In this document: positions 1-64,000 of the stretch, one piece after another
How the letters are laid out: each line of letters starts with the position of its first letter
Position numbering within the stretch: the first letter of the stretch is position 1
Source: an uncultured Acidimicrobiia bacterium
Lineage (GTDB): Bacteria; Actinomycetota; Acidimicrobiia; Spongiisociales; UBA5794
Assembly (NCBI GenBank): GCA_963792895.1
Contig: CAWBYA010000002.1
Coordinates: 2,583 to 66,582 of the forward strand
Reading direction: 5' to 3'
DNA: 64,000 nt
Made by a program: the position numbers and the translations under genes
Notes under the pieces: generated by a model
What the model saw: only the letters and a program-made list of their open reading frames with translations
Databases searched by the model: none
Told to the model about the DNA's origin: nothing

Positions 1-11
1 TCCCCGCACGC

Positions 12-1163
12 GTGGCGAGCGGCACGGACGTCGATTCCGCAGCGCCGTGCAGAGCAACGTTGGCTCGTTCCTCAGGGCGGCTGCCTCGGCCGGATGGGAC
101 CTCGCGAGCGCTCGAGCGATGCGCCCTGGGAGAACGACGACGGCTCGATCGCGGGCTCCTGCGAGAGCTTCGCGGAATCGCCGCCGGCGCCGGCGTCGGC
201 GAAACCGTCCTCATGCTGTTCCAGATGGCGCGGCACCGACTCGTACCCGACGAGTGCACCGTGGCGGCTGCCGTGGGCAGCGCCAGCGCTTCGGGCGCCA
301 CCATGCTCCTGAAGAACTCGGACAAGATCGGAGCAGACTCTCTCGTCGGCAAAGGCTTTCACCGGTTCAAGGAGATCAACGTCGTGCTGGACTGGCGAAC
401 CGACGATGGCGTGCGCATTGTCGGGGTCGCCGCAGCAGGGACGACCGGGCTCAAGATGGGCGTGAACGACGCGGGGGTCGTAGCTGCAAGCAACATCGCA
501 CGGACGACCGAGATGCGACAGCGGGATCCGGACGTGGATGATCTGCGAGCTCTGGATCGGGGCAGCTTGCTGCGGGAGGGGCTCGCTCAGCTCGATCCCG
601 CGGCGGCAGCGAGGGCGGTGGTCTCCGCGATGCTGGAGACACCGATGGCGACGAGCGGCAACGTCGAGTTCGCCGACGCGGGTCGCATGGTCGTGATCGA
701 GGGGTCCTACGAGCACCTCTCCGTCGAAACGATCCGCGATCGAGTGGTGGTTCGGTCGAACTCCTTCGTGACCCTCGAGCACCTCAACGACCCTGCGGAC
801 ACGTCCAGTGCCGCTCGGGCTCGTCGCGCTCACGAGGTGCTGCAGCCCCTGAGCGGGTCGATCACAGTCGACGACCTTCGTGCGTTGTCCCAGGACCACG
901 TCAACGGTCCCGGCGTCGACTCCATCTGCCGCCACTCCCCGGACCCGCACGACGAGACGTCGCTCTCGGCAATGGTGGCCGCTACCAACGCGAGCCATCC
1001 GGCGCACACGAGAGTCGAGATCGCACTTGGCAAGCCCTGCTGGGCCTGGCCGGGTGGCGCAGTGCTGGCGATGAGGATGGACGACCCGCCCGAAATGGTG
1101 GAGGAGAGGTTCCGCTCGGGTGCAGTGTGGAAGGCTCACTACCGGGAGGATCCCCGGACCTGA
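12..1163 (+). CDS. C45-family autoproteolytic acyltransferase/hydrolase (Ntn hydrolase); 5' end frameshifted or partial
   Basis: DECT nucleophile motif followed by LLKNSD, MGVNDAGV, RSNSF and SICRH, typical of C45/AAT; N-terminus appears to continue in the 47.. frame. Confidence 0.7.
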   Translation: MASGTDVDSAAPCRATLARSSGRLPRPDGTSRALERCALGERRRLDRGLLRELRGIAAGAGVGETVLMLFQMARHRLVPDECTVAAAVGSASASGATMLLKNSDKIGADSLVGKGFHRFKEINVVLDWRTDDGVRIVGVAAAGTTGLKMGVNDAGVVAASNIARTTEMRQRDPDVDDLRALDRGSLLREGLAQLDPAAAARAVVSAMLETPMATSGNVEFADAGRMVVIEGSYEHLSVETIRDRVVVRSNSFVTLEHLNDPADTSSAARARRAHEVLQPLSGSITVDDLRALSQDHVNGPGVDSICRHSPDPHDETSLSAMVAATNASHPAHTRVEIALGKPCWAWPGGAVLAMRMDDPPEMVEERFRSGAVWKAHYREDPRT

Positions 1164-1174
1164 GCTGGGCGTGG

Positions 1175-2347
1175 TCAGGGCTCCCAGCCGCGCTCACGGA
1201 CGGCCTCCGAGTGCTCACCGAGGATCGGTGGTGGTGTCGGTTTGCGGAGCGGCAAACCGGAGATCGGGTTCTTCACGAGCCGCAGGGGGCCCCGGACACG
1301 GTCGCTCACCGTGTCCACGATCGGTGCCGCTTCGGGCGAGGCGAAGACGGCCGACAGGTCACGCACGGGGGACACCGGAACCCTGGCCGCGGTGAGCCGC
1401 TCCACCCAATCGGCGACCGGTGCAGTACCGACGACCTCCGAGATCGTCGGGATGAGGGCGCTGCGGTTGACGACGCGGTTGGCGTTCGTGACGAATCGCT
1501 CGTCGGTCGCCAGGGCGCCTCGCCCCAGCACCTCGCACAGTCGCTGGAACAGCCGGTCGTTGGCGGCGGCGATGACGACGTAGCCGTCGGACGCGTGGAA
1601 CGCCTGATAGGGCACTATGTTGGGGTGGGCGGTTCCCATCGGCCTCGGCACGATGCCACCGAGCAGGTGGTTGGAGGCCTGATTGGCGAGGGCGGCGAGG
1701 CTGGCGTCGAACAATGGAACCGTGATCCGCTGACTGCGTCCGGTGCGGCGCCGCACCTCCAGCGCTCCGAGGATCCCGACCGTTGCGTAGAGCCCGGCGA
1801 TCACATCGAGGAGCGCAACGCCCATCTTGGCGGGCTCGCCGCTCTCGGGGCCCGTGATACTCATGAACCCTGTGAGCGCTTGCATTGCAATGTCGTAGCC
1901 GGGTTCGCGCTCTTTGGGTCCCGGTCCAAACGCAGTGACCGAGCAGTAGACCAGGTTGGAGTCGGCCAAATCTTCGTAGCCGAGGCTGAAGGATGCGAGC
2001 AGCCCGGGTCGGAAGTTCTCGACGACCACGTCGGCCTCGGCTGCGAGGCGGAACGCGAGGTTCCGGTCCGCATCATCGGCGAGATCGAGCGTGATCGACC
2101 GCTTGTTCCGGTTCACCGAGAAGTAGTAGGCGGCATCGTCACCGACGAAGGGCGGTCCCCAGTGACGCGTGTCGTCGCCCGTGTCGGGCCGCTCCACCTT
2201 GAGGACGTCGGCGCCGAGGTCGGCGAGCAGCATCGTGGCCTGCGGCCCGGCGAGGATACGCGTGAAGTCCAGCACCCGGATCCCGGCGAGCGGGACTGCT
2301 TCGGGCGAGGGGTCCACGGGCGGCGTTACATCGGCAATATCGGGCAT
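1175..2347 (-). CDS. CaiB/BaiF family III CoA-transferase
   Basis: PLAGIRVLDFTRILAGP, LADLGADVLKVE, GDDTR, NRNKRSITLDL, ENFRPG and PGYD motifs. Confidence 0.93.
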   Translation of the reverse strand: MPDIADVTPPVDPSPEAVPLAGIRVLDFTRILAGPQATMLLADLGADVLKVERPDTGDDTRHWGPPFVGDDAAYYFSVNRNKRSITLDLADDADRNLAFRLAAEADVVVENFRPGLLASFSLGYEDLADSNLVYCSVTAFGPGPKEREPGYDIAMQALTGFMSITGPESGEPAKMGVALLDVIAGLYATVGILGALEVRRRTGRSQRITVPLFDASLAALANQASNHLLGGIVPRPMGTAHPNIVPYQAFHASDGYVVIAAANDRLFQRLCEVLGRGALATDERFVTNANRVVNRSALIPTISEVVGTAPVADWVERLTAARVPVSPVRDLSAVFASPEAAPIVDTVSDRVRGPLRLVKNPISGLPLRKPTPPPILGEHSEAVRERGWEP

Positions 2348-2453
2348 CCGGCGATAGTAACGCCGCGTCTCGATGAGCCCACGTCGTCCGATCGAACGCA
2401 CCTTCCGGTAGAAGCGTCGGGCTATCGTCGGAGACCCGCCTATTAGGGAGGAC

Positions 2454-3960
2454 TTGGTGGCAGATCCGGTCACGGATGCCGGATACGACGTTGTGGTCGT
2501 GGGTGCCGGCAATGCAGGAATGTGTGCAGCGCTGTCTGCACACGAGCACGGCGCCGAGCGGATCCTCGTCATCGAGCGATCCGTCGAAGACGAGCGGGGC
2601 GGGAACAGTCGCTTCACGGCAGGCGCGTTTCGGTTCGCATACGACGGCGTCGAGGACCTCATGCGCGTCATGCCGGAACTCACGGAGGCGGAGCGGGCGA
2701 ATACCGACTTCGGCACCTACCCGGAGGAGAAGTTCTTCGAAGACATGGCCAGGGTGACGCAGTACCGCGCCGACCCGGATCTGGTCGAGGTCCTGGTGAC
2801 GAAGAGCTTGGACGTCGATCGTGTGGATGAGCGAGCAGGGCGTCGGGTTCCTGCCGGCGTACGGCCGGCAGGCGTTCAAGGTCGATGGCAAGTTCAAGTT
2901 CTGGGGCGGGCTCACAGTTGAGGCCAACGGCGGCGGGGTCGGCCTCGTCGAGTCTCTTCACCAGGTCGCGGCCAAGCGGGGCATCGACACGATCTACGAG
3001 ACGCGGGCGGTGGGTCTGGTGATGTCGGACGGTGCCGTCGCCGGCGTGGACGTGACCCGGCGCGGTCGTCCCTCGACGTGCCGCGCGAGAGCCGTCATTC
3101 TCGCCAGCGGTGGCTTCCAGGCCAACACCGAGTGGCGCACCAGGTACCTGGGGCCGGGATGGGACCTCGCCAGGGTGCGGGGGACCCGCCACAACACCGG
3201 CGACGGGATCAGGATGGCACTCGATGTCGGTGCGCTCGCGACGGGGAACTGGTCGGGCTCGCATGCCGTCGGCTGGGATTTCAACGCACCGCCCTTTGGG
3301 GACCTCAAGGTGGGTGACGGCTTCCAGAAGCACAGCTATCCGTTCGGGATCATGGTCAACTCACGGGGTGAGCGGTTCGTCGACGAGGGCGCCGATTTTC
3401 GGAACTACACGTACGCCAAGTACGGCCAGGAGATACTCCGGCAGCCGTACCAGCTCGCCTGGCAGGTCTTCGATGCCAAGGTGACGCATCTGTTGCGGGA
3501 CGAGTATCGGATCTCAGAGGTGACCAAGGTCAAGGCGGATACGTTGGAGGAGTTGGCGGAGAAGATGGAGGGCGTGGATCCCACGGGGTTCCTGGCCACC
3601 GCAGGGGCATACAACGCCGCAGTCCGCACCGATATCGCTTTCGACCCCACCATTCTCGACGGCCGTTGCACCGAAGGCCTCGCAGTGCCGAAGTCCAACT
3701 GGGCCAACCCGCTGGACACACCGCCGTACGAGGCCTACGCGACGACGTGCGGGATCACCTTCACCTTCGGCGGTCTCGGAATCGATGCCCACGCCCGGGT
3801 GCAGAGTGCCGAGGGCTGGCCCATTCCCGGGCTGTTCGCGGCGGGTGAGCTGGTCGGCGGACTCTTCTTCTTCAACTACCCAGGCGGCACCGGGCTCACG
3901 TCCGGGATGGTCTTCGGGAGGATCGCCGGGCGTTCGGCCGCGGTGGTGGCCACCGGCTGA
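2454..3960 (+). CDS. tcuA: FAD-dependent tricarballylate dehydrogenase TcuA-like protein; frameshift near 2815-2821
   Basis: VVVGAGNAG FAD motif, RGGNSRFTAG, ASGGFQAN, GITFTFGGL and NYPGGTGL; ORFs 2454-2921 and 2821-3960 join into one protein. Confidence 0.8.
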
Positions 3961-4140
3961 GGACGTGCGCCCGACTCGGAGAAAGCGGCCTCACTCTGCG
4001 GTCAGCGCAAAGAGGATCGAGCCGGGCGGGACACATGGGTCGTCGTCGCATTCGTGGAGGTGGACATCCACCGGAGGAGTGCCGGGGGTCCCGTGGAATC
4101 CGCGGTGCCGTCGTGTGGTGTATGACGCGGGAATGCCTCG

Positions 4141-4158
4141 AATTGGTATATCATACAT
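4141..4158. promoter_or_regulatory. Possible GntR/FadR-type operator or promoter
   Basis: AT-rich AATTGGTATATCATACAT with near-palindrome TGGTATATCA about 100 bp upstream of the cyclase operon. Confidence 0.35.
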
Positions 4159-4249
4159 CACCGCCGCACCGGCGGTGCGGCCGTGCGTATGGTGGGGGGG
4201 AGCGCCGCTTTGGGCGCAGTGTCGGCCGGCATCAGAGGAGGCAATCGAC

Positions 4250-5230
4250 ATGACGGAGGCGCCGGGTATCGAGGACGTGCGTCGGATCGCCGCCCAGTGC
4301 TCGAATTGGGGCCGATGGGGCGAAGACGACGAGTTGGGCACTCTGAACCTGCTCACCGAGGAGAAGGTGCTCGAGGGGCGATCCTGTATTCGGAAGGGCA
4401 AGGTGATCTCCCTTGCGATTCCCTTCGACGAGACCGGGCCGCAGCGGGGAGGATGGGGGCGGTTCAACCCGATTCACCTGATGATCCGCGATGGGAACGA
4501 CGCGATCACCGGCACGACCGTCCGAGATTTCTACGGCGGCAAGGACGGCTACGTTCGCGGCAACGACGACATCATCATCATGCCCCTGCAATGCGGCACC
4601 CAGTGGGACGCCCTTGCCCACATGGTGTTCGAGGGCAAGATAGTACAACGGCTACGACGCCACCCAGGTCAGCAGCCTCGGTGCCCTCAAGAACGACATC
4701 GCCAAGGCCGCGAGAAGCTGGTGGGGCGCGGCGTTCTGCTCGACGTCGCCCGCTGGAAGGGCAAGCCGTGGCTCGACGGGGGAGAGGCGATCTCGGGCGA
4801 CGACCTCGAAGCGTGTGCAGCCGCTCAGGGCGTCGAGGTCGGATCCGGCGACATCGTGTTGGTGCGCACCGGACGAATGGCGCAAGTCAAGGCCGAAGGC
4901 GATTGGGGCGACTACGCCGCCGGGTACTCGGCACAGGCACCCGGTCTCGGACTCGAGAGCGTCCGCTGGATCCGTGAGAAGGACCTCGCCGCGGTCGCTA
5001 CCGATACCTGGGGCGCCGAGGTGCTTCCCAACGAGACGCCCGATGTCAGCATGCCGCTCCACATCCTCCTGATCACACAGCTCGGCCTGACGGTCGGCGA
5101 GATCTTCGACCTCGAGGGGCTGGCCGACGACTGCGCCGAGGATGGCGAGTACGACTTCTTCTTTGCGGCGCCGCCACTGCCACTCACCCGGGCGGTGGGG
5201 TCGCCCATCAACCCGGTGGCGGTCAAGTAA
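4250..5230 (+). CDS. Cyclase family protein (kynurenine formamidase-like metal hydrolase); compensating frameshifts at about 4640-4710
   Basis: SNWGRWGEDDELGTLN, QCGTQWDALAH, GRGVLLDV and GSPINPVA; GAGGAGG RBS; the alternative frame gives YNGYDATQVSSLGALKNDI. Confidence 0.88.
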   Translation: MTEAPGIEDVRRIAAQCSNWGRWGEDDELGTLNLLTEEKVLEGRSCIRKGKVISLAIPFDETGPQRGGWGRFNPIHLMIRDGNDAITGTTVRDFYGGKDGYVRGNDDIIIMPLQCGTQWDALAHMVFEGKIVQRLRRHPGQQPRCPQERHRQGREKLVGRGVLLDVARWKGKPWLDGGEAISGDDLEACAAAQGVEVGSGDIVLVRTGRMAQVKAEGDWGDYAAGYSAQAPGLGLESVRWIREKDLAAVATDTWGAEVLPNETPDVSMPLHILLITQLGLTVGEIFDLEGLADDCAEDGEYDFFFAAPPLPLTRAVGSPINPVAVK

Positions 5231-5292
5231 CCGTGTGACGTGCGCGAAGCGACCCAAACGAGGCGGCACCACGGAGAACGAAAGGCAGGATC

Positions 5293-5583
5293 ATGGAGTA
5301 TGTGATCGTGGCGACGTACACGACGAAGGCGGACGCAGCGGACGAGGTGGCGGACCACTTGCGGACGATGGCTGTCAAAACCAACGAGGAGCCGGGATGC
5401 CGGTCGTACGACGTGTATCGGTCTCGCGAGGACGATGCGGTCTTCGTGCTCGTGGAGGTGTACGACGACGAGGATGCGTTCGGGGCACATGCCGCGGCGG
5501 ACCACTTCAAGGAGCACATCGTTGATGCCGTGTGGCCGCTGCTCGAGAACCGAACCGTGGTGCGAGGCAAGCTCCTGGGATGA
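5293..5583 (+). CDS. Putative quinol monooxygenase (ABM domain)
   Basis: 96 aa with EEPGCRSYDV, FVLVEVYDDEDAFGAH and HF. Confidence 0.85.
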   Translation: MEYVIVATYTTKADAADEVADHLRTMAVKTNEEPGCRSYDVYRSREDDAVFVLVEVYDDEDAFGAHAAADHFKEHIVDAVWPLLENRTVVRGKLLG

Positions 5584-6485
5584 GGGGCGCTGACGACGCT
5601 GTGGACGTCGCCGTCGTAGGTGTCGGCTCGGTCGGCGGGTACTTCGCTGCGCGGCTGGCGGGTGCGGGACATCGACTCGTCCTGTGTGCCCATCACCCGT
5701 TCGAGCGGCTCACGGTGCGATCAGGCGACGAGACGATCGAGGTAGATGCCCCGGTTCTGACCGATCCCGCCGACGTGGACGCCCGGGCTGAAGTCGTTCT
5801 GCTGGCGACGAAGGCTCACCAGATCCCGTCCGCCGCGCCCTGGCTGGCAGCGCTGTGCGGGCCCGAGACCACCGTCGCAGTTATGCAGAACGGCGTCGAG
5901 CACGAGGCCCTCGTCGCGCCGTACGCACGGGGTGCGACGATCGTCCCAACGATGGTCAAGTACGGCGGAGAGCAAGTGGCGCCCGGCGAGGTTCACCACT
6001 ACACCTACGGATTCCTCACCGTGCCGGACACGCTCGCGGGCCGCCGCGTCGCATCGTTGTTTGCAGACACCCGAGTCGAGGTGCACCTCACGGACGACTT
6101 CACGACCGTCGCCTGGCGCAAGCTGTGCACAAACGTAGTGGCCAATGCGATCCCGGCGATCACGATGCGGCGCTTCCCGGTGTTCCGGCGCGCCGACATC
6201 GCCGAGCTGGCCAGAGGCGTCGTCGCCGAGTGTGTCGGCGTCGGTCGAGCCGTCGGGGCCGACCTCGACGAGTCGATTCCCGACGATGAGGTCGCGAGGC
6301 TGGCCTCCTTGCCAGACCACGTCGGCAGCTCGATGCTGTACGACCGGCTCGCCGGCAAGCCGCTCGAGCACGAAGCGCTGAACGGGGCGGTCGTGCGGTT
6401 CGGGGTGCGCCACGGTATCCCTACACCTCTCAATGCTGCGCTCACCGCCTTGTTGGCGGCGATCAGCGAGGGGGGCGACGAGTGA
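5580..6485 (+). CDS. 2-dehydropantoate 2-reductase (ApbA/PanE family)
   Basis: GVGSVGG, LLATKAHQ, QNGVEH, WRKL, SSMLYD and EHEALNGAVV; ATGA overlap with upstream gene. Confidence 0.88.
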   Translation: MRGADDAVDVAVVGVGSVGGYFAARLAGAGHRLVLCAHHPFERLTVRSGDETIEVDAPVLTDPADVDARAEVVLLATKAHQIPSAAPWLAALCGPETTVAVMQNGVEHEALVAPYARGATIVPTMVKYGGEQVAPGEVHHYTYGFLTVPDTLAGRRVASLFADTRVEVHLTDDFTTVAWRKLCTNVVANAIPAITMRRFPVFRRADIAELARGVVAECVGVGRAVGADLDESIPDDEVARLASLPDHVGSSMLYDRLAGKPLEHEALNGAVVRFGVRHGIPTPLNAALTALLAAISEGGDE

Positions 6486-6988
6486 ACCCGACCGTTCCGT
6501 TGGTCGATCTCGACAAAGAGACGCTGGCCTACCTGCGGCGGGTCGGAGCCCCGGTGAGCAACTTGTACCGGATCCTGGGTAATCACCAGACCCTACTCAA
6601 GGCATGGGTGGATTTCGCCTGGACCCTGCGAGGCGAGGCGAAGACACCCCGTCGGCTGCGGGAGCTGATGATCCTGCGGTGCGCTCAGCTGGCCGGGAGC
6701 GACTACCAGTGGAACGACCACAGCGTCATGGCTGCCGCCGCCGGCGTCGAGGGGGCGCAGATCGATGCGCTCGACGGGTGGCCGACGGCTCCCGAGTTCG
6801 ACGACGAAGAGCGATTGCTCCTTCAGTTCACCGACGACGTCGTGGCCGGGCGTGTTGGCGATGACGTGCTCGAGGCGTTGCAGCGCAGATATCGACCCGA
6901 TGCGATCGTGGAGCTCACCATGACGGTGGCCTTCTACGTCATGGTTCCCCGCATCCTCGACGCCCTTCGGATCCCGCACGACGGGTGA
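6482..6988 (+). CDS. Carboxymuconolactone decarboxylase (AhpD-like) family protein
   Basis: LRELMILRCAQL..SDYQWNDH, FDDEER and IVELT motifs. Confidence 0.82.
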   Translation: MNPTVPLVDLDKETLAYLRRVGAPVSNLYRILGNHQTLLKAWVDFAWTLRGEAKTPRRLRELMILRCAQLAGSDYQWNDHSVMAAAAGVEGAQIDALDGWPTAPEFDDEERLLLQFTDDVVAGRVGDDVLEALQRRYRPDAIVELTMTVAFYVMVPRILDALRIPHDG

Positions 6989-7035
6989 CGGCCGGACCTG
7001 CGACACGAGATACGCGACCACAGATTGGAGGGACC

Positions 7036-8025
7036 GTGAAGGTCATCGACATGCATGTCCACTACTACCTGCCGGAGTTCGTGGAGGCCATTCGTAGCGC
7101 CGACGCATTCGACACATACATCCGCGACGATGGCCGCATCGTCGTGGTGTGGCGTGGTGGTGTCACTCTCACTGTGCCGCAGCCCCACCCGGACGTTGAC
7201 GTGCGGCTCGCGATGATGGACCAACTGGGGATCGACGTGCAGGTGCTTTCGGTGCCGTCGCCCAGCGCCTACTTCGTGGAGGGCGATGAAGCCGTCAGGG
7301 TGGCGCAGATCGTCAACGACGGTTTTGCCGGCATCGTTGGGGATCATCCCGACCGCTTCCGCGCCCTTGCCGCCCTTCCCCTGAAGAACGTGGACGATTC
7401 CATCACAGAGCTCGAGCGGTGCATCGACGAACTCGGTTTCCCCGGGGCGATGCTGCTCACGAACATCGATGGCGAGATGCTCGACTCCGAGCGGCTCGAA
7501 CCGTTCTGGGAGGCGGCGAGCGGGATGCACGCGCTCATCTACGTGCACCCGACGCTACCCACCAATACGCTTCATCTCGAGGACTACAGCCTCGCGATCG
7601 CGCTGGGCTTCTTCCAGGAGACGAATCTCGCCTTGTCCCGTCTGGTCTTCAGCGGCGTGTTCGAGCGTCACCAGGGGATCCGGTGGGTCTTCTCACATGC
7701 CGGGGGGACGATGCCGTTCATGTTCCCCCGCCTCGACAACTACTACCGCCAGTTCCCGCAGTGCCGGGAGCACATCGTGAAGCCGCCGACCGAATACCTC
7801 GCAACGCTGATGTACGACACGGCAACTACGCACGTTCCTGCGTTGCGGTGCGCCATCGAGACGTACGGCGTCGATCGCCTCGTGTACGGGAGTGACTATC
7901 CGCACATCCCAGGCGGGAGCGGCCCCTACATTCAGGCGGTCGAGGACCTCGCACTGGCCGACGACGAACGGGCTGAGGTGTTCGGAGGACGCGCACAGCG
8001 CCTCCTCGAGGGCGGTTACGCCTGA
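7036..8025 (+). CDS. Amidohydrolase_2 family protein (ACMSD/aromatic decarboxylase-like)
   Basis: IDMHVH, YVHP, SHAGG, YDT and YGSDYPH. Confidence 0.88.
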   Translation: MKVIDMHVHYYLPEFVEAIRSADAFDTYIRDDGRIVVVWRGGVTLTVPQPHPDVDVRLAMMDQLGIDVQVLSVPSPSAYFVEGDEAVRVAQIVNDGFAGIVGDHPDRFRALAALPLKNVDDSITELERCIDELGFPGAMLLTNIDGEMLDSERLEPFWEAASGMHALIYVHPTLPTNTLHLEDYSLAIALGFFQETNLALSRLVFSGVFERHQGIRWVFSHAGGTMPFMFPRLDNYYRQFPQCREHIVKPPTEYLATLMYDTATTHVPALRCAIETYGVDRLVYGSDYPHIPGGSGPYIQAVEDLALADDERAEVFGGRAQRLLEGGYA

Positions 8026-8249
8026 GCCGCGCCGGCGCTGCCTCTCGGCGGGCTTGAAGCGGCTGGCGGCCGCGGCATCGCCTCGCCGTGCTCGACATCG
8101 GACGCGGAGGACGGGAGCCTGGCTGAGGCGGATGAGTCGAGACGTCGCAGGGTCGCCGTGCGCTCGTTGCCTCCGGAGTGAAGGACATCGGTGCGCAACC
8201 CGGAATCTCGGCCGGCGAAGCTCGCGTCTCGGTCTTGGGCGTCTGAAGG

Positions 8250-10524
8250 TCAGCCTCGGCCGTATCGGACCAGCCGCTCTCGGGCAATGGGAAGGCGATC
8301 CACCGCGTGCTCGCCGGCCTCTCCGAGAGCGTCGGCGACGGCGTTGGCGATGGCAGCGCTGGCTCCGATGACGCCCGCTTCGCCGGCGCCCTTGGCCCCA
8401 ATGGGGTTGTGCTCCGTCGGCCCCGACTCGAAGATGACGGCGGATATCGGCGGCACGTCCCCGATGTTGGGAACGATGTATTGCATCAGCGTGGAGGCCT
8501 GCGGCTGACCCCACTCGTCGTACGGGAGAGCTTCGTGGAGCGCTGCCCCGACTCCCATCGCGGTCGCTCCGACCAGCTGCCCGACGACCGACTCCCGGTC
8601 AATCACATGCCCGCAGTCGTATCCCACCACCATCCGTTCCACCCGGACGTCGCCCGTGGTGTCATCGACGCGAACCATGGCGAGGTGCGCCCCGAACCCG
8701 TAGGTAGGGCGCGCCATGACGTGGCGGCCCAACACCCGAAGCGGGGCAAGGTCCTTCCAGGCGAGCTCGTCGTCTCCGGCGATGAATCCCTCTGCGGTGT
8801 GGGTGACATGCGCCGGAGTCGTCTCCAGCATCGTCGCCGCTCGGGCGGCGGCCTCCTGGACCAGGCGCGAGACGGCGTCCACGATCGCGTTCGACACGAA
8901 GACCGTCGTGCGGCTGGCGAAGGTCGCCCCGGCCACCGTCGTGGGCCCGGCTGTCGCCGCTGAGAACGTCGACGAGATCCGGCGGCACTCCCAGGGCTGC
9001 GGCGAGCACGCGGCGCGCCATCACGTCGAGGCCCTGACCGACATCGGTGGCGGAGGTCCCCAACAGGAAACGGCCTTCCGGTGTCAACTCCAGCTCGAGG
9101 GTCTCCTCTTCGCCGAGGCCGGAATGCGTGACGAAGACCCCCCAACCGAGCCCAACCCGTTCCCCTGCCGAGCGGCGTTGCTCTCGCTCCTGTGTCCAGT
9201 TGGCGTAGCCGAGTCTGCGGCAGAGGTCGTCGAGCATCATTGGGTAGTCGCCGCCGTCGAAGATCGGGTCGTGGTCGCCGCGTCCGAGGCGCTGCCGGTG
9301 CGGGATCTCGACGGGACGGACGAGGTTGCGGCGACGCAGTTCCAGCGGGTCCATCCCGAGCCTTGCGGCAGCCATGTCGATCATCCGCTCTCGCACGAAG
9401 GCGGTCTCGCCCGCCGCCGGGCCACGAACCGTGCCGACCGGCGTCCGCGTCGTGGCGACGCCGTGGCACCGTAGGTCGAGGCCCGCCCACCGGTACGGAC
9501 CGGGCAACGTCTCGACGATGATCTCCGCAACCCTGGCGCCGATGGGTCGCGGGATAGGCGCCGACGTCGTAGCGCACGTCATCGTGGAGGCTCGAGGAAG
9601 CGACCGCCACCGGAGACGACGATGCGGGCGCGATGATGTTGCTCGCCGGCGTGGTTGATGGCGACGAGGTGGTCGCGGCGCCGCTCGTTCCACCGGACAG
9701 GGCGTCCTGTGACCCTGGCAGCCCACGGAACGAGGAAGTCCTCCGGGTAGAGCTCGCCGCGCACACCGAACATCCCGCCGACATCCACTCGGTGGCAGAT
9801 CACCGACGAGGGTGGGATGCCGAAGAAGGCGGCCACGCTGGACCGGGTGAATTGGACGAACTTCGTCGGGCCCCACAGATCCAGTACGCCGTCACGCCAC
9901 TGTGGCGACGATGCCGCGCGGCTCGATCGGCAGCCCGGTGTGGCGCCCGGTGGTGAACGTCGCCTCGATGATCACACAGTCGCTTTCGGCGTCGACCTCG
10001 CCGAAGACGGCGGCGATCTCGGAGAGCACGTTGTTGCGTCCGTCGTCCCAGATCGGCGCAGGTTCGTCGGCGGTGACATCGGAGACTGCCGGCAGAGGAT
10101 CGATGTCGGCGAAGCACCAGGTTGGCGGCCTCCTCAGCGAGGGCAGGACTGTCGGCCACCACGACGGCAACCGGCTCCCCGACGTAGCGCACCTCGTCGG
10201 TCGCGATGACCGGTTGGAGCCTGCCCGCCATCTCGTCGGTCTGGAACTTGCGAATCGGGATGGTGGGCACGACATCGAGGTCGCTCGCCGTCAGCACGGC
10301 GTGGACGCCTGGCATCGAATGGGCTTCATCGGTGTCGATTGCCGTTCAGCGTGCCGTGGGCGAAGACACTGCGCACGACGCTCATCGCCAGCTCGCCCGG
10401 CCGGTCGCACGTCACCGACATAGCCGCCAAGGCCGCGAACGAACCGCTCCGGCGACGTCATCGTGGCTGCTTGGATCTCGCGGATCGATGACGGTGAAGG
10501 GCTTGGCGCCGGTCGCTCAGTCAT
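8250..10524 (-). CDS. Xanthine dehydrogenase/CoxL-family molybdopterin-binding large subunit, broken by several frameshifts
   Basis: Fragments: RFVRGLGGYVGDV, VRYVGEPVAVVVA, PIEPRG, VGGMFGVRG, ELRRRNL, DVGQG, YDCG, GAKGAGEAG and AIANAVADAL. Confidence 0.85.
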
Positions 10525-10833
10525 TGTAGGGACCACCCCGGCGACGGTCGTCGGGGGCGAGGAGCCAGGCAACCACTCCACATGTGGCCGCGTCCGTCGC
10601 CACCCGGTGGCGGCCACGCCAGACATCGTGACGAGGTCGGCGAGGACGGAGGTGCGTTCGGTTTCCCTTTGCTCGACACCGGCCGGCGGGCCCCTCTTGC
10701 CGGGCAGAACGGTGTGGGCGACTGCTTTGCTCGCCGTTCGCGCTCATCGGTTGCTGACACCTCCGTGCGGCGGTATACACTACACCAAGCGCCACGAGCC
10801 ACCGCTCGACCGACGACCGGGGAGGTCACCGCC

Positions 10834-11090
10834 TTGCACGTTGTGCGCTGGAAGACCGCTGAGCCCTATGTGCCGGCGGGGCACGAAGGAGTCGTCAACC
10901 GTCTCCTCGCGGGGAAGGCCGAGGGAGGAGTCGAAGCCGTCAGCATTTGGCACGGGACCCTGGAACCGGGTGGCTTCGCCGAGCCTCACGTCCACGAGCG
11001 CTCCATCCAAATCTACGTTGGGTTGTCCGGACGGATGGATGTAGAGACCCCTACAGGGGCAGTCAGCATCGACCGCGGCGACGCGGTCGG
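10834..11090 (+). pseudogene. Cupin domain protein, C-terminally truncated
   Basis: GGAGGT RBS; PGGFAEPHVHERSIQIYVGLSG cupin motif 1; motif 2 breaks off after GDAV. Confidence 0.6.
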
Positions 11091-11132
11091 GTCCGACGCC
11101 GGCACCGGACCTCGGCGTTCTGAGCGACTCGG

Positions 11133-11531
11133 ATGCGGGTGGTGCTCGATGCCAACGTGTTGATCTCTGCGGCGATCAGTGAAGGTCCGTCGCACCGGAT
11201 CGTGCAAGCTTGGCTGCAGAACCAGCGGTTCGAGTTGGTGATCTGCGATCGGCTGCTCGGGGAAGTGCGCAGCGCGTTGACCGAGCGGCGGCGTATTCGG
11301 AAGTGGAGCTCGGTTGACGCTGCCGACCTGTATGTGACGACCTTGGGACCCGATCCGGCGCCAGGTCCGGCGCTGACCAGGGACCCTGACGACGACTACG
11401 TGATCCGCCTGGCCCAGGCTCACGACGTCGACTACATCGTCAGCGGTGATGCCTACCTTCTCGGGTGGGACGAGCAGGATCCCCCGGTGATCCCACCGGC
11501 GGAGTTCGAGGCGAGACTGAGTCAATGCTGA
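11133..11531 (+). CDS. PIN-domain toxin (VapC-like)
   Basis: MRVVLDANVLISA, RDPDDDYV and IVSGD: conserved acidic PIN residues. Confidence 0.9.
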   Translation: MRVVLDANVLISAAISEGPSHRIVQAWLQNQRFELVICDRLLGEVRSALTERRRIRKWSSVDAADLYVTTLGPDPAPGPALTRDPDDDYVIRLAQAHDVDYIVSGDAYLLGWDEQDPPVIPPAEFEARLSQC

Positions 11532-11674
11532 GCGTCCACCGTCAGCGCTTGGGCCGCGGCTGGGCCGCGAGACGACGAAAACTGATGCAAGACGACTCGA
11601 ACCAACAAGAGGCAAAACACAAGGTCAACGCACGATTCCCATGCAAACCCCGAGGTCATCCAAACCGGTCCGCA

Positions 11675-11738
11675 CTGACTACGGATCAGAAGGATGGGGC
11701 CTGTCGCAAGCGACAGGGTCGAGTCCCTCCGGGCGCGC
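11675..11738 (+). repeat. tRNA-Arg(ACG) 3'-half-derived repeat with inserted hairpin, copy 1 (att-like)
   Basis: CTGA-CTACGGA-TCAGA anticodon arm, AGGAT variable loop, T-arm interrupted by CCTGTCGCAAGCGACAGG, then TCGAGTCCCTC-CGGGCGC; 57 bp identical to copy 2; no 5' half upstream. Confidence 0.85.
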
Positions 11739-11742
11739 TGCC

Positions 11743-11768
11743 GAAAACCGTTGCAGCGCAACGGTTTC
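11743..11768 (+). terminator. Hairpin following repeat copy 1
   Basis: AAACCGTTGC-AGC-GCAACGGTTT. Confidence 0.55.
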
Positions 11769-12013
11769 TGCATGATGGAGGTCTCTCGACCTTCTGACGT
11801 TTGGGAGCCAATCGCGCGCGTTTCAGAGCAGCTCGGTGAATCCCTCCACGGTGAGATCCGCCTGACGCAGAATCGAACGCAGCGTGCCTCGCGCCAACTC
11901 GCGATGCATTGGAACGATCACCGTCCGGTTGGCTTCGTTCCGTAGCTTCAGATGACTGCCGCGTCGACTCACCTCCAAGAATCCGATCTTGGCGAGGGCG
12001 CTAACCACCTAGC

Positions 12014-13087
12014 TGTACTCGGCCATCAGGTTGGTGACACTCGGCTGATGGGTGGTCGTCGTCCGAGTGAGCTGTGTTTGCGTTGATGGTTGTAGTTCTC
12101 GATCCATGATGGCAGGGTTTGGGCTCGTTCGTCGTTGCTGGTGAAGACCTGTTTGTAGGCCCATTCGGTTTGGAGAGTCCGGTTGAATCGTTCGACCTTG
12201 CCGTTTTGCCAGGGGCAGTGGGGGCGGATGGTGACGTGACGGACCCCCATAACGTTGAGGGTGTCGGTGAAGGCGATGCTTTTGGTATATGACCAGTGGT
12301 TGTCGGTCATCACCGCTTCGATCCTGCCGATGCCCTGAACAGCGAAGTATTCAGCGGCCCGCAGCAAGAACCCGGCCGCTGTGGCGCCCTGTTCATTGTT
12401 GTGGATCTCGGAGTAGGCGAGCCGGCTGTGGTCATCGACGGCTGAGTGGATGTAGTCGTAGCCGATACGGGCCTTCTTCTTTTCGGCGGTGACGATCTGT
12501 CGTCCCCATGCTTTCCAGCCGCCACCGTCAGGGATCCTGCCGATCTTCTTGACATCGATATGGATCAGCTCTCCTGGAGTGTCCCGTTCATAGCGGGTGG
12601 TCGTCTGTTTCGAGGCACGGATCACGGCTCCGGTCAACGGATCACACTCGAACAGATACGGCATCCGGTGGCGGCGCAGGATCCGACTGATCGTCCGCGC
12701 CGGCACACCGAGCTCGTCGGCGAGCCGATCCGGCCCCACCCGCAACCGACGCCGTGCAGCCACCACCTGCTCCTCAACCACAGCAGAGGTTCGGCTCGGA
12801 GACGTATACGGCCGCGATGACCGATCCACCAGCCCCACCTCGCCCTCAACGTCCCAACGGGCCACCCAACGATGTGCACACTGACGCGAAATCCCCATCG
12901 CTTTCGCCACATGAGCGATCGGCATCCCCTCCACACGGACCCGCTGCACCAGCAGACGACGCCCATAAACCGTGAGACGAGCATTACGGTGACCCATGAA
13001 GACCTCCAGTGGGTGTTGACGGCAATCACCACTCCACTCGGAGGTCTTCACCCAATCAAACTGTCACCAACGTCCTGACCGGATACA
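12014..13087 (-). mobile_element. Complete IS481-family insertion sequence
   Basis: TGT...ACA ends, imperfect 26-bp TIRs sharing GTTGGTGACA, 6-bp target duplication CCTAGC at 12008-12013 and 13088-13093. Confidence 0.93.
12026..12997 (-). CDS. IS481-family transposase
   Basis: HRNARLT, PGELIHIDVKK, AVDDHSRLAY, MTDN and NGKVERFNRTL (DDE). Confidence 0.95.
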   Translation of the reverse strand: MGHRNARLTVYGRRLLVQRVRVEGMPIAHVAKAMGISRQCAHRWVARWDVEGEVGLVDRSSRPYTSPSRTSAVVEEQVVAARRRLRVGPDRLADELGVPARTISRILRRHRMPYLFECDPLTGAVIRASKQTTTRYERDTPGELIHIDVKKIGRIPDGGGWKAWGRQIVTAEKKKARIGYDYIHSAVDDHSRLAYSEIHNNEQGATAAGFLLRAAEYFAVQGIGRIEAVMTDNHWSYTKSIAFTDTLNVMGVRHVTIRPHCPWQNGKVERFNRTLQTEWAYKQVFTSNDERAQTLPSWIENYNHQRKHSSLGRRPPISRVSPT

Positions 13088-13120
13088 CCTAGCGCCCAGA
13101 CAGGACGGGCAGGCTCGGGC

Positions 13121-13321
13121 TCACGCCGGGATGACAACCGGAGCGATGATGGGAGAATCGATGTGATCGGGGAGCGGCTGGTCCTCGTAGTAGAGCTCGA
13201 GGGCCTCGCGGAGGTTACTCAAGGCTCCCTCCACGCTCTCTCCCTGGCTGGTGACCTCTACTTCGAGGCAGCGGGCGACGTACCGGGGCGGCCCATGGGT
13301 GACGGCGGCGGTGAATCGCAT
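13121..13321 (-). CDS. hicB: HicB family antitoxin (short form)
   Basis: YVARCLEVEVTSQGESVEGALSNLREALELY; GTGA overlap with hicA start. Confidence 0.88.
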   Translation of the reverse strand: MRFTAAVTHGPPRYVARCLEVEVTSQGESVEGALSNLREALELYYEDQPLPDHIDSPIIAPVVIPA

Positions 13322-13493
13322 GGTCAGGAGTCTACGGCCACCAACCGTGTCCGTGGGTGCCCCGTGGTGCGGGTGCCAAGGGAACCATTCGCCGTTGATG
13401 GCTGTGGACGGCCACGGATGCCAGTGGAAGCAGAAGCCTTCCGATTCGGGCTGTGTGTCGGGCTGTGGATGTCCGTGGACGCTGCTTGGAGAT

Positions 13494-13555
13494 CTACGGA
13501 TCAGAAGGATGGGGCCTGTCGCAAGCGACAGGGTCGAGTCCCTCCGGGCGTGCCA
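13494..13555 (+). repeat. tRNA-Arg(ACG) 3'-half-derived repeat with inserted hairpin, copy 2
   Basis: Starts exactly at anticodon loop CTACGGA and ends CGGGCGT-G-CCA; followed by hairpin GAAACCCC...GGGGTTTC (13559-13588). Confidence 0.88.
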
Positions 13556-13803
13556 CCCGAAACCCCTGCGCAGGCGGGCGGGGGTTTCTGTCGCGCCGAG
13601 GGTGCGCCCACGCTCGGCGAACCGACCGTTGGGAGCCATTCTCTTTCTCCGGCGACGTTCGAGGAGCTCAAGGCCCTTCCGTGCAAGCGATATGTGCGGT
13701 TGCGTCATAACGCGATGACCGCTCGGGACTGCCGGATCGAGAGCGGTAGGAGGTGCGCGATATCGCTCTTGGCAGCTGGTGTTCTGGGTGGTTGCGGTGT
13801 CTC

Positions 13804-13817
13804 GATATCGCGATATC
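13804..13817. promoter_or_regulatory. Palindromic operator upstream of RHH antitoxin
   Basis: Perfect palindrome GATATCGCGATATC, 8 bp before the ATG. Confidence 0.6.
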
Positions 13818-13825
13818 ATGACCAT

Positions 13826-14044
13826 ATGGCGAAGGACATCAAACAAACCACCGTCCGGCTCCCCGAAGACCTCGCCGACGACGCCGAAACCGTCGCCCGC
13901 GTCAAGGGCACCAGCGTCAACGCCCTGATCATCGACGCCCTCAAGGCGGAGATCGAGCGGGTCCGCCAGGACGAGGACTTCACCAGCCGCGCCAAGCGGC
14001 TACTCGAACGCGACCGGGAACTGTTGGAACGCCTCGCCCGGTGA
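13826..14044 (+). CDS. Ribbon-helix-helix antitoxin
   Basis: 72 aa, QTTVRLPEDL..ARVKGTSVNALI; GTGA overlap with Doc toxin. Confidence 0.82.
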   Translation: MAKDIKQTTVRLPEDLADDAETVARVKGTSVNALIIDALKAEIERVRQDEDFTSRAKRLLERDRELLERLAR

Positions 14045-14463
14045 CCCGCTACGTCACGCTGGCCGAGTACTTCTGGCTGGCAGAACAAGTCACCGGCGTC
14101 GACGCCGACACCCTCGCCAAGGCAGCACGCTCCGACCTGGCCGACTCCGCCTTGCATGCGCCACAAGCCGGGTTCGGGGACACCGAGTTCTACCCGGACG
14201 TGTTCGACAAGGCCGCGGTGCTGGTGTGCCGGCTGGCGTGGAACCACCCGCTGCCCGATGGGAACAAGCGGGCCGCGTGGGCGGCGCTGGTGTTGTTCAT
14301 CGACTTGAACGACGGGGTCTGGGATCCCGACCCGCCCGACATCGACCAAGCCGAGGAAGCCATGCTGGCGATCGCCGCCGGCGACGTCGACGAGGCCTGG
14401 ACGGCGCAGTGGCTGCGCGAACCGAGTCCGCTTCGAAGGAGACGACTGAGATTGCCGATGTAG
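14041..14463 (+). CDS. doc: Fic/Doc (death-on-curing) family toxin
   Basis: SALHAPQAGFG..FYPDVFDKAAVL..NHPLPDGNKRAA. Confidence 0.9.
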   Translation: MTRYVTLAEYFWLAEQVTGVDADTLAKAARSDLADSALHAPQAGFGDTEFYPDVFDKAAVLVCRLAWNHPLPDGNKRAAWAALVLFIDLNDGVWDPDPPDIDQAEEAMLAIAAGDVDEAWTAQWLREPSPLRRRRLRLPM

Positions 14464-14715
14464 AAATCGCCACACGCCGCCACGGCGATGTGCGGTTCTG
14501 GAGGCAATGGTCACTCGCACCTGCAGCTTGCCAATCCGTGCGGCCACGACCGACTTGCTCTCGACGTACTGGTACGAGAGCATCCAGACAAGCCTCGAGG
14601 GCAAGCGGCGGTGTGCATCGGTTCATGCTGAGACGGACCTCGACGATGGCAAGACCAGATCGACCCGAGGAGGAGGGGACCAGCGTGAGGGGAGGCTGGC
14701 TGCATATCGGCGGAA

Positions 14716-15071
14716 TGAATCACCCCGGGTTTCGTAGAGGCTGGGTCTATTGGGTGACTGCCTCGGGGGTTGTGCTCGTTTGACGGTAGTAGGCGGTTTC
14801 GTGGGCGGCGGGGGTGGTGAACTGGCGGCGACCGGGGAGGATCTCTCCGTGACGGCGCCGGTGGTTGAACCAGTCGACGTACTCGAGGGTGGCGAACTCG
14901 ACCTCCTCGATGCCCTGCCAGAGCCCGTGGGGGTAGATGAGTTCCCACTTGTAGAGGCCGTTGAACGACTCGATCATCGCGTTGTCGTAGCTGTCTCCTT
15001 TGGATCCGACGGATGCGACCACGCCGTTGTCGGCGAGGCGCTGGGAGTACCGAACGGACAGGTATTGACCA
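14716..15071 (-). mobile_element. IS3-family remnant (right IR plus C-terminal integrase core)
   Basis: IR TGAATCACCCCGGGTTTCGTAGAGGC; QYLSVRY..SVGSKGDSYDNAMIESFNGLYKWELI..WFNHRRRH. Confidence 0.85.
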
Positions 15072-15074
15072 GGT

Positions 15075-16386
15075 TCAACCAGTCGTTGCAACACCAGCTT
15101 GTTGAACAGAGCGTAGGTGCTCATCGAAGGCTTCGGCTGGGGTCTTCCAGCCGAGGATCTTGCGGGGCCTGGTGTTCAGTGCGTGGGCGACAGCTTCGAT
15201 CTCGTCTGCGGACCATCTCGCTAGGTCGGTGCCTCTTGGGAAGTATTGGCGAAGCAGACCGTTGGTGTTCTCGTTCGTGCCGCGCTGCCAGGGCGACTGG
15301 GGATCAGCGAAGAACACTGGGATGTCGGTCTCGACGGTGAACTGGGCATGGGCGGAGAGTTCCTTGCCTCGATCCCACGTGAGCGACCGGCGCAGCTGTT
15401 GAGGCAACCTGCTCATCGATTTCGCGAGTGCGTTCTTCATCGTGATGGCGCCGTAGCCGGCGAGGGCGGGCCCGTTCTTGGGGGTCATCTTGTGTCGATA
15501 GCCGGGCTCTCGGGGCAGGTGGACCAGGATCGTGAACCTAGTGGTCCGCTCGACAATGGTGCCGATCGCTGAGCGCTCGAGGCCGATCACGAGATCGCCC
15601 TCCCAATGACCAGGGACAGCACGGTCCTCGGCTTCGGCGGGCCGCTCGCTGATGAGTGTCCCGGGCGTGACATGGGCCCACGTCTTGCGGCGCGAACGCT
15701 CCCTGGGCGCTCTCAACGCTCGGCCTGTGCGCAGACACCAGACGAGTTCCCGTTTCAGCGCGCCGCGCCCTTCGATGTAGAGCGACTGGTAGATGGCCTC
15801 GTGGCTGATCCGCATGGACTCATCATCGGGGAAGTCGAGCTTGATCCGGTTTGCGATCTGCTCGGGACTCCATCCGTGCACCCAAGCCCGGTCCTTGCGA
15901 TGCGGCTTGTTCATCCCCGTCCACCGGGGCGCAGGCGGGCCAGCGACCTCGGTGCCTTGTGGACCGCTGATCCGACCAGCGAGTCGGTTCTCGACGTACG
16001 CGTGCAGTCGCTTGTCCGCAACGAGTTTCGGGACCTTCGGTCGTCGTGCAGCCGTGTCCGCTTTCCATTGTGCTACCGACGCTCGATACTCGATCTTGCC
16101 GCTTCGGGTCGCAGCGTTGCGGCGTAGCTCGCGAGAGATCGTTCCGGGGTCACGACCGATTGCCCGGGCGATCTCACGCACTCCTTTGCCCTGCGCGCGC
16201 AGCAGCGCGATCTCCTCGCGTTCGGTGAAGCAGAGGTAGCGGCCTGAGGGCTGTTTGTTGATGTCGAACGGTGGCATGCCGCCAGCATGGCGGAACCAAC
16301 GGGCACCCACGGCCTGAGCCACACCGGCCACCGCCGAAGCCTCCTCGGGCAGCAGACCCTTGGCGATCTGGGCCCAAAACGCTGCC
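15075..16386 (-). mobile_element. IS30-family transposase, 5'-truncated
   Basis: TISRELRRN, WSPEQIA, SHEAIYQ, PGHWEGDL, TWDRGKE and WQRGTNENTNGLLRQYFP; reading frame is cut at 16387. Confidence 0.9.
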
Positions 16387-16411
16387 TGAACCTCCCCGGG
16401 TTCGGTGGAGG
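16387..16411. mobile_element. Isolated IS3-family terminal inverted repeat
   Basis: TGAACCTCCCCGGGTTCGGTGGAGG resembles the IR at 14716 and is in the same orientation. Confidence 0.6.
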
Positions 16412-16488
16412 AGATGGGAGGGCGGCTGTGGTCTCTCGATCCTGGGAGCCAAGCTGGGAGCCAGTCTCTGTGGCCGGGCCTTGTCCAT

Positions 16489-16546
16489 ATACCGATCAGA
16501 AGGATGGGGCATGTCTCAAGCGACAGGGTCGAGGCCCTCCGGGCGT
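16489..16546 (+). repeat. tRNA-Arg 3'-half-derived repeat, copy 3 (degenerate)
   Basis: 52/57 match to copies 1 and 2 by manual alignment; preceded by TGGGAGCCA x2 (16443, 16455); followed by hairpin 16553-16577. Confidence 0.82.
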
Positions 16547-16667
16547 ATTGGCGAATCCCTGCGTGAGCGGGGTTTCGACGCGCTGGGTTGCGGCGGCGAT
16601 CGGCTGAACTGAGGCTCGTGGGGCTGCGGTATCCCGTCTGACGTCCGCAGCTCCACTGTGCGGTGCT

Positions 16668-17435
16668 TCAGTGCAGCGCTCCTGCCCTGATCCGATCGGC
16701 GAGTTCGACGGACTCGTTTGTCGGAGTGGTCTGCAGTTCACTTGCGAGACGGCCGCGGAGGGCTGCGAAGTGGGAGAGGGCTGCGGCAGGCTCGCCGGCA
16801 TGCACGAGGAGGCGCATGAGGGCGCGGTGGCCACGTTCGTTCCAGGGGTCCAGCTCGACGAGTCGGTAAGCCAGTGCCAGGCCAGCCTCGACCTCCCCTA
16901 GTCGCTCGTACGCGGTGACGAGCCGGTCGACGAGGGCTACGGTCGAGCGGCGGTAGTGCTCTCGAGTATGCACCAGCCACTGGTCCCAGTCCGGACTGCG
17001 GCGCACGATGAGATCCTCGAGGAAGGGACCCCGGTAGAGCTCGAGCGCGGTCTCTAGTGTTTCCACGTGCGGTGTCTGGGACTTGGTCATCCGGGCGAGG
17101 CGGTTGAAAGCCTGGACATCCACGGTCACCTCCGGTGGGCCAGCAAGCGACAAGTGGCGCCGATCCGCCTTCACGATCGGTCGTTCGCCGTCAACGTCAC
17201 CGAGGGAACGGCGCAGCGTGCTCAGTGTGTGGCGGAGGTTCTTGCGGGCGGCACCAGGCGGCCGGTCCGGCCACAACAGCTCGGCGACGGCCTCTCGCGG
17301 GGTAAGGCGCGCCTGGTGGGCGGCGAGATAGGCGAGTAGCGCCCGGGCGGATTCCGATTCGAAGTGTGTCACCGGCCGCCACCCGGCGAGCACCTGAAGA
17401 GTGCCCAAGAGCCGCACCTCGAGCTTCGGGGACAT
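16668..17435 (-). CDS. AfsR/SARP-family regulator (wHTH + BTAD only)
   Basis: EVRLLG, RALLAYLA, ELLWPD, VDVQAF, ALELYRGPFL and DPWNERGHRALM. Confidence 0.88.
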   Translation of the reverse strand: MSPKLEVRLLGTLQVLAGWRPVTHFESESARALLAYLAAHQARLTPREAVAELLWPDRPPGAARKNLRHTLSTLRRSLGDVDGERPIVKADRRHLSLAGPPEVTVDVQAFNRLARMTKSQTPHVETLETALELYRGPFLEDLIVRRSPDWDQWLVHTREHYRRSTVALVDRLVTAYERLGEVEAGLALAYRLVELDPWNERGHRALMRLLVHAGEPAAALSHFAALRGRLASELQTTPTNESVELADRIRAGALH

Positions 17436-17572
17436 AGCGCTCCCAGCGGACCGGTCTTCGCATCGTATGCCGCCTCGCATCCGGGATAACGGAGCTATTG
17501 GTCCCTTCCACGCCCTTTCCACGCCTTCGGACCGTATGATCGAGAGGGATGGTGGGAGAGAGGAGGTATGCG

Positions 17573-18076
17573 GTGAAGCGCATATTCTGTGTGATGGTGT
17601 CGGCGCTGCTCCTCGTCGGCGTTGCGGCGAGTCCGGTTGCGGCGGGCCGAGACAATTGTGTCTCTTTCGAAGGGCGCGAGTACTTCGACGACGTGGTCGA
17701 TCCCGGCGTTGTGCGGGTCCGTGACTCTTCGCTTGCGATTCGGGGTGCGAGCTACAGCTCAACGGTGACTGGCCACCGCTACTTCGAGGGCGCAAGTGAC
17801 ATCGTCTTCAATCTCAACCTCGACCTGGAAACTCTCTCCGGCATCGGTTGGGGCTCGAACCACGTGACTTCGGCTCATTTCGAAGACTCAGGGTTCCAGG
17901 GTGTGTACCGGGTGATCATGTCTGACTTCGATCTCGACACCGGGGCCGGCACGTACGTCGGCCACTCGATCGGCTGGGGCTATGGCGACTTCGACGGGAT
18001 GACGATCACCTCTCATGGTTCGCACACGATCGGCGACGAGTACCAGACCTCGACAGTGACCCTCTGCAGCGGCTGA
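17573..18076 (+). CDS. Secreted hypothetical protein (beta-rich)
   Basis: AGGAGG RBS; signal peptide KRIFCVMVSALLLVGVAASPVAA; divergent from the SARP gene. Confidence 0.7.
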   Translation: MKRIFCVMVSALLLVGVAASPVAAGRDNCVSFEGREYFDDVVDPGVVRVRDSSLAIRGASYSSTVTGHRYFEGASDIVFNLNLDLETLSGIGWGSNHVTSAHFEDSGFQGVYRVIMSDFDLDTGAGTYVGHSIGWGYGDFDGMTITSHGSHTIGDEYQTSTVTLCSG

Positions 18077-18133
18077 GTCCGATCTTTCCTCTGCGCGAAG
18101 CAAGATCTTATCGGCCGATGCCGACCGACATCC

Positions 18134-18580
18134 TCACCTAGCTCCCACGCCGAGCAACCATTGGGGCGCACGAAAGCGCATTCCGACGGGTGCGCCAGAG
18201 CGACAGTTCCAGGATCCGTCCAGAGGAACGTCTCGCAGCCGGGTGGGGTGCGCGACTCCATGCCGGGCGCCGCCCAGCGGTGCCGGTTCAGGACCGTTCG
18301 GGCCGACGACACGCACCGGTGCGAAACGCGGCCAACCAATCGCCCTCCCTCGAATGCATGTCGATTTCGGAGAAGACCCTCTCGACATGCCGGCGGCGAT
18401 CTCCTCCTCCGACGAGACGTAGTGGTAGATCGTCTTGGGCCTGGCGCCCAACGCGGTCGCGAGCTTCGGATCGTGAATGCTTCGATGCCGATCTCGTCGG
18501 CACGAGTAGCCGCCTCTTCCGGCACCTGGTTCCGGTTGAGCGATGGTCGTGCGATCTCTCTCACCCCGACCTTCTCCAAA
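18134..18580 (-). pseudogene. Degraded TetR/TetR_C family regulator
   Basis: LNRNQV..ADEIGIEAFTIR, then after a frame change KTIYHYVSSEEEI..SARTVLNRHRWA. Confidence 0.6.
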
Positions 18581-18619
18581 GGAACGGCTTGACGAGTCGT
18601 ACTAAGTACAAGTACCTTT

Positions 18620-18652
18620 TCGAACAGATCGTACTAAGTACGATCTGTTCGA
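18620..18652. promoter_or_regulatory. Perfect 16-1-16 inverted repeat, probable TetR operator
   Basis: TCGAACAGATCGTACT-A-AGTACGATCTGTTCGA; core CGTACTAAGTAC repeated at 18598-18609. Confidence 0.7.
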
Positions 18653-18666
18653 TGAAGGGAACATCC

Positions 18667-19023
18667 ATGTCGACCTCCAACCACACCCGTCCCCCAGCAG
18701 CAGCCGGGACTCCGGAAGGCCAACGCAGGGAAGAGGCCAGGCAGTACGTGCAGCAGCTTCGTGTCTTCTACGTCCACGCAAGCGTGTTCGCCGCAGGCAT
18801 GGGCATCATCTTCCTTGTGAATCTGGCCACCAACGCAGCGGCCGGCATCACCGGCGAATGGTGGGCATGGTGGTCGGTCTGGGCCCTGCTCGGCTGGGGC
18901 CTCGGCGTGGCGATCCACGGGCTCGTCGTACGCATGTCACGACCCCACAGCTCGAGCCCAACGTGGGAGCAACAGAAGGTAAACGAGATCCTGTCGTCAG
19001 AGGAGGCCGGACCGCCCCGATGA
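18667..19023 (+). CDS. 2TM domain-containing membrane protein
   Basis: ARQYVQQLRVFYVHA..INL..WWSVWALLGWGLGVAIHG..WEQQKV pattern. Confidence 0.8.
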   Translation: MSTSNHTRPPAAAGTPEGQRREEARQYVQQLRVFYVHASVFAAGMGIIFLVNLATNAAAGITGEWWAWWSVWALLGWGLGVAIHGLVVRMSRPHSSSPTWEQQKVNEILSSEEAGPPR

Positions 19024-19337
19024 TGCACGTGAGCCAAAGCTGCCGGCTCGGGGAATCCCGACCAGCACGACACCCAAACGCGATCTGATCAGCACGATCG
19101 CGCTCGCAGCTGGTGGGACACCTCTGCGGTTGGTCACTGTCGCGTCTACGAAGGGCTGGGTGTACTCGGCCATCAGATTGGTGACACCTAGGTGTGATGA
19201 CCGGGTGCCCGATCGGTCGTGGCCGGATCAGAATCGTCGGCCGAAGCCCTCTCGCGATGCCGGATCGTCGTCGGCCTACGGTTGTGTAGCGGCGCCATCG
19301 GCTCACCTCGCGCCGCTCACCTGGCGTCGCTCGCGGC

Positions 19338-19802
19338 CTACTCCTCGGTCGGCTCGAGGATGACGACGGCCGTCTCGCCGGATCGACGCGCCGCGTAAGC
19401 ATCGAGGTTGTCGTCGATGGTGCGCCATTGGCTCCACAACCGTGATCGCTCGTCTCCGGCGGCAGCTCGGCCTTTCACCGTGCGTCGTCCATCTTTGAGC
19501 TCAATCGTGGCGAGTGGATTCGCTTGGAGGTTCAGCCACCACGCCGGTTCGCCGTCTGACCATCCGTTCATCGCCATCGTGACGAGGTTCGGGCCCTCTT
19601 CGAAATAGCCGACCATGACGCTTCGCTCCTGTCCGGAGCGGCGGCCCGTCGTTGTCAGCCGGGCGGTACCCCACTTCCCGGGCTTTGGGCGCCAAAGACC
19701 GATGCGACCACCGGTGACCCGGTACAACCCCCGGTGTGTCGACCAGGCAAGTCGAACGAACCATCGCGGGGGCACCCACGCCCGCTTCTGCTCCTCTGCC
19801 AT
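19338..19802 (-). CDS. Deazaflavin (F420)-dependent nitroreductase family (Ddn/DUF385)
   Basis: LTTTGRRSGQER, NG..EPAWWLNLQANP and YAARRS..VVILEP. Confidence 0.88.
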   Translation of the reverse strand: MAEEQKRAWVPPRWFVRLAWSTHRGLYRVTGGRIGLWRPKPGKWGTARLTTTGRRSGQERSVMVGYFEEGPNLVTMAMNGWSDGEPAWWLNLQANPLATIELKDGRRTVKGRAAAGDERSRLWSQWRTIDDNLDAYAARRSGETAVVILEPTEE

Positions 19803-20016
19803 TGGATCTCCTGACGATGCGTTGTCAGCTCGCATCATGATTGGCGGATCGCTCCCGGTGCCAGGGCCAACGGACCCGCTTTCGACACCTCCGGCCCCAA
19901 GGTTCAAGACGCCATCTGCCCGACGGAGCGCCGGCGTCACCTGACGAGCACGACGAATCGCTCCGGACCCGGGCAGCAGCTGCCCAGCTGCGGGCCCTGT
20001 GGTGAGCTGAGCCGTT

Positions 20017-20631
20017 TCAGCCCTGGGCCCGCTGGCCCTCGGCCGCCTTGGCCACGATCGCCTCGACCCGGCGAGCCCGGGTGTCGTCCTTGACGGCACT
20101 GATCACCCACCACAGCATCGCCTTGCGGGCACTTGGGGGGAATCCGTCCCAGGCAGCACGCGCCGCCTGGTTCGCGTCGAGCGCAGCAGCGAGCGCGTCG
20201 GGCTCGATGAGGTCCTCGACCGGATCGAGGATCGTCCACCAGCCGTTGCCCTTGGCGATCTCGACCGCCCGACGTCCCGCATCGGTCATGAGCCCGGCCG
20301 CCTCGAGATCGGCGACCCGCTGCCGGTTCAGGCGGGTCCAGGTGCTCTTCGCCTTGCGCGGCGTGAACAGCTGCAGGCCGCGGTCGTCGTCGAGCGTGTT
20401 CACGGTCGAGTCGATCCACCCGAAACAAATGGCCTCCTCGACCACCTCGGGGTAGGGACACGCCGGTCTGCCGGTGGCCGTCTTCCACGAGCCGAGCCAG
20501 ACGCCACGCTCCATGTCGTGGTTCGCGGCGAGCCAGGCTCGCCACTGCCGGCGCGATTCGGCGTGGTAGATCGGGTAGTCGAACTTCCACGTCGCCGGAT
20601 GAGCCGACGAGGTGGGCGGAACCGAGGTCAC
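20017..20631 (-). CDS. YdeI/OmpD-associated family protein
   Basis: WRAWLAANH, EEAICFGWIDS, FTPRKAKSTWTRLN, GLMTDAG and KDDTRARR. Confidence 0.85.
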   Translation of the reverse strand: MTSVPPTSSAHPATWKFDYPIYHAESRRQWRAWLAANHDMERGVWLGSWKTATGRPACPYPEVVEEAICFGWIDSTVNTLDDDRGLQLFTPRKAKSTWTRLNRQRVADLEAAGLMTDAGRRAVEIAKGNGWWTILDPVEDLIEPDALAAALDANQAARAAWDGFPPSARKAMLWWVISAVKDDTRARRVEAIVAKAAEGQRAQG

Positions 20632-20650
20632 CGCCGCCGAGCGTCGGCGA

Positions 20651-21253
20651 TCATCGATCGCGGAAGCCCTTGCCCTCGAGGATCTTCGGGGCGTACTTCT
20701 CGACCCGGGCCTCGCGGGTGGCGGCCTGCTTCGCTTCGGAGAAGTAGAGGTTGTACTCACGCTGACGCCCCGGGGTGAGGGCCTCGAACGCCTTCCTGAA
20801 CGCCTTGTCCTCGTCGAGGCGGGCCTGGAGCTCGTCGACGAAGACGACTTCGGGCGCCGGACCGACCTCGAGGCCGGCCTCCTCGACGTCGATCGCCTCT
20901 TCGACGTAGGCCCTGACGGTCTCGGCCAGTCGAGTCACGTCGTCGACCGAGGTGAACTCGATCCGGAGGGCCGATCGCGAGTTGGGGCCTTGTTCGACCA
21001 GGACGCCGTCGGGGTCGCTCAACAAGGCACCCTTGAAGAACATGAGGGAGAGGAAGCCCTTCATCTCCTGGAAGATGGCGATGTTCTTGCCGTCGTGGCT
21101 GAAGCAGGGCTTGCCCCACTTGATCTGCTCGGACAACCCACAGCTCAGCAGGATCGGCCTCAGCGTGGCCATCTCGTGGGGCCACTGCTCAGACCGCTCG
21201 ATGTAGGCATCGATCTTGGTGTCGATGGTCCCTCCGATCACCACGTTGCGCAT
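20651..21253 (-). CDS. YdeI family protein (DUF1801 + OmpD-associated domain)
   Basis: IKWGKPCF, LMFFKGALL, FEALTPGRQREY and AKQAATR. Confidence 0.85.
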   Translation of the reverse strand: MRNVVIGGTIDTKIDAYIERSEQWPHEMATLRPILLSCGLSEQIKWGKPCFSHDGKNIAIFQEMKGFLSLMFFKGALLSDPDGVLVEQGPNSRSALRIEFTSVDDVTRLAETVRAYVEEAIDVEEAGLEVGPAPEVVFVDELQARLDEDKAFRKAFEALTPGRQREYNLYFSEAKQAATREARVEKYAPKILEGKGFRDR

Positions 21254-21543
21254 CGCGAGCGTAGCGACCCGTTTTGCTCATGCGACGCCGAGCCGGGCCG
21301 CGGCCCGGTCAGCGGCGTTCGGGTCCGCCCGCCTGTCGGAGAAAGAGCAGTCCATCGATGACCGCGATCGCAGGCGTGGTCTGGATGCCCGCCATGCTGG
21401 CAACGCAGTATCGGCTCTGTCGGGACTGAGCCTGGGTCGGGCCGCGCTGGTGGCTGCGCTGCCGTACGTCGCCTCGGCGACGGTGGCGGGCACAGGTTCA
21501 TGTCACGCCAGGTCGAGCACCTCCTGTGAGCCGGTGGCGCGGC

Positions 21544-22611
21544 TCAGGCGAAGGCGACGCACGATGGCTGCGCCACCGCGGCGCGAGCGATCGGCTCCCC
21601 GACGTCCGATCCGCCGGCCAGCAGCGGCAGCACGACGACGTCGTTGCTGTACCGGTTTGCAGCCACGAGGTGTCGACCATCCGGCGCCAAGCCAAGACCC
21701 CGAGGCCACTCGCCCCCGCACGAGCGGACGGCGGTTCGGTTCAGGCCGTGCTGCGGGTCGAATGAGAAGACGGCCACGCTGTTGTGACCACGATTGGACA
21801 CGTAGACGTGCGTGCCCGACGGCGAAACCCGGATGTCTGCAGCGGTGTTCCCACCGACGTGCGTCGGGACGGTCGACAACGTCTGCAGCTCGCTGAGGCC
21901 GCCCGCGTGCGCATCGTACCGATAGAGCGTGACGCTGCTGTCGAGCTCGCCCACCACCATCAGGTGACTCCCATCAGGATGGAAGGCCATGTGCCGCGGC
22001 CCGGCTCCCGGAGAGGTCGCGACGTCGCCGTGGCGAACCAGGGACCCGTCGGCCGCGTCGAAGGCATAGACGACGATCTGATCGATCCCGAGGTCGGCAA
22101 CGAGCAGGAACCGGCTGTCTTTGGCGAAGACCGCCGAATGGGCATGGGGACCCTCCTGCCGATCGGCCCTTGGTCCCGAGCCGGAGTGACGCGCCGAGTC
22201 AGCCATCTCGCCAAGCCTGCCGTCGCGCTCGATCGGGAAGACTGCAACATCGCCGCTGCCGTAGTTGGAGACTGCGAGCCAGTTACCGCCGACATCGAGG
22301 TGGCAGGGATGATCGCCACCAGTGGAGCGCTCGTTCAGCGGAACGAGATCGAAGACCCCAGGCCCTCGTTCGATCCGGAAGGCGTGGACGGCTCCGTGCG
22401 CTCCGTCGCTGCGGAGGCCGGTCTCGCTGACCGCAAAGAGATGGTTCCCTGCCGGATGCAATGCGAGGAACGAAGGGTTCCGAATCCCGGTGAACGTCAT
22501 GTCCAACTGCAATCCCGCTGCCGATTCGGTAGCGACGAACGCAGAGATGCCGGGCCCGTCTTCGGCCGCGTAGCTTCCCACGAGCATTCTCTCGTCAGGT
22601 GAGGAGAGCAT
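21544..22611 (-). CDS. Lactonase family protein (6-phosphogluconolactonase-like beta-propeller)
   Basis: NPSFLA, PCHL, NYGSG, RQEGPHAH, DLGID, GPRH, SNRGH and WPR. Confidence 0.9.
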   Translation of the reverse strand: MLSSPDERMLVGSYAAEDGPGISAFVATESAAGLQLDMTFTGIRNPSFLALHPAGNHLFAVSETGLRSDGAHGAVHAFRIERGPGVFDLVPLNERSTGGDHPCHLDVGGNWLAVSNYGSGDVAVFPIERDGRLGEMADSARHSGSGPRADRQEGPHAHSAVFAKDSRFLLVADLGIDQIVVYAFDAADGSLVRHGDVATSPGAGPRHMAFHPDGSHLMVVGELDSSVTLYRYDAHAGGLSELQTLSTVPTHVGGNTAADIRVSPSGTHVYVSNRGHNSVAVFSFDPQHGLNRTAVRSCGGEWPRGLGLAPDGRHLVAANRYSNDVVVLPLLAGGSDVGEPIARAAVAQPSCVAFA

Positions 22612-23519
22612 GCGCTACGTCCGACGACGGGCCGTGAAGCCGAGCTCGGCCACGGACTCGGCCTCGCCATGTTCAGGAGCCGGTTCACGATCAGCGCGGC
22701 ATCGTGCTCCCAGCCCAAGATCTCAGCCGCCTTCCGACAGTCGAAGAAGCCCCGCGTGCCGCTGAGGTCTCCCCGCACCGGCACCGTGGGGTAGTACGTG
22801 GCCCTGAGGTCCAGCGACGGTGTGTCGACCATGGTTTCTGGGGCCACGATGTAGAACGTCTCGTGCCCCGCGAAATCGGCCGTCACCCCGAGCAGAAAGG
22901 CGCGGGCCGCGGCTTCCCTCATGGTGTAGCCCCACAGATGCCGTTCTGCGATCTTCTGGTCCGTGTCGATCCAGCGGGCGGTATCGGCACGGTCGGCAAC
23001 GACGCCGTGCAACCGCAAACTGGCGATCGTCACGTTGTCATGGCGACGGGCGATCGCATCCGCTTGCTGCTCGCAGATCCATTTGGACAAGCTGTAGGGA
23101 TCCTCGGCGTAGGACGGATGGTGCTCGTCCAGAGGGAAGTAGTCGTAGCGCGGCGGCCACCGGCTGAACCTGCCACCGATCGCATTGACGCTCGACGCCT
23201 GACACACTCGTCGAACGTCTGCTGCGGCGGCTGCACGAAGTGCGTTGTAGCTGGAGACGACATTGTTGCTGTGAACCACCTGATCCGGAGCACGGCCGGG
23301 GCCGCTGATCGCAGCAAGGTGAATCAAGGCTTGACACCCTGCGATTGCCTGCTCGAGCGACGCGTAGTCCCTGACGTCGATCTCGAGAGCAGTTGTAGCT
23401 CGGGTCGCCGATTCGTGGTGGCTACGGTCGATGGAGACGACGGTATGGCCTTCTGCCACTGCGAGCTCGATGACGGCCCGACCGACCCGGCCATTGCCCC
23501 CTGTCACAGCGATCTTCAT
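22497..23519 (-). CDS. NAD-dependent epimerase/dehydratase; true stop probably near 22690
   Basis: VTGGNGRVG, IHLAA, ASSVNA and YSLSK; tail after ILGW overlaps the lactonase gene. Confidence 0.85.
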   Translation of the reverse strand: MKIAVTGGNGRVGRAVIELAVAEGHTVVSIDRSHHESATRATTALEIDVRDYASLEQAIAGCQALIHLAAISGPGRAPDQVVHSNNVVSSYNALRAAAAADVRRVCQASSVNAIGGRFSRWPPRYDYFPLDEHHPSYAEDPYSLSKWICEQQADAIARRHDNVTIASLRLHGVVADRADTARWIDTDQKIAERHLWGYTMREAAARAFLLGVTADFAGHETFYIVAPETMVDTPSLDLRATYYPTVPVRGDLSGTRGFFDCRKAAEILGWEHDAALIVNRLLNMARPSPWPSSASRPVVGRSACSPHLTRECSWEATRPKTGPASLRSSLPNRQRDCSWT

Positions 23520-23706
23520 CGGCCGTCATCCTTCTGCGTTGCCGCACATGCTGTGGAGCCGGAGACGCCCCCTGGGCGCAGGGTCCGCTCCGGCGAGGCC
23601 GCGCACCTTACTGCCGGTCCGCAGTCGTCGGGCACGGTCGCGTGGGTCCGAGCCCCGGCGCTTGCACGACTGGTGCGCTCGGGCGCAGCATGACGTTGTC
23701 GAGACG

Positions 23707-24693
23707 ATGGGAGCTTGCGAAGTGACGGCAGCCTTTGAGGACGGCGCACCGGCGGCTGGACCGTTCGACATGGTGTGTGTCGGAGAGACGATGGTCGCCT
23801 TCGTCGCACGTGGCGATCAGCGGCGGTATGTCGCCGTCACCGCAGGCGCCGAATCCAACGTAGCGATTGGCATGGCGCAACTGGGGTGCCGAGCGCGCTG
23901 GGTCTCGCGGCTCGGCGACGACCCGCTCGGCGCATTCGTCGAAGACTCGATCGCCGCCGGAGGAGTCGACGTGGCCGTGGCCCGAGACGAAACAAGGCCA
24001 ACCGGCGTATTGACGAAGCACGTCACCGATGCAGGAACCCGCGTGCAGTACTACCGCAGCCAGAGCGCGGCCCGAGCGCTGTCGGCCGACGACTTGAGCC
24101 GCGCCGGCCACAGCCGATGGATGCACGTGACCGGCATCACCTCGGCGATCTCGACTTCCGCAGCGGACCTGGTCGAAGCAGTGATCGACCGCCGCACCGG
24201 TCACGTTGGACGCGTCTCGTTCGATGTCAATCACCGTCCCGCGTTGTGGCCGGACATCGCGACCGCTTCCCGGTCGCTGTTGTCGCATTGCCGTCGCGCC
24301 GACGTCGTGTTCATCGGCGACGACGAAGCGGAGGCGCTGTTCGGCACCTCGGAAGCCGCCGGGCTGGCCGAGCTGATCCTGCGGCGAGACGACCAGGAGC
24401 TCGTGTTGAAGCAGGGCGCCATCGGCGCTTCGGTCGTCACTCGTCGTGGTGAAGCGTTCGAGCCGGCGGTGCCGGCCGAAGTCGTCGACCTCACAGGCGC
24501 GGGGGATGCCTTCGCCGCCGGTTACCTGGCGGCGTCGTGTTTCGGCTGGCCCGTGCGGGCCCGTCTTCAGCTTGGTCATCTCTTGGGTTCCCGGGTCGTG
24601 GGCGTGCTCGAGGACGTGCCCCCGCCGTTCTCGCCCACCGAGGTCGAGGCGCTTTCGCCCGATGCGCTCGCGGCGAGGTGGGCCGCGCTCTGA
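23707..24693 (+). CDS. PfkB sugar kinase (KDG kinase-like)
   Basis: GETM, AGAESNVA, LGDDPLG, FDVNHRPALW and DLTGAGDAFAAG. Confidence 0.9.
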   Translation: MGACEVTAAFEDGAPAAGPFDMVCVGETMVAFVARGDQRRYVAVTAGAESNVAIGMAQLGCRARWVSRLGDDPLGAFVEDSIAAGGVDVAVARDETRPTGVLTKHVTDAGTRVQYYRSQSAARALSADDLSRAGHSRWMHVTGITSAISTSAADLVEAVIDRRTGHVGRVSFDVNHRPALWPDIATASRSLLSHCRRADVVFIGDDEAEALFGTSEAAGLAELILRRDDQELVLKQGAIGASVVTRRGEAFEPAVPAEVVDLTGAGDAFAAGYLAASCFGWPVRARLQLGHLLGSRVVGVLEDVPPPFSPTEVEALSPDALAARWAAL

Positions 24694-24858
24694 CCGGTAC
24701 GACGAAGGGACACCTCCCGCTCGATCATGCCGATGCATTCCTGGTGGACCCGACGGGCGCACCGCTGTTCCCTCACGAAGCCGGCCGGCGGATCGAGCAA
24801 AGCCGAGGCGCAGGCCGGAAGGGTGCCGTCCGTCACGATCCCCACTGACCTGCCGGGG

Positions 24859-25557
24859 CTATCCCGAGTGAGATCGATCCCCGGCTCTGCTCGTTTCGGC
24901 TCGTTCCTTGACGGCGAGCAGCATCTCGCGGCTCATCACAAAGCCAACCGGTTCCAGGAGCAGCGGTGAGAAGAAGAGCCGTTCGGCCGTTGAGGCGCCG
25001 AACCCGTTCTTCCCGCGTTCGATGAGGCGACATGCATCGGGACCTTCGGGTATGACATGGAAGGCCCACAGGGTGTCGACCGTGTGGGTTGAGGCCGCGC
25101 CCGGTGCGTCGTCTTCTGGCCGGCTGGTCAGAACCAGCGATCGGCCGGGCTCCAAGAGGGCGACGTGGAGGGGCGGTGCCGTGGGGTGGAGGCGGATGGG
25201 GTCACCGACGGTGAGTGTCTGATGTTCGGGGAGGACGAGGTCGGTGTTCGTGATGTGGCATCCGATGAGGTTCTCGAGCCTCTCGAAGGAGTAGAACCCG
25301 CCTCGTCCCTGTCCCATCTGGACGATCCAGGGCCATACTTCTTCCGCCGGTGCCGCGATCGATACGGCGCGGGTGAACTCCCATGCGGCGTCGCCGATGA
25401 GGTCCTCGCCCGCCATTGTGGGGTCCGGCTCGTTCGGGCGGGCCCCCCACCGTTTGCGCCACGAGCTGCGCCACGGCGCAAACACGTGGTAGGTGATGTG
25501 CAGAAGCGCCCACCATGTGCGCCTGAACGAGCGCTGTCTTGCGCGGGTGTGGTCCAT
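24859..25557 (-). CDS. SRPBCC-like protein
   Basis: TRAVSIAAPAEEVWPWIVQMGQGRGGFYS..GFVMSREML. Confidence 0.75.
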   Translation of the reverse strand: MDHTRARQRSFRRTWWALLHITYHVFAPWRSSWRKRWGARPNEPDPTMAGEDLIGDAAWEFTRAVSIAAPAEEVWPWIVQMGQGRGGFYSFERLENLIGCHITNTDLVLPEHQTLTVGDPIRLHPTAPPLHVALLEPGRSLVLTSRPEDDAPGAASTHTVDTLWAFHVIPEGPDACRLIERGKNGFGASTAERLFFSPLLLEPVGFVMSREMLLAVKERAETSRAGDRSHSG

Positions 25558-25770
25558 CGGCTCCATCTTGGGCCAGATCGCTCGGACGTGCCAGGGGCCT
25601 TCCGGTACGCAATCCCGAACCGGGTGTGTTGGAGGCGGCATCCCAAACCGGACGGCAGACTCGACGGCCTGGGCGGCTCACAGCCCCAGGGTGCTCCCCG
25701 AGTCGCTTGGCACAATACGCGGGTATGCCTCTCGTGACGGGCGCGTCCACCCCATGGATATTCTCTTGAC

Positions 25771-28211
25771 ATGGGTTGGCGACGATGGCGGGATTCGCCG
25801 CGGCCGCTCTCCTCGGTGTCGTCCCGGCGGGAGTCGCCCTGGGCGACCAGCCGCCACGCAAGGGCCAACGAAAAGGTGGCCGAGGGCCGCGCCCTCGTGG
25901 CAGCCGTGCCCAACGTGATCGAGGACGATCCGCAGCTGGCGCTCCTGTTGTCCGTGGCAGCGGCCGATCTTCTCGGGGATGTCCCGGCTGCCGCCTCTGC
26001 GCTGCACCAGAGCATTGGCGGCGAACGCACCATCTACGAAGCCACCTGGCCCGACGACCTGGACCCGCCGAGCGTGAACGGCGACATCAGCGGTGACGGT
26101 CGGCTGCTCGCCGTCGCCGGTGCAGCGGGCAATCGCGTCGAGGTGCACGACATCGATGCGGGAGGTGTGGTGTGGAGCCACGAATTCACGCTCGAGTCTC
26201 CCGAGGACGCCGAAATCTCGGCGAAGTTCGTGAACGACGACCGTGAGCTCCTGGTCGGCGTCGGCTGGTACGACGCGGAATCGCCTCAGGTCCCACCCGA
26301 GGTCGGCCTTCATGTCTTCGACGCAATCACGGTGACGTGATTCGCAGGTTGGATGCCGGCCCGTGTGGCCCGATGGCCAATCTGCTTGGCTTCGTCCGAG
26401 AGAACAGCGACACCTTCGCAGCGATCGTTGGAGTCTCCCTGGAGTTCTTCGAAGAGTCCGGCTGCACTCTGGAGCGGGACCTCGGCCCCAGGCTCGACGC
26501 ACTGCGTGTCGACGTCCTGACCGGGGACGTGACCCCGATCGTGTCCGGATGGGATATGGGCGAGACGTTGCTCACCGCCGGCATGAGCGCCGATGGGCGG
26601 CGTGCCATCATCGGCCCTGAGAGTGACGATGACCCGGCCGTGGTGATTGACATCGACAGCGGTGAAGTCATCCAGACGCTCGATTTCGCGTTCACCAACA
26701 ATGTCTTCACGCTGAGCCCGGACGGCACGCTCGCTACTGCTCCTGGACCCATTGGGCTCGCCTTGTATGAGGTCGAGACGGGAGCGCTCTATCTCAATCT
26801 GCCGCCACCGCAGGCCGAAACGGTCATCGTTGGTGCGAGGTGGTCGGAGGACTCGCGCCAACTCCTGGTCTCCGACATCACCGGCACAGTCACGGTCTAC
26901 GACGTCGAGACCGCTTCCGTCTTCACGACTCTTGCGTCCCCAGGGGCCAACGTGGAGCTGATTCGCATCACCGAGGATGGCCAACGTGTCGCGACCGTCA
27001 CGGCGGATGGGCCGGAGGAGCCGGACCAACACGCAGCCCGAGTGTCCACCATGAACGGCAACGAAGCGGGTCGCTTCGCACCTTGTTCGCCGAGTACGGG
27101 GCCGTTCTACCTCGTGGATGGCGTTGAGGTGCACGAAGACCTCCTAACCGTGTTCGCCATCTGCGAGGCCGGGAGAATCGGTCTGGCGAACCCGCCCGAA
27201 GCGTTCACCTATTCACGGGAGACCGGCGAACGGATTGCTCGGCACCAGGCCATCTTCCAGAACATCGACGTGGCCGACGGCAGTTTGGCCGCCATGCAGA
27301 TCTGGACCGGGGGCGGCGAGTCCATCTTTGCGGGCGAGCTGGCGATCACCGACCTCCGGACAGGAGAGGTCGTCGATGTGCTGGCCGGCGTGTGCGGCTG
27401 GGAGTGGCAGAACGGACCTGATGAGTGCGCATCAGGATCGGGTACTCCTATCGTCAACACCGAGATCGCGATTTCGCCGGCCGCCGACGTCGTCGCCATT
27501 GCGAGCGAAGACGGCAATACAGGCCTTGCGTGGAATCGCTCATCAGGTGTGACCGCGCAGCTCGGTCGTCCCGAGTCTGAAACGGACGGCGCCGTATTCC
27601 TCGTTGAGGTCTCCGGCGACGGGACCCGACTGGCAGCAGCACAAGAAGCGCGCATCGGCGATGCGGTCGGCACGAGGTTGTTCTTGTACTCGACAGACGA
27701 CTTCAGGCTGCTGGCGGAGGTGCTCTACGAAGATACGGCGCTGGTGAAGACCGGCATCCGTTTCAGCCCGGATGGGAGCATGCTTGCGGGCAATGCGGGT
27801 GCATCAGTGGTGTTCTTCGATGCAACGACGCTCGAACAGGTTGCCGTGCTGCCCGACCCACACGAGCTGGAGATCCGCAACATCGCGTACAGCAATGACG
27901 GCTCGATGCTGGCGACCACCGGCCTGGACGGTTTCGCACGCGTCTGGTCTCTCGACGGCCTCGAACTGCTGCATGAGATCGATGTCGGCAGCCTGGGCTC
28001 CGGAGTGGCGTTCGCCGCCGAGGACCGCCAGCTCGCTGTGCTCACCAGGCAGGAAGGGCTGCAACTGTTCCATCTGGACCACCATGCCCTGGTCGGCGAG
28101 GCCTTGGATCGGATCGTCCGGGGGTTCACAGAGGCCGAGTGCTCGGTGCAGTTCCCTGACGGCGGATGCCCGACTCTGGAGGCGCTCCGACAACAAGAAG
28201 GCGCAGCCTGA
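25771..28211 (+). pseudogene. WD40 repeat region of an nSTAND-type protein with the N-terminus missing; frameshift near 26337
   Basis: Begins at RALVAA..DDPQLALLLSV (post-TM motif shared with 36815-42007), has SPDG/WD repeats and ends RGFTEAEC..GCP. Confidence 0.75.
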
Positions 28212-28378
28212 CTGCCCGACGTCGAGGGTCACGGAACTCGGTCATGGCCGACGCCGGCCTGCGTATTGCCATCCGGCAGTTGCGGCTTCTTCGTGGTCGA
28301 CCGCCGGCAGCTCTCGGGACTCCTGCTCGGGTACGCTGCCGGCATGGATGTCGAATCGACGGGCACAACGGCCGTCTG

Positions 28379-28801
28379 ATGGAAACGCTCCCCATCGAGG
28401 CCCTCATCGAGGCGGCTACTGACGTGAGCCGGAACGCGTACGTTCCCTACTCGGGCTTCCGCACCGGCGCTGCAGTGCTGACCGAGGACGGGGAGGTCCA
28501 CGTCGGGGCGCTCGTCGAGAACCTGGTGTTCGGCGTCGCCATGTGCGCCGAGCGCGTTGCGCTGTTCAGTGCAGTTGCGGCCGGTTCGTCCCCACCCATC
28601 GCTCTGGCTCTCGTGGCGCCCGAGACCGCCGGGCAGCTGACCCGTCCCTGCGGACCGTGTCTCCAAGTGGCCATCGAGCTCGGTGGACCCGAGATGACGG
28701 TCATCTCGGCGCCTATCGCCGGCGGGGACCGTGGCTACGAGACGACCACGGTCGCGGACCTCGCTCCCGGCATCCCGCGCCGGAACCGTCCTTCACGCTG
28801 A
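28379..28801 (+). CDS. cdd: Cytidine deaminase
   Basis: AYVPYSGFRTGAAV, VEN, CAER and PCGPC zinc motifs. Confidence 0.9.
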   Translation: METLPIEALIEAATDVSRNAYVPYSGFRTGAAVLTEDGEVHVGALVENLVFGVAMCAERVALFSAVAAGSSPPIALALVAPETAGQLTRPCGPCLQVAIELGGPEMTVISAPIAGGDRGYETTTVADLAPGIPRRNRPSR

Positions 28802-28871
28802 CCGACGGAGCCTGGCGACCCTCGTGCTTGGGCCAGGCTGGCAACCACCGCCATTGCCCCGGCAGGTCCAT

Positions 28872-29250
28872 TCACCATCGCCGCCGGCGAAGGCAGATGG
28901 GAAGGCCGGGCACGTGACTCGGTAGGTGACGTCGCCGAAGAAGCGGACCCATTCTGCCTCGGTGATGTTGCGGTCCGCCCGCCGACACCCTGCCTCCGCC
29001 AAAGCGTGGTGTCCAGGTCGCAGCGTGCCGTCTCGAACAGCGTGTTGCCCCCGGCAGGCGCCGTGACGATGGCGACCTCCTGATCGTCGTGAGCACGACG
29101 CCGCCGAGGTCGGTGCCCTGGTTGATGAAGGTCGGCGTGAACCGTGCGCTGAGGCGGTCTACCACCACGAGTCCGGTGGTGATGTCGACGAGCCGGACCT
29201 TTTGCGTACTCCCGGTGGGGCGAACGCCGGCGGCCCAGTGCTGTGATCGG
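28872..29250 (-). pseudogene. C-terminal remnant of a WD40/nSTAND protein
   Basis: CRRADRNITEAEWVRFFGDVTYRVTCP matches the conserved tail of such proteins. Confidence 0.55.
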
Positions 29251-29344
29251 GGGAGTCGGCGGCGGACCATCGATCCAGAACGCGCCACCACTCGCGCCGT
29301 TTCCCTTCGCCGTGCTGCCGGCGCCGCAAGCCCGCCGCGAACGA

Positions 29345-30705
29345 CTACACCCACACGATGGCACTCACGGCGACACCCACGGGTGTCAGGAGCCATACGA
29401 TCAGCCACCGCCTCTTCCAATCGAAGATCTCGGTCACGAGGTGGGCTTCGGCATTCTGGCGGTACTGCGGCGTGATGTCCTTGAGATCTCGAAGGAGCGC
29501 CGTGGAGCTGTTGCGGAGCTGCACTCGGCTCCACACGAACAGGGCGATCGTGGCTCCGGAGAGGAAGAGCCCCCAGCTGATCACCACCACGAGGACCTCG
29601 GTACGTCCTTCGATGCCTATCGCCGTCGTCGCACGCGAGTACCCCGCGGCTGCCACGACAAGCGTGAGTCCCGCCGCCGCCACCACGGCAGCGGCGGCCC
29701 AACTCACCTGGTCCAGCTCGCTGATGATGCGGGTGCGCTTCCCCAGCTCGAACTCGTGCGCAGAAGGCGACGTCCATGCCACTCCCAGCGCCGTGAGGAT
29801 CCAGGGGCCGAGGAGGACGACGAATGACACCATCAACACCCAGGTTCGCGCGGCTCCCCACGCCAGCGGCGGTGACGTGGCGAAACCTGCGACCACCCAG
29901 GCGGCGAGCAGCAGAATGAACGCATAGGTGATCAGTACCGGTCGCCATCGGATACGCACCAACCCGCGCCCCACGAGGTGTGTCCAGAGATAGTGGTGTC
30001 CAACCACCGCCAGGCTGCTCCACAGCGCCAGTTCGATGACAACCGCGACAACCCAGGCCGTGTCGCGTTGTTGGAATCGCGCGGTCACGGCAGCGTTCCC
30101 GGGTAACGCGGTTGCCAGCATCAAACCACCGAAACCACCGAGTACCGCAGCCAGCACCGCGGCACCCGCCGGCAGTTTCCCGAGCCGATAGCGCGCGCAG
30201 GCTCGATCTCGTTTTCCAGTCCCTTGGTTCGGGCACGCTCGCGGTCGATCTCCTCGAGGTGCGACCGCAGACACTCCACCACCCCGTCGAGGTCGGAGGC
30301 TTCTGCGAACGGCACTGCATGGAGGTCGGTGAGAGCCGCAAGGTGGTCGGGGACGTCGCGCCGGGTCAGCGGTTCGGCCCCGTCGATCAACACAGGAAGG
30401 ATCCGCTTGTTCTGAGCGAGCGCACTGCTCACCTCTCGTGCCACCCAGTCTGCAGGGTCGAGGATCCTGGCTCGGCCATCGCTGCGGGGCCCAAGCCAGT
30501 TGGGTCCGATGACCGCCACGAGGATGTCGCAGCCCCTGACCTCCTCCTCGATGGCGCCGGGGAAGTCGTCGCCGCAGCGCAGCTGGCTGTCTTGGAAGGC
30601 GGTCCTCAGATCGGTGACCACATCGAGCTGGCGAAGCCGCTCTGCGATCCAACCCACCGCATAACGTCCGTCCGCCCGCCGGTAGCTAAGGAACACCCTC
30701 GCCAT
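29345..30705 (-). CDS. TIR (TIR_2) domain fused to multi-pass membrane domain; frameshift near 30195
   Basis: VFLSYRRAD, GDDF, LVAVIGPNW and DWVAREV; the second frame holds about 6-7 hydrophobic helices. Confidence 0.75.
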
Positions 30706-31309
30706 GCCGGGATACTACGCAGACCGACCTCTCGACAGCCGGAGGGCGTTGAGATCGGCCTTGAACACGCGGGCCCGGGTGCCACAGGAGCGGGCGAGCG
30801 CAACCGGCGTTGAACCCTGCCCGCTCTCGACCGGACGCAGGTCGGCCGCCGAGGCTCGTACTCGCTGAGCAACCGGCAGCAAAGGAACCCGCCATGACGG
30901 GATGCGGGCCCAACATCGCCGACGCACGTGCTTCGGGCGCTGGAACGCATCGACGTGCTCACCCGGCACGCCGCTGCGCACGCGCGATCCGTGGTCGAGG
31001 CTACGGACACCTGCGCGGTATGCATCTACGAGTCCGAGGCGGATGTGTTGATGGTCCGGCGGCAACGCCTGTACAGAGATCCGCCTGGCCCTTGTGGCTG
31101 GGGGTGAGTGCTCGTTTGGTTGCGTGGAGATGTCGAGGAAGGCCGGCCACCTGGCTCCATCGCGCTGATCGCAAGAGTCTGCGGCAAGAGCAACACTGCA
31201 GAAGGCGCCTCCACTCGAGCCGTTCCAGTCGTGGAGCGGGCAGTGACCCTCCACCCGCACCGACCAGACACCGCATGACACCTTGAACCTGGTTGCAGGC
31301 CCTACTGGT

Positions 31310-32140
31310 TCACGACGCTTCGGCGCCGGTGATCTCCACCACACGCTGCGGGAACGGGATCTCGACGGAGGCCGCCGCAAGAGCTTCGTGGACTGCGCGC
31401 GTCACGGCGTCGCGCACCATCCATTGATCCGCGATGGAGGAGCCGTGCCAGAAGCGCAGGGAGAAGTTGATGCTCGAGTCGGCGAACTCGTAGGCATATG
31501 CCTGCGGCGCCGGGTCACCCTTCACGCCCTCGACAGCCTCGAGGGTCTCGACGAGCAGCCGGCCAACGTCGCCGAGAGAGCTGCCGTACGCAACGCCGAC
31601 GGACAGCGTCGTGCGCCGGATCGGCTCGGCCGTATGGTTCACGATCGGGTTCCGCCACACGGCCGAGTTGGGAATGAAGACCCGCTCGCCGTCGTACGTT
31701 CGCATCGTCAGCTCGCGCAGGCTGATGTCCTCGACGACTCCCTCGTGATCGGCGGTCGTGATCTCGTCACCCTGGCTGAACGGTCGCCGCGCCGACAAGA
31801 AGACCCCGGCGATGAAGTTCTCGAGCACCTCCTGGAAAGCGAACGCCAACGCAAGCCCGAGCAACCCGATGACGCCGAGGAACGGTGCGAGTGACACACC
31901 GACTTGCTCGGTCGCATAGAAGAACCCGAAGATGAATACGACAATCGCCGTCACCCGCCCGATCAATCGGGCAACGAACGGCGCGATCTGGGGGGTGGAC
32001 AGGCGGACGATCACACGGAACGTGATCAGTGCCGCGATCGCTGCACCGAGGGTGAGCCCGCCTGCCCACAGCCAGTCGGACAGCGTCAGAGCGCCGAGCT
32101 GCTCGAGCGTTTCCGCTGCGTCTGTGTCGGTCGCGGCCAT
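31310..32140 (-). CDS. Small-conductance mechanosensitive channel (MscS family)
   Basis: GLALAFAFQEVLENFIAG, RPFSQGD, IPNS, VGVAYG and IPFPQR. Confidence 0.92.
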   Translation of the reverse strand: MAATDTDAAETLEQLGALTLSDWLWAGGLTLGAAIAALITFRVIVRLSTPQIAPFVARLIGRVTAIVVFIFGFFYATEQVGVSLAPFLGVIGLLGLALAFAFQEVLENFIAGVFLSARRPFSQGDEITTADHEGVVEDISLRELTMRTYDGERVFIPNSAVWRNPIVNHTAEPIRRTTLSVGVAYGSSLGDVGRLLVETLEAVEGVKGDPAPQAYAYEFADSSINFSLRFWHGSSIADQWMVRDAVTRAVHEALAAASVEIPFPQRVVEITGAEAS

Positions 32141-32535
32141 CTGATGGATGCGGATCAAGCTCGGCTCCTCGTCGTCTGGTCGATCCCGGTCTTCCTACCC
32201 GCGACGGTCACGATAAAGCACACGGCAAGATGCCGGGTGACGTCGGTTCCCGGCGATCTGTTGCGGCCTCGGCTCGGCGCGGCGGCACCTGCCATGTGAG
32301 ATCTCGCTGGGACCGGGCTTGGTTCTCGGCTCCGCCAGCCTGAGCGGTTTCGTGGCACGGACCGGTCAGCCTCCGAGTTGCGAGCCACTCCAACCGTCAC
32401 GGCGCCGGCCCGCTGCCAAACGAGATCGGTCATTGGCAGAGGTGCGTGGCACCGGTCCTCATGTCGCAAGTTCGCTCCTAGCGCTCTCCAAGCTCCCTTG
32501 TCGACATTGTGATCCTCACGCCAGAAAGGCACGCA

Positions 32536-33201
32536 ATGGCCACCGAACGCCGCAGCGCACTCCTCGCCATGTTCACGCTGCTCGCTGCAGCCTGTTCGCC
32601 AACCGCGGCGCTTCCCGTGGCCGAGCCAACCCCGAACGCCCCCGGCGACCCACCCAGCGTCGACTGGGGAGACTCGGGGCGGAGGGTCATCTTCGACATC
32701 GGGTGGTCGATCTACGCATGCGACGGAGATGCTCCGCTGCTCTGCGTGGAGAAGGACGGCAGACCGGTTGGCGTCGTCGAGGCAATGGCTCACCCGATCG
32801 GGTCGTTCCCCGATCTCGACACGGAAGAAAGCCCGCAGTCCACCCTGAGGACCTTCGCCGCAGGCTTCGTGGATTCACTGCGTCGCGACCGAGCCGAGGG
32901 CTGCGGACCCGACTACGGCTTCGCGCCGATGGCGCCGCAGCCAATCACGCTTGGCGACACACCCGGAATCTCATTCGGCTACATCGGAACCATGCGGGAC
33001 GGCAGCCCGTCGGAGCTGAACCTGCAGTATGCGGCCGTCGTCGGCGACCAGATCGTCTCGATCGTGGCCATCGCCTACGACGACGAGGGTTGCCCCGGTC
33101 GCGACGACCTGAGTGGGTTCCGATCGAGTGAACTCGCTGAGTTCCGCCCGTATTTGGAGGAAGTGCTCACCACAACCCCGCTCCCCTCGTTTCGAGGGTG
33201 A
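32536..33201 (+). CDS. Hypothetical lipoprotein
   Basis: Lipobox LLAAAC after a basic/hydrophobic leader. Confidence 0.7.
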   Translation: MATERRSALLAMFTLLAAACSPTAALPVAEPTPNAPGDPPSVDWGDSGRRVIFDIGWSIYACDGDAPLLCVEKDGRPVGVVEAMAHPIGSFPDLDTEESPQSTLRTFAAGFVDSLRRDRAEGCGPDYGFAPMAPQPITLGDTPGISFGYIGTMRDGSPSELNLQYAAVVGDQIVSIVAIAYDDEGCPGRDDLSGFRSSELAEFRPYLEEVLTTTPLPSFRG

Positions 33202-33800
33202 GTGGCTCGTCCGGAGTCGTATCGACGCAGACGTCGCCCTGATCGGTCGGCATTGCGAGATCCTGCGCACGAGATGGAAGCAGTGGCTCGGTAGCGCCAC
33301 CAGATCTGTCTTGCCACATGTCACAACGCTGGTTGTCCGGAACTCTCCGTCCTCGCAGGACGGAGGCGCTGGCTGCCCCAGCCCTGAGGCGCCACTCAGA
33401 GTGCTCGGGGATCGCCCGTTCGTGGGCTGACGTCACCGATCAGCGGACGACCGTACCGTTCCGCACGTGTCCGCTGTGCGCGACGACATCGCTGTGACGG
33501 TGGTCGAGCGCCGCTCAGGCGGTGTGTGGACGGTGCGTTGGGCCGAGATCGTCGCGTCTCCCGGAGGATCCGAACGCTTCGGCGTCGAGCTCCTCTCACT
33601 CGACGTCCGGTCGGCAGCAGGAGAATCCCGTGCTCGGCCACTGCTTCAGGAACTGTTCCTGTCAATCGCCGAGCGCCTCGTGTGGCAGCAGGCGTGGCCG
33701 AGGTCGCCCGGCGGCAACGCCGAATACAGATCCTTCGCCTCTAGCGGTTTGGACGTGCGCGTTCGTAGGTTGGGTGGAGATGTCGAGGAAGGAGCGTGCG

Positions 33801-34577
33801 ATGAACGTACCCGCCACATCGGAGATCTTCGACGTCATGCATTCCTGCAGGGCCATGAGGCGTTTGGACACCAAGGACGTGTCCGACGAAACGGTGCTCG
33901 AGCTGCTTGATGCTGCGATTCGGGCGCCGAGTGGAGGCAACGCCCAGAATTGGCGATTCGTCGTCGTTCGTGACCCGGACGTCAAACATGCTCTTGGTGA
34001 GGAGGTGCGCAAGACCATCACGTGGATGGCCGCGGTCAACGATGAACGCCTCCGTGCCGGCCGGGCCACAGGCGCCATTCCCGAGGAGGCAGAAGCCCGA
34101 GACCGACGGGCGTTCGCAGCGGTGAACTACCTCGCCGATCACTTCGACACGACTCCTGTCATCATCTGCGTATGCGTGGAACCAGACCCGACCTTGAACC
34201 GCGCCGTTCGCTCACGCCCGGCGGTGAAGGCTGCTGTTGCCCAGTACGGGGTTGCCGGCGCCGCTCGCATGGGTGCTGCCGGCTCACGTTTGAGGGAGCG
34301 CGGGATGTGGGCGAGTGCCTACCCGGCGGTGCAGAACATCCTGCTTGCCGCCAGGGCCAAGGGGCTGGGAGCAGTGATGACGACGCCGCAGATCCTGGGA
34401 CCTCCCGGCCGAGTCGAGAGTGTCATCGGCTTGCCGAAGAACGTCAGGTTGGCCGCTGTGATCGCGGTTGGCTACCCAAAGGGTCGCTTTGGACCGGTAC
34501 GGCGGCGCCCGGTTCACGAGTACGTGTACCGGGACCACTACGGCAGGGCAGCCCCGACCGCGGCAGCAACGGAATGA
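33801..34577 (+). CDS. Nitroreductase family protein
   Basis: RAMRR, APSGGNAQNWRFVVV, YPAVQNILLAARAKGLG and VGYP. Confidence 0.9.
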   Translation: MNVPATSEIFDVMHSCRAMRRLDTKDVSDETVLELLDAAIRAPSGGNAQNWRFVVVRDPDVKHALGEEVRKTITWMAAVNDERLRAGRATGAIPEEAEARDRRAFAAVNYLADHFDTTPVIICVCVEPDPTLNRAVRSRPAVKAAVAQYGVAGAARMGAAGSRLRERGMWASAYPAVQNILLAARAKGLGAVMTTPQILGPPGRVESVIGLPKNVRLAAVIAVGYPKGRFGPVRRRPVHEYVYRDHYGRAAPTAAATE

Positions 34578-34740
34578 AGTAGCGGGCGTCACCCGATCAG
34601 GGACCTTCGCTCACGCCCGCCCCGGTGGCGCCGGCTGTGGCGAGGGGACTGGGGAAGCGGCCCGCATGGGCGCTTGAAGCAACGCGGAGCCTGCGGACCG
34701 GTGGGCCGATCTGTGCAGCTCACCTCGAGCCGGCTTGGGT

Positions 34741-35193
34741 CTACTCGTCTTGGTTCTCGAGGTAGGCCTTGTACGCCGCCAAGAAGGCGTTGCCGATCTT
34801 GGAGCTGCCGAACTTCTGATAGAAGAAGCCCAGGAATCCGGGCGCCTCGACGTCTGTCATAACGAGGTGATACGACACTCCGGCGGCATTCGTTGTGAAC
34901 TCCTCCCGGAAGTGCGATGTGGTCGTTACCTTCGATCCCGCTGCGTATTCCTCGTCGAACTCCACGACCACGCTGTCAGCTTCGACGCGTCGAGAGATGT
35001 TCGTCCGCTTCATGACGCCTTCGTTGGTCTCGATGATCACTGAGTCACCCCCTTGCTCTACGAGCTCAGCGCTCGTCAGGCCTGGCATGAGACTGGTGAC
35101 TCCTGTAAACAGCGCGCCGGGGTTGTCGAGGGCGCGCGACACCTGTTCGATGGTGCAGTCGATGTCGGTATCTCCCTCGAACCAAACAACCAT
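34741..35193 (-). CDS. Hypothetical protein, SRPBCC-like
   Basis: GGAAGGA RBS; 150-aa globular ORF with a C-terminal helix. Confidence 0.6.
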   Translation of the reverse strand: MVVWFEGDTDIDCTIEQVSRALDNPGALFTGVTSLMPGLTSAELVEQGGDSVIIETNEGVMKRTNISRRVEADSVVVEFDEEYAAGSKVTTTSHFREEFTTNAAGVSYHLVMTDVEAPGFLGFFYQKFGSSKIGNAFLAAYKAYLENQDE

Positions 35194-35429
35194 GACGGAT
35201 CCTTCCCGAGAGACGTGTGGATGCCTCCGCAGACTAGGGATGTGTCCGACGATTCGACCGATCAGAACACGGCAAGGACAAAGCGCGCAGCGAGGAGACC
35301 CAGCTGCGGAACATCGAGGCATGCGGGTGAGGTAGCCGCAAGTGCGCGCTCGCATCGGCGAGCCCGTGGTCAGCGCTCGCGAGTCAATCGCTACGCCCAT
35401 CCTCGTGATGCGTCCGGGGGACGGCCACC

Positions 35430-35467
35430 GGCAGGGCATTCCCCGAGCGGCAGGGCATTCCCCGAGC
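35430..35467. repeat. 19-bp tandem direct repeat x2
   Basis: GGCAGGGCATTCCCCGAGC twice in a divergent intergenic region. Confidence 0.8.
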
Positions 35468-35751
35468 TTCGTACGATTGTCTCGCTGAGCTGGGCACGCT
35501 GGCTTCTTGGGATTCCTGCGATCACCCCATCCCCGGCTACTTCTCCCCTTGTGCGGCGGCGGGCGATACGAATCCGACGTCAAGCGGGACGCAAGCACCA
35601 AGGTCACCGAACCGGTCGGTGGAGGACGCCCCGGGCTGATCATGGCGTCCAGAGCCGACGCTGCCCGAGCCCAGCTCAGGTCGCCGTCGCGGGGCCACCT
35701 GGCGCGATGCTCCTTGGTTCCCGCTGCGCCATCGGTACGCTCGGGCTCGCC

Positions 35752-36679
35752 ATGTTGAACGTCGAACCGCTGACGAATGCGAACCTGGCCGAAGTGGTCG
35801 ACTTCGTGCACCGATCGAACCCATTTGCGCAGAACACGTGGGGTTGGGACTCAGGTCGCTTCATGGATTGGCGTTGGGGCTCCAACGCGCTGCGGGAGGC
35901 GGAGAGTCCTGGGTGGTTCTCCTCGAACTGCGAGGTGTTCCGAGACGGCGGATGCATCCGGGCGACGTGGATCGCCGAGTACGGAGGTGACGACGTGTGC
36001 ATCGTCACGCCGGGCGAGGACGCCAACGCGGTTCGGTTCGTGATCGAACGGCTGGACGACTCCCGGACGGGACGGGGTCGGCCTCAGGCTCGAGTTCTCC
36101 GACGCTGCGGAGTGGCTGCGCGACCTCTGCCGAGATGCCGGGCTGCGCGAAGAGATCGGTACGGGCCACGAGTGGGAGTACGACCTCAGCCGTCTCTCCG
36201 GCACGGCGCCTCTTCCGAATGGCTTCACGATCGAGTCCCTCGGCGACGATCGGACGGGGGAGTACGCGGGCATCGCCGGGTGCATTCGAGAAGCGTTTCG
36301 CAGCAGTGGCGATGTCGGCGCAACGCTCCGCAATCTCGAGGCGAATCCGATGTTCCGGCCCGAATTGAGCGTCTTCGCCCGCAGCCCCGACGGCCGCATC
36401 GCCGCGTATTGCCGTGGCACCGTGAACCCCGACAACGGCGTATGCGGCATCGACCCGGTCTGCACCCACCCGGACTACCGGGGGATGGGGCTCGCCAAGG
36501 CGGTCGTGCACGCATGCTTCCGGCGCCAGCGGGGCTTGGGCGGCCGCTATTGCTACATCGGTTCGGCCCCCGAACCGGCCCTCTCTACCTTCCTCTACCG
36601 ATCACTCGGTCCGGTCGGCCGAACCGTCACTTGTGCGTGGAGCCGTCCCGCCCAAACCATGAACCGACCCACCCCATGA
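35752..36679 (+). CDS. GNAT N-acetyltransferase; frameshift near 36075
   Basis: C-terminal DPVCTHPDYRGMGLAKA..FLYRSLG; N-part lies in the 35053 frame. Confidence 0.78.
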
Positions 36680-36814
36680 GCCGGGGGACACCCGCACGGC
36701 CCGGCGCAGCGTGTACGGCGAGACGCGGCGCAGCTCGCCCACTCCGAATGCGCCTACCACGAATGAAGGCTCTCGGCCGCTCCCGCCGCACCGCGTGGGC
36801 TCTGGCGCTTCGGC

Positions 36815-39800
36815 TCAGCCAAAGGGACAGGGGTCGATGCCATACGCGGCGCACTCGCTGGCCGTGAAGGTGCGTGTGACCCGCGAGTCTGCGACTTCGA
36901 GGAGTTCTTCGACGTCAGTTGTCACCACGATGCCGGGCCCAGAGATCGGAATCACGAGCAAGTGGTGATCATTCAGCCAGGCCAAGTTGCGGATCGGCTC
37001 CCCGATGTGGATCTGCTGGAGGACGTTGAGTGTCTCGAACGAGTACACCTTGACGATCCCCGAGTCGTGCCCGCTGGCGATCAGTGTCCCCGACGGATCG
37101 ACGGCGAGGAGACGCTCGGCGCCGATGCCATCTGCCTCGCGAATCGTCTCGAAAGAGCCGGCGTCGGCGATCGACAAACCGTCGCCTGAGTTGATGACGA
37201 GATGGCGGCCATCAGGCGTGAACACCTTCTCCTCGTGCACCCAGTCGACCTGCGCCGTGCCGACCTCGGTCCAGCCGACCGTTTCGAGCGCCGTGAGGTC
37301 CCAACCGTGGTCGAGCACCAGGACGCGGCTCCTGTCCGGGCTCATGGTGATGCGGCCTGCGAGCATGAGGGGCGGGGAGCGATGGATGACCTCGCCGGTG
37401 GCGGCGTCCCACACCAGCATCGGATAGCCGCGGTCGACCTCCCACATCCCTCCTATGAGTTGTGAGCCGTCGGCCGAGAAGTGGAGTTCGGTCACGAAGG
37501 CCGGGAAGGGAGCGTCCGGGAACTCGCCACACCCCGTACCCGTCCCACTGCCCTCGTCCCATGTGCACAGACCTTGCATCAGCACCGATCGATCGGTGAG
37601 GGTGTCGTAGATCCGCACACTGCCGATGAGGCGGCCCGCCCCCAATTGCTCCTGGACGGCGGCGTAGCGACCGTCGGGCGACAGGGCGATGTCGTCTCCC
37701 GCACCTGCCGGGATTCGGTACACCTCCTCGCCGGTTGCGATGTCGTAGACGCCGACAGGCCCGCCGATGTCGAGCGCGCCGTAGCGCACCACGAATCGAC
37801 CGCCGGCGATCTCGATGTCGTTGAGCGTGTAGCGGCTCTCCCGCGGCAGGTTGAACGCGCCTACCTCGCCGTTTGCGCCGGCATTCCAGATCGACACGCC
37901 GGGTTCCGTCGTGCGCGGTGAGTCCCAGTCCCTATAGGACAGCGCAACGAGGCCGTCGTCGCTCAGCAGCGTGACGTACGGCCCGTCGAGCACGGTCAGC
38001 TCCTCTCCCGTCGCCGCCACCCAGATTCGGGTTGGGCCCCCGTTGTGCGACCCGATCAGGTAGCGCCCATCGACGCTGAACCAGGCGTCCTGAAGTCGCT
38101 CGGAGACGCCCCACAACAGCGTGTCGGTCGTCACGCTCCAGACCCAGTTGCGGTTCGGGCCAAGAGAGGCGAGGAGGCTGCCGTCGGGGCTGAGAACGAT
38201 GATGTCGTCACTGGACCCCTCCGGGCCGTAGGCTCGCGACTCGCCGGTCGTGAGATCGACCACGGTGGCTCTGGCGTCGATGCTCAGCGCCATGAGATGA
38301 CCGTCGCGGCTCGTGGTCCAACTCGCACTCGTTGGGTCTGATACCCCCTGGGCGTCGTACTCCGCAAGCTGCCGCGTCTCACCCTTCTCCCGGTCGATGC
38401 GCAGCACGACGAGGCGGGTGTCGGTGCAGGTGGCGGGCAGCGTGAGGGGGGCCTCTGCGAACCCCTCGGGCACATATGCGACCACAATCGGATGGACCGT
38501 GTCGATCCGGCCGGAGCCGTCCTTCACGATGCTGGCAACCTCGCACGTCCAATCGAAGGGGATGGACTCGAGGACCCCGTTCTCGGTGTCGAGGGAGAAC
38601 AGGTTGGCCGGCTCCGCCCTATCTGCATGGAAGACGATCTCAGTGCCGCCTGGGGCGAACGCTCCCGGCAGGACGACCCCTTCGTATCCGCCTCGAGGTG
38701 CGTCGACGTCCCAGATCAGTTCGCCGGTTGCAGCGTTGCGCACTTGCATCTTCTGGTTGACGCGGTCGCTGGCCACGTACGCCGATCCGTCGGGGGTGAG
38801 AGCGGCCCAGTTCGACCCGAACAACCAGTCTGCCGGTGGCATGCGGAGTTGGGCGCGCTGACCGAGGATCGCTCGGTGGAGGGCGTTGACGGACTCGACT
38901 ATCGGGTCACCGCCTCGCGAGGACTCGAGAGCCAGAAGGAGGCTGAGCTCCGGATCGGTGTCGGCAACAGCGATCGCCGACGCCGCCAGTTCGCGAGCCC
39001 GTGCCACTGCGGCGTTCCGGTTCGATTCGGTGCGCTGCGCGAGGGCGAAAACGGCGAGGGTGCTGGCCACGACCGCGGCCGCAGCGAAGCCGGAGAGGAC
39101 GGCTCGCCGCCGCCGTCTGCGGCGAGCCCTGAGGTTGTCGGCCTGCTGCCTGCTCTCGTCGAGGTATGCACGCTCGTCGTCGCTGAGGGCGAGGTCCGTG
39201 GTCGTGGCGAATTGCTCGTAGTGCGCCAACCGGCCCCCACTGAGCAGGTAGCCGACTTGCCGGCCCGACTCGAGCCACTCGCCCGCAAGGGCAGCAAGCC
39301 GGCGATGGAGGACGAGGTCTTCGCGACGATCCTCGATCCAGCCCCGAAGCCGATCCCACCCGCTCATGAGCGCCTCGTGGGCCACCTCAACCGTCGGGCT
39401 GCGGGTCTTCGGGTCGCGATCGAACGTGAGAAGCCGGTGAGCGCCGAAGGACGTCAGGACCTCGTCGACCAGGGGTGCCTCGATACCGATGCCGCTCAGT
39501 TCCTGGATGGGAACCCGCCGCCGGGTGTCCGATCCGTCGTCGGCGACCTGGACGAGGCGCAGGAGCACCTGCCGGATGGCCTCCTTCCCGCTCTCCTCGC
39601 ATCCGTTGAACAGCGTCTCGGCGCGGCGCCCGAGGGCGCTGGTCACACCGCCCATGGCCCGGTACGACTCGCAGCTGATCTCGGCCCCGCTTCGGCGGGC
39701 AAACAACTCGGTGAGGGCGTACTCCATGAGCGGTAGCCCCCCAGGCTGGTCGCAGACGTCGCGAACGATCTCGGTCTCGAGCCCAGGCTCGAGACCGACA

Positions 39801-42007
39801 CCTACCGCGGCCGCAGGCCCTGTGACGGCTCGGGCAAGCGAGAGCTCGGACGGCGTTGCCACCGACACCAGGCCACGTCCCAATGCCTCGCCGAAGGCGG
39901 CAAACTCGAGCGGCCGATCGTAGAAGTCCGCTCGCAGCGTCACGACGGCGCGAACCCGAGCGCGAGGATCCTCCACCAGGCAGGCCAGGAGATCGATGAA
40001 GCGTCTCCGCTCGCCGTCGTCGGCGGTCAGGGTGAAGAGCTCTTCGAACTGGTCGACGATCAGCAGCAGTTCGACCCCTGGCGGAAGGATCGCCTCGGCC
40101 AGCCCCACCGCGCAGCTGGGGGCATCACGGAGCATCCGCGGAATCTCAGACGCGCTTCGGGTGGCGACACCGAGAAGCGCCGCCTCCAGCTCAGCCATCG
40201 GGTCACGTCCCGGCGACAAGTCGACGATCAGCCAGCGATCCGAGCCTGGCACGGCTCCTCGCCGCAGCTCGGGTATGAGCCCGGCGCGAACCAGGCTCGA
40301 CTTGCCACACCCGGACGGGCCGACCACACCGACGAGGCGGTGGTGGGCCACTGCGGCCACCAACTCGGCCATCAGCTCGTCGCGCCCGAAGAAGTCGCCG
40401 GCGTCCGCCTCACTGAACGCTCGCAATCCCTTGTAGGGGTTGCGGGCAGCTGCGCTCGGCAGTGAACGTGGCGCCGTCCCGAGGGATTCGGCGAGCGCCG
40501 CCAAGAACGCTTCGGGCCCGTCATGTCGATCGTTCGGGCTCGCGGCCGTCGCCTTGGCGAGCACAGCATCCGCCGCATCGGAAACGCCACTGATACCCGA
40601 TGCGATCGATGGCAGCGGTTGTCCGGGGGCGGGTTCTCGGCCCGTGAGCACGAAGTAGGCGAGGACGCCAAGCGCGAACACGTCCGACGAGGGCGTCGGC
40701 GGCTCACCGCCGAGCTGCTCAGGGGACCGGAACGCAGGGGAAGGCGTCGGCGAAACCCCCGCCCCTCGCATCAGCGACAGGATGCCGAAGTCGGCGAGGT
40801 ACGGCCGGCCTTCGTCGTCCAGGAGGATGTTCTGCGGGGAGACGTCCCCGTGCACCACGCCATGGCGATGGGCGTAGGCGAGGCTGTCGGCGATTGTCGC
40901 AATCAAGGCGAGGCTCGCCTCGGGTTCGCGCGGGGACTTGCCCACATTCGATGCGAGGCTTCCGCCGCGCATCAGCGGCATGACGAGGTACGCCCCATCG
41001 GGGTCTCGCCAGAAGTCGAACAGCGGCACGATATTCGGATGCTCCAACGCAGCGAGCACTCGGGCCTCGGCCTCGAAGCCGAGCACGAATTGGGCGCGAT
41101 TCGAGAGGTCGGGTCGGATCACTTTGACCGCGACGTCGCGCCCAACGCCCGGCTGCACCGCTTGCCAGACTTCACCGAATGCCCCTGCGCCAAGCCGCTT
41201 GCGGAGCACGTAGCCCCGCAGGCGTCCGGGAGTCGGCACCCGATCGGGCCGCATGATCTCAGGGTCCTGCAGGAGGATGCGCTCTTCGATTGCTTGGATC
41301 TCGGCTGATGGCTCGATGCCGAGCTCGTCCCCCAGCCGCCGCCGCAGGTCCTGATAGGCGGCGAGGGCATCGGCTTGGCGACCGCAGCGGGCCAGGGCCA
41401 CCATGTACTGGGACCAGAGCCGTTCCCGCAAGGGGTGTTGCGCCGTCAAGGTCGCGAGTTCACCGACAATGATCTGGTGGTCGCCGATGGCGAGTGCAGC
41501 CTCGATCCGATCTTCCTGCGCTCGCTGTCGCAGCTGGTCGAGCCGGATGATCTCGAGCCGGGCGAACTCCTCGTCTGCGATATCGTCGAGCGGCGGACCG
41601 CGCCACAGCTCCATGGCCTCGTCGATGAGCGCATGGGCGCGCGCCGGGTCGGTGGAGAGCAGGTCGTGGGCCTCGGTGACCGTCCGCTCGAAACGAGTGG
41701 CGTCGATCTCGTCGGGATCGGCGAGCAGCACGTACCCGGGGGGTCGGGTGGCGATGACTCCATCCTGGCTCGATTGCCGGTCCGGATCGAGTGCATTGCG
41801 GAGTTTCCACATGTGGAATTGGAGCGAGCGTGGTCCGCCCTTCGGTGGGTTGTCGCCCCACACGAGTTCGACGAGTCGGTCGACCGAAACCACCCGTCCA
41901 GCGTTGAGGATGAGCAGGGCGAGAATCGCGCGTTGTCGGGTCGAACGGATCTCTACTGGTCCGTTGGTCATCCGCACCTGCAACGGGCCGAGGATCCCAA
42001 AGTCCAT
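36815..42007 (-). CDS. SARP(wHTH-BTAD)-Ser/Thr kinase-nSTAND1 NTPase-TM-WD40 multidomain protein (1730 aa)
   Basis: HPLRERLW; LGAGAFG, VAVK, HGDVSPQN, DFG; NPYKGLRAF, GPSGCGKSS, IVDQFEELF, EVAHEAL; poly-R plus TM helix; SPDG repeats. Confidence 0.92.
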   Translation of the reverse strand: MDFGILGPLQVRMTNGPVEIRSTRQRAILALLILNAGRVVSVDRLVELVWGDNPPKGGPRSLQFHMWKLRNALDPDRQSSQDGVIATRPPGYVLLADPDEIDATRFERTVTEAHDLLSTDPARAHALIDEAMELWRGPPLDDIADEEFARLEIIRLDQLRQRAQEDRIEAALAIGDHQIIVGELATLTAQHPLRERLWSQYMVALARCGRQADALAAYQDLRRRLGDELGIEPSAEIQAIEERILLQDPEIMRPDRVPTPGRLRGYVLRKRLGAGAFGEVWQAVQPGVGRDVAVKVIRPDLSNRAQFVLGFEAEARVLAALEHPNIVPLFDFWRDPDGAYLVMPLMRGGSLASNVGKSPREPEASLALIATIADSLAYAHRHGVVHGDVSPQNILLDDEGRPYLADFGILSLMRGAGVSPTPSPAFRSPEQLGGEPPTPSSDVFALGVLAYFVLTGREPAPGQPLPSIASGISGVSDAADAVLAKATAASPNDRHDGPEAFLAALAESLGTAPRSLPSAAARNPYKGLRAFSEADAGDFFGRDELMAELVAAVAHHRLVGVVGPSGCGKSSLVRAGLIPELRRGAVPGSDRWLIVDLSPGRDPMAELEAALLGVATRSASEIPRMLRDAPSCAVGLAEAILPPGVELLLIVDQFEELFTLTADDGERRRFIDLLACLVEDPRARVRAVVTLRADFYDRPLEFAAFGEALGRGLVSVATPSELSLARAVTGPAAAVGVGLEPGLETEIVRDVCDQPGGLPLMEYALTELFARRSGAEISCESYRAMGGVTSALGRRAETLFNGCEESGKEAIRQVLLRLVQVADDGSDTRRRVPIQELSGIGIEAPLVDEVLTSFGAHRLLTFDRDPKTRSPTVEVAHEALMSGWDRLRGWIEDRREDLVLHRRLAALAGEWLESGRQVGYLLSGGRLAHYEQFATTTDLALSDDERAYLDESRQQADNLRARRRRRRRAVLSGFAAAAVVASTLAVFALAQRTESNRNAAVARARELAASAIAVADTDPELSLLLALESSRGGDPIVESVNALHRAILGQRAQLRMPPADWLFGSNWAALTPDGSAYVASDRVNQKMQVRNAATGELIWDVDAPRGGYEGVVLPGAFAPGGTEIVFHADRAEPANLFSLDTENGVLESIPFDWTCEVASIVKDGSGRIDTVHPIVVAYVPEGFAEAPLTLPATCTDTRLVVLRIDREKGETRQLAEYDAQGVSDPTSASWTTSRDGHLMALSIDARATVVDLTTGESRAYGPEGSSDDIIVLSPDGSLLASLGPNRNWVWSVTTDTLLWGVSERLQDAWFSVDGRYLIGSHNGGPTRIWVAATGEELTVLDGPYVTLLSDDGLVALSYRDWDSPRTTEPGVSIWNAGANGEVGAFNLPRESRYTLNDIEIAGGRFVVRYGALDIGGPVGVYDIATGEEVYRIPAGAGDDIALSPDGRYAAVQEQLGAGRLIGSVRIYDTLTDRSVLMQGLCTWDEGSGTGTGCGEFPDAPFPAFVTELHFSADGSQLIGGMWEVDRGYPMLVWDAATGEVIHRSPPLMLAGRITMSPDRSRVLVLDHGWDLTALETVGWTEVGTAQVDWVHEEKVFTPDGRHLVINSGDGLSIADAGSFETIREADGIGAERLLAVDPSGTLIASGHDSGIVKVYSFETLNVLQQIHIGEPIRNLAWLNDHHLLVIPISGPGIVVTTDVEELLEVADSRVTRTFTASECAAYGIDPCPFG

Positions 42008-42799
42008 GACACCGTCCCTCTGACTTCATCGTGATGACTGATCGAGGCCTCAGCCAGACACCGAAGGTCCCCAATTCCCTCACGGATCTCGAGTGCGGAG
42101 CGGGTGGTGTCCTCACCCTCGCCGACAGGCTCAGCTGCTCGCACCGACGCCACGCCAGTGCGTCGTCGAGGAGACGTGATGCACGAACTCGGCGGTCGTG
42201 ACGGGTGCGGTCGGCTTCCTGTGCCGGGGACCGATTCCGGCGACGACGTCCCCCCGGTGCGGCCGCTACGACGGCCGAAGCCAGCTGGATCGGCGCCTGG
42301 CCGGCGACGTGGCTCAGGACTCCTTGGCGCCGGATCCGGAGCCCGCCGCCGGCTTCGGTTTCGGCTTCGGTTTCGACGACCCTGACCCGGTTGAGCCGGT
42401 TTCGCCTCCAGAGGTCTCCGGCGCACGAGTGCCGCTGCGACCTCCGGGCTCACCGATGCCTCGGTAGACGTTGGGTTGGCTCTTGCTCAGCTTCTGGTGT
42501 CGAGGGCATGCGGATACTGGGCCATCTCGCCACTCGCCCTTGCAGAAGTGACTCGTCGGCATTGCTGGCTCTCCTCCTCCGTCGCCGTTGCGGTATTCAA
42601 CCACGCCCGATCCGCGCACCTTCGCACAGGGGCGGGCGTGACGCGAAGCGGCGCTCGGCATCGCCGTTTTCGCACCTCCGAGGTGTTCGAGCGCGACAAC
42701 TCGAGACGTGATCGAGATCCACGTACACGGAGATTGTGCTAAAACAGGTCCATCGCCTGGAGTTTCTTCGAACCGGGCCCTATTGGGAGGGGGATTCCC

Positions 42800-44596
42800 A
42801 TGTCAACACCCGCTGGGTACACCGCGCTTGGCGGCGCACGACCAGGAAGGCGACGTCGCCTTCTTGCGCTCGTAGCCGCCTTTGCGATCGCCATGACGTC
42901 GCTTGCGCTCTTGGCGCAACCGGCAACCGCTGCGAAACCGAATCCACGAGGGCAGCTGGTGGATCTCCAACTGCTCGCCTTCAACGACTACCACGGTCAT
43001 CTCGAGGCGAGCACGCCCGGCACCGTCGCAGACGTCCCCGCCGGAGGCGCCGAATACCTCGCCGCCCTGCTGCGGAAGCTCGAGCGGGGCAACCGGCGCA
43101 CCCTCATCGTGGCTGCCGGTGATCTGATCGGCGGCTCACCGGCGTTCTCCGGTCTCTTCCACGACGAACCGTCCGTGGAGTCGCTCAACGCAATGGGCCT
43201 CGATGTGTCTGGCGTCGGCAACCACGAGTTCGACGAAGGCATCACCGAACTGCTCCGTATGCAAGACGGTGGATGCCACCCCGTCGACGGCTGCTATTTC
43301 CCGGATGAGCCGTACGCAGGTGCCGACTTCCAGTGGCTCGCGGCCAACGTCGTCAACGAACAGACAGGGGAGACACCCCTGCCGCCCTACTGGATCAAGA
43401 AGGTCGGGACGGTCCCCGTCGCCTTCATCGGCATGACGCTCGAGGCAACCGACACCCTGGTCGCCGCCTCCGGGATCCAGGGATGGGACTTCCTCGACGA
43501 GGCCGAGACCGCAAATGCGCTCGTGCCGATCCTGAAGGCGCAAGGTGTGGAGACCATCGTCGTGCTGCTGCACGAGGGTGGCTCGCAGACGCCCCCTCCA
43601 GGTGACGTCAACGCATGCGTAGGAATCACGGGGCCCATCGTCGCCATCAACAGCGCACTTGATCCGGAAATCGACGCAGTGATCACAGGCCACACGCATC
43701 TGCCCTACAACTGTGTGCTGCCGGACCCGGACGGCCATCCCCGCATAGTCACGAGTGCCTACTCGTTCGGGCGGGTCGTCTCGGAGATCCACCTCATCCT
43801 CGACACGCGCACTGGGGACGTGCGGCGCAATCTCAGCTCCGCCACCAACCACGTCGTGGATCAGACAGCCTTGCGTGCCGACGGGACGCAAACGGCGATC
43901 ATCGAGAAGTGGCAACCGCTGTTCGATGAGGCTGGAAACGATCCCGTCGGGACCATCACTGCCGACATCAATCGTGGCGGCGATCCGCCGGGTGACGATC
44001 GCGGCGTCGAGTCCGCGGCTGGCAACCTGGTTGCGGATGCCCAGCTGTGGGCAACCTCATCCAGCTTCGCGGACGTTGCCTTCATGAACCCAGGCGGTGT
44101 TCGGTCGGACCTGACCTATGCCGAGTCGGATGAAGAAGGCGACGGCGTCGTCACGTTCGGCGAGGCGTTCACGTTCCAGCCGTTCGGCAACACGCTGCTC
44201 ACGATGGAGATGACTGGGGATCAGATCATCTCGGTGCTCGAGGAGCAGTGCCAGCCCGCCGGTTCGAGCCGTCCGTTCCTGCATCTCGGCGTGTCGGAGG
44301 GCTTCACCTACGACCTCGCCAAGAGCTTCTCGGTCGATGCTGACGGCGTCACGAACTGCGACTCGGTGACGATCAGCAACGTGCAGCTGAACGGGGAAGA
44401 TCTTGACCCGGCAGGCACGTACAACGTGACCGTGAACAACTTCCTCGCAGACGGCGGGGACAACTTCGGCACCCTTGCCGAGGTCACGAGCCCGAGGCTG
44501 GACGGCGGTAACGATCTGACGGCCCTCATCGGCTACCTCGGAGCGTTCAGCCCGGTGTCGCCCCCGAGCACCGATCGAGTCAACGAACTCGACTGA
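42800..44596 (+). CDS. Secreted bifunctional metallophosphatase/5'-nucleotidase
   Basis: NDYHG, AGD, GNHEFD, GHTH, NPGGVR and QPFGN. Confidence 0.93.
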   Translation: MSTPAGYTALGGARPGRRRRLLALVAAFAIAMTSLALLAQPATAAKPNPRGQLVDLQLLAFNDYHGHLEASTPGTVADVPAGGAEYLAALLRKLERGNRRTLIVAAGDLIGGSPAFSGLFHDEPSVESLNAMGLDVSGVGNHEFDEGITELLRMQDGGCHPVDGCYFPDEPYAGADFQWLAANVVNEQTGETPLPPYWIKKVGTVPVAFIGMTLEATDTLVAASGIQGWDFLDEAETANALVPILKAQGVETIVVLLHEGGSQTPPPGDVNACVGITGPIVAINSALDPEIDAVITGHTHLPYNCVLPDPDGHPRIVTSAYSFGRVVSEIHLILDTRTGDVRRNLSSATNHVVDQTALRADGTQTAIIEKWQPLFDEAGNDPVGTITADINRGGDPPGDDRGVESAAGNLVADAQLWATSSSFADVAFMNPGGVRSDLTYAESDEEGDGVVTFGEAFTFQPFGNTLLTMEMTGDQIISVLEEQCQPAGSSRPFLHLGVSEGFTYDLAKSFSVDADGVTNCDSVTISNVQLNGEDLDPAGTYNVTVNNFLADGGDNFGTLAEVTSPRLDGGNDLTALIGYLGAFSPVSPPSTDRVNELD

Positions 44597-44614
44597 CCGA
44601 ATCCGATGGCTGCC

Positions 44615-44641
44615 GGGCCCGACCCCTCGCGGGTCGGGCCC
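44615..44641. terminator. GC-rich hairpin between convergent genes
   Basis: GGGCCCGACCC-CTCGC-GGGTCGGGCCC. Confidence 0.7.
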
Positions 44642-44704
44642 AGCGTCGTATCGGCACGGACTCGAGTCCGCGCCCTCAGCAGGCGGGCGGGACGGACGTC
44701 CGCG

Positions 44705-45001
44705 TCATTTGCTGCGTCGTGAGCCCCCAAAGCCCCCGCCGAAGAGAATGCCCGCTCCGAGCACGAAGCCGAAGTCGTACCAGTTCCCGTTGTTGTGCAC
44801 CTCGTAGAGGCTGACGTTGTCGGTGAACAGCGAGATGACGAACGTGACGGGAGAGATGATCCCCTGCCACAAGCCAAGCCAGAAGCCGGCCACGGCGGCG
44901 TCCGGTGCCGCCACTCCGACCTCGGGGTTCGCTCCCGCAGCACAGGCGGCCAGGACGAGTGTCACCACCACCAGGACCACGGCGACTCTCACGCGTCTCA
45001 C
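44705..45001 (-). CDS. Small conserved membrane lipoprotein
   Basis: GGAGG RBS; LAAC lipobox; GFWLGLWQG..YEVHNNGNWYDFGF. Confidence 0.75.
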   Translation of the reverse strand: MRRVRVAVVLVVVTLVLAACAAGANPEVGVAAPDAAVAGFWLGLWQGIISPVTFVISLFTDNVSLYEVHNNGNWYDFGFVLGAGILFGGGFGGSRRSK

Positions 45002-45258
45002 TATGACCTCCCGTCTGTGGCGGACACGTTCACGATGCCTGGGAGACAGGTGATCCGTCTCGGGCCGTCGGTCACCGGCACCGCGCCGGGCGGACGCATG
45101 TGCCAGGCCGCATGTGAGCGTATCGGGTCGATGACCACACCGCAGCCGGAGATGGTTCGGTCGGCCCATGCCCCTGAACGCCGCCGGTCGGTAGCGTTGG
45201 CCGGAGCAGGTAGGCAACCCCCGCCCTTTCTGGCCAGAGGGCACTCCGGAGCATCCTC

Positions 45259-47741
45259 ATGCTCGGCACCTCGAGTCGCGACGTTCTCGGCTTCCGCCGC
45301 CACCTCGGCGCGCTCCGGATCGCAGTGGCGGCAGTCGCGCTCGGTGTGGTCGGCACTGCTTGCAGTGCGGGTACGACCGTGCAGCCTTTGCCTGCTGGTG
45401 CGACGCCGGGGCCGACTGTCCCTCCGCTCGCGGCCGACTACCTACGCCCCTCAGTGCCGGTCACGCTGACGCTCTATGACGAATCCGGGACCCCGATCTC
45501 CGGTGCACGAGCGATGCTCGGCGACGCGGCCGTCGTGGCCGAAATCCGACGGCACGATCATCTTGGCGGTGGACCAACCCGTACTGGCGATCGTCGAAGC
45601 CGAGGGCTACCTCCCGGAGCCGATCGTCGTCACCCCCGAGATGGGCCCGGAGATCGGCATTCGTCTCTTCGGCCGCACCGCAGCCGACGGAACCGAGAGG
45701 GTCGCGCTCCATTTCGGGGGCGATTTCATGATGGGCCGCCGCTACCTCGACTCGCTCGGCGGCACCGCTCGCGTGGTCGACGGTGACGGCGGCGCCAGCG
45801 CCCGACAGGTCGTTGCCGCCGTTGCTCCGCTCTTCGCTGCCGCAGATATCTCGAGCGTCAACTTCGAGTCGGTGATCGGTGACCTCCCAGAAGACGCCGC
45901 CTATCCGGGAAAGCGCTTCCTGCTGCAGTCGCCGCCCGTCGCCGTCGCTGCGCTCGACGAGCTCGGGGTCGACGTCGCCACCTTGGGCAACAACCACATC
46001 AACGACTGGCAGGCCGATGGTCTCGCATCAACAGTTGCCGCACTCGCCGTCAGCCCAGATTGCAGCTCCGGGCGCCGGCCTCGATGACGAAGAGGCCCGG
46101 CGGCCTGCGCTGCTCCGCGCAGGCGGGATCGACGTCGGGTTTCTCTCCTACACCACGGTGACGGGAGATTTCGTCAACGACAGCCTGCCGGTCTCGGGCG
46201 ACCCCATTCCGGCCGGCGTGGCCTCTTCCGAGGAATGGCAGTACGAAGCTCGGCCCTTCCGCTTCGTAGCGGGTGACGGCGCCGAGCCGCTGGACGCCGG
46301 AGCGTATCGAGCGGGCGACGCGTGGCGCGCCTACTCCTCAGCGGAACCCGACCTCACGGACGCCGTGCGGGACGAGCTCTGGAGGGCCTTGACGGTCGCA
46401 GATGCGTTTCCGGAACTGCAGGACTGGGTGGCCCGTCGCGGCCACGGGGGTGCTGCGCTCTTCCGGTCGGGCAGTGTCGCCGAGGACGTTGCGGCGCTTC
46501 GCAACCAAGGGGCCGACCTCGTCGTCGTCCAGATCCACGGGGGATTCCAATTCGCCGAGGTCGCATCGGAGTTCTTCGCCCGGGCGGCCAGGGCTTCCGT
46601 GGATGCCGGCGCCGACCTCGTCGTTGGCCACCATCCCCACGTGCTCCAGGGGGCCGAGTGGTACAACGACACGTTGATCGCGCACAGCCTGGGCAACTTC
46701 GTCTTCGATCAGGATTTCCTTGCCACGTTCCCGAGCGTCGTCCTGCGGACGGTATTCGAAGCGGACCAACTGCTGGAGGCCAAGCTCTACCCGGTGGTTC
46801 TCGATCAGTACCGGCCGGAGCCTGCGAGCGGTGACGCCGGACGTCGGATCCTGCGCATGGTCGCAGAGCGGTCCGCGGCGGATGCAGCGACCGTTCGCCT
46901 CCCAGACGCTTCCATCGGCGTCATACCGGAATCGCCACCGCCTGGCGTGGTGCGGGCCGGTCTCATCGTCGAGAACGGAGCGGCAACCATCGTCGCGGCC
47001 GGCATCCCCGCCACGAGCATCCTCCCTTCGAACGACCCCGATGGGATCACCATGATCAGCGGCGACGGGCTGGTCGAGGTTCCCGACGATCCCGAGGTGC
47101 TCATCGGGCGGGATCTGTTCGGCTGGGGTTCGTTCGAGGACGTCGAGGCCGATGCGCAACGCGCAGGCGGCGTCCAGTGGTCTCTCGCTGCCGACGGGCC
47201 CGTGCAGGTGAGGACGGCGGAGCGTGCCCCCTCAGGCAACTCCTACCTCGAGTTCGACGCCCGCGCCCCCGCCGGCAATCTCCTGGCACGACCCGTGGCT
47301 CGTGTCGTCCCGAGCCTGCATCGCCGTTACGACGACAATGGCCTGCCACTCGACGCTGCGGCGGAGTTCTCGATCATCGCAACGGTCAGGGTCGAGGGAG
47401 AGGGGCAACCTTTCATTCGTCTGGACGGCTACAGGTTCGTCGACACAGATCCGACGCGGGACCCGGAGTCGACTCTCCTCATGCGCCTCCAGCTCGCGCT
47501 CGATGTTGCCCCGGACGGGGAATGGCATCGCGTGGTCGTCGACTTGCCCGCCGATGTGCTCCAGCAGGGCGCCGGAGCGGTGAACTCGATCATGTTCTAC
47601 CTCGGCGTCGCAGAAGCCACGACCCGTTCGGCGATTGTTGGTGTCGATGACCTGGCATTCGTGGAGTGGCGAGCGGCGGCATCGTGGGTTCCCGGCACTC
47701 CGATCGCAGCCGACTTCCTCCGCACCTCACCGCTCGGCTGA
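45259..47741 (+). CDS. CapA/PGA_cap family metallophosphatase-like lipoprotein; two frameshifts
   Basis: GGDFMMGR, VNFE, LGNNHIND, VQIHGG, GHHPHVLQG and SLGNFVFDQ. Confidence 0.82.
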
Positions 47742-47903
47742 GATTCCTCCGCCGGCAGGTCAGAGCACTTCGACGTTCTGCACGGGGGCTCAACCTCGAT
47801 GGTCTCGTGCCTTGTGCCCGTCTCTCGGGGGACCTTCGGCCCGAGGACGCGGCAACCGAGATCATTAGTCTCGCCATAAAACAAGCGTCCGGATTCCACA
47901 GCC

Positions 47904-48587
47904 ATGCCAGAACACTCGTCCGCCGTTGCCCAGCCGGCCACCTCCGAGTCTGAGGAGATGTACCTCATCACGACGGCGCGTGCCATCGAGGAAGGCGTTC
48001 GTGAGCCCGTTCCGGTGTCGCGCATCGCTGCAGACCTCGGTGTGTCTGCGGTGTCGGCCAACCAGATGATCCGGAAGCTCGAAGCACGCGGGCTCATGCA
48101 GTACGAGCCCTACAAGGGTGCGTCGCTCACCGAGGACGGACGGCGCATCGCCTTGTCGATTCTCCGCAGGCGGCGCTTGTGGGGCGTCTTCCTCTTCGAC
48201 CACCTCGGCTTGTCGGCGGCGCGTGCAGACGAGGTCGCATGCGACATGGAGCACATCACTCCCGATGACGTCGCCGATCTCCTCAACGAGTACCTCGGCG
48301 ACCCGGCGGTTGGGCCCAACGGCCGGCCCATTCCTCACGACGGCTCGATGCCCCGGCCGGCTGCGCACCCGCTCGCCGAGAGCCACGTCGGCGTCCCGCT
48401 CGTCGTGTCTGCGGTCACGGCCCCCGAGACGGCGGCAGCGTACCTGCGCGACCAGGGAGTCGTCGCAGGTGCTCGCGTCGAACTCGTCGCCATAGCAGCA
48501 GACGGATCAGCGTTGCTGTCTGCCGCCGCAGCCAGCATTCGCCTCACGGCCGCTGCCGCCGCCTGGGTGCTCGTGGAGGCCACGTGA
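47904..48587 (+). CDS. DtxR/MntR metal-dependent repressor with FeoA domain
   Basis: EEMYL, YEPYKGASLT, RRRRLW..FL and ACDMEH. Confidence 0.9.
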   Translation: MPEHSSAVAQPATSESEEMYLITTARAIEEGVREPVPVSRIAADLGVSAVSANQMIRKLEARGLMQYEPYKGASLTEDGRRIALSILRRRRLWGVFLFDHLGLSAARADEVACDMEHITPDDVADLLNEYLGDPAVGPNGRPIPHDGSMPRPAAHPLAESHVGVPLVVSAVTAPETAAAYLRDQGVVAGARVELVAIAADGSALLSAAAASIRLTAAAAAWVLVEAT

Positions 48588-48826
48588 GCTTGCCCGCAAC
48601 GCTGGCGGACCTGCCCGTGGGGTCGAGCGCCGTCGTCGTGGGATACGTGGATGGCGCCGCCGTCGGGCGGCGCTTCCTCGACATGGGCCTCGTCCCAGGG
48701 ACGCGCGTCACCCATCTGCGGTCCGCCCCGCTCGGGGATCCGGGCGCATACGCCGTTCGTAGCGCCCGACTGGCAGTTCGCACCCGCGATGCCGCCTGCG
48801 TTCTCGTCGAGGTGGTCGGAGGATGA
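48584..48826 (+). CDS. feoA: Ferrous iron transport protein A
   Basis: [17 protein letters not shown]. Confidence 0.9.
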
Positions 48827-49329
48827 CTTCCGTGGTTGCGCTCGCCGGCAATCCGAACACCGGCAAGTCGTCGATCTTCAATGCGCTGACCGGCTCACAC
48901 CAGCACGTCGGCAACTGGCCCGGCAAGACGGTGGCCAAGCACGAAGGGCTGCTTCGGATCAACGGCGAGGAGTATCGCGTCGTCGATCTCCCCGGCACCT
49001 ACAGCCTGCATACGATCTCACCGGAAGAAGCGATTGCTCGGGACTACCTCGTGTCCCGCCAGGCGGGCGTGGTCATCATCGTCCTCGATGCGGCAAACCT
49101 CGAGCGCAATCTCTACCTGGCAACCCAGATTCTCGAGATGGGCTGTCCCTCGGTCGTAGCGTTGAACATGGTGGACGTGGCTGCCCGGCGTGGAGAACGC
49201 ATCGACGTTGCGTGTCTTGCCGCTCGACTCGGCGCCCCCGTTGTCACCACCGTCGCACGCACCGGAGAGGGAATCGACGGGCTCGGAGCAGCGATCGTGA
49301 GGGCTCGTGGTGCGGAGCCGGCGGCATGA
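48823..49329 (+). CDS. feoB: FeoB GTPase domain (stand-alone)
   Basis: [24 protein letters not shown] and NMVD. Confidence 0.9.
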
Positions 49330-51026
49330 GCCTGCTCCGCATCGACTACGGGCCGGTTGAAGCAGCCATTGCCGGCGTCGAGGAGGCCATCGACAGCATC
49401 CCTGCGGTCTCCACACGTCTTCCCAAGCGCTGGCTCGCCGTTGCGCTGGTCGACGGTGACGAGGCAGCGGCCGCGCTGGTGCGGCAGCATCCGGGTGGGG
49501 CGGCGGTCGTTGATGCCGCGGACGCGGCACGCCGGCGTCTCTGCGACGAGCTCGGGCCGAGCTCGGTGACGGCCATTGCGGCCGCCCGCTACGACTGGAT
49601 CAACTGCGTTGTTGCCGAAGTGGTGGAGCGGCCCGGCGGCGACACCCGCACGCTCACCGACAGGATCGACGCCGTGGCCACGAACCGCTGGCTTGGAATC
49701 CCGATCTTCCTCGCTGCCATGTGGGTGGTCTTCAAGCTCACCACGGACGTAGCGGCGGTGTTCATGGGCTGGATCGGTGAGGCTGCCGCAGGGCCCGTCG
49801 CCAACTTTGCTGCACGACTGCTCGGGGTCGTCGGGCTCAGCGGCTCATGGGTCGAGTCACTCGTTGTCGACGGCGTGATCGCAGGTGTCGGTGCGGTGCT
49901 CTCCTTCATCCCGATCCTGTTGCTGCTCTTCGTTGCGCTGGCCGTTCTCGAGGACACCGGATACATGGCCCGCGCCGCCTTCGTCATGGACAGGGTCATG
50001 GGAGGTGTCGGTCTCCCAGGCAAGGCCTTCCTCCCGATGCTCGTCGGCTTTGGGTGCACCGTGCCCGCCATCTACGCGACGCGCACCCTCGAGCACCGGC
50101 GCGATCGCGTGCTCACCGGGCTGCTCGTCCCCTTCATGAGTTGCGGCGCCCGCCTGCCCGTGTACGTGTTGATGGCTTCGGCGTTCTTCGCGACTTCCGC
50201 CGGTACAGCCGTGTTCCTCATGTACCTGCTCGGGATCGTCGTTGCGCTCATCGTCGGTGCGATCCTGCGCCGCACCGTGCTCCGCGGCGAGCCGTCGCCG
50301 CCGGCGATCATGGAACTGCCGCCGTACCGGATGCCAACCCGGCGTTCCATGGGGCTCCACACCTGGGGACGGATGAAGGCCTTCCTCCGCGACGCCGGCT
50401 CGATCATCCTCGTCGCAAGCGTCGTGGTGTGGGCCCTCATGGCGATCCCGGTCAGCGGAGCCGGGCGGTTCGCCGACACCGAGGTCGACGACTCGGCATT
50501 TGCGGCGGCTGCCGGCGCCGTGGCGCCGGCGCTCGGTCCCCTCGGCTTGGGGAGCTGGGAGGCGGCCGGCTCACTCATGAGCGGATTCGTTGCCAAGGAA
50601 GTGGTCGTGGGCACGCTGGGTCAGGTCTACGGAGTCGACGACTCCGGTGTCGCTCCGGATGCACCTGCCGGCACACCTCTCGACGATGTTGCGGCCGTCG
50701 CGCACGGTTTCGGCGGCGCCGTTGCCGGAACGCTGCCCCGCGCCGTGGGGGCAGACCCGACTCGTGACCAAGGAGATGTCGCCTCGGCAGGGCTCGCCGG
50801 TCGCATCCAGGCCGAGTTCGCAGCGAGCAGCGGGGGACACGGTGCTCTCGCAGGAGCCGCGTTCATGGTCTTCGTGCTCCTCTACACGCCATGTATCGCG
50901 GCGGCGGGGGCATCGCGTCGTGAATTGGGTGCACGATGGATGGGGCTGAGCATCGTGGGGCAGACCACCCTCGCATGGGTGATGGCTGCGCTCGTGTTTC
51001 AGGTCGGCAGGGCGGTTGGCTTGTGA
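49326..51026 (+). CDS. feoB: FeoB GDI and membrane domain
   Basis: [39 protein letters not shown] and LYTPC. Confidence 0.92.
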
Positions 51027-51313
51027 CTGTGCTCGACCGCGTCGTTGCGGAGCTGCGCACTGTGCAGGGGCCGATCAGGATTGACGAGCTGGCCCGGCGG
51101 CTGTCTGTTCAGCCTTCGGCTCTGCGCGGCATGATCGACGTGCTGGTGGCGAAGCAGGTAGTGACCGTCCCCGCCACGACCGGGACGGAGGCAGCGTTCG
51201 CGTGTGGCTCGTCGTGCGGCAGCTCGTGCACCGGCCTCGAGGCTTGCGCCTTTGTCGCCCATGTCGGGTTCGCCCGTCCCGTCGTCATTGCCCGCCTCGG
51301 CGGCTTCGACTAG
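51023..51313 (+). CDS. FeoC-like wHTH protein with Cys cluster
   Basis: IDELARRL..ALRGMIDVLVAK; CGSSCGSSCTGLEAC; GTGA overlap. Confidence 0.7.
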   Translation: MTVLDRVVAELRTVQGPIRIDELARRLSVQPSALRGMIDVLVAKQVVTVPATTGTEAAFACGSSCGSSCTGLEACAFVAHVGFARPVVIARLGGFD

Positions 51314-51406
51314 GGATTGCCCGGGCGGCAGGGGATCGACGGCCTTGCGCCGGACGAAGACGTGCCGTCCGCTCTGGACCCTCGGGCGGGCCGGGCAGGC
51401 CCGGCA

Positions 51407-53155
51407 TCACGGGTCGGCTCTCCCAGGGTCTCGCCCATCCGATGACCCTTCAAACGCCGTGGCCTCGCCGTGGTCGACATCAGGGAGGTCGCCCTCGTGC
51501 TCGGGCATTCCCGTTTCGTTGAGTGACGGGTCGTTCGGTGGTGGATCGCCGGCGATGGCGACGTCGCCCGCCGCACGTCCCCCGTCATGCGGGTTCGAAA
51601 CGGCGAGCCTGCTGTTGCTCGCCGCACCGAGGGATTCGCCGAGGGCCACTACGAGAGCCTCGGGCCCATCGAAGCGATCGGTTGGCAGAGCTGTCGTGGC
51701 ACGGGCGAGCACGGCGTCGAGCGTGCCCGGCTGCGCGGGTCGTGCGCTGCGCAGAGCTGCAGTCGGCGCGCCGGGTGTGGGCGTCGCGCCGGTGAGGACC
51801 AGCGCGGCCAGCGCCCCGAGCGCATACACGTCGGAGCGGACGGTGGGCGGATGGCCTGCGAGTTGCTCCGGCGATATGTAGGCAAGCGACGGGGTGTTGC
51901 TGCCTCGCTCGATACCGAGCAGCATCGCGGTGATGCCGAAGTCGACGTACGGGTGGCCCTCGTCATCGAGGAGGACGTTCTCCGGCGAGAGGTTGCCATG
52001 GACGACGCCGCAGCGATGGGCGTACGCAAGGGCGTCGCTGATGGTCTCGAGAAGGGCGATGCCATTTCCCGGCGGTGGCCGAGCGGTCCGGATTGCTCGA
52101 CCGAGGTTGCCGCCGCGCATGAAGGGCATCACGAGATATGCGGCATCGTGTTCGCGCCAGGAATCGAAGAGGGGCACGATGTTGGGATGCTCGAGGCCGG
52201 CGACCCTCCTGGCTCGCAGCTCGAAACCCTCTGCGAGGTCGCGTGGGCCTGCAGCCTTCAGGCGAATGACCTTGATCGCCACCTCGCGGCCGCTGCCCGG
52301 CTGGATGGCACGCCACACGACGCCGTACGCCCCCTTCCCCATCTGCTCGCGCAGCAGGTAGCCATGGAGAGAATCGGCCATGGGTCGTGTGGACGGATGC
52401 ACGACCTGCGGCGCCTGTGTCACGATGCCGAGCTCGATCTCCTGGACTTCGGCAGACGGCGCGATTCCCAGCTCCCGGGCAAGGTGCCGGCGGAGCTGTT
52501 GGTAGGCGCGCAATGCCTCGGCCTGTCGACCGCAGCGAGCCAGGGCGATCATGAACTGGCCCCACAACCGCTCGCGCATCGGGTACTCCAATGTGAGGGC
52601 CGCAAGCTCTCCCACGACGGCTGCATGGTCGCCCAACGCAAGCGAAGCCTCGACGCGGTCCTCGACGGCGCGCCGGCGGAGTTCTTCCAGCCGGATCGCC
52701 TCGAGCCGGGCAAACTCCTCATCGGCGATGTCCTCCAGCGCCGGGCCGCGCCACAGTGCCAGAGCAGCTCCGACCATCTCCCTGGCGCGTTCGGGATCCG
52801 TAGCGAGGATGGCTTGGGCGGCGGCGGCCATTCGCTGGAAGCGGACGGCGTCGATGTCGAGCGGGTCGGCCAAGAGTACGTAGCCCGGTGCCCGAGTCGC
52901 AATGACTCCTTCTTCCGAGGTCTCACGTTTCGGCTGGAGCGCACTGCGGAGCTTCCAGATGTGGAAGCGAAGCGACCTGATGCCGCTCTGCGGCTGGTCA
53001 TCGCCCCAGACGGCTTCGAGCAGGCGGTCGCTCGACACGATGCGGCCCGCATTGACGATGAGCACGGCGAGGATGACACGCTGCCGGGCCGACCGAATCT
53101 CCACGGGCCCGACGTCTGTCCGCACTTGTAGTGGGCCGAGGATCTCGAAGTCCAT
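51407..53155 (-). CDS. SARP(BTAD)-kinase protein, truncated paralog of 36815-42007
   Basis: MDFEILGPLQVR start nearly identical to the paralog; similarity ends at SNPH, where the paralog has RNPYKGL. Confidence 0.85.
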   Translation of the reverse strand: MDFEILGPLQVRTDVGPVEIRSARQRVILAVLIVNAGRIVSSDRLLEAVWGDDQPQSGIRSLRFHIWKLRSALQPKRETSEEGVIATRAPGYVLLADPLDIDAVRFQRMAAAAQAILATDPERAREMVGAALALWRGPALEDIADEEFARLEAIRLEELRRRAVEDRVEASLALGDHAAVVGELAALTLEYPMRERLWGQFMIALARCGRQAEALRAYQQLRRHLARELGIAPSAEVQEIELGIVTQAPQVVHPSTRPMADSLHGYLLREQMGKGAYGVVWRAIQPGSGREVAIKVIRLKAAGPRDLAEGFELRARRVAGLEHPNIVPLFDSWREHDAAYLVMPFMRGGNLGRAIRTARPPPGNGIALLETISDALAYAHRCGVVHGNLSPENVLLDDEGHPYVDFGITAMLLGIERGSNTPSLAYISPEQLAGHPPTVRSDVYALGALAALVLTGATPTPGAPTAALRSARPAQPGTLDAVLARATTALPTDRFDGPEALVVALGESLGAASNSRLAVSNPHDGGRAAGDVAIAGDPPPNDPSLNETGMPEHEGDLPDVDHGEATAFEGSSDGRDPGRADP

Positions 53156-53360
53156 GAGGACTCCCCCCTCCGGCCCATCTTCGGCCGGATCGCAAACGGG
53201 GCACCAGACCCAAACGTCCCGATATCCTCCCGGGTTGGTGTGGTTCTGAGGACGCCGGCCACATGACTGCCGCATGATGCGTATCGTCGGAGCAACGCAC
53301 GCCGGTGGGTGTCTCGCCGCCGACGAGCGGCCCAGGCGCCGGCCGAGAGGACAGAACGCA

Positions 53361-53657
53361 GTGCGGATCAGGTTTGAGCGTTCGGGAGGATTCACGGGCA
53401 TCTCGCGATCGGCCACGATCGAATCCAGCGAGCTCGCACAAGAGGACGGCGAGGAGCTCCGACGGCTCGTCGACGAGGCGCAGTTCTTCGAGCTCCCGGC
53501 GACGCCGCCGAGCAGCGTCGCCGACGCCTTCAGGTACACGATCACGATCGAGCGGGAAGACCGCAGTTGGACCGTCACGACATCGGATGCGACTGCCCCA
53601 GTCGAGGTGCGCCGCCTGATCGAATGGCTGAATCGCGCGGCACGCTCGACCCCATGA
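53361..53657 (+). CDS. Emfourin (protealysin inhibitor, M4in)
   Basis: RIRFERSGGFTG..FFELP..ADAFRYTITIE. Confidence 0.82.
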   Translation: MRIRFERSGGFTGISRSATIESSELAQEDGEELRRLVDEAQFFELPATPPSSVADAFRYTITIEREDRSWTVTTSDATAPVEVRRLIEWLNRAARSTP

Positions 53658-53672
53658 CTCGCTAGAGGAGGC

Positions 53673-54815
53673 ATGAACGCCATGGCCCACCGACCATCAC
53701 CGCTCCACTGCATCATCCCACCCTTCATGCTCGAGTCGATCCAAGCCCACGGCTCACCACCTCAGCGGGAGGCTGCGAGGACGAATCTGGCGGTGGGAGC
53801 AGAGATCCGTAGGCGGCGGGCCGCCGCCCCTGCGGAGGCCCCTCCCGAAGCTCAGGCGGCCGGCAAGGAACGCATCGTCTACTCGGCAAACAACGCAAGC
53901 GACCTGCCGGGGACTCCAGTTCGCTACGAGGGCGATGGTCCGTCAGGTGATGTTGCCGTTGACGAGGCATACGACGGTTCCGGGAGCACGTACGACCTCT
54001 TCAAGGATGTGTTCGGTCGTGACTCCATCGACGGCAACAACATGCGGCTCGACTCGACGGTCCACTATCAGGTCGGCTACGACAACGCCTTCTGGAACGG
54101 TGAGCAGATGGTGTACGGCGACGGCGACGAGGACCAGCCGGCCGAGCAGCGCCTCTTCAACCGTTTCACCGCCTCTCTCGACGTCATCGGCCACGAGCTC
54201 ACCCACGGCGTCACCCAATTCACGGCCGGCCTCGTCTACCTCAACCAGCCTGGGGCGCTCAACGAGCACTTCTCGGACGTGTTCGGGTCGCTCGTCCTGC
54301 AGCGCACACTCGGCCAAACCGCGGAAGCCGCCTCGTGGGTCATCGGGTCTGGCCTCTTCACCGAGAACGTCAACGGCGTTGGCATCCGGTCGATGAGGGC
54401 GCCTGGGACCGCCTACAACGATCCGGTGCTCGGCTCGGACCCGCAGCCGGGCCACATGGACGACTACGTGACGACCCTGGAGGACAACGGGGGTGTCCAC
54501 ATCAACTCGGGCATCCCAAACCGGGCCTTCTATGAAGTGGCCGCCGGTCTTGGCGGCTTTGCGTGGGAGCAGGCCGGGCCCATCTGGTACACCGCCCTGA
54601 CGGACGGCCGGCTCGGGTCGCAGGCATCGTTTCAGGAAGCGGCCAACCTGACCTTTGAGGTCGCCGGCGAGCTCTATGGGAGTGGCAGTGCCCAGCAGAC
54701 GGCCGTCGTCGGCGGCTGGAATGCGGTGGGAATCGATGCCGCCGCCTCCGTCGGACCGGTGCCCGGCGGATGCTTGCCGCTCGGTTCGGTGCTCGGTCGG
54801 TTCCGGCGTGGCTGA
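53673..54815 (+). CDS. Protealysin-like M4 metallopeptidase
   Basis: CIIPPFML propeptide motif, NAFWNG, HELTH, NEHFSD and GGVHINSG. Confidence 0.93.
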   Translation: MNAMAHRPSPLHCIIPPFMLESIQAHGSPPQREAARTNLAVGAEIRRRRAAAPAEAPPEAQAAGKERIVYSANNASDLPGTPVRYEGDGPSGDVAVDEAYDGSGSTYDLFKDVFGRDSIDGNNMRLDSTVHYQVGYDNAFWNGEQMVYGDGDEDQPAEQRLFNRFTASLDVIGHELTHGVTQFTAGLVYLNQPGALNEHFSDVFGSLVLQRTLGQTAEAASWVIGSGLFTENVNGVGIRSMRAPGTAYNDPVLGSDPQPGHMDDYVTTLEDNGGVHINSGIPNRAFYEVAAGLGGFAWEQAGPIWYTALTDGRLGSQASFQEAANLTFEVAGELYGSGSAQQTAVVGGWNAVGIDAAASVGPVPGGCLPLGSVLGRFRRG

Positions 54816-54919
54816 CGACGACAGCAGCACCGTCCATACACGCTGATGCCGCTCGCCGTACGTCCGCCTGAGGCTCTCAGTGCGTATGCTCGGATTCAAT
54901 CCGCGGCGAGGAACGCACC

Positions 54920-55921
54920 ATGACTCGATTCGGGATCTACCTCCAGGACGCCCACAGCATCGCCGAGTCGATCGAACATGCCCGCTACGCCGAGGCGAGC
55001 GGCTTCGATTCCGTGTGGCAGGCAGACTCCCGACTGGCCAGGGAGGCGACCGTGGCGATGGCAGCGCTGGCGGCCGCCACCGAGCACATCACCATCGGCA
55101 GCGGCGTCATAGATTGCTGGTCCCGCAACCCGGCTCGTCTCGCCACGTCGTTTGCGACGCTCGATGACTTGGCTCCCGGTCGGATCATCCTCGGTGTAGG
55201 GGCCTGGTGGGATCCGCTCGCTCGTAAGGTCGGCATCGACCGCGCCAAACCGTTGACGGTGATGCGTGAGGTCGTGTCGGTCGTACGCGATCTGCTCGCC
55301 GCCAAGACGGTCACCTTCCACGGCGAGTTCGTCGATTTCGACGGTGTCGAGCTCGACTACATCCACCAGCAGCGCACACCGAAGGACGTGCCCATCTACA
55401 TCGGGGCTACGGGGCCGAAGATGCTCGAGTTGACGGGTGAGATCGCAGACGGCGTCGTTCTCAACTACCTGGTCTCCCCCCAGTACAACAACGCAGCGAT
55501 GGAGCGGCTTGCCGCCGGCGCGGCTCGTGGCGGGCGGTCGATCGACGACCTCGATAGGCCCCAGCTCGTGGTCTGCTCGGTCGATCACGACAGGGATGCG
55601 GCTCTCGACGCCGCCCGAATGCTGGTCACGCAGTACCTCGGGCAGCAGCCCCACATCATGAAGGCGTCCGGCGTGCCGCAGGAGCTCCTCGACGACATCG
55701 CCCGCCACCTCACCTGGCCGGCAACCCACGAGCAGCTCATCGAAGCGGCGCAGCACGTGCCGGACGAGGTCGTCCAGCTCATCACCGCAGCCGGCACGCC
55801 GGATGAGTGTCGGGCCAAGGTCGCCGAGTACGTCGACGCCGGGTGCACGAGCCCGATTCTCTATCCGCTCGGCGCCGACGTTGAGCTGATGATCGACACG
55901 TTCGCCGATGGGATCCGGTGA
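54920..55921 (+). CDS. LLM-class flavin/F420-dependent oxidoreductase (Mer-like)
   Basis: [25 protein letters not shown] and [18 protein letters not shown]. Confidence 0.88.
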
Positions 55922-56050
55922 GCCTGACGCCCTGCGTCCTTCCCTGACCGCTCCGCCTCGGACACCGGGACCGCTGCCGGCGAACTCTCGGCCATTGTGT
56001 ACCGTTTCGGTACGGCCGAGCCTTAAGGCTGGACATTCCCCAGACGCGAT

Positions 56051-56079
56051 CCGGGCCCCTGCAAGGAGCAGGGGCCCGG
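56051..56079. terminator. Hairpin between convergent genes
   Basis: CCGGGCCCCTGC-AAGGA-GCAGGGGCCCGG. Confidence 0.7.
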
Positions 56080-56106
56080 AAACTCGAATCGGTGTGTTGG
56101 TTGTGA

Positions 56107-56853
56107 TCAGTTGGTGGGGACGATCTCCTTGCGGGCGTCCAGCATCATCTCGGGGATGGTGTCCGGGACGACCTCGTCCTTGCTCCGGGTCGCCCACACG
56201 AGGCCGGCGCCCGAGAACAGGAAGGTCAAGCCGAGTCCTGCGAGCAGGCCGGCCAGCGCCAGACCCATCTGCAGGGTGGAGTGCGTCACGGTGCCGACGC
56301 CGAGCTCGGCGATGAGGCCGTGAGCGGTGCCGGACCATGCCTGGCCGCGAGCCGCACCCTCCAGCGGGTTCAGCCTGTCGAAGTCCGTCCAGTAGCCACC
56401 GAGGCCTGCTGCGACCCGCTCAGGGCTGCCGACCTCGTTGACGACGACTTCGTACTCGCCTGCGGGAATGACGTCATCGCCGAATGGGGTGTCTTCGGTC
56501 AAGACCACGGTTTGGGTGCCGTGCAGCACGTGGAAGCCGATCGTCGCCATCTGGTACATGTACTCGGAAGCCGTGTTGACCAGCGGATCGTTCGGGTCGA
56601 GGTCTGCCATGTTGACCGGGTAGCCCCAGTCATCGGTGAGCAGGGTCATGATCGCCTCGGCACCTTCTGTGGTGCCACGGTCGATCAACTGGCCGTCTTC
56701 GTTGTAGCTGAGAGTGACGTTCTGGGCCTCGCTGAAGGACTGCAGCGAGCCGTAGCCATCCTGCACCCTCGTGTACGCGACGCCACCGGCGACCACGAAT
56801 CCAAGTCCGATAATCGCCAGGACAACTCCGAGTGCTCGGAGGCGCTTTGCCAT
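56107..56853 (-). CDS. Hypothetical membrane protein (2 TM with extracytoplasmic loop)
   Basis: AAGGAG RBS; N- and C-terminal hydrophobic helices. Confidence 0.75.
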   Translation of the reverse strand: MAKRLRALGVVLAIIGLGFVVAGGVAYTRVQDGYGSLQSFSEAQNVTLSYNEDGQLIDRGTTEGAEAIMTLLTDDWGYPVNMADLDPNDPLVNTASEYMYQMATIGFHVLHGTQTVVLTEDTPFGDDVIPAGEYEVVVNEVGSPERVAAGLGGYWTDFDRLNPLEGAARGQAWSGTAHGLIAELGVGTVTHSTLQMGLALAGLLAGLGLTFLFSGAGLVWATRSKDEVVPDTIPEMMLDARKEIVPTN

Positions 56854-56889
56854 CAGATGCTCCTTACCTATCTGGGTGGACTTCTGTGT

Positions 56890-56907
56890 TTGTGAACGGA
56901 TTCACAA
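56890..56907. promoter_or_regulatory. Rex operator
   Basis: TTGTGAA-CGGA-TTCACAA, matching the Rex consensus TTGTGAA-N4-TTCACAA. Confidence 0.8.
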
Positions 56908-57204
56908 TCTGTAAAGGATGTTCTCGCCAATCGTCGATCGGCGATAGAGTCCAATGGTCCCTTCGCATCGAGTCCGTTTGGCCTTAAGTCGGGCTGCCTG
57001 CTGCCGTGCAGTCACGTATGCCGTCCCGCCTGGCCCCTCCTGACCCATCGATCATCCCCCTGCCAGGGCGCTTGTTGACTGGCGAAACGTGGCTTCGGTG
57101 ATCCTCTCGTGGGCGATCGTGCCCTTCTCGAGAGGCCGTTCACCGGTCGGAAGGGCCAAACGTCCCTACCGTCGATCGACGATTGGCGAGATCATCGTCA
57201 CAGT

Positions 57205-57222
57205 TTGTGAACTCGTTCACAA
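57205..57222. promoter_or_regulatory. Rex operator
   Basis: TTGTGAA-CTCG-TTCACAA. Confidence 0.8.
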
Positions 57223-57243
57223 AGAACCTGGAGAAGGCGTGTC

Positions 57244-57597
57244 ATGACGGCTGGACGGCCACCAGAGTGCTGTGAGGAGGGGCTTCCCCATCCGTCGCCG
57301 CTGAGCGACGAGCAGATTGCTCGGATCGCCAAGGGACTCGCGCATCCGGCGCGTATCCGCATTCTCGAGCAATTCGAGGAGTGCACGCCACACATCGTCC
57401 AGGACATCGTCGACGAGTGCGATCTCGCCCAATCGACGATCTCCGAACACCTTCGTATCCTTCGCGAAGCCGAGTTGTTGTTCGCTCGCAAGGACGGTCC
57501 GCGCACCTGGTACTGCATGCGCCGGTCGGTGTTGCGTCGCTTTGCCGCAGCCGTCGAGGGTCTCACGAGCGAGGCGACCGCAACACCCCTACGGTGA
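57244..57597 (+). CDS. ArsR/SmtB family regulator
   Basis: KGLAHPARIRIL..LAQSTISEHLRILREA..WYC; N-terminal CC. Confidence 0.9.
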   Translation: MTAGRPPECCEEGLPHPSPLSDEQIARIAKGLAHPARIRILEQFEECTPHIVQDIVDECDLAQSTISEHLRILREAELLFARKDGPRTWYCMRRSVLRRFAAAVEGLTSEATATPLR

Positions 57598-57677
57598 CCG
57601 ACGCACCGCGTTGGCCCGGCAACCTGCCGCCTCGGTGAGTAGCGTCAGCCGAACACGAGCCCTGCAGGGAGGTCGAC

Positions 57678-58250
57678 ATGGCACAGACCGTGGGAGGTCG
57701 TCTCGATGCGCTGGCCGGAGGCGACGTCAAGGGAATGTGGGCCTGGACGCTGCTTCGTCTCCTGCTTGGATGGTCGTTTCTCTGGGCCTTCCTCGACAAG
57801 TTCTTCGGACTGGGGTTCGCTACCTGCCGTCTGGAGGGAGGCGCCATCGACTTTGGCTGCGACGCAGCGATGATGAACGGCGGCTCGCCGACGTACGGGT
57901 TCCTGAACTTCGGCACGCAAGCGAGCCACACGGGTGGGCTCTTCGAATGGATGGCCCCTTCGGCGCCCGATGCGATCAACTTCGCCGACGTTCTCTTCAT
58001 GGCAGCGCTTCTCATCGGGGGCGTCGCACTCATGGTCGGCATCGGTGTCCGCATCGCCGCCATCGGTGGGGCGATCCTGATGGCATTCATGTTCTTGGCC
58101 GGCGACGTGTGGCCGCCGAACAACCCGGTGAACAGCAGCCACGTGATCGAGATGGCGGCCTTTCTCGGCATCGCCACCGTCGGCGGAGGGAAGCTCGCCC
58201 TTCAGGGATGGTTCACCGAGCGGTTTCCCGCGTTGGGTTGGGTGAAATAG
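57678..58250 (+). CDS. DoxX/DoxD-like membrane protein
   Basis: LRLLLGWSFLWAFLDKFFGLGF..GGSPTYGFL..NNPV. Confidence 0.82.
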   Translation: MAQTVGGRLDALAGGDVKGMWAWTLLRLLLGWSFLWAFLDKFFGLGFATCRLEGGAIDFGCDAAMMNGGSPTYGFLNFGTQASHTGGLFEWMAPSAPDAINFADVLFMAALLIGGVALMVGIGVRIAAIGGAILMAFMFLAGDVWPPNNPVNSSHVIEMAAFLGIATVGGGKLALQGWFTERFPALGWVK

Positions 58251-58317
58251 TCCTTCTCGTCTCCACGCATCTCCGCAGTCTCCGGGCGAGTACCCGGCGG
58301 CTGCTACAACTCAGCCC

Positions 58318-59124
58318 ATGAACGAGGCGCAATCCGGCAGAGTGCTGATCGTCACCGGTGCGACCGGCATCGCCGCCGCCGGTGCAAGGAAACACGCCGC
58401 CGCAGGGGGGCGAGTATTCGTCGTGAGCCGCACCGCGGAACATTGCCATGCCCTCGAAGCCGAGATCACCTCGAACGGCGGCGCCTGCGCATCTGCGGCC
58501 GCAGACCTTCGCGATGAGGCGGCCACGGTGCGTGCGTTCGACCGTGCGGCATCGCAGTGGGGGCGGATTGACGGGCTGTTCGCAGTGGCCGGTGGCAGCG
58601 GCAGGAGGTTTGGCGACGGGCCGCTCCACGAGACATCGCTCGACGGCTGGGCGGCAACGGTCACTCTCAACCTCCACCCCCCGTTCCTGGCCGCACGGGA
58701 GGCGCTGAGCGTCATGGTCGACCAGTCGCCCGACGCCACGGGCAGCCGCGGCGCGATCGTCATCGTGTCGAGCGTGCTCGCCGGCCACCCTTCGCCTCGC
58801 CTGTTTGCAACCCATGCGTACGCCGCTGCAAAGGCGGCCGAGAACGGTCTGGTCGTTGCAGCCGCCGCTCACTACGCACCACACGGCATCCGGATCAACG
58901 CCGTGGCGCCGGGTCTCACCGACACCCCGATGGCGGCTCGCGCCGCAGGCGATGCCGCGATCATGGCGTATGCAGCTACCAAACAACCGCTCGTTGGCGG
59001 GTTCGTGTCCCCCGGGGCGGTGGCCGTGGCGGGGCTTTTCCTCCTCTCGCCGGATGCCGCGGCGATCACGGGTCAGATCCTCGCCGTCGACGGCGGCTGG
59101 AGCGTCTCCGAGGGCATCGTCTGA
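58318..59124 (+). CDS. SDR family oxidoreductase
   Basis: VTGATGI, YAAAK, RINAVAPG and VDGG. Confidence 0.9.
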   Translation: MNEAQSGRVLIVTGATGIAAAGARKHAAAGGRVFVVSRTAEHCHALEAEITSNGGACASAAADLRDEAATVRAFDRAASQWGRIDGLFAVAGGSGRRFGDGPLHETSLDGWAATVTLNLHPPFLAAREALSVMVDQSPDATGSRGAIVIVSSVLAGHPSPRLFATHAYAAAKAAENGLVVAAAAHYAPHGIRINAVAPGLTDTPMAARAAGDAAIMAYAATKQPLVGGFVSPGAVAVAGLFLLSPDAAAITGQILAVDGGWSVSEGIV

Positions 59125-59138
59125 TCCTCGGTTGCCGA

Positions 59139-60053
59139 TCAGGTGGGGGCATCATGCGCCGCGAGCGCTGCGCCGACTGCCCCTGCCGCTGAGCCGAGCT
59201 CAGCGGGAACGATGCGAATCGCCTCCGCGGGGAGCAACGTGGCTCGACGTCGGGTCGCAGCCCGAATGGGTTCGAGGAACAAGTCACCCGCCGCTCCAAT
59301 GCCGCCGCCCACCACGATGCGCTCAGGGCCAACGACGGTGAACACGTTTGCGAGGGCGATGCCGAGATAGCCGGCCGCTGTGTCGACGGCGGCGATGCAA
59401 CGCTCCTCTCCGGCCCGCACCCCGTCGAACACGGCCGCGACATCGCGCTTGCCCGCCATGGCGGCCAACACGTCTGAGCGAGCCATCGCTTCGGCGCAAC
59501 CTGGGTTGCCGCACCCGCACGGCGGGCCGTCTGGGGCAACCGTCTGGTGGGCGATCTCCCCGGCGATCCCAGTGGCGCCGGTGTGGAGGTTGCCGTCGAT
59601 CATGATGCCGCCCCCGATGCCGGTGCCGAGGGTGAGGCAGGCGACGAGCGGGCTTCCCCGGCCGGCTCCGACCCTGCCCTCGGCGAGCGTGAAGGCTCTG
59701 GCGTCGTTGATGAGCGTGACCGGGCGATCGAGGGCCGTCTCCAACTCGGCACGCAGCGGCACCCCTCTCCATTGCCCGGGGAGGTTGGTGAAGAGCGTGA
59801 CCACCCCCGTCGCCGCATCGAACAGCCCGGGGGTGCCGAGACCCCATCGCCCGCCGGCCTCATGACGATCGGCGACGCTGCGGACCTCGGTCACCAGCCG
59901 GGCGATCACGGCGGTGTGCCCCTCGTGGCCGCGGCTGGGGAAGCTCCCCGAGGCGACGATGTGCAGAGCCGTGGGGTCGGCGTCGAGCTCCAGCACGACC
60001 CACTTGATGTTCGTGGCCCCGAGGTCGACGCCGAGGACGCGTGACGCGGTCAC
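59139..60053 (-). CDS. ROK family sugar kinase
   Basis: GVDLGAT, NDA, LGTGIGGG and EIAH..CGCGNPGCAE. Confidence 0.9.
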   Translation of the reverse strand: MTASRVLGVDLGATNIKWVVLELDADPTALHIVASGSFPSRGHEGHTAVIARLVTEVRSVADRHEAGGRWGLGTPGLFDAATGVVTLFTNLPGQWRGVPLRAELETALDRPVTLINDARAFTLAEGRVGAGRGSPLVACLTLGTGIGGGIMIDGNLHTGATGIAGEIAHQTVAPDGPPCGCGNPGCAEAMARSDVLAAMAGKRDVAAVFDGVRAGEERCIAAVDTAAGYLGIALANVFTVVGPERIVVGGGIGAAGDLFLEPIRAATRRRATLLPAEAIRIVPAELGSAAGAVGAALAAHDAPT

Positions 60054-60778
60054 TCGAGCGCCTCGGTCGAGTTGCGGCGCAGCACCGCTTCGAACTCGTA
60101 CCTCTCCGCCGCATACCGGGTCTCGGTGTGCTCGAGTGGCATACCGGTCTGGTCCTCGATGATGCGGCGCTCGCACAGCACCACCCCCGTCCGCGGCAGC
60201 TCGAGGTAGCGGGCCTCGCGGGGCGTGACGAGTCGAGCGCTCACCGTGGCGAGAGCTCGCATCGGGACGTGCCCGAGCTGCTCGAACACGTCGTGCAGCG
60301 ATAGGAACGTCGTTTCGTCCGGTAACGCAGACGCAACCTCTGGATGGATCACAGCCCGCTCGATCGCCATCGGAACGCCGTCGGCGAGCCGCAGCCGCTC
60401 GAGCACCACCACCGTCGCGGCGGCGGTGATGCGTAGCGCCACCACATCCTCCGAGCTCGGCACCTCGAGAGTTCGCATCAGCACACGCGACGTTGCAGTG
60501 AGGCCGCGGCGGCGCATGCTCTCGGTGAACGACAGCGGGGAGCCCAGCAGGCGGGGGACCCGCCGCGCCGCCACGAAGGTTCCCTGACCCCTCCGGCGGA
60601 CCACCAGGCTCTCGTTGGCGAGGACTGCGACGGCGTGGCGAGCCGTCATCCGGCTGACCGAGAACTGCTCGCACAACTCGGCGTCAGACGGCAGGCGGTC
60701 ACCAGGCTCGGCCGCAGCGACGAGCGCCCGCAGGTGCTGTGCGATCTGCTCGTACCGGGGGAGCGATGGTGTCGTCAC
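60050..60778 (-). CDS. GntR/HutC (UTRA) family regulator
   Basis: LPSDAEL..FSVSRMTAR..RRRGQGTFV..SFTE..RLRLADG. Confidence 0.9.
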   Translation of the reverse strand: MTTPSLPRYEQIAQHLRALVAAAEPGDRLPSDAELCEQFSVSRMTARHAVAVLANESLVVRRRGQGTFVAARRVPRLLGSPLSFTESMRRRGLTATSRVLMRTLEVPSSEDVVALRITAAATVVVLERLRLADGVPMAIERAVIHPEVASALPDETTFLSLHDVFEQLGHVPMRALATVSARLVTPREARYLELPRTGVVLCERRIIEDQTGMPLEHTETRYAAERYEFEAVLRRNSTEALE

Positions 60779-60832
60779 GGAAGAAGGGATCGTCGCATGG
60801 TGACGCCCGGCGGGGCCGAACGAGCGGGTAGC

Positions 60833-60844
60833 ATGTCTATACAT
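60833..60844. promoter_or_regulatory. Probable HutC-type operator
   Basis: ATGTCTATACAT (GT-N-TA-N-AC) between divergent gntR and SIS genes. Confidence 0.55.
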
Positions 60845-60941
60845 TTCCCTGCACGACTCATGAGTGACAGGCTGGCGCGATGACGTCACGATCGCAACAC
60901 ATGCTCCGAGTTGCGCCGCGAAGCAGCGGAGGACCATCGAT

Positions 60942-61742
60942 ATGACGGCTGCGGGACGGTTCATCGCCGAAGCCCACGACCTCATCGACAGGATCGAGCG
61001 GACGCAGCTCCCGGCAATCGCGGCTGCCTCGGATCTGTGTGCCGACGCCATTGCCGCGGGCGGGTTTGCCCATCTCTTCGGCACGGGTCACTCGCGGATT
61101 CCCATCGAGGAGATGTTCCCCCGCTACGGCTCGTACCCCGGGTTCCACCCGATCGCCGAGCTGTCGATGACGTTCCACACGCAGGTGGCGGGCGCCAACG
61201 GACAGCGCCAGGCAATGTTCATCGAGCGCGTCGAGGGTCTTGCCGAGGTCATCCTCTCGAACTTCCACGTCCTGCCGACCGATGTGATGGCCGTGTTCAG
61301 CGCCGGCGGGACCACCGCCGTGCCGATCGAGATGGCCATGGCGGCAAAACGTCGCGGGCTTCCCGTGATAGCCGTCACAGCCGTGGCCCACTCCCGGGCG
61401 AGCGCGTCGGGCCACAGCTCCGGGACTCGCCTGCTCGATCATGCCGACATCGTCATCGACCTGTGCACGCCGCTCGGCGATGCGATGGTCGCAATCGACG
61501 GCGTCGATACGCCGGTTGGTCCAGGCTCGACGGTCGCGAACGCCGTCATCGTGAACGAGCTGAAAGTCCAGACGGCTGAGCGCCTCAGCGCAAGAGGGGC
61601 GCTGCCGCCCGTGCTGACCAGCTCGGCGGTCGTCGGGGCCACGCGATCGCACGAGCTGTTCGAGGCGGCCTATGACGAGCATGCTCGCCGGCTGGGCCGC
61701 CAGCTCGGCGGGCCCCCTGCCGCAGAGCCACCGTCACTGTGA
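60942..61742 (+). CDS. SIS-domain sugar isomerase
   Basis: FGTGHS, IERVEGLA, HSSGTRL and GDA..GPGST. Confidence 0.85.
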   Translation: MTAAGRFIAEAHDLIDRIERTQLPAIAAASDLCADAIAAGGFAHLFGTGHSRIPIEEMFPRYGSYPGFHPIAELSMTFHTQVAGANGQRQAMFIERVEGLAEVILSNFHVLPTDVMAVFSAGGTTAVPIEMAMAAKRRGLPVIAVTAVAHSRASASGHSSGTRLLDHADIVIDLCTPLGDAMVAIDGVDTPVGPGSTVANAVIVNELKVQTAERLSARGALPPVLTSSAVVGATRSHELFEAAYDEHARRLGRQLGGPPAAEPPSL

Positions 61743-62962
61743 CCTCAGCCGCGAAGATGCTCGGCGCATTGGCCGTGCGGAGGCGGGCGCACCGACCCTT
61801 CGGGGTGATGGTGGCGTCCTTCGTCCTTCTCGGGGCGCCGATGGCTGGGGTGGCTGTGGCCTGGCCCTCCATCGCAGGGGACTTCGGTCTGCCGCTTGGC
61901 GCACTTGGTGTGCTGTCCGTCGCCTTCGGGGTCGGCTACACGGCGTCGACGCTTGCCGCCGGCGTATGGGCGCGCCACGCCTCCACCGAGGTGAGGCTCG
62001 CCGTCTCCGTCACGTTCGCCTGCAGTGCGCTCGCCCTCATGGCCGCTGCACCGGCGTGGGCGGTCCTCGTTGCCGCGACGCTGCTCTTGGGGATCGCCGG
62101 CGGCCAGGTCGACGCTGGGGTCAACGCCCACGTGTCGCTGCGCGGCGAGGTCACCTCGATGGGTGTCATCCATGCGAGCTATGGCCTCGGGGTCGCGCTT
62201 GCACCGCTCCTCGTTGTCGGCCTGAATGCCGAGGGCGCGTCATGGCGGCTGGCGATCGCCGTGCTGGCGGTCGCCGAGGCGGGGGTTGCGCTCGGTTTCT
62301 TGGCTGCCGTGCGGTGGGCACGTTCCGACCGGGTGGCGCCCGAGGCTGCGGCCTCGATTGGCGTCGCCCCGGCTCGCCGCCTGACGTTGAATCTCTCGGT
62401 TGTCGCCTTCCTGGTGTACGGCGGCATCGCCGCAGGAACCGGAACGTGGGCCTACACCGTGTTGACCGAGCAGGGTGGCGTGTCCGGGCCGGTCGCCGGA
62501 GTGGCGGTTGCGGGGTACTGGGCCGGGTTCACCGCGTCCCGGCTCCTTCTCGGTGTCATTGCCCGCCGGATCAGTCTCGAGGCGTTGCCGCAGGCCACGG
62601 TTCTCGCCACGGTGGCGTGCCTTCTCGTCTTCTGGCTGGCGCCAAACCCCGCAATGAGGATGACCGGCCTCGTACTCTCGGGCGTCGCCCACGGTCCCTT
62701 CTTCCCCGTTCAGACGTTGTTGACTCCGCGCCGCTTCGGGAGCGTTCGGTCGCCCGCTGTGGTCGGGTATCAGATCGCAGCGGCCACCTTCGGTGGGGCG
62801 CTCGTGCCCGGCACGATCGGCGTGCTCGTTGCATGGCGAGGGCTCGAGGTGGTGCGTCCAGCACTCGTAGCCGTCGCCGTCGGCCTGGTCGCCATCACCG
62901 AGGCCCTCCGGCGGGCGGCACCGAATCTGCCGGCCGTCTCGGGCGTACCCGTGAGTGGATGA
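61739..62962 (+). CDS. MFS transporter
   Basis: About 12 TM helices; GVAWPSI and DAGVNAHV..HASYGLG. Confidence 0.85.
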   Translation: MTSAAKMLGALAVRRRAHRPFGVMVASFVLLGAPMAGVAVAWPSIAGDFGLPLGALGVLSVAFGVGYTASTLAAGVWARHASTEVRLAVSVTFACSALALMAAAPAWAVLVAATLLLGIAGGQVDAGVNAHVSLRGEVTSMGVIHASYGLGVALAPLLVVGLNAEGASWRLAIAVLAVAEAGVALGFLAAVRWARSDRVAPEAAASIGVAPARRLTLNLSVVAFLVYGGIAAGTGTWAYTVLTEQGGVSGPVAGVAVAGYWAGFTASRLLLGVIARRISLEALPQATVLATVACLLVFWLAPNPAMRMTGLVLSGVAHGPFFPVQTLLTPRRFGSVRSPAVVGYQIAAATFGGALVPGTIGVLVAWRGLEVVRPALVAVAVGLVAITEALRRAAPNLPAVSGVPVSG

Positions 62963-63093
62963 TGCGGCCGGCTTCTCCTCGTCGTCGCCCGGACTTCAGG
63001 CGTCCGTCGGCGCCAAAGCACGTTTCGTCAGCCTCGAAGTTGCGGGTACTTTGGCCTTGACGCCTACAAAAGCTGGTGGTTGACTGCCCTTTG

Positions 63094-64000
63094 ATGACGG
63101 AGCCCGGGGCTTCCCCCCGCACCACGGCGTCCGGCTCGACCGGCGATCTACTCGATCTCATCCGCTCGGGCCGCGCCGGCACGAGGTCTGATCTGTCCCG
63201 CCTCACCGGGCTCGCCCGTTCGACGGTCGCCCAGCGCGTCGATCAGCTCCTTGCCAGCGGCTTGGTGCACGAGGTCGGCGAAGCGCCATCGACGGGCGGG
63301 CGACCTCCCACGGTGCTCGGCTTCAACGAGTCGGCAGGCATCGTCCTCGTCGCGGACCTCGGTGCGACCCATTCCCGGCTCGCCATCACAGACCTCGCAG
63401 GCACCCAGGTTGCCGAAACGACGGAGGACCTCGACGTCGCCCACGGGCCCGATGCCGTACTCACCTGGGTGGCCGAGGGATTGGCCACCATGATCGAGCG
63501 GTCCGGCTGGTCGCCCGATGACGTGCGCGGCGTCGGCATCGGTGTCCCTGGGCCGGTCGAGTTCGCCGCGGGCCGCGCCGTGCACCCTCCCATCATGCCG
63601 GGCTGGGACGGCTACGACATCCGCCGCCGCTTCGTCGACGCCTACGGCGTGCCGGTGCTCGTCGACAACGACGTCAACATCATGGCCTTCGGTGAGTACT
63701 GGGCGATGCCGCACCGTGTCGAAGACCTCATCTTCGTCAAGGTGGGCACCGGCATCGGGTCCGGCCTGATCCTCGGTGGACGGCTCCACCGAGGAGCACG
63801 AGGAGCGGCAGGTGACATAGGACACGTCCAAGCCGGCGACGCTGCGGTCATGTGCCGCTGCGGCAACATGGGCTGCCTCGAAGCCTCGGCCGGTGGGGCT
63901 GCCCTTGCGAGAGCTCTGGGGTCACAAGGGCACGACGCCGAGAACAGCCGCGACGTGGTAGCGCTTGTCCGCGTCGGCAACCACGACGCCATCCAGGCGG
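63094..64000 (+). CDS. ROK family transcriptional regulator (runs off the window)
   Basis: TRSDLSRLTGLARSTV..STGGRPP..DLGATH..DNDVN..GTGIGSG..GDIGH..CRCGNMGCLE. Confidence 0.9.
   Translation, partial: MTEPGASPRTTASGSTGDLLDLIRSGRAGTRSDLSRLTGLARSTVAQRVDQLLASGLVHEVGEAPSTGGRPPTVLGFNESAGIVLVADLGATHSRLAITDLAGTQVAETTEDLDVAHGPDAVLTWVAEGLATMIERSGWSPDDVRGVGIGVPGPVEFAAGRAVHPPIMPGWDGYDIRRRFVDAYGVPVLVDNDVNIMAFGEYWAMPHRVEDLIFVKVGTGIGSGLILGGRLHRGARGAAGDIGHVQAGDAAVMCRCGNMGCLEASAGGAALARALGSQGHDAENSRDVVALVRVGNHDAIQA

Follow-up and report, generated by a model that had tools for sequence, protein, structure and literature searches.

How a row of small toxin-antitoxin genes came to lie between partial copies of a tRNA gene, on a contig that has neither that tRNA nor an integrase to move them, is the question raised by this locus of an uncultured Acidimicrobiia bacterium. 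The stretch analysed, hereafter the window, comprises 64,000 nucleotides of contig C2, and the features discussed below are collected in Table 1.

The repeats and units of the window

Three direct copies of one repeat are present (copies a, b and c), of which a and b are identical over 57 nt and c has five mismatches in 57, as a sequence-only reading of this DNA had reported. The 52-nt core, with up to three mismatches allowed, matched three times in the 64,000-nt window and not once in 100 shuffles. Identity to tRNA-Arg(ACG) starts at CTACGGA in the anticodon loop and ends at GGGCG(TGC); copy b reads GTGCCA at its end, in agreement with the G-CCA end noted earlier. The copies are tRNA-derived, as had been proposed, but they are not plain 3' halves. 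The part of the 57-mer that matches the genome's own tRNA-Arg(ACG) is 40 nt long, and the extra 17 nt form a hairpin, CCTGTCGC-AA-GCGACAGG, at the 5' side of the T loop, alongside two substitutions. Plain, hairpin-free copies occur on another contig of this genome (C9) and in relatives, and the T-loop hairpin comes in two versions of unrelated sequence (L1, L2) at the identical position. Folding also recovered the different hairpin described after each copy; we name these stem-loops rather than terminators because their T runs are too short, and a simple terminator rule called none of them.

Such a direct repeat, made of a tRNA 3' part from the anticodon loop onwards, is a feature of tRNA-integrated islands, and these results support the repeats being putative attachment sites derived from tRNA-Arg(ACG). 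An intact target tRNA at one end is a further feature of such islands; ARAGORN found no tRNA in the window or on C2, and an Rfam scan of 9000-19000 gave no match at E<=1. The earlier statement that no intact tRNA is present is thus correct for this contig but not for the genome, whose only tRNA-Arg(ACG) lies on C9 (31422-31496, complementary strand) at the head of a sister array; 13 of the loci fetched from relatives also have an intact tRNA.

Table 1. Features of the array and its left border, in window coordinates
Feature	Position	Strand	Basis or remark
Host cupin gene, about 31 codons missing at its end; marks the left edge of the array	10582-11085	+	Weak Cupin_2 match
Antitoxin gene remnant (last bases) of a class B integrase-bearing element	11086-11132	+	Homology to G031
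PIN_3 toxin gene, partner gene lost	11133-11531	+	PF13470, E=4.5e-17; homologous to the right-end PIN of G031 elements
Class B upstream arm (GAGGCAAAAC...AGGTCA...CGCACTGA) of integrase-bearing element	11532-11678	+	
Copy a	11679-11735	+	Hairpin-type (L1) tRNA-Arg(ACG) 3' part
Downstream arm of copy a: stem-loop, then GACCTTCTGACGTT-TGGGAGCCA box (11802-11810)	11736-11815	+	
hicA toxin gene, 3' part	11823-12008	-	PF07927, E=1.8e-16
IS481-family insertion sequence within hicA	12009-13092	-	31-nt inverted repeats; transposase with LZ_Tnp_IS481 and rve domains
hicA 5' part, first 11 codons	13093-13124	-	Agrees with VSPSLP... HicA start in relatives
hicB-like antitoxin gene	13121-13321	-	Weak DUF7387 match
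Class A upstream arm, decayed	13370-13493	+	Degenerate double box, some GTGGAC repeats gone
Copy b	13494-13550	+	L1 type, same sequence as copy a
Downstream arm of copy b: stem-loop, then TGGGAGCCATTC box (13630-13638)	13551-13645	+	
RHH antitoxin gene	13826-14044	+	Weak Arc and PSK_trans_fac matches
Doc (Fic/DOC) toxin gene	14041-14463	+	PF02661, E=4.9e-10
IS3-family transposase fragment (14747-15124), cut by IS30-family element	14747-16331	-	Transposase 15075-16331: HTH_38 and rve; IS3 label judged from sequence, without a domain scan
Class A upstream arm stump	16439-16488	+	Double box 16443-16466; GTGGAC repeats and GGAGAT absent
Copy c	16489-16545	+	L1 type, 52/57; two mismatches in hairpin stem
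Stem-loop following copy c	16546-16580	+	

The three units ahead of the copies had all been taken for minimal toxin-antitoxin cassettes, a description which fits hicBA and RHH-Doc but not the PIN block. A cupin homologue in the relative G022 runs 31 residues beyond ...RGDAV, and at 11086-11088 the window changes to element DNA. Homology to G031 (stretch L054) begins exactly at 11086, within a 105-aa gene upstream of PIN, and continues at 90% identity over 632 nt; the class B flank also precedes copies in G031 (L053:3826; L054:10938 and 16099) and G059 (L070:16646). Judged from these alignments, the PIN unit is what remains of the right end of an integrase-bearing element of 4.7-5.8 kb, truncated within its antitoxin gene at 11086 and fused to a broken cupin gene. 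In the empty-site comparison G022 has the left flank with an intact cupin gene and no right flank, and G001 has the right flank only.

The remaining two units hold only toxin-antitoxin genes, plus later IS insertions inside. The interval between copies a and b is 1758 nt, or 674 nt once the 1084-nt IS is subtracted, which bears out the earlier estimate of about 0.68 kb, and the box of copy a starts 67 nt past the copy, as at other junctions. The hicB DNA is 90% identical to that of G022 and to contig C9. RHH-Doc is 77-84% identical to the cassettes of G016, G004, G009 and G041, and all four (4/4) align on the reverse strand, the window's cargo being inverted relative to its arms; homology of Doc to relatives stops at about 14434, so its last codons are altered. 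No TGGGAGCCA box follows copy c, and we therefore end the array there. With its weak arms, two IS insertions and inverted cargo the window array is a decaying fossil, and it is most likely immobile now.

Public sequencing runs contained at best 24% of sampled words of 11000-17000, and Logan contigs (X1, X2, X3, X7) placed only short related pieces on the window; no product of excision was observed among them. The sole joint within a single contig, from 11810 to 13476, has a 23-nt side, below trustworthy length. Contigs of X2, X3 and X7 match rightwards from exactly 11086, with 133-221 other letters to the left.

Conserved arms, recurring units and an integrase in relatives

The cores are set between long conserved arms, one upstream of about 130 nt, which has a double TGGGAGCCA box and seven GTGGAC repeats, and one downstream of about 80 nt. 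The class A consensus, from 27 junctions, reads TGGGAGCCAAGTTGGGAGCCATTC, four GTGGAC, a short palindrome, three GTGGAC, GGCTTGGAGAT and then the core. Exact TGGGAGCCA boxes number 76 in 457 kb, and 66 of them lie at most 90 nt after or 140 nt before a same-strand copy. Searched with nhmmer, the class A arm profile matched this genome five times, always beside a copy; the arm of copy b scored 70 bits, compared with 95-131 for most junctions of relatives, and that of copy c 24 bits, covering profile positions 10-46 only. The 24-mer of the double box, which has two mismatches at copy c, was searched for with up to two mismatches in 400 other genomes of the class and was present in 40. Of these, 38 belong to the window's order, where it is exact in several families; a reversed control gave one match. 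The class A arm also terminates an 11-kb integrase-bearing element in G031 (L053:4669-15676). The downstream arm of integrase-bearing elements has three TGGTCCGC repeats, the GTGGAC-type motif inverted, whereas the box-type downstream arm, whose conserved sequence keeps a constant distance to the copy, is distinct from an integrase gene end. The TGGGAGCCA box was also considered in reverse (ATGGCTCCCA) as the conserved start of a reverse-strand ORF that enters the copy and ends ...GGTRPCRLRQAPSF; this was judged a by-product of high G+C and of the stop in the anticodon stem.

Matches to window:13470-13560 are present in 35 of 60 relatives, 19 of which, by hand count, have at least two no more than 10 kb apart on one contig. 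Two genomes of the same genus, G001 and G002, gave no match, which says little as their assemblies are fragmented (340 and 160 contigs) and 83% and 92% complete. For comparison, 20 stretches from 16 relatives were fetched, selected for several matches; together with C2 and C9 they hold 71 copy sites and 49 inter-copy intervals, with a median of 1758 nt (range 425-10,967; 17 of 49 at most 1.13 kb), values which, given that selection, describe arrays and not their frequency. Arrays in relatives reach at least 10 units behind an intact tRNA, and in G011 the intact tRNA is followed by at least nine copies over 27 kb. On C9, four same-strand copies (two plain, two hairpin-type) follow tRNA-Arg(ACG) at spacings of 3.6, 0.4, 5.6 and 1.7 kb, and hicBA DNA appears twice, in a 425-nt internally deleted unit and in a unit with an AEP-TOTE primase-helicase gene.

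The same small units recur among these arrays. DNA of hicBA is found in the window, on C9 (twice) and in G022, G031, G016 and G004, its upstream neighbour being a PIN element (2), the tRNA (2), a HigBA unit (1) or another unit, and RHH-Doc is shared by the window, G016, G004, G009 and G041. In relatives both are discrete units of 0.63-1.0 kb without an integrase; a conserved arm flanks them at either end, and their neighbours vary. In the window, G016 and G004 alike (three genera), hicBA is followed by RHH-Doc, an order that fits inheritance or transfer as a block as well as independent insertion. Nucleotide identity of the units (PIN 90% to G031, hicB 90% to G022, RHH-Doc 84% to G016 and 81% to G041) exceeds that of gyrB, the one housekeeping gene compared, which is 77-78% and 71% to those genomes. 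Among 96 cargo ORFs in the intervals of relatives, called by a simple GC3 rule and in part spurious, toxin-antitoxin parts were the most recurrent families (Fic/Doc 4, DUF7387 4, HicA 3, PIN 3, RHH 3, PemK 2, PF05534 HicB 2); an integrase was found twice, and the remainder were metabolic or transport genes seen once each. Either strand may carry the cargo, and RHH-Doc occurs in both orientations relative to the arms.

A tyrosine recombinase linked to the copies was found in relatives but not in this genome. It is phage-type, with an N-terminal SAM-like domain (PF00589 and PF14659), and has orthologues of at least 65% identity in 10 of 60 relatives. In at least eight it lies about 40-120 nt from the tRNA or a copy (G031, G059, G009, G041, G015, G034, G023, G052), the position beside attL that is typical of a tRNA-integrated island and is empty here. 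The genes are inside mobile units, with no fixed platform, and integrase fragments follow some copies (L054:11110-11541, L060:18105-18317, remnants in L073). These positions support the existence of a putative cognate integrase on larger elements of relatives at the tRNA-Arg(ACG) site. The present genome has 12 PF00589 matches, none of them on C2, in line with the earlier remark that the array has no integrase, and none closer than 25 kb to the tRNA-Arg of C9. A tblastn search of it for the cognate enzyme returned at best integrases at other tRNAs, 36-51% identical; with the assembly 93.6% complete, absence from the genome is not proven.

Formation of the array

Given this evidence, we think it probable that the locus is a detached array, now in decay, whose CIME-like units accumulated by tandem accretion through a tyrosine-integrase family that targets tRNA-Arg(ACG). 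An incoming circle would recombine through the 7-nt anticodon loop (CTACGGA), where we infer the crossover, with the tRNA gene or with the copy left by an earlier insertion, and would bring along a stem-loop, arm sequences and a tRNA 3' part of its own. A series of such insertions would produce a row in which every junction resembles attP, i.e., an upstream arm, a tRNA-derived core and a downstream arm, with the boxes presumably bound by proteins. Most units lack an integrase and keep both arms, and hicBA and RHH-Doc, as annotated, are minimal units with toxin-antitoxin genes only. Their best interpretation is as cis-mobilisable (CIME-like) passengers, which the integrase of a larger family member, as seen in relatives, could excise and re-insert in trans. 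Counting against this is the downstream side of the small units, which lacks the GGAC-type repeats seen in integrase-bearing elements. The window array has lost its integrase-proximal end to an illegitimate rearrangement that joined a half-deleted PIN element to the broken cupin gene; it has also undergone two IS insertions, the inversion of the Doc cargo and arm decay, probably afterwards.

It is unlikely, in our judgement, that decay alone produced the array, with only full-size integrase-bearing elements inserting, the small units being never-mobile leftovers of internal deletion kept because their toxin-antitoxin genes resist loss, and their recurrence being due to vertical descent or transfer of whole blocks. 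The PIN unit is a stump of precisely this kind, and the deleted hicBA unit on C9, the one there that retains the primase-helicase gene, the integrase fragments of L054, L060 and L073 and the hicBA to RHH-Doc order common to three genera would all fit. However, the same units of 0.63-0.9 kb lie beside different neighbours and between arms that are complete and highly conserved, their downstream arm is not a leftover of an integrase gene end, unit identity is above gyrB identity and the 24-mer is exact across several families.

Homologous rather than site-specific recombination among the repeats, duplicating and shuffling blocks, is highly improbable as the origin of the array. The perfect match of copies a and b over 57 nt between differing flanks does suggest gene conversion, and the window's copies are all hairpin-type where the same cargo elsewhere has plain ones, but such exchange accounts neither for some 210 nt of conserved arms with ordered repeats around the cores, nor for the tyrosine integrase adjoining the site in eight relatives, nor for the sharp start of tRNA identity at the anticodon loop. 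We find it scarcely credible that the copies encode a small tRNA-like RNA (a half-tRNA with one additional hairpin and a terminator of its own) acting with the adjacent toxin-antitoxin modules. A stem-loop does follow every copy and unrelated hairpins, L1 and L2, occupy one place; yet Rfam gave no match, no promoter-like site precedes the copies, fold z-scores are only -1.1 to -1.8, and plain copies share the layout, which is explained by an attP carrying a tRNA 3' end and terminator. Hairpin mutations are uncompensated in copy c, L048:9512 and L062:9782, so the L1 variants lend no support to a selected RNA structure.

An extension of the accretion reading is possible, if doubtful. The mini-cassettes, with a dedicated attachment module of about 260 bp (two plus one TGGGAGCCA boxes, seven GTGGAC), might form a self-standing satellite class rather than debris, the order keeping a gene-capture platform at tRNA-Arg(ACG) where a helper integrase moves cassettes singly and where hairpin cores evolved to restrict joining to existing junctions. 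If so, arrays would grow and relocate while sparing the single essential tRNA gene.

Relation to known systems and significance

Integrons are rows of small, exchangeable units rich in toxin-antitoxin genes, in which each junction serves one tyrosine recombinase. The present array resembles them in behaviour only, and the earlier description of an integron-like array was not upheld. There is no IntI, attI or associated promoter, with no PF00589 match on the contig and a relatives' integrase that is phage-type by its domains; in place of attC-type imperfect palindromes and promoterless cassettes of a single orientation there are tRNA-derived cores with asymmetric arms and cargo on both strands with its own promoters. 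Some actinobacterial phages and integrative elements have the 3' part of a tRNA as attP, among them corynephages, which integrate at tRNA-Arg, and the 40-nt tRNA-Arg(ACG) part of the junction is 95% identical to corynephage records, which covers only 18% of the junction query; this part alone, and neither arm, was matched in the plasmid and phage collections.

The concept itself matches what is already known of CIMEs, tandem accretion, Dehalococcoides ssrA islands and tycheposons, as presented in PMC5704250, PMC3146451 and bioRxiv 10.1101/2020.12.28.424599. CIMEs, in the account given there, have lost integrase and transfer genes, retain attL and attR, and lie in tandem with integrase-bearing relatives at a tRNA 3' end (Pavlovic 2004, Bellanger 2011, via PMC5704250), with mobilisation by the integrase of a neighbouring or incoming element as the proposed route (PMC5704250). 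The hicBA and RHH-Doc units likewise have neither integrase nor transfer genes, and class A or B upstream and box-type downstream arms are retained at the junctions, weakly in the window. Units here differ in being as small as 0.63 kb, some with a toxin-antitoxin pair only, in having a conserved box-type arm absent from integrase-bearing members, and in that no family member examined has conjugation genes. The Dehalococcoides islands (PMC3146451) stand in tandem downstream of a single-copy structured-RNA gene, with 3'-end direct repeats between them and extra conserved bases beside the repeat, and 15 without an integration module are proposed CIMEs. That system combines a serine recombinase with a 20-bp repeat and a crossover in the T loop of tmRNA, whereas here a tyrosine integrase goes with a 40-57 nt repeat whose identity runs from the tRNA-Arg anticodon loop. 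The tycheposons of Prochlorococcus (bioRxiv 10.1101/2020.12.28.424599) are tyrosine-recombinase elements at tRNA genes, with only partial tRNA copies between successive insertions, and their islands hold degenerate elements, stray partial tRNAs and adaptive or defensive cargo. The likeness is in layout only. Tycheposons belong to another phylum and are described there by integrase and replication modules, not by long shared arms on integrase-less mini-units. A literature search found no description of this tRNA-Arg(ACG) element family among the records it listed.

The tRNA halves, now without tRNA or integrase, are a readable history of the locus. They belong to a family of integrative units that extends across the order and shares an attachment module conserved to an unusual degree; its hosts live in sediment and water and are for the most part uncultured. 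Both the arm profile and the 24-nt double box can serve in practice as markers for the flexible genes of these genomes, which include toxin-antitoxin pairs, transporters, a TOTE-type primase-helicase and a peroxidase (KatG-like by sequence). The integrase with its mapped arms is a candidate tool for site-specific integration in a clade without genetic tools. Finally, the minimal units with toxin-antitoxin genes only are well suited to the question of whether genes of this kind are maintained as selfish passengers of the attachment sites.

Repeat copies in the window and at the tRNA gene

The three direct repeats (copies a, b and c; Table) lie where the sequence-only reading had placed them, with a and b identical over all 57 nt and c differing from both at five positions, and a search for a 52-nt core, allowing up to three mismatches, gave three matches in the window against none in 100 shuffles. 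Its account of their surroundings was also borne out: each copy is followed on its 3' side by a stem-loop of its own, gene calls agree with the claimed content between copies (PIN; hicBA; RHH-Doc), and the hicBA interval, claimed as about 0.68 kb once IS481 is removed, measures 674 nt. As it had stated, there is neither an intact tRNA nor an integrase, with no tRNA gene in the window by ARAGORN and none of the 12 PF00589 matches on the window's contig (C2) or within 25 kb of the tRNA-Arg gene on another contig of the same genome (C9). No Rfam family matched window 9000-19000 at E<=1.

The genome (nine contigs, 93.6% complete) has a single tRNA-Arg(ACG) gene, at C9 c[31422-31496], whose 3' part, counted from the anticodon loop onwards, is 40 nt long. 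The window 57-mer, which had been read as the 3' half of this tRNA, equals that part apart from two substitutions and an extra 17-nt hairpin (CCTGTCGC-AA-GCGACAGG) on the 5' side of the T loop; the first observation is confirmed, with the T-loop hairpin as its one correction. We call the hairpin-bearing core L1 and the plain core S. Four same-strand copies lie downstream of the C9 tRNA (S first, then L1, a diverged L1 and S again), at intervals of 3569, 425, 5589 and 1671 nt. This genome therefore carries two arrays: a normal one at the tRNA, and that of the window, flanked by a cupin gene on one side and a BTAD regulator gene on the other, inside a 76.7-kb contig without a tRNA.

Ten L1 copies were found in four genomes (its own, G011, G015 and G003), and four copies of a second long form, L2, whose T loop bears another hairpin at that position, in three (G041; G031, on two near-identical contigs; G005). 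The L1 and L2 hairpins are unrelated sequences at one spot, no ARAGORN-called tRNA-Arg gene has a long-form core, and no compensation of hairpin mutations was seen in decayed copies. The long or plain state is independent of cargo, with hicBA and RHH-Doc units on S cores elsewhere, and the identity of the two window copies suggests conversion between neighbours.

Repeat copies, genes, insertion sequences and arms
Feature	Position	Detail
Copy a	11679-11735	
Copy b	13494-13550	
Copy c	16489-16545	
PIN_3 gene	11133-11531	
hicA	11823-12008	split after codon 11 by IS481-family element
IS481-family element	12009-13092	1084 nt
hicB	13121-13321	
RHH gene	13826-14044	
Fic/Doc gene	14041-14463	
IS3-like transposase fragment	14747-15124	cut by IS30-family element
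IS30-family element	15075-16331	
Class A arm matches in window	13370-13493; 16439-16475	70 bits; 24 bits, boxes only
L2 core copies	L052:1893, L053:15676, L055:3239, L061:8126	hairpin e.g. CGAACTC-GGA-GAGTTCG
Longest array	L047:2512 to L048:9586	G011 contig 2
Class A upstream arm, first part		TGGGAGCCAAGTTGGGAGCCATTC
Class A upstream arm, second part		four GTGGAC repeats, spacing 11-12 nt
Class A upstream arm, third part		short palindrome (GGAAtcGAAAGCC..CGTTCC)
Class A upstream arm, fourth part		three more GTGGAC repeats
Class A upstream arm, fifth part		GGCTTGGAGAT, directly before core
Class B upstream arm		GAGGCAAAAC...AGGTCA...CGCACTGA

Arrays, integrases and arms in relatives

Window:13470-13560 was matched in 35 of the 60 relatives compared, drawn from its own genus, family and order (a tally that includes the unpublished G039, on which no other result rests), and by hand count 19 of the 60 had at least two matches within 10 kb on one contig. 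Twenty stretches from 16 of these genomes were picked for several matches, so the figures that follow describe arrays and not how common arrays are. Together with C2 and C9 they held 71 copy sites (61 by fuzzy pattern, 10 partial from BLAST), with 49 inter-copy intervals of median length 1758 nt (range 425-10,967), 17 of them no longer than 1.13 kb. The longest array seen, in G011, starts with an intact tRNA and has nine or more copies behind it across 27 kb, of which the last three are L1. The G011 tRNA has a compensated T-stem variant (GGGGA/TCCTC) which some of its copies share; the copy at L047:8392 has the usual GGGGG/CCCTC stem and might have come from a different host. Two hairpin-type copies of this array enclose a peroxidase gene (KatG-like by sequence).

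Integrase orthologues of at least 65% identity were present in 10 of the 60 relatives. In eight (G031, G059, G009, G041, G015, G034, G023 and G052) the gene stands within about 40-120 nt of a tRNA or a copy, and G004 has a full gene 4 kb from the tRNA and a remnant beside it; the position of the gene was examined in these nine, the tenth orthologue-bearing genome being G024. In G031 a 379-aa tyrosine integrase (PF00589 and an N-terminal SAM-like domain) directly follows tRNA-Arg on the opposite strand, in a 4.7-kb unit that ends in an antitoxin-PIN pair and a class B arm. In G059 tRNA, integrase, class B arm and copy are found on one contig within 5.8 kb, and G015 has a similar element of 7.2 kb. 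On G031 contig 22 there is an 11-kb element with one TGA inside its integrase gene; a class A arm and an L2 copy form its end, which ties class A arms to integrase-bearing members. In G023 a 4.4-kb integrase-less class A unit lies between the tRNA and an integrase-bearing unit. A cognate integrase was not found in the window's own genome, where the best matches were 36-51% identical and adjoined other tRNAs.

The flanks of the copies are conserved and fall into classes. The class A consensus comes from an alignment of 27 junctions, while class B arms precede copy a and copies in G031 and G059. The downstream arm of most small units is a stem-loop followed by (GACCTTCTGACGTT)TGGGAGCCATTC, 64-87 nt past the core, and that of integrase-bearing units overlaps the 3' end of the integrase gene and has three TGGTCCGC repeats, the GTGGAC-type motif inverted. 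By analogy with lambda-type integrases, such an inverted arrangement would be expected of arm-type sites. Two TGGTCCGC repeats, characteristic of an integrase-type downstream arm, are also present past the last C9 copy, at C9 19500-19970; tblastn found no integrase remnant there, and deletion seems to have reached as far as the very end of the integrase gene.

The arm motifs lie mostly beside copies. Exact TGGGAGCCA boxes numbered 76 in the 457 kb examined, 66 of which are near a same-strand copy (16 within 90 nt after it, 50 within 140 nt before it), and the class A profile had five matches in the whole own genome, all beside copies, those on C9 scoring 125, 104 and 42 bits. Among 400 other sampled genomes of the class (including the unpublished G291), 40 had the 24-nt double box at up to two mismatches, often letter for letter, and 38 of the 40 belong to the window's order; a reversed control pattern gave one match. 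Two genomes of one genus outside the order (family f18) have the double box with the same two mismatches, at G148:C4:106690 and G361:C4:241199, which may reflect transfer beyond the order. Every junction thus resembles a complex attP some 260 nt in length.

Units and their cargo

In a Pfam tally of 96 heuristically called ORFs (>=60 aa) from the relatives' intervals, toxin-antitoxin parts came top (Fic/Doc 4, DUF7387 (HicB-like) 4, HicA 3, PIN 3, RHH 3, PemK 2, HTH_3 2). Integrase was matched twice, and single matches included peroxidase, sulfate permease, VIT1, luciferase-like monooxygenase, nitronate monooxygenase, ABC transporter and class I tRNA synthetase, among others. Short intervals mostly hold toxin-antitoxin pairs and longer ones ordinary accessory genes. 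A 715-aa ORF at L056:1311-3455 (G036), the only cargo gene in a unit of 2.9 kb, resembles class I aminoacyl-tRNA synthetases and is probably the bearer of the tally's PF00133 match.

The PIN block of the window had been taken for a minimal cassette, which does not hold. The match to the G031 element, 632 nt at 90% identity, has its left edge exactly at 11086, within the antitoxin gene, and extends across PIN and the class B arm into copy a. On its left comes a cupin gene without its last 31 codons (compared with G022), and metagenome contigs from three runs match the window only from 11086 rightwards. The PIN unit is therefore the remaining end of an integrase-bearing element that an illegitimate event fused to host DNA.

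The hicBA unit is bounded by one box-type arm and one class A arm. It occurs twice on C9, once beside the tRNA with an AEP-TOTE primase-helicase gene and once internally deleted (425 nt), and also in G022, G031, G016 and G004, measuring 634-803 nt when alone. Its neighbours vary: upstream are the PIN element (window, G031), the tRNA (C9, G022), a HigBA unit (G004) or another unit, and downstream RHH-Doc (window, G016, G004), an integrase element (G031) or other cargo. The primase-helicase gene on C9 (779 aa; PF22548 E=1e-76, ResIII, DEAD; L067:13350-15686, C9 28350-30686) and hicB lie in one 3.6-kb unit directly behind tRNA-Arg, and a truncated homologue occupies the corresponding place in G022.

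RHH-Doc units of 865-1000 nt were found in G016, G004, G009 and G041. Compared with all four, the window cargo (13731-14434) is inverted relative to its arms, and homology stops at about 14434, short of the end of the window Doc ORF. IS debris adjoins the right breakpoint of the inverted block, and the inversion may have been IS-mediated. Contigs from several sediment metagenome runs include pieces with over 99% identity to the IS30 part.

Unit identity to other genera, at the nucleotide level, is 90% for the PIN unit (G031) and for hicB (G022), and 84% (G016) and 81% (G041) for RHH-Doc, above gyrB identity in the same genomes (77-78%; 71% for G041), which, with one gene as the yardstick, points to horizontal spread.

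Proposed mechanism and state of the window array

We propose that these arrays would grow as a tyrosine integrase inserts one circle after another site-specifically (tandem accretion), with crossover in the anticodon loop and the tRNA gene restored by the 3' part that each circle brings. Integrase-less units would persist because both arms are kept. The tRNA and any of the junctions could each take in a circle, and any two junctions could recombine, releasing one or more units. With crossover in the anticodon loop, entry of a long-form (L-type) circle into a real gene would disrupt the T loop, so L-type units would be limited to secondary junctions; their positions in G011 and on C9 fit this restriction.

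The proposed exchange of units could amount to integron-like behaviour with integron parts absent, and the sequence-only reading had described an integron-like cassette array. Its view of the units as non-autonomous, with the integrase in the gene pool, stands, but the arrays are of a known kind and introduce no new integron-like principle. For integron membership, every defining feature tested was lacking. Layout and proposed mechanism match those summarised for CIMEs and tandem accretion (PMC5704250), those of the ssrA islands that lie in tandem in Dehalococcoides, where 15 islands have no integration module and are proposed CIMEs (PMC3146451), and tycheposon islands, where partial tRNAs separate successive insertions and degenerate remnants occur (bioRxiv 10.1101/2020.12.28.424599). 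Phage and plasmid collections matched only the 40-nt tRNA part of the junction; corynephage records annotated tRNA-Arg have ends 95% identical to that part only. No excision product was seen in the contigs of public sequencing runs, of which none contains more than 24% of the words sampled from window 11000-17000. A literature search, covering listings, found no description of this unit family in Acidimicrobiia.

The window array is a fossil. A rearrangement has removed one end, hicA is split by IS481 with a second pair of IS sequences also present, and PIN stands without its partner. The Doc cargo has been inverted and its end altered, and of the class A arms one has half the usual score and one is a stump. 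The window array is a decaying, detached relic of a known kind of system; the family is noteworthy for its unusually conserved, order-wide attachment module, its minimal units of toxin-antitoxin genes only and its hairpin cores.
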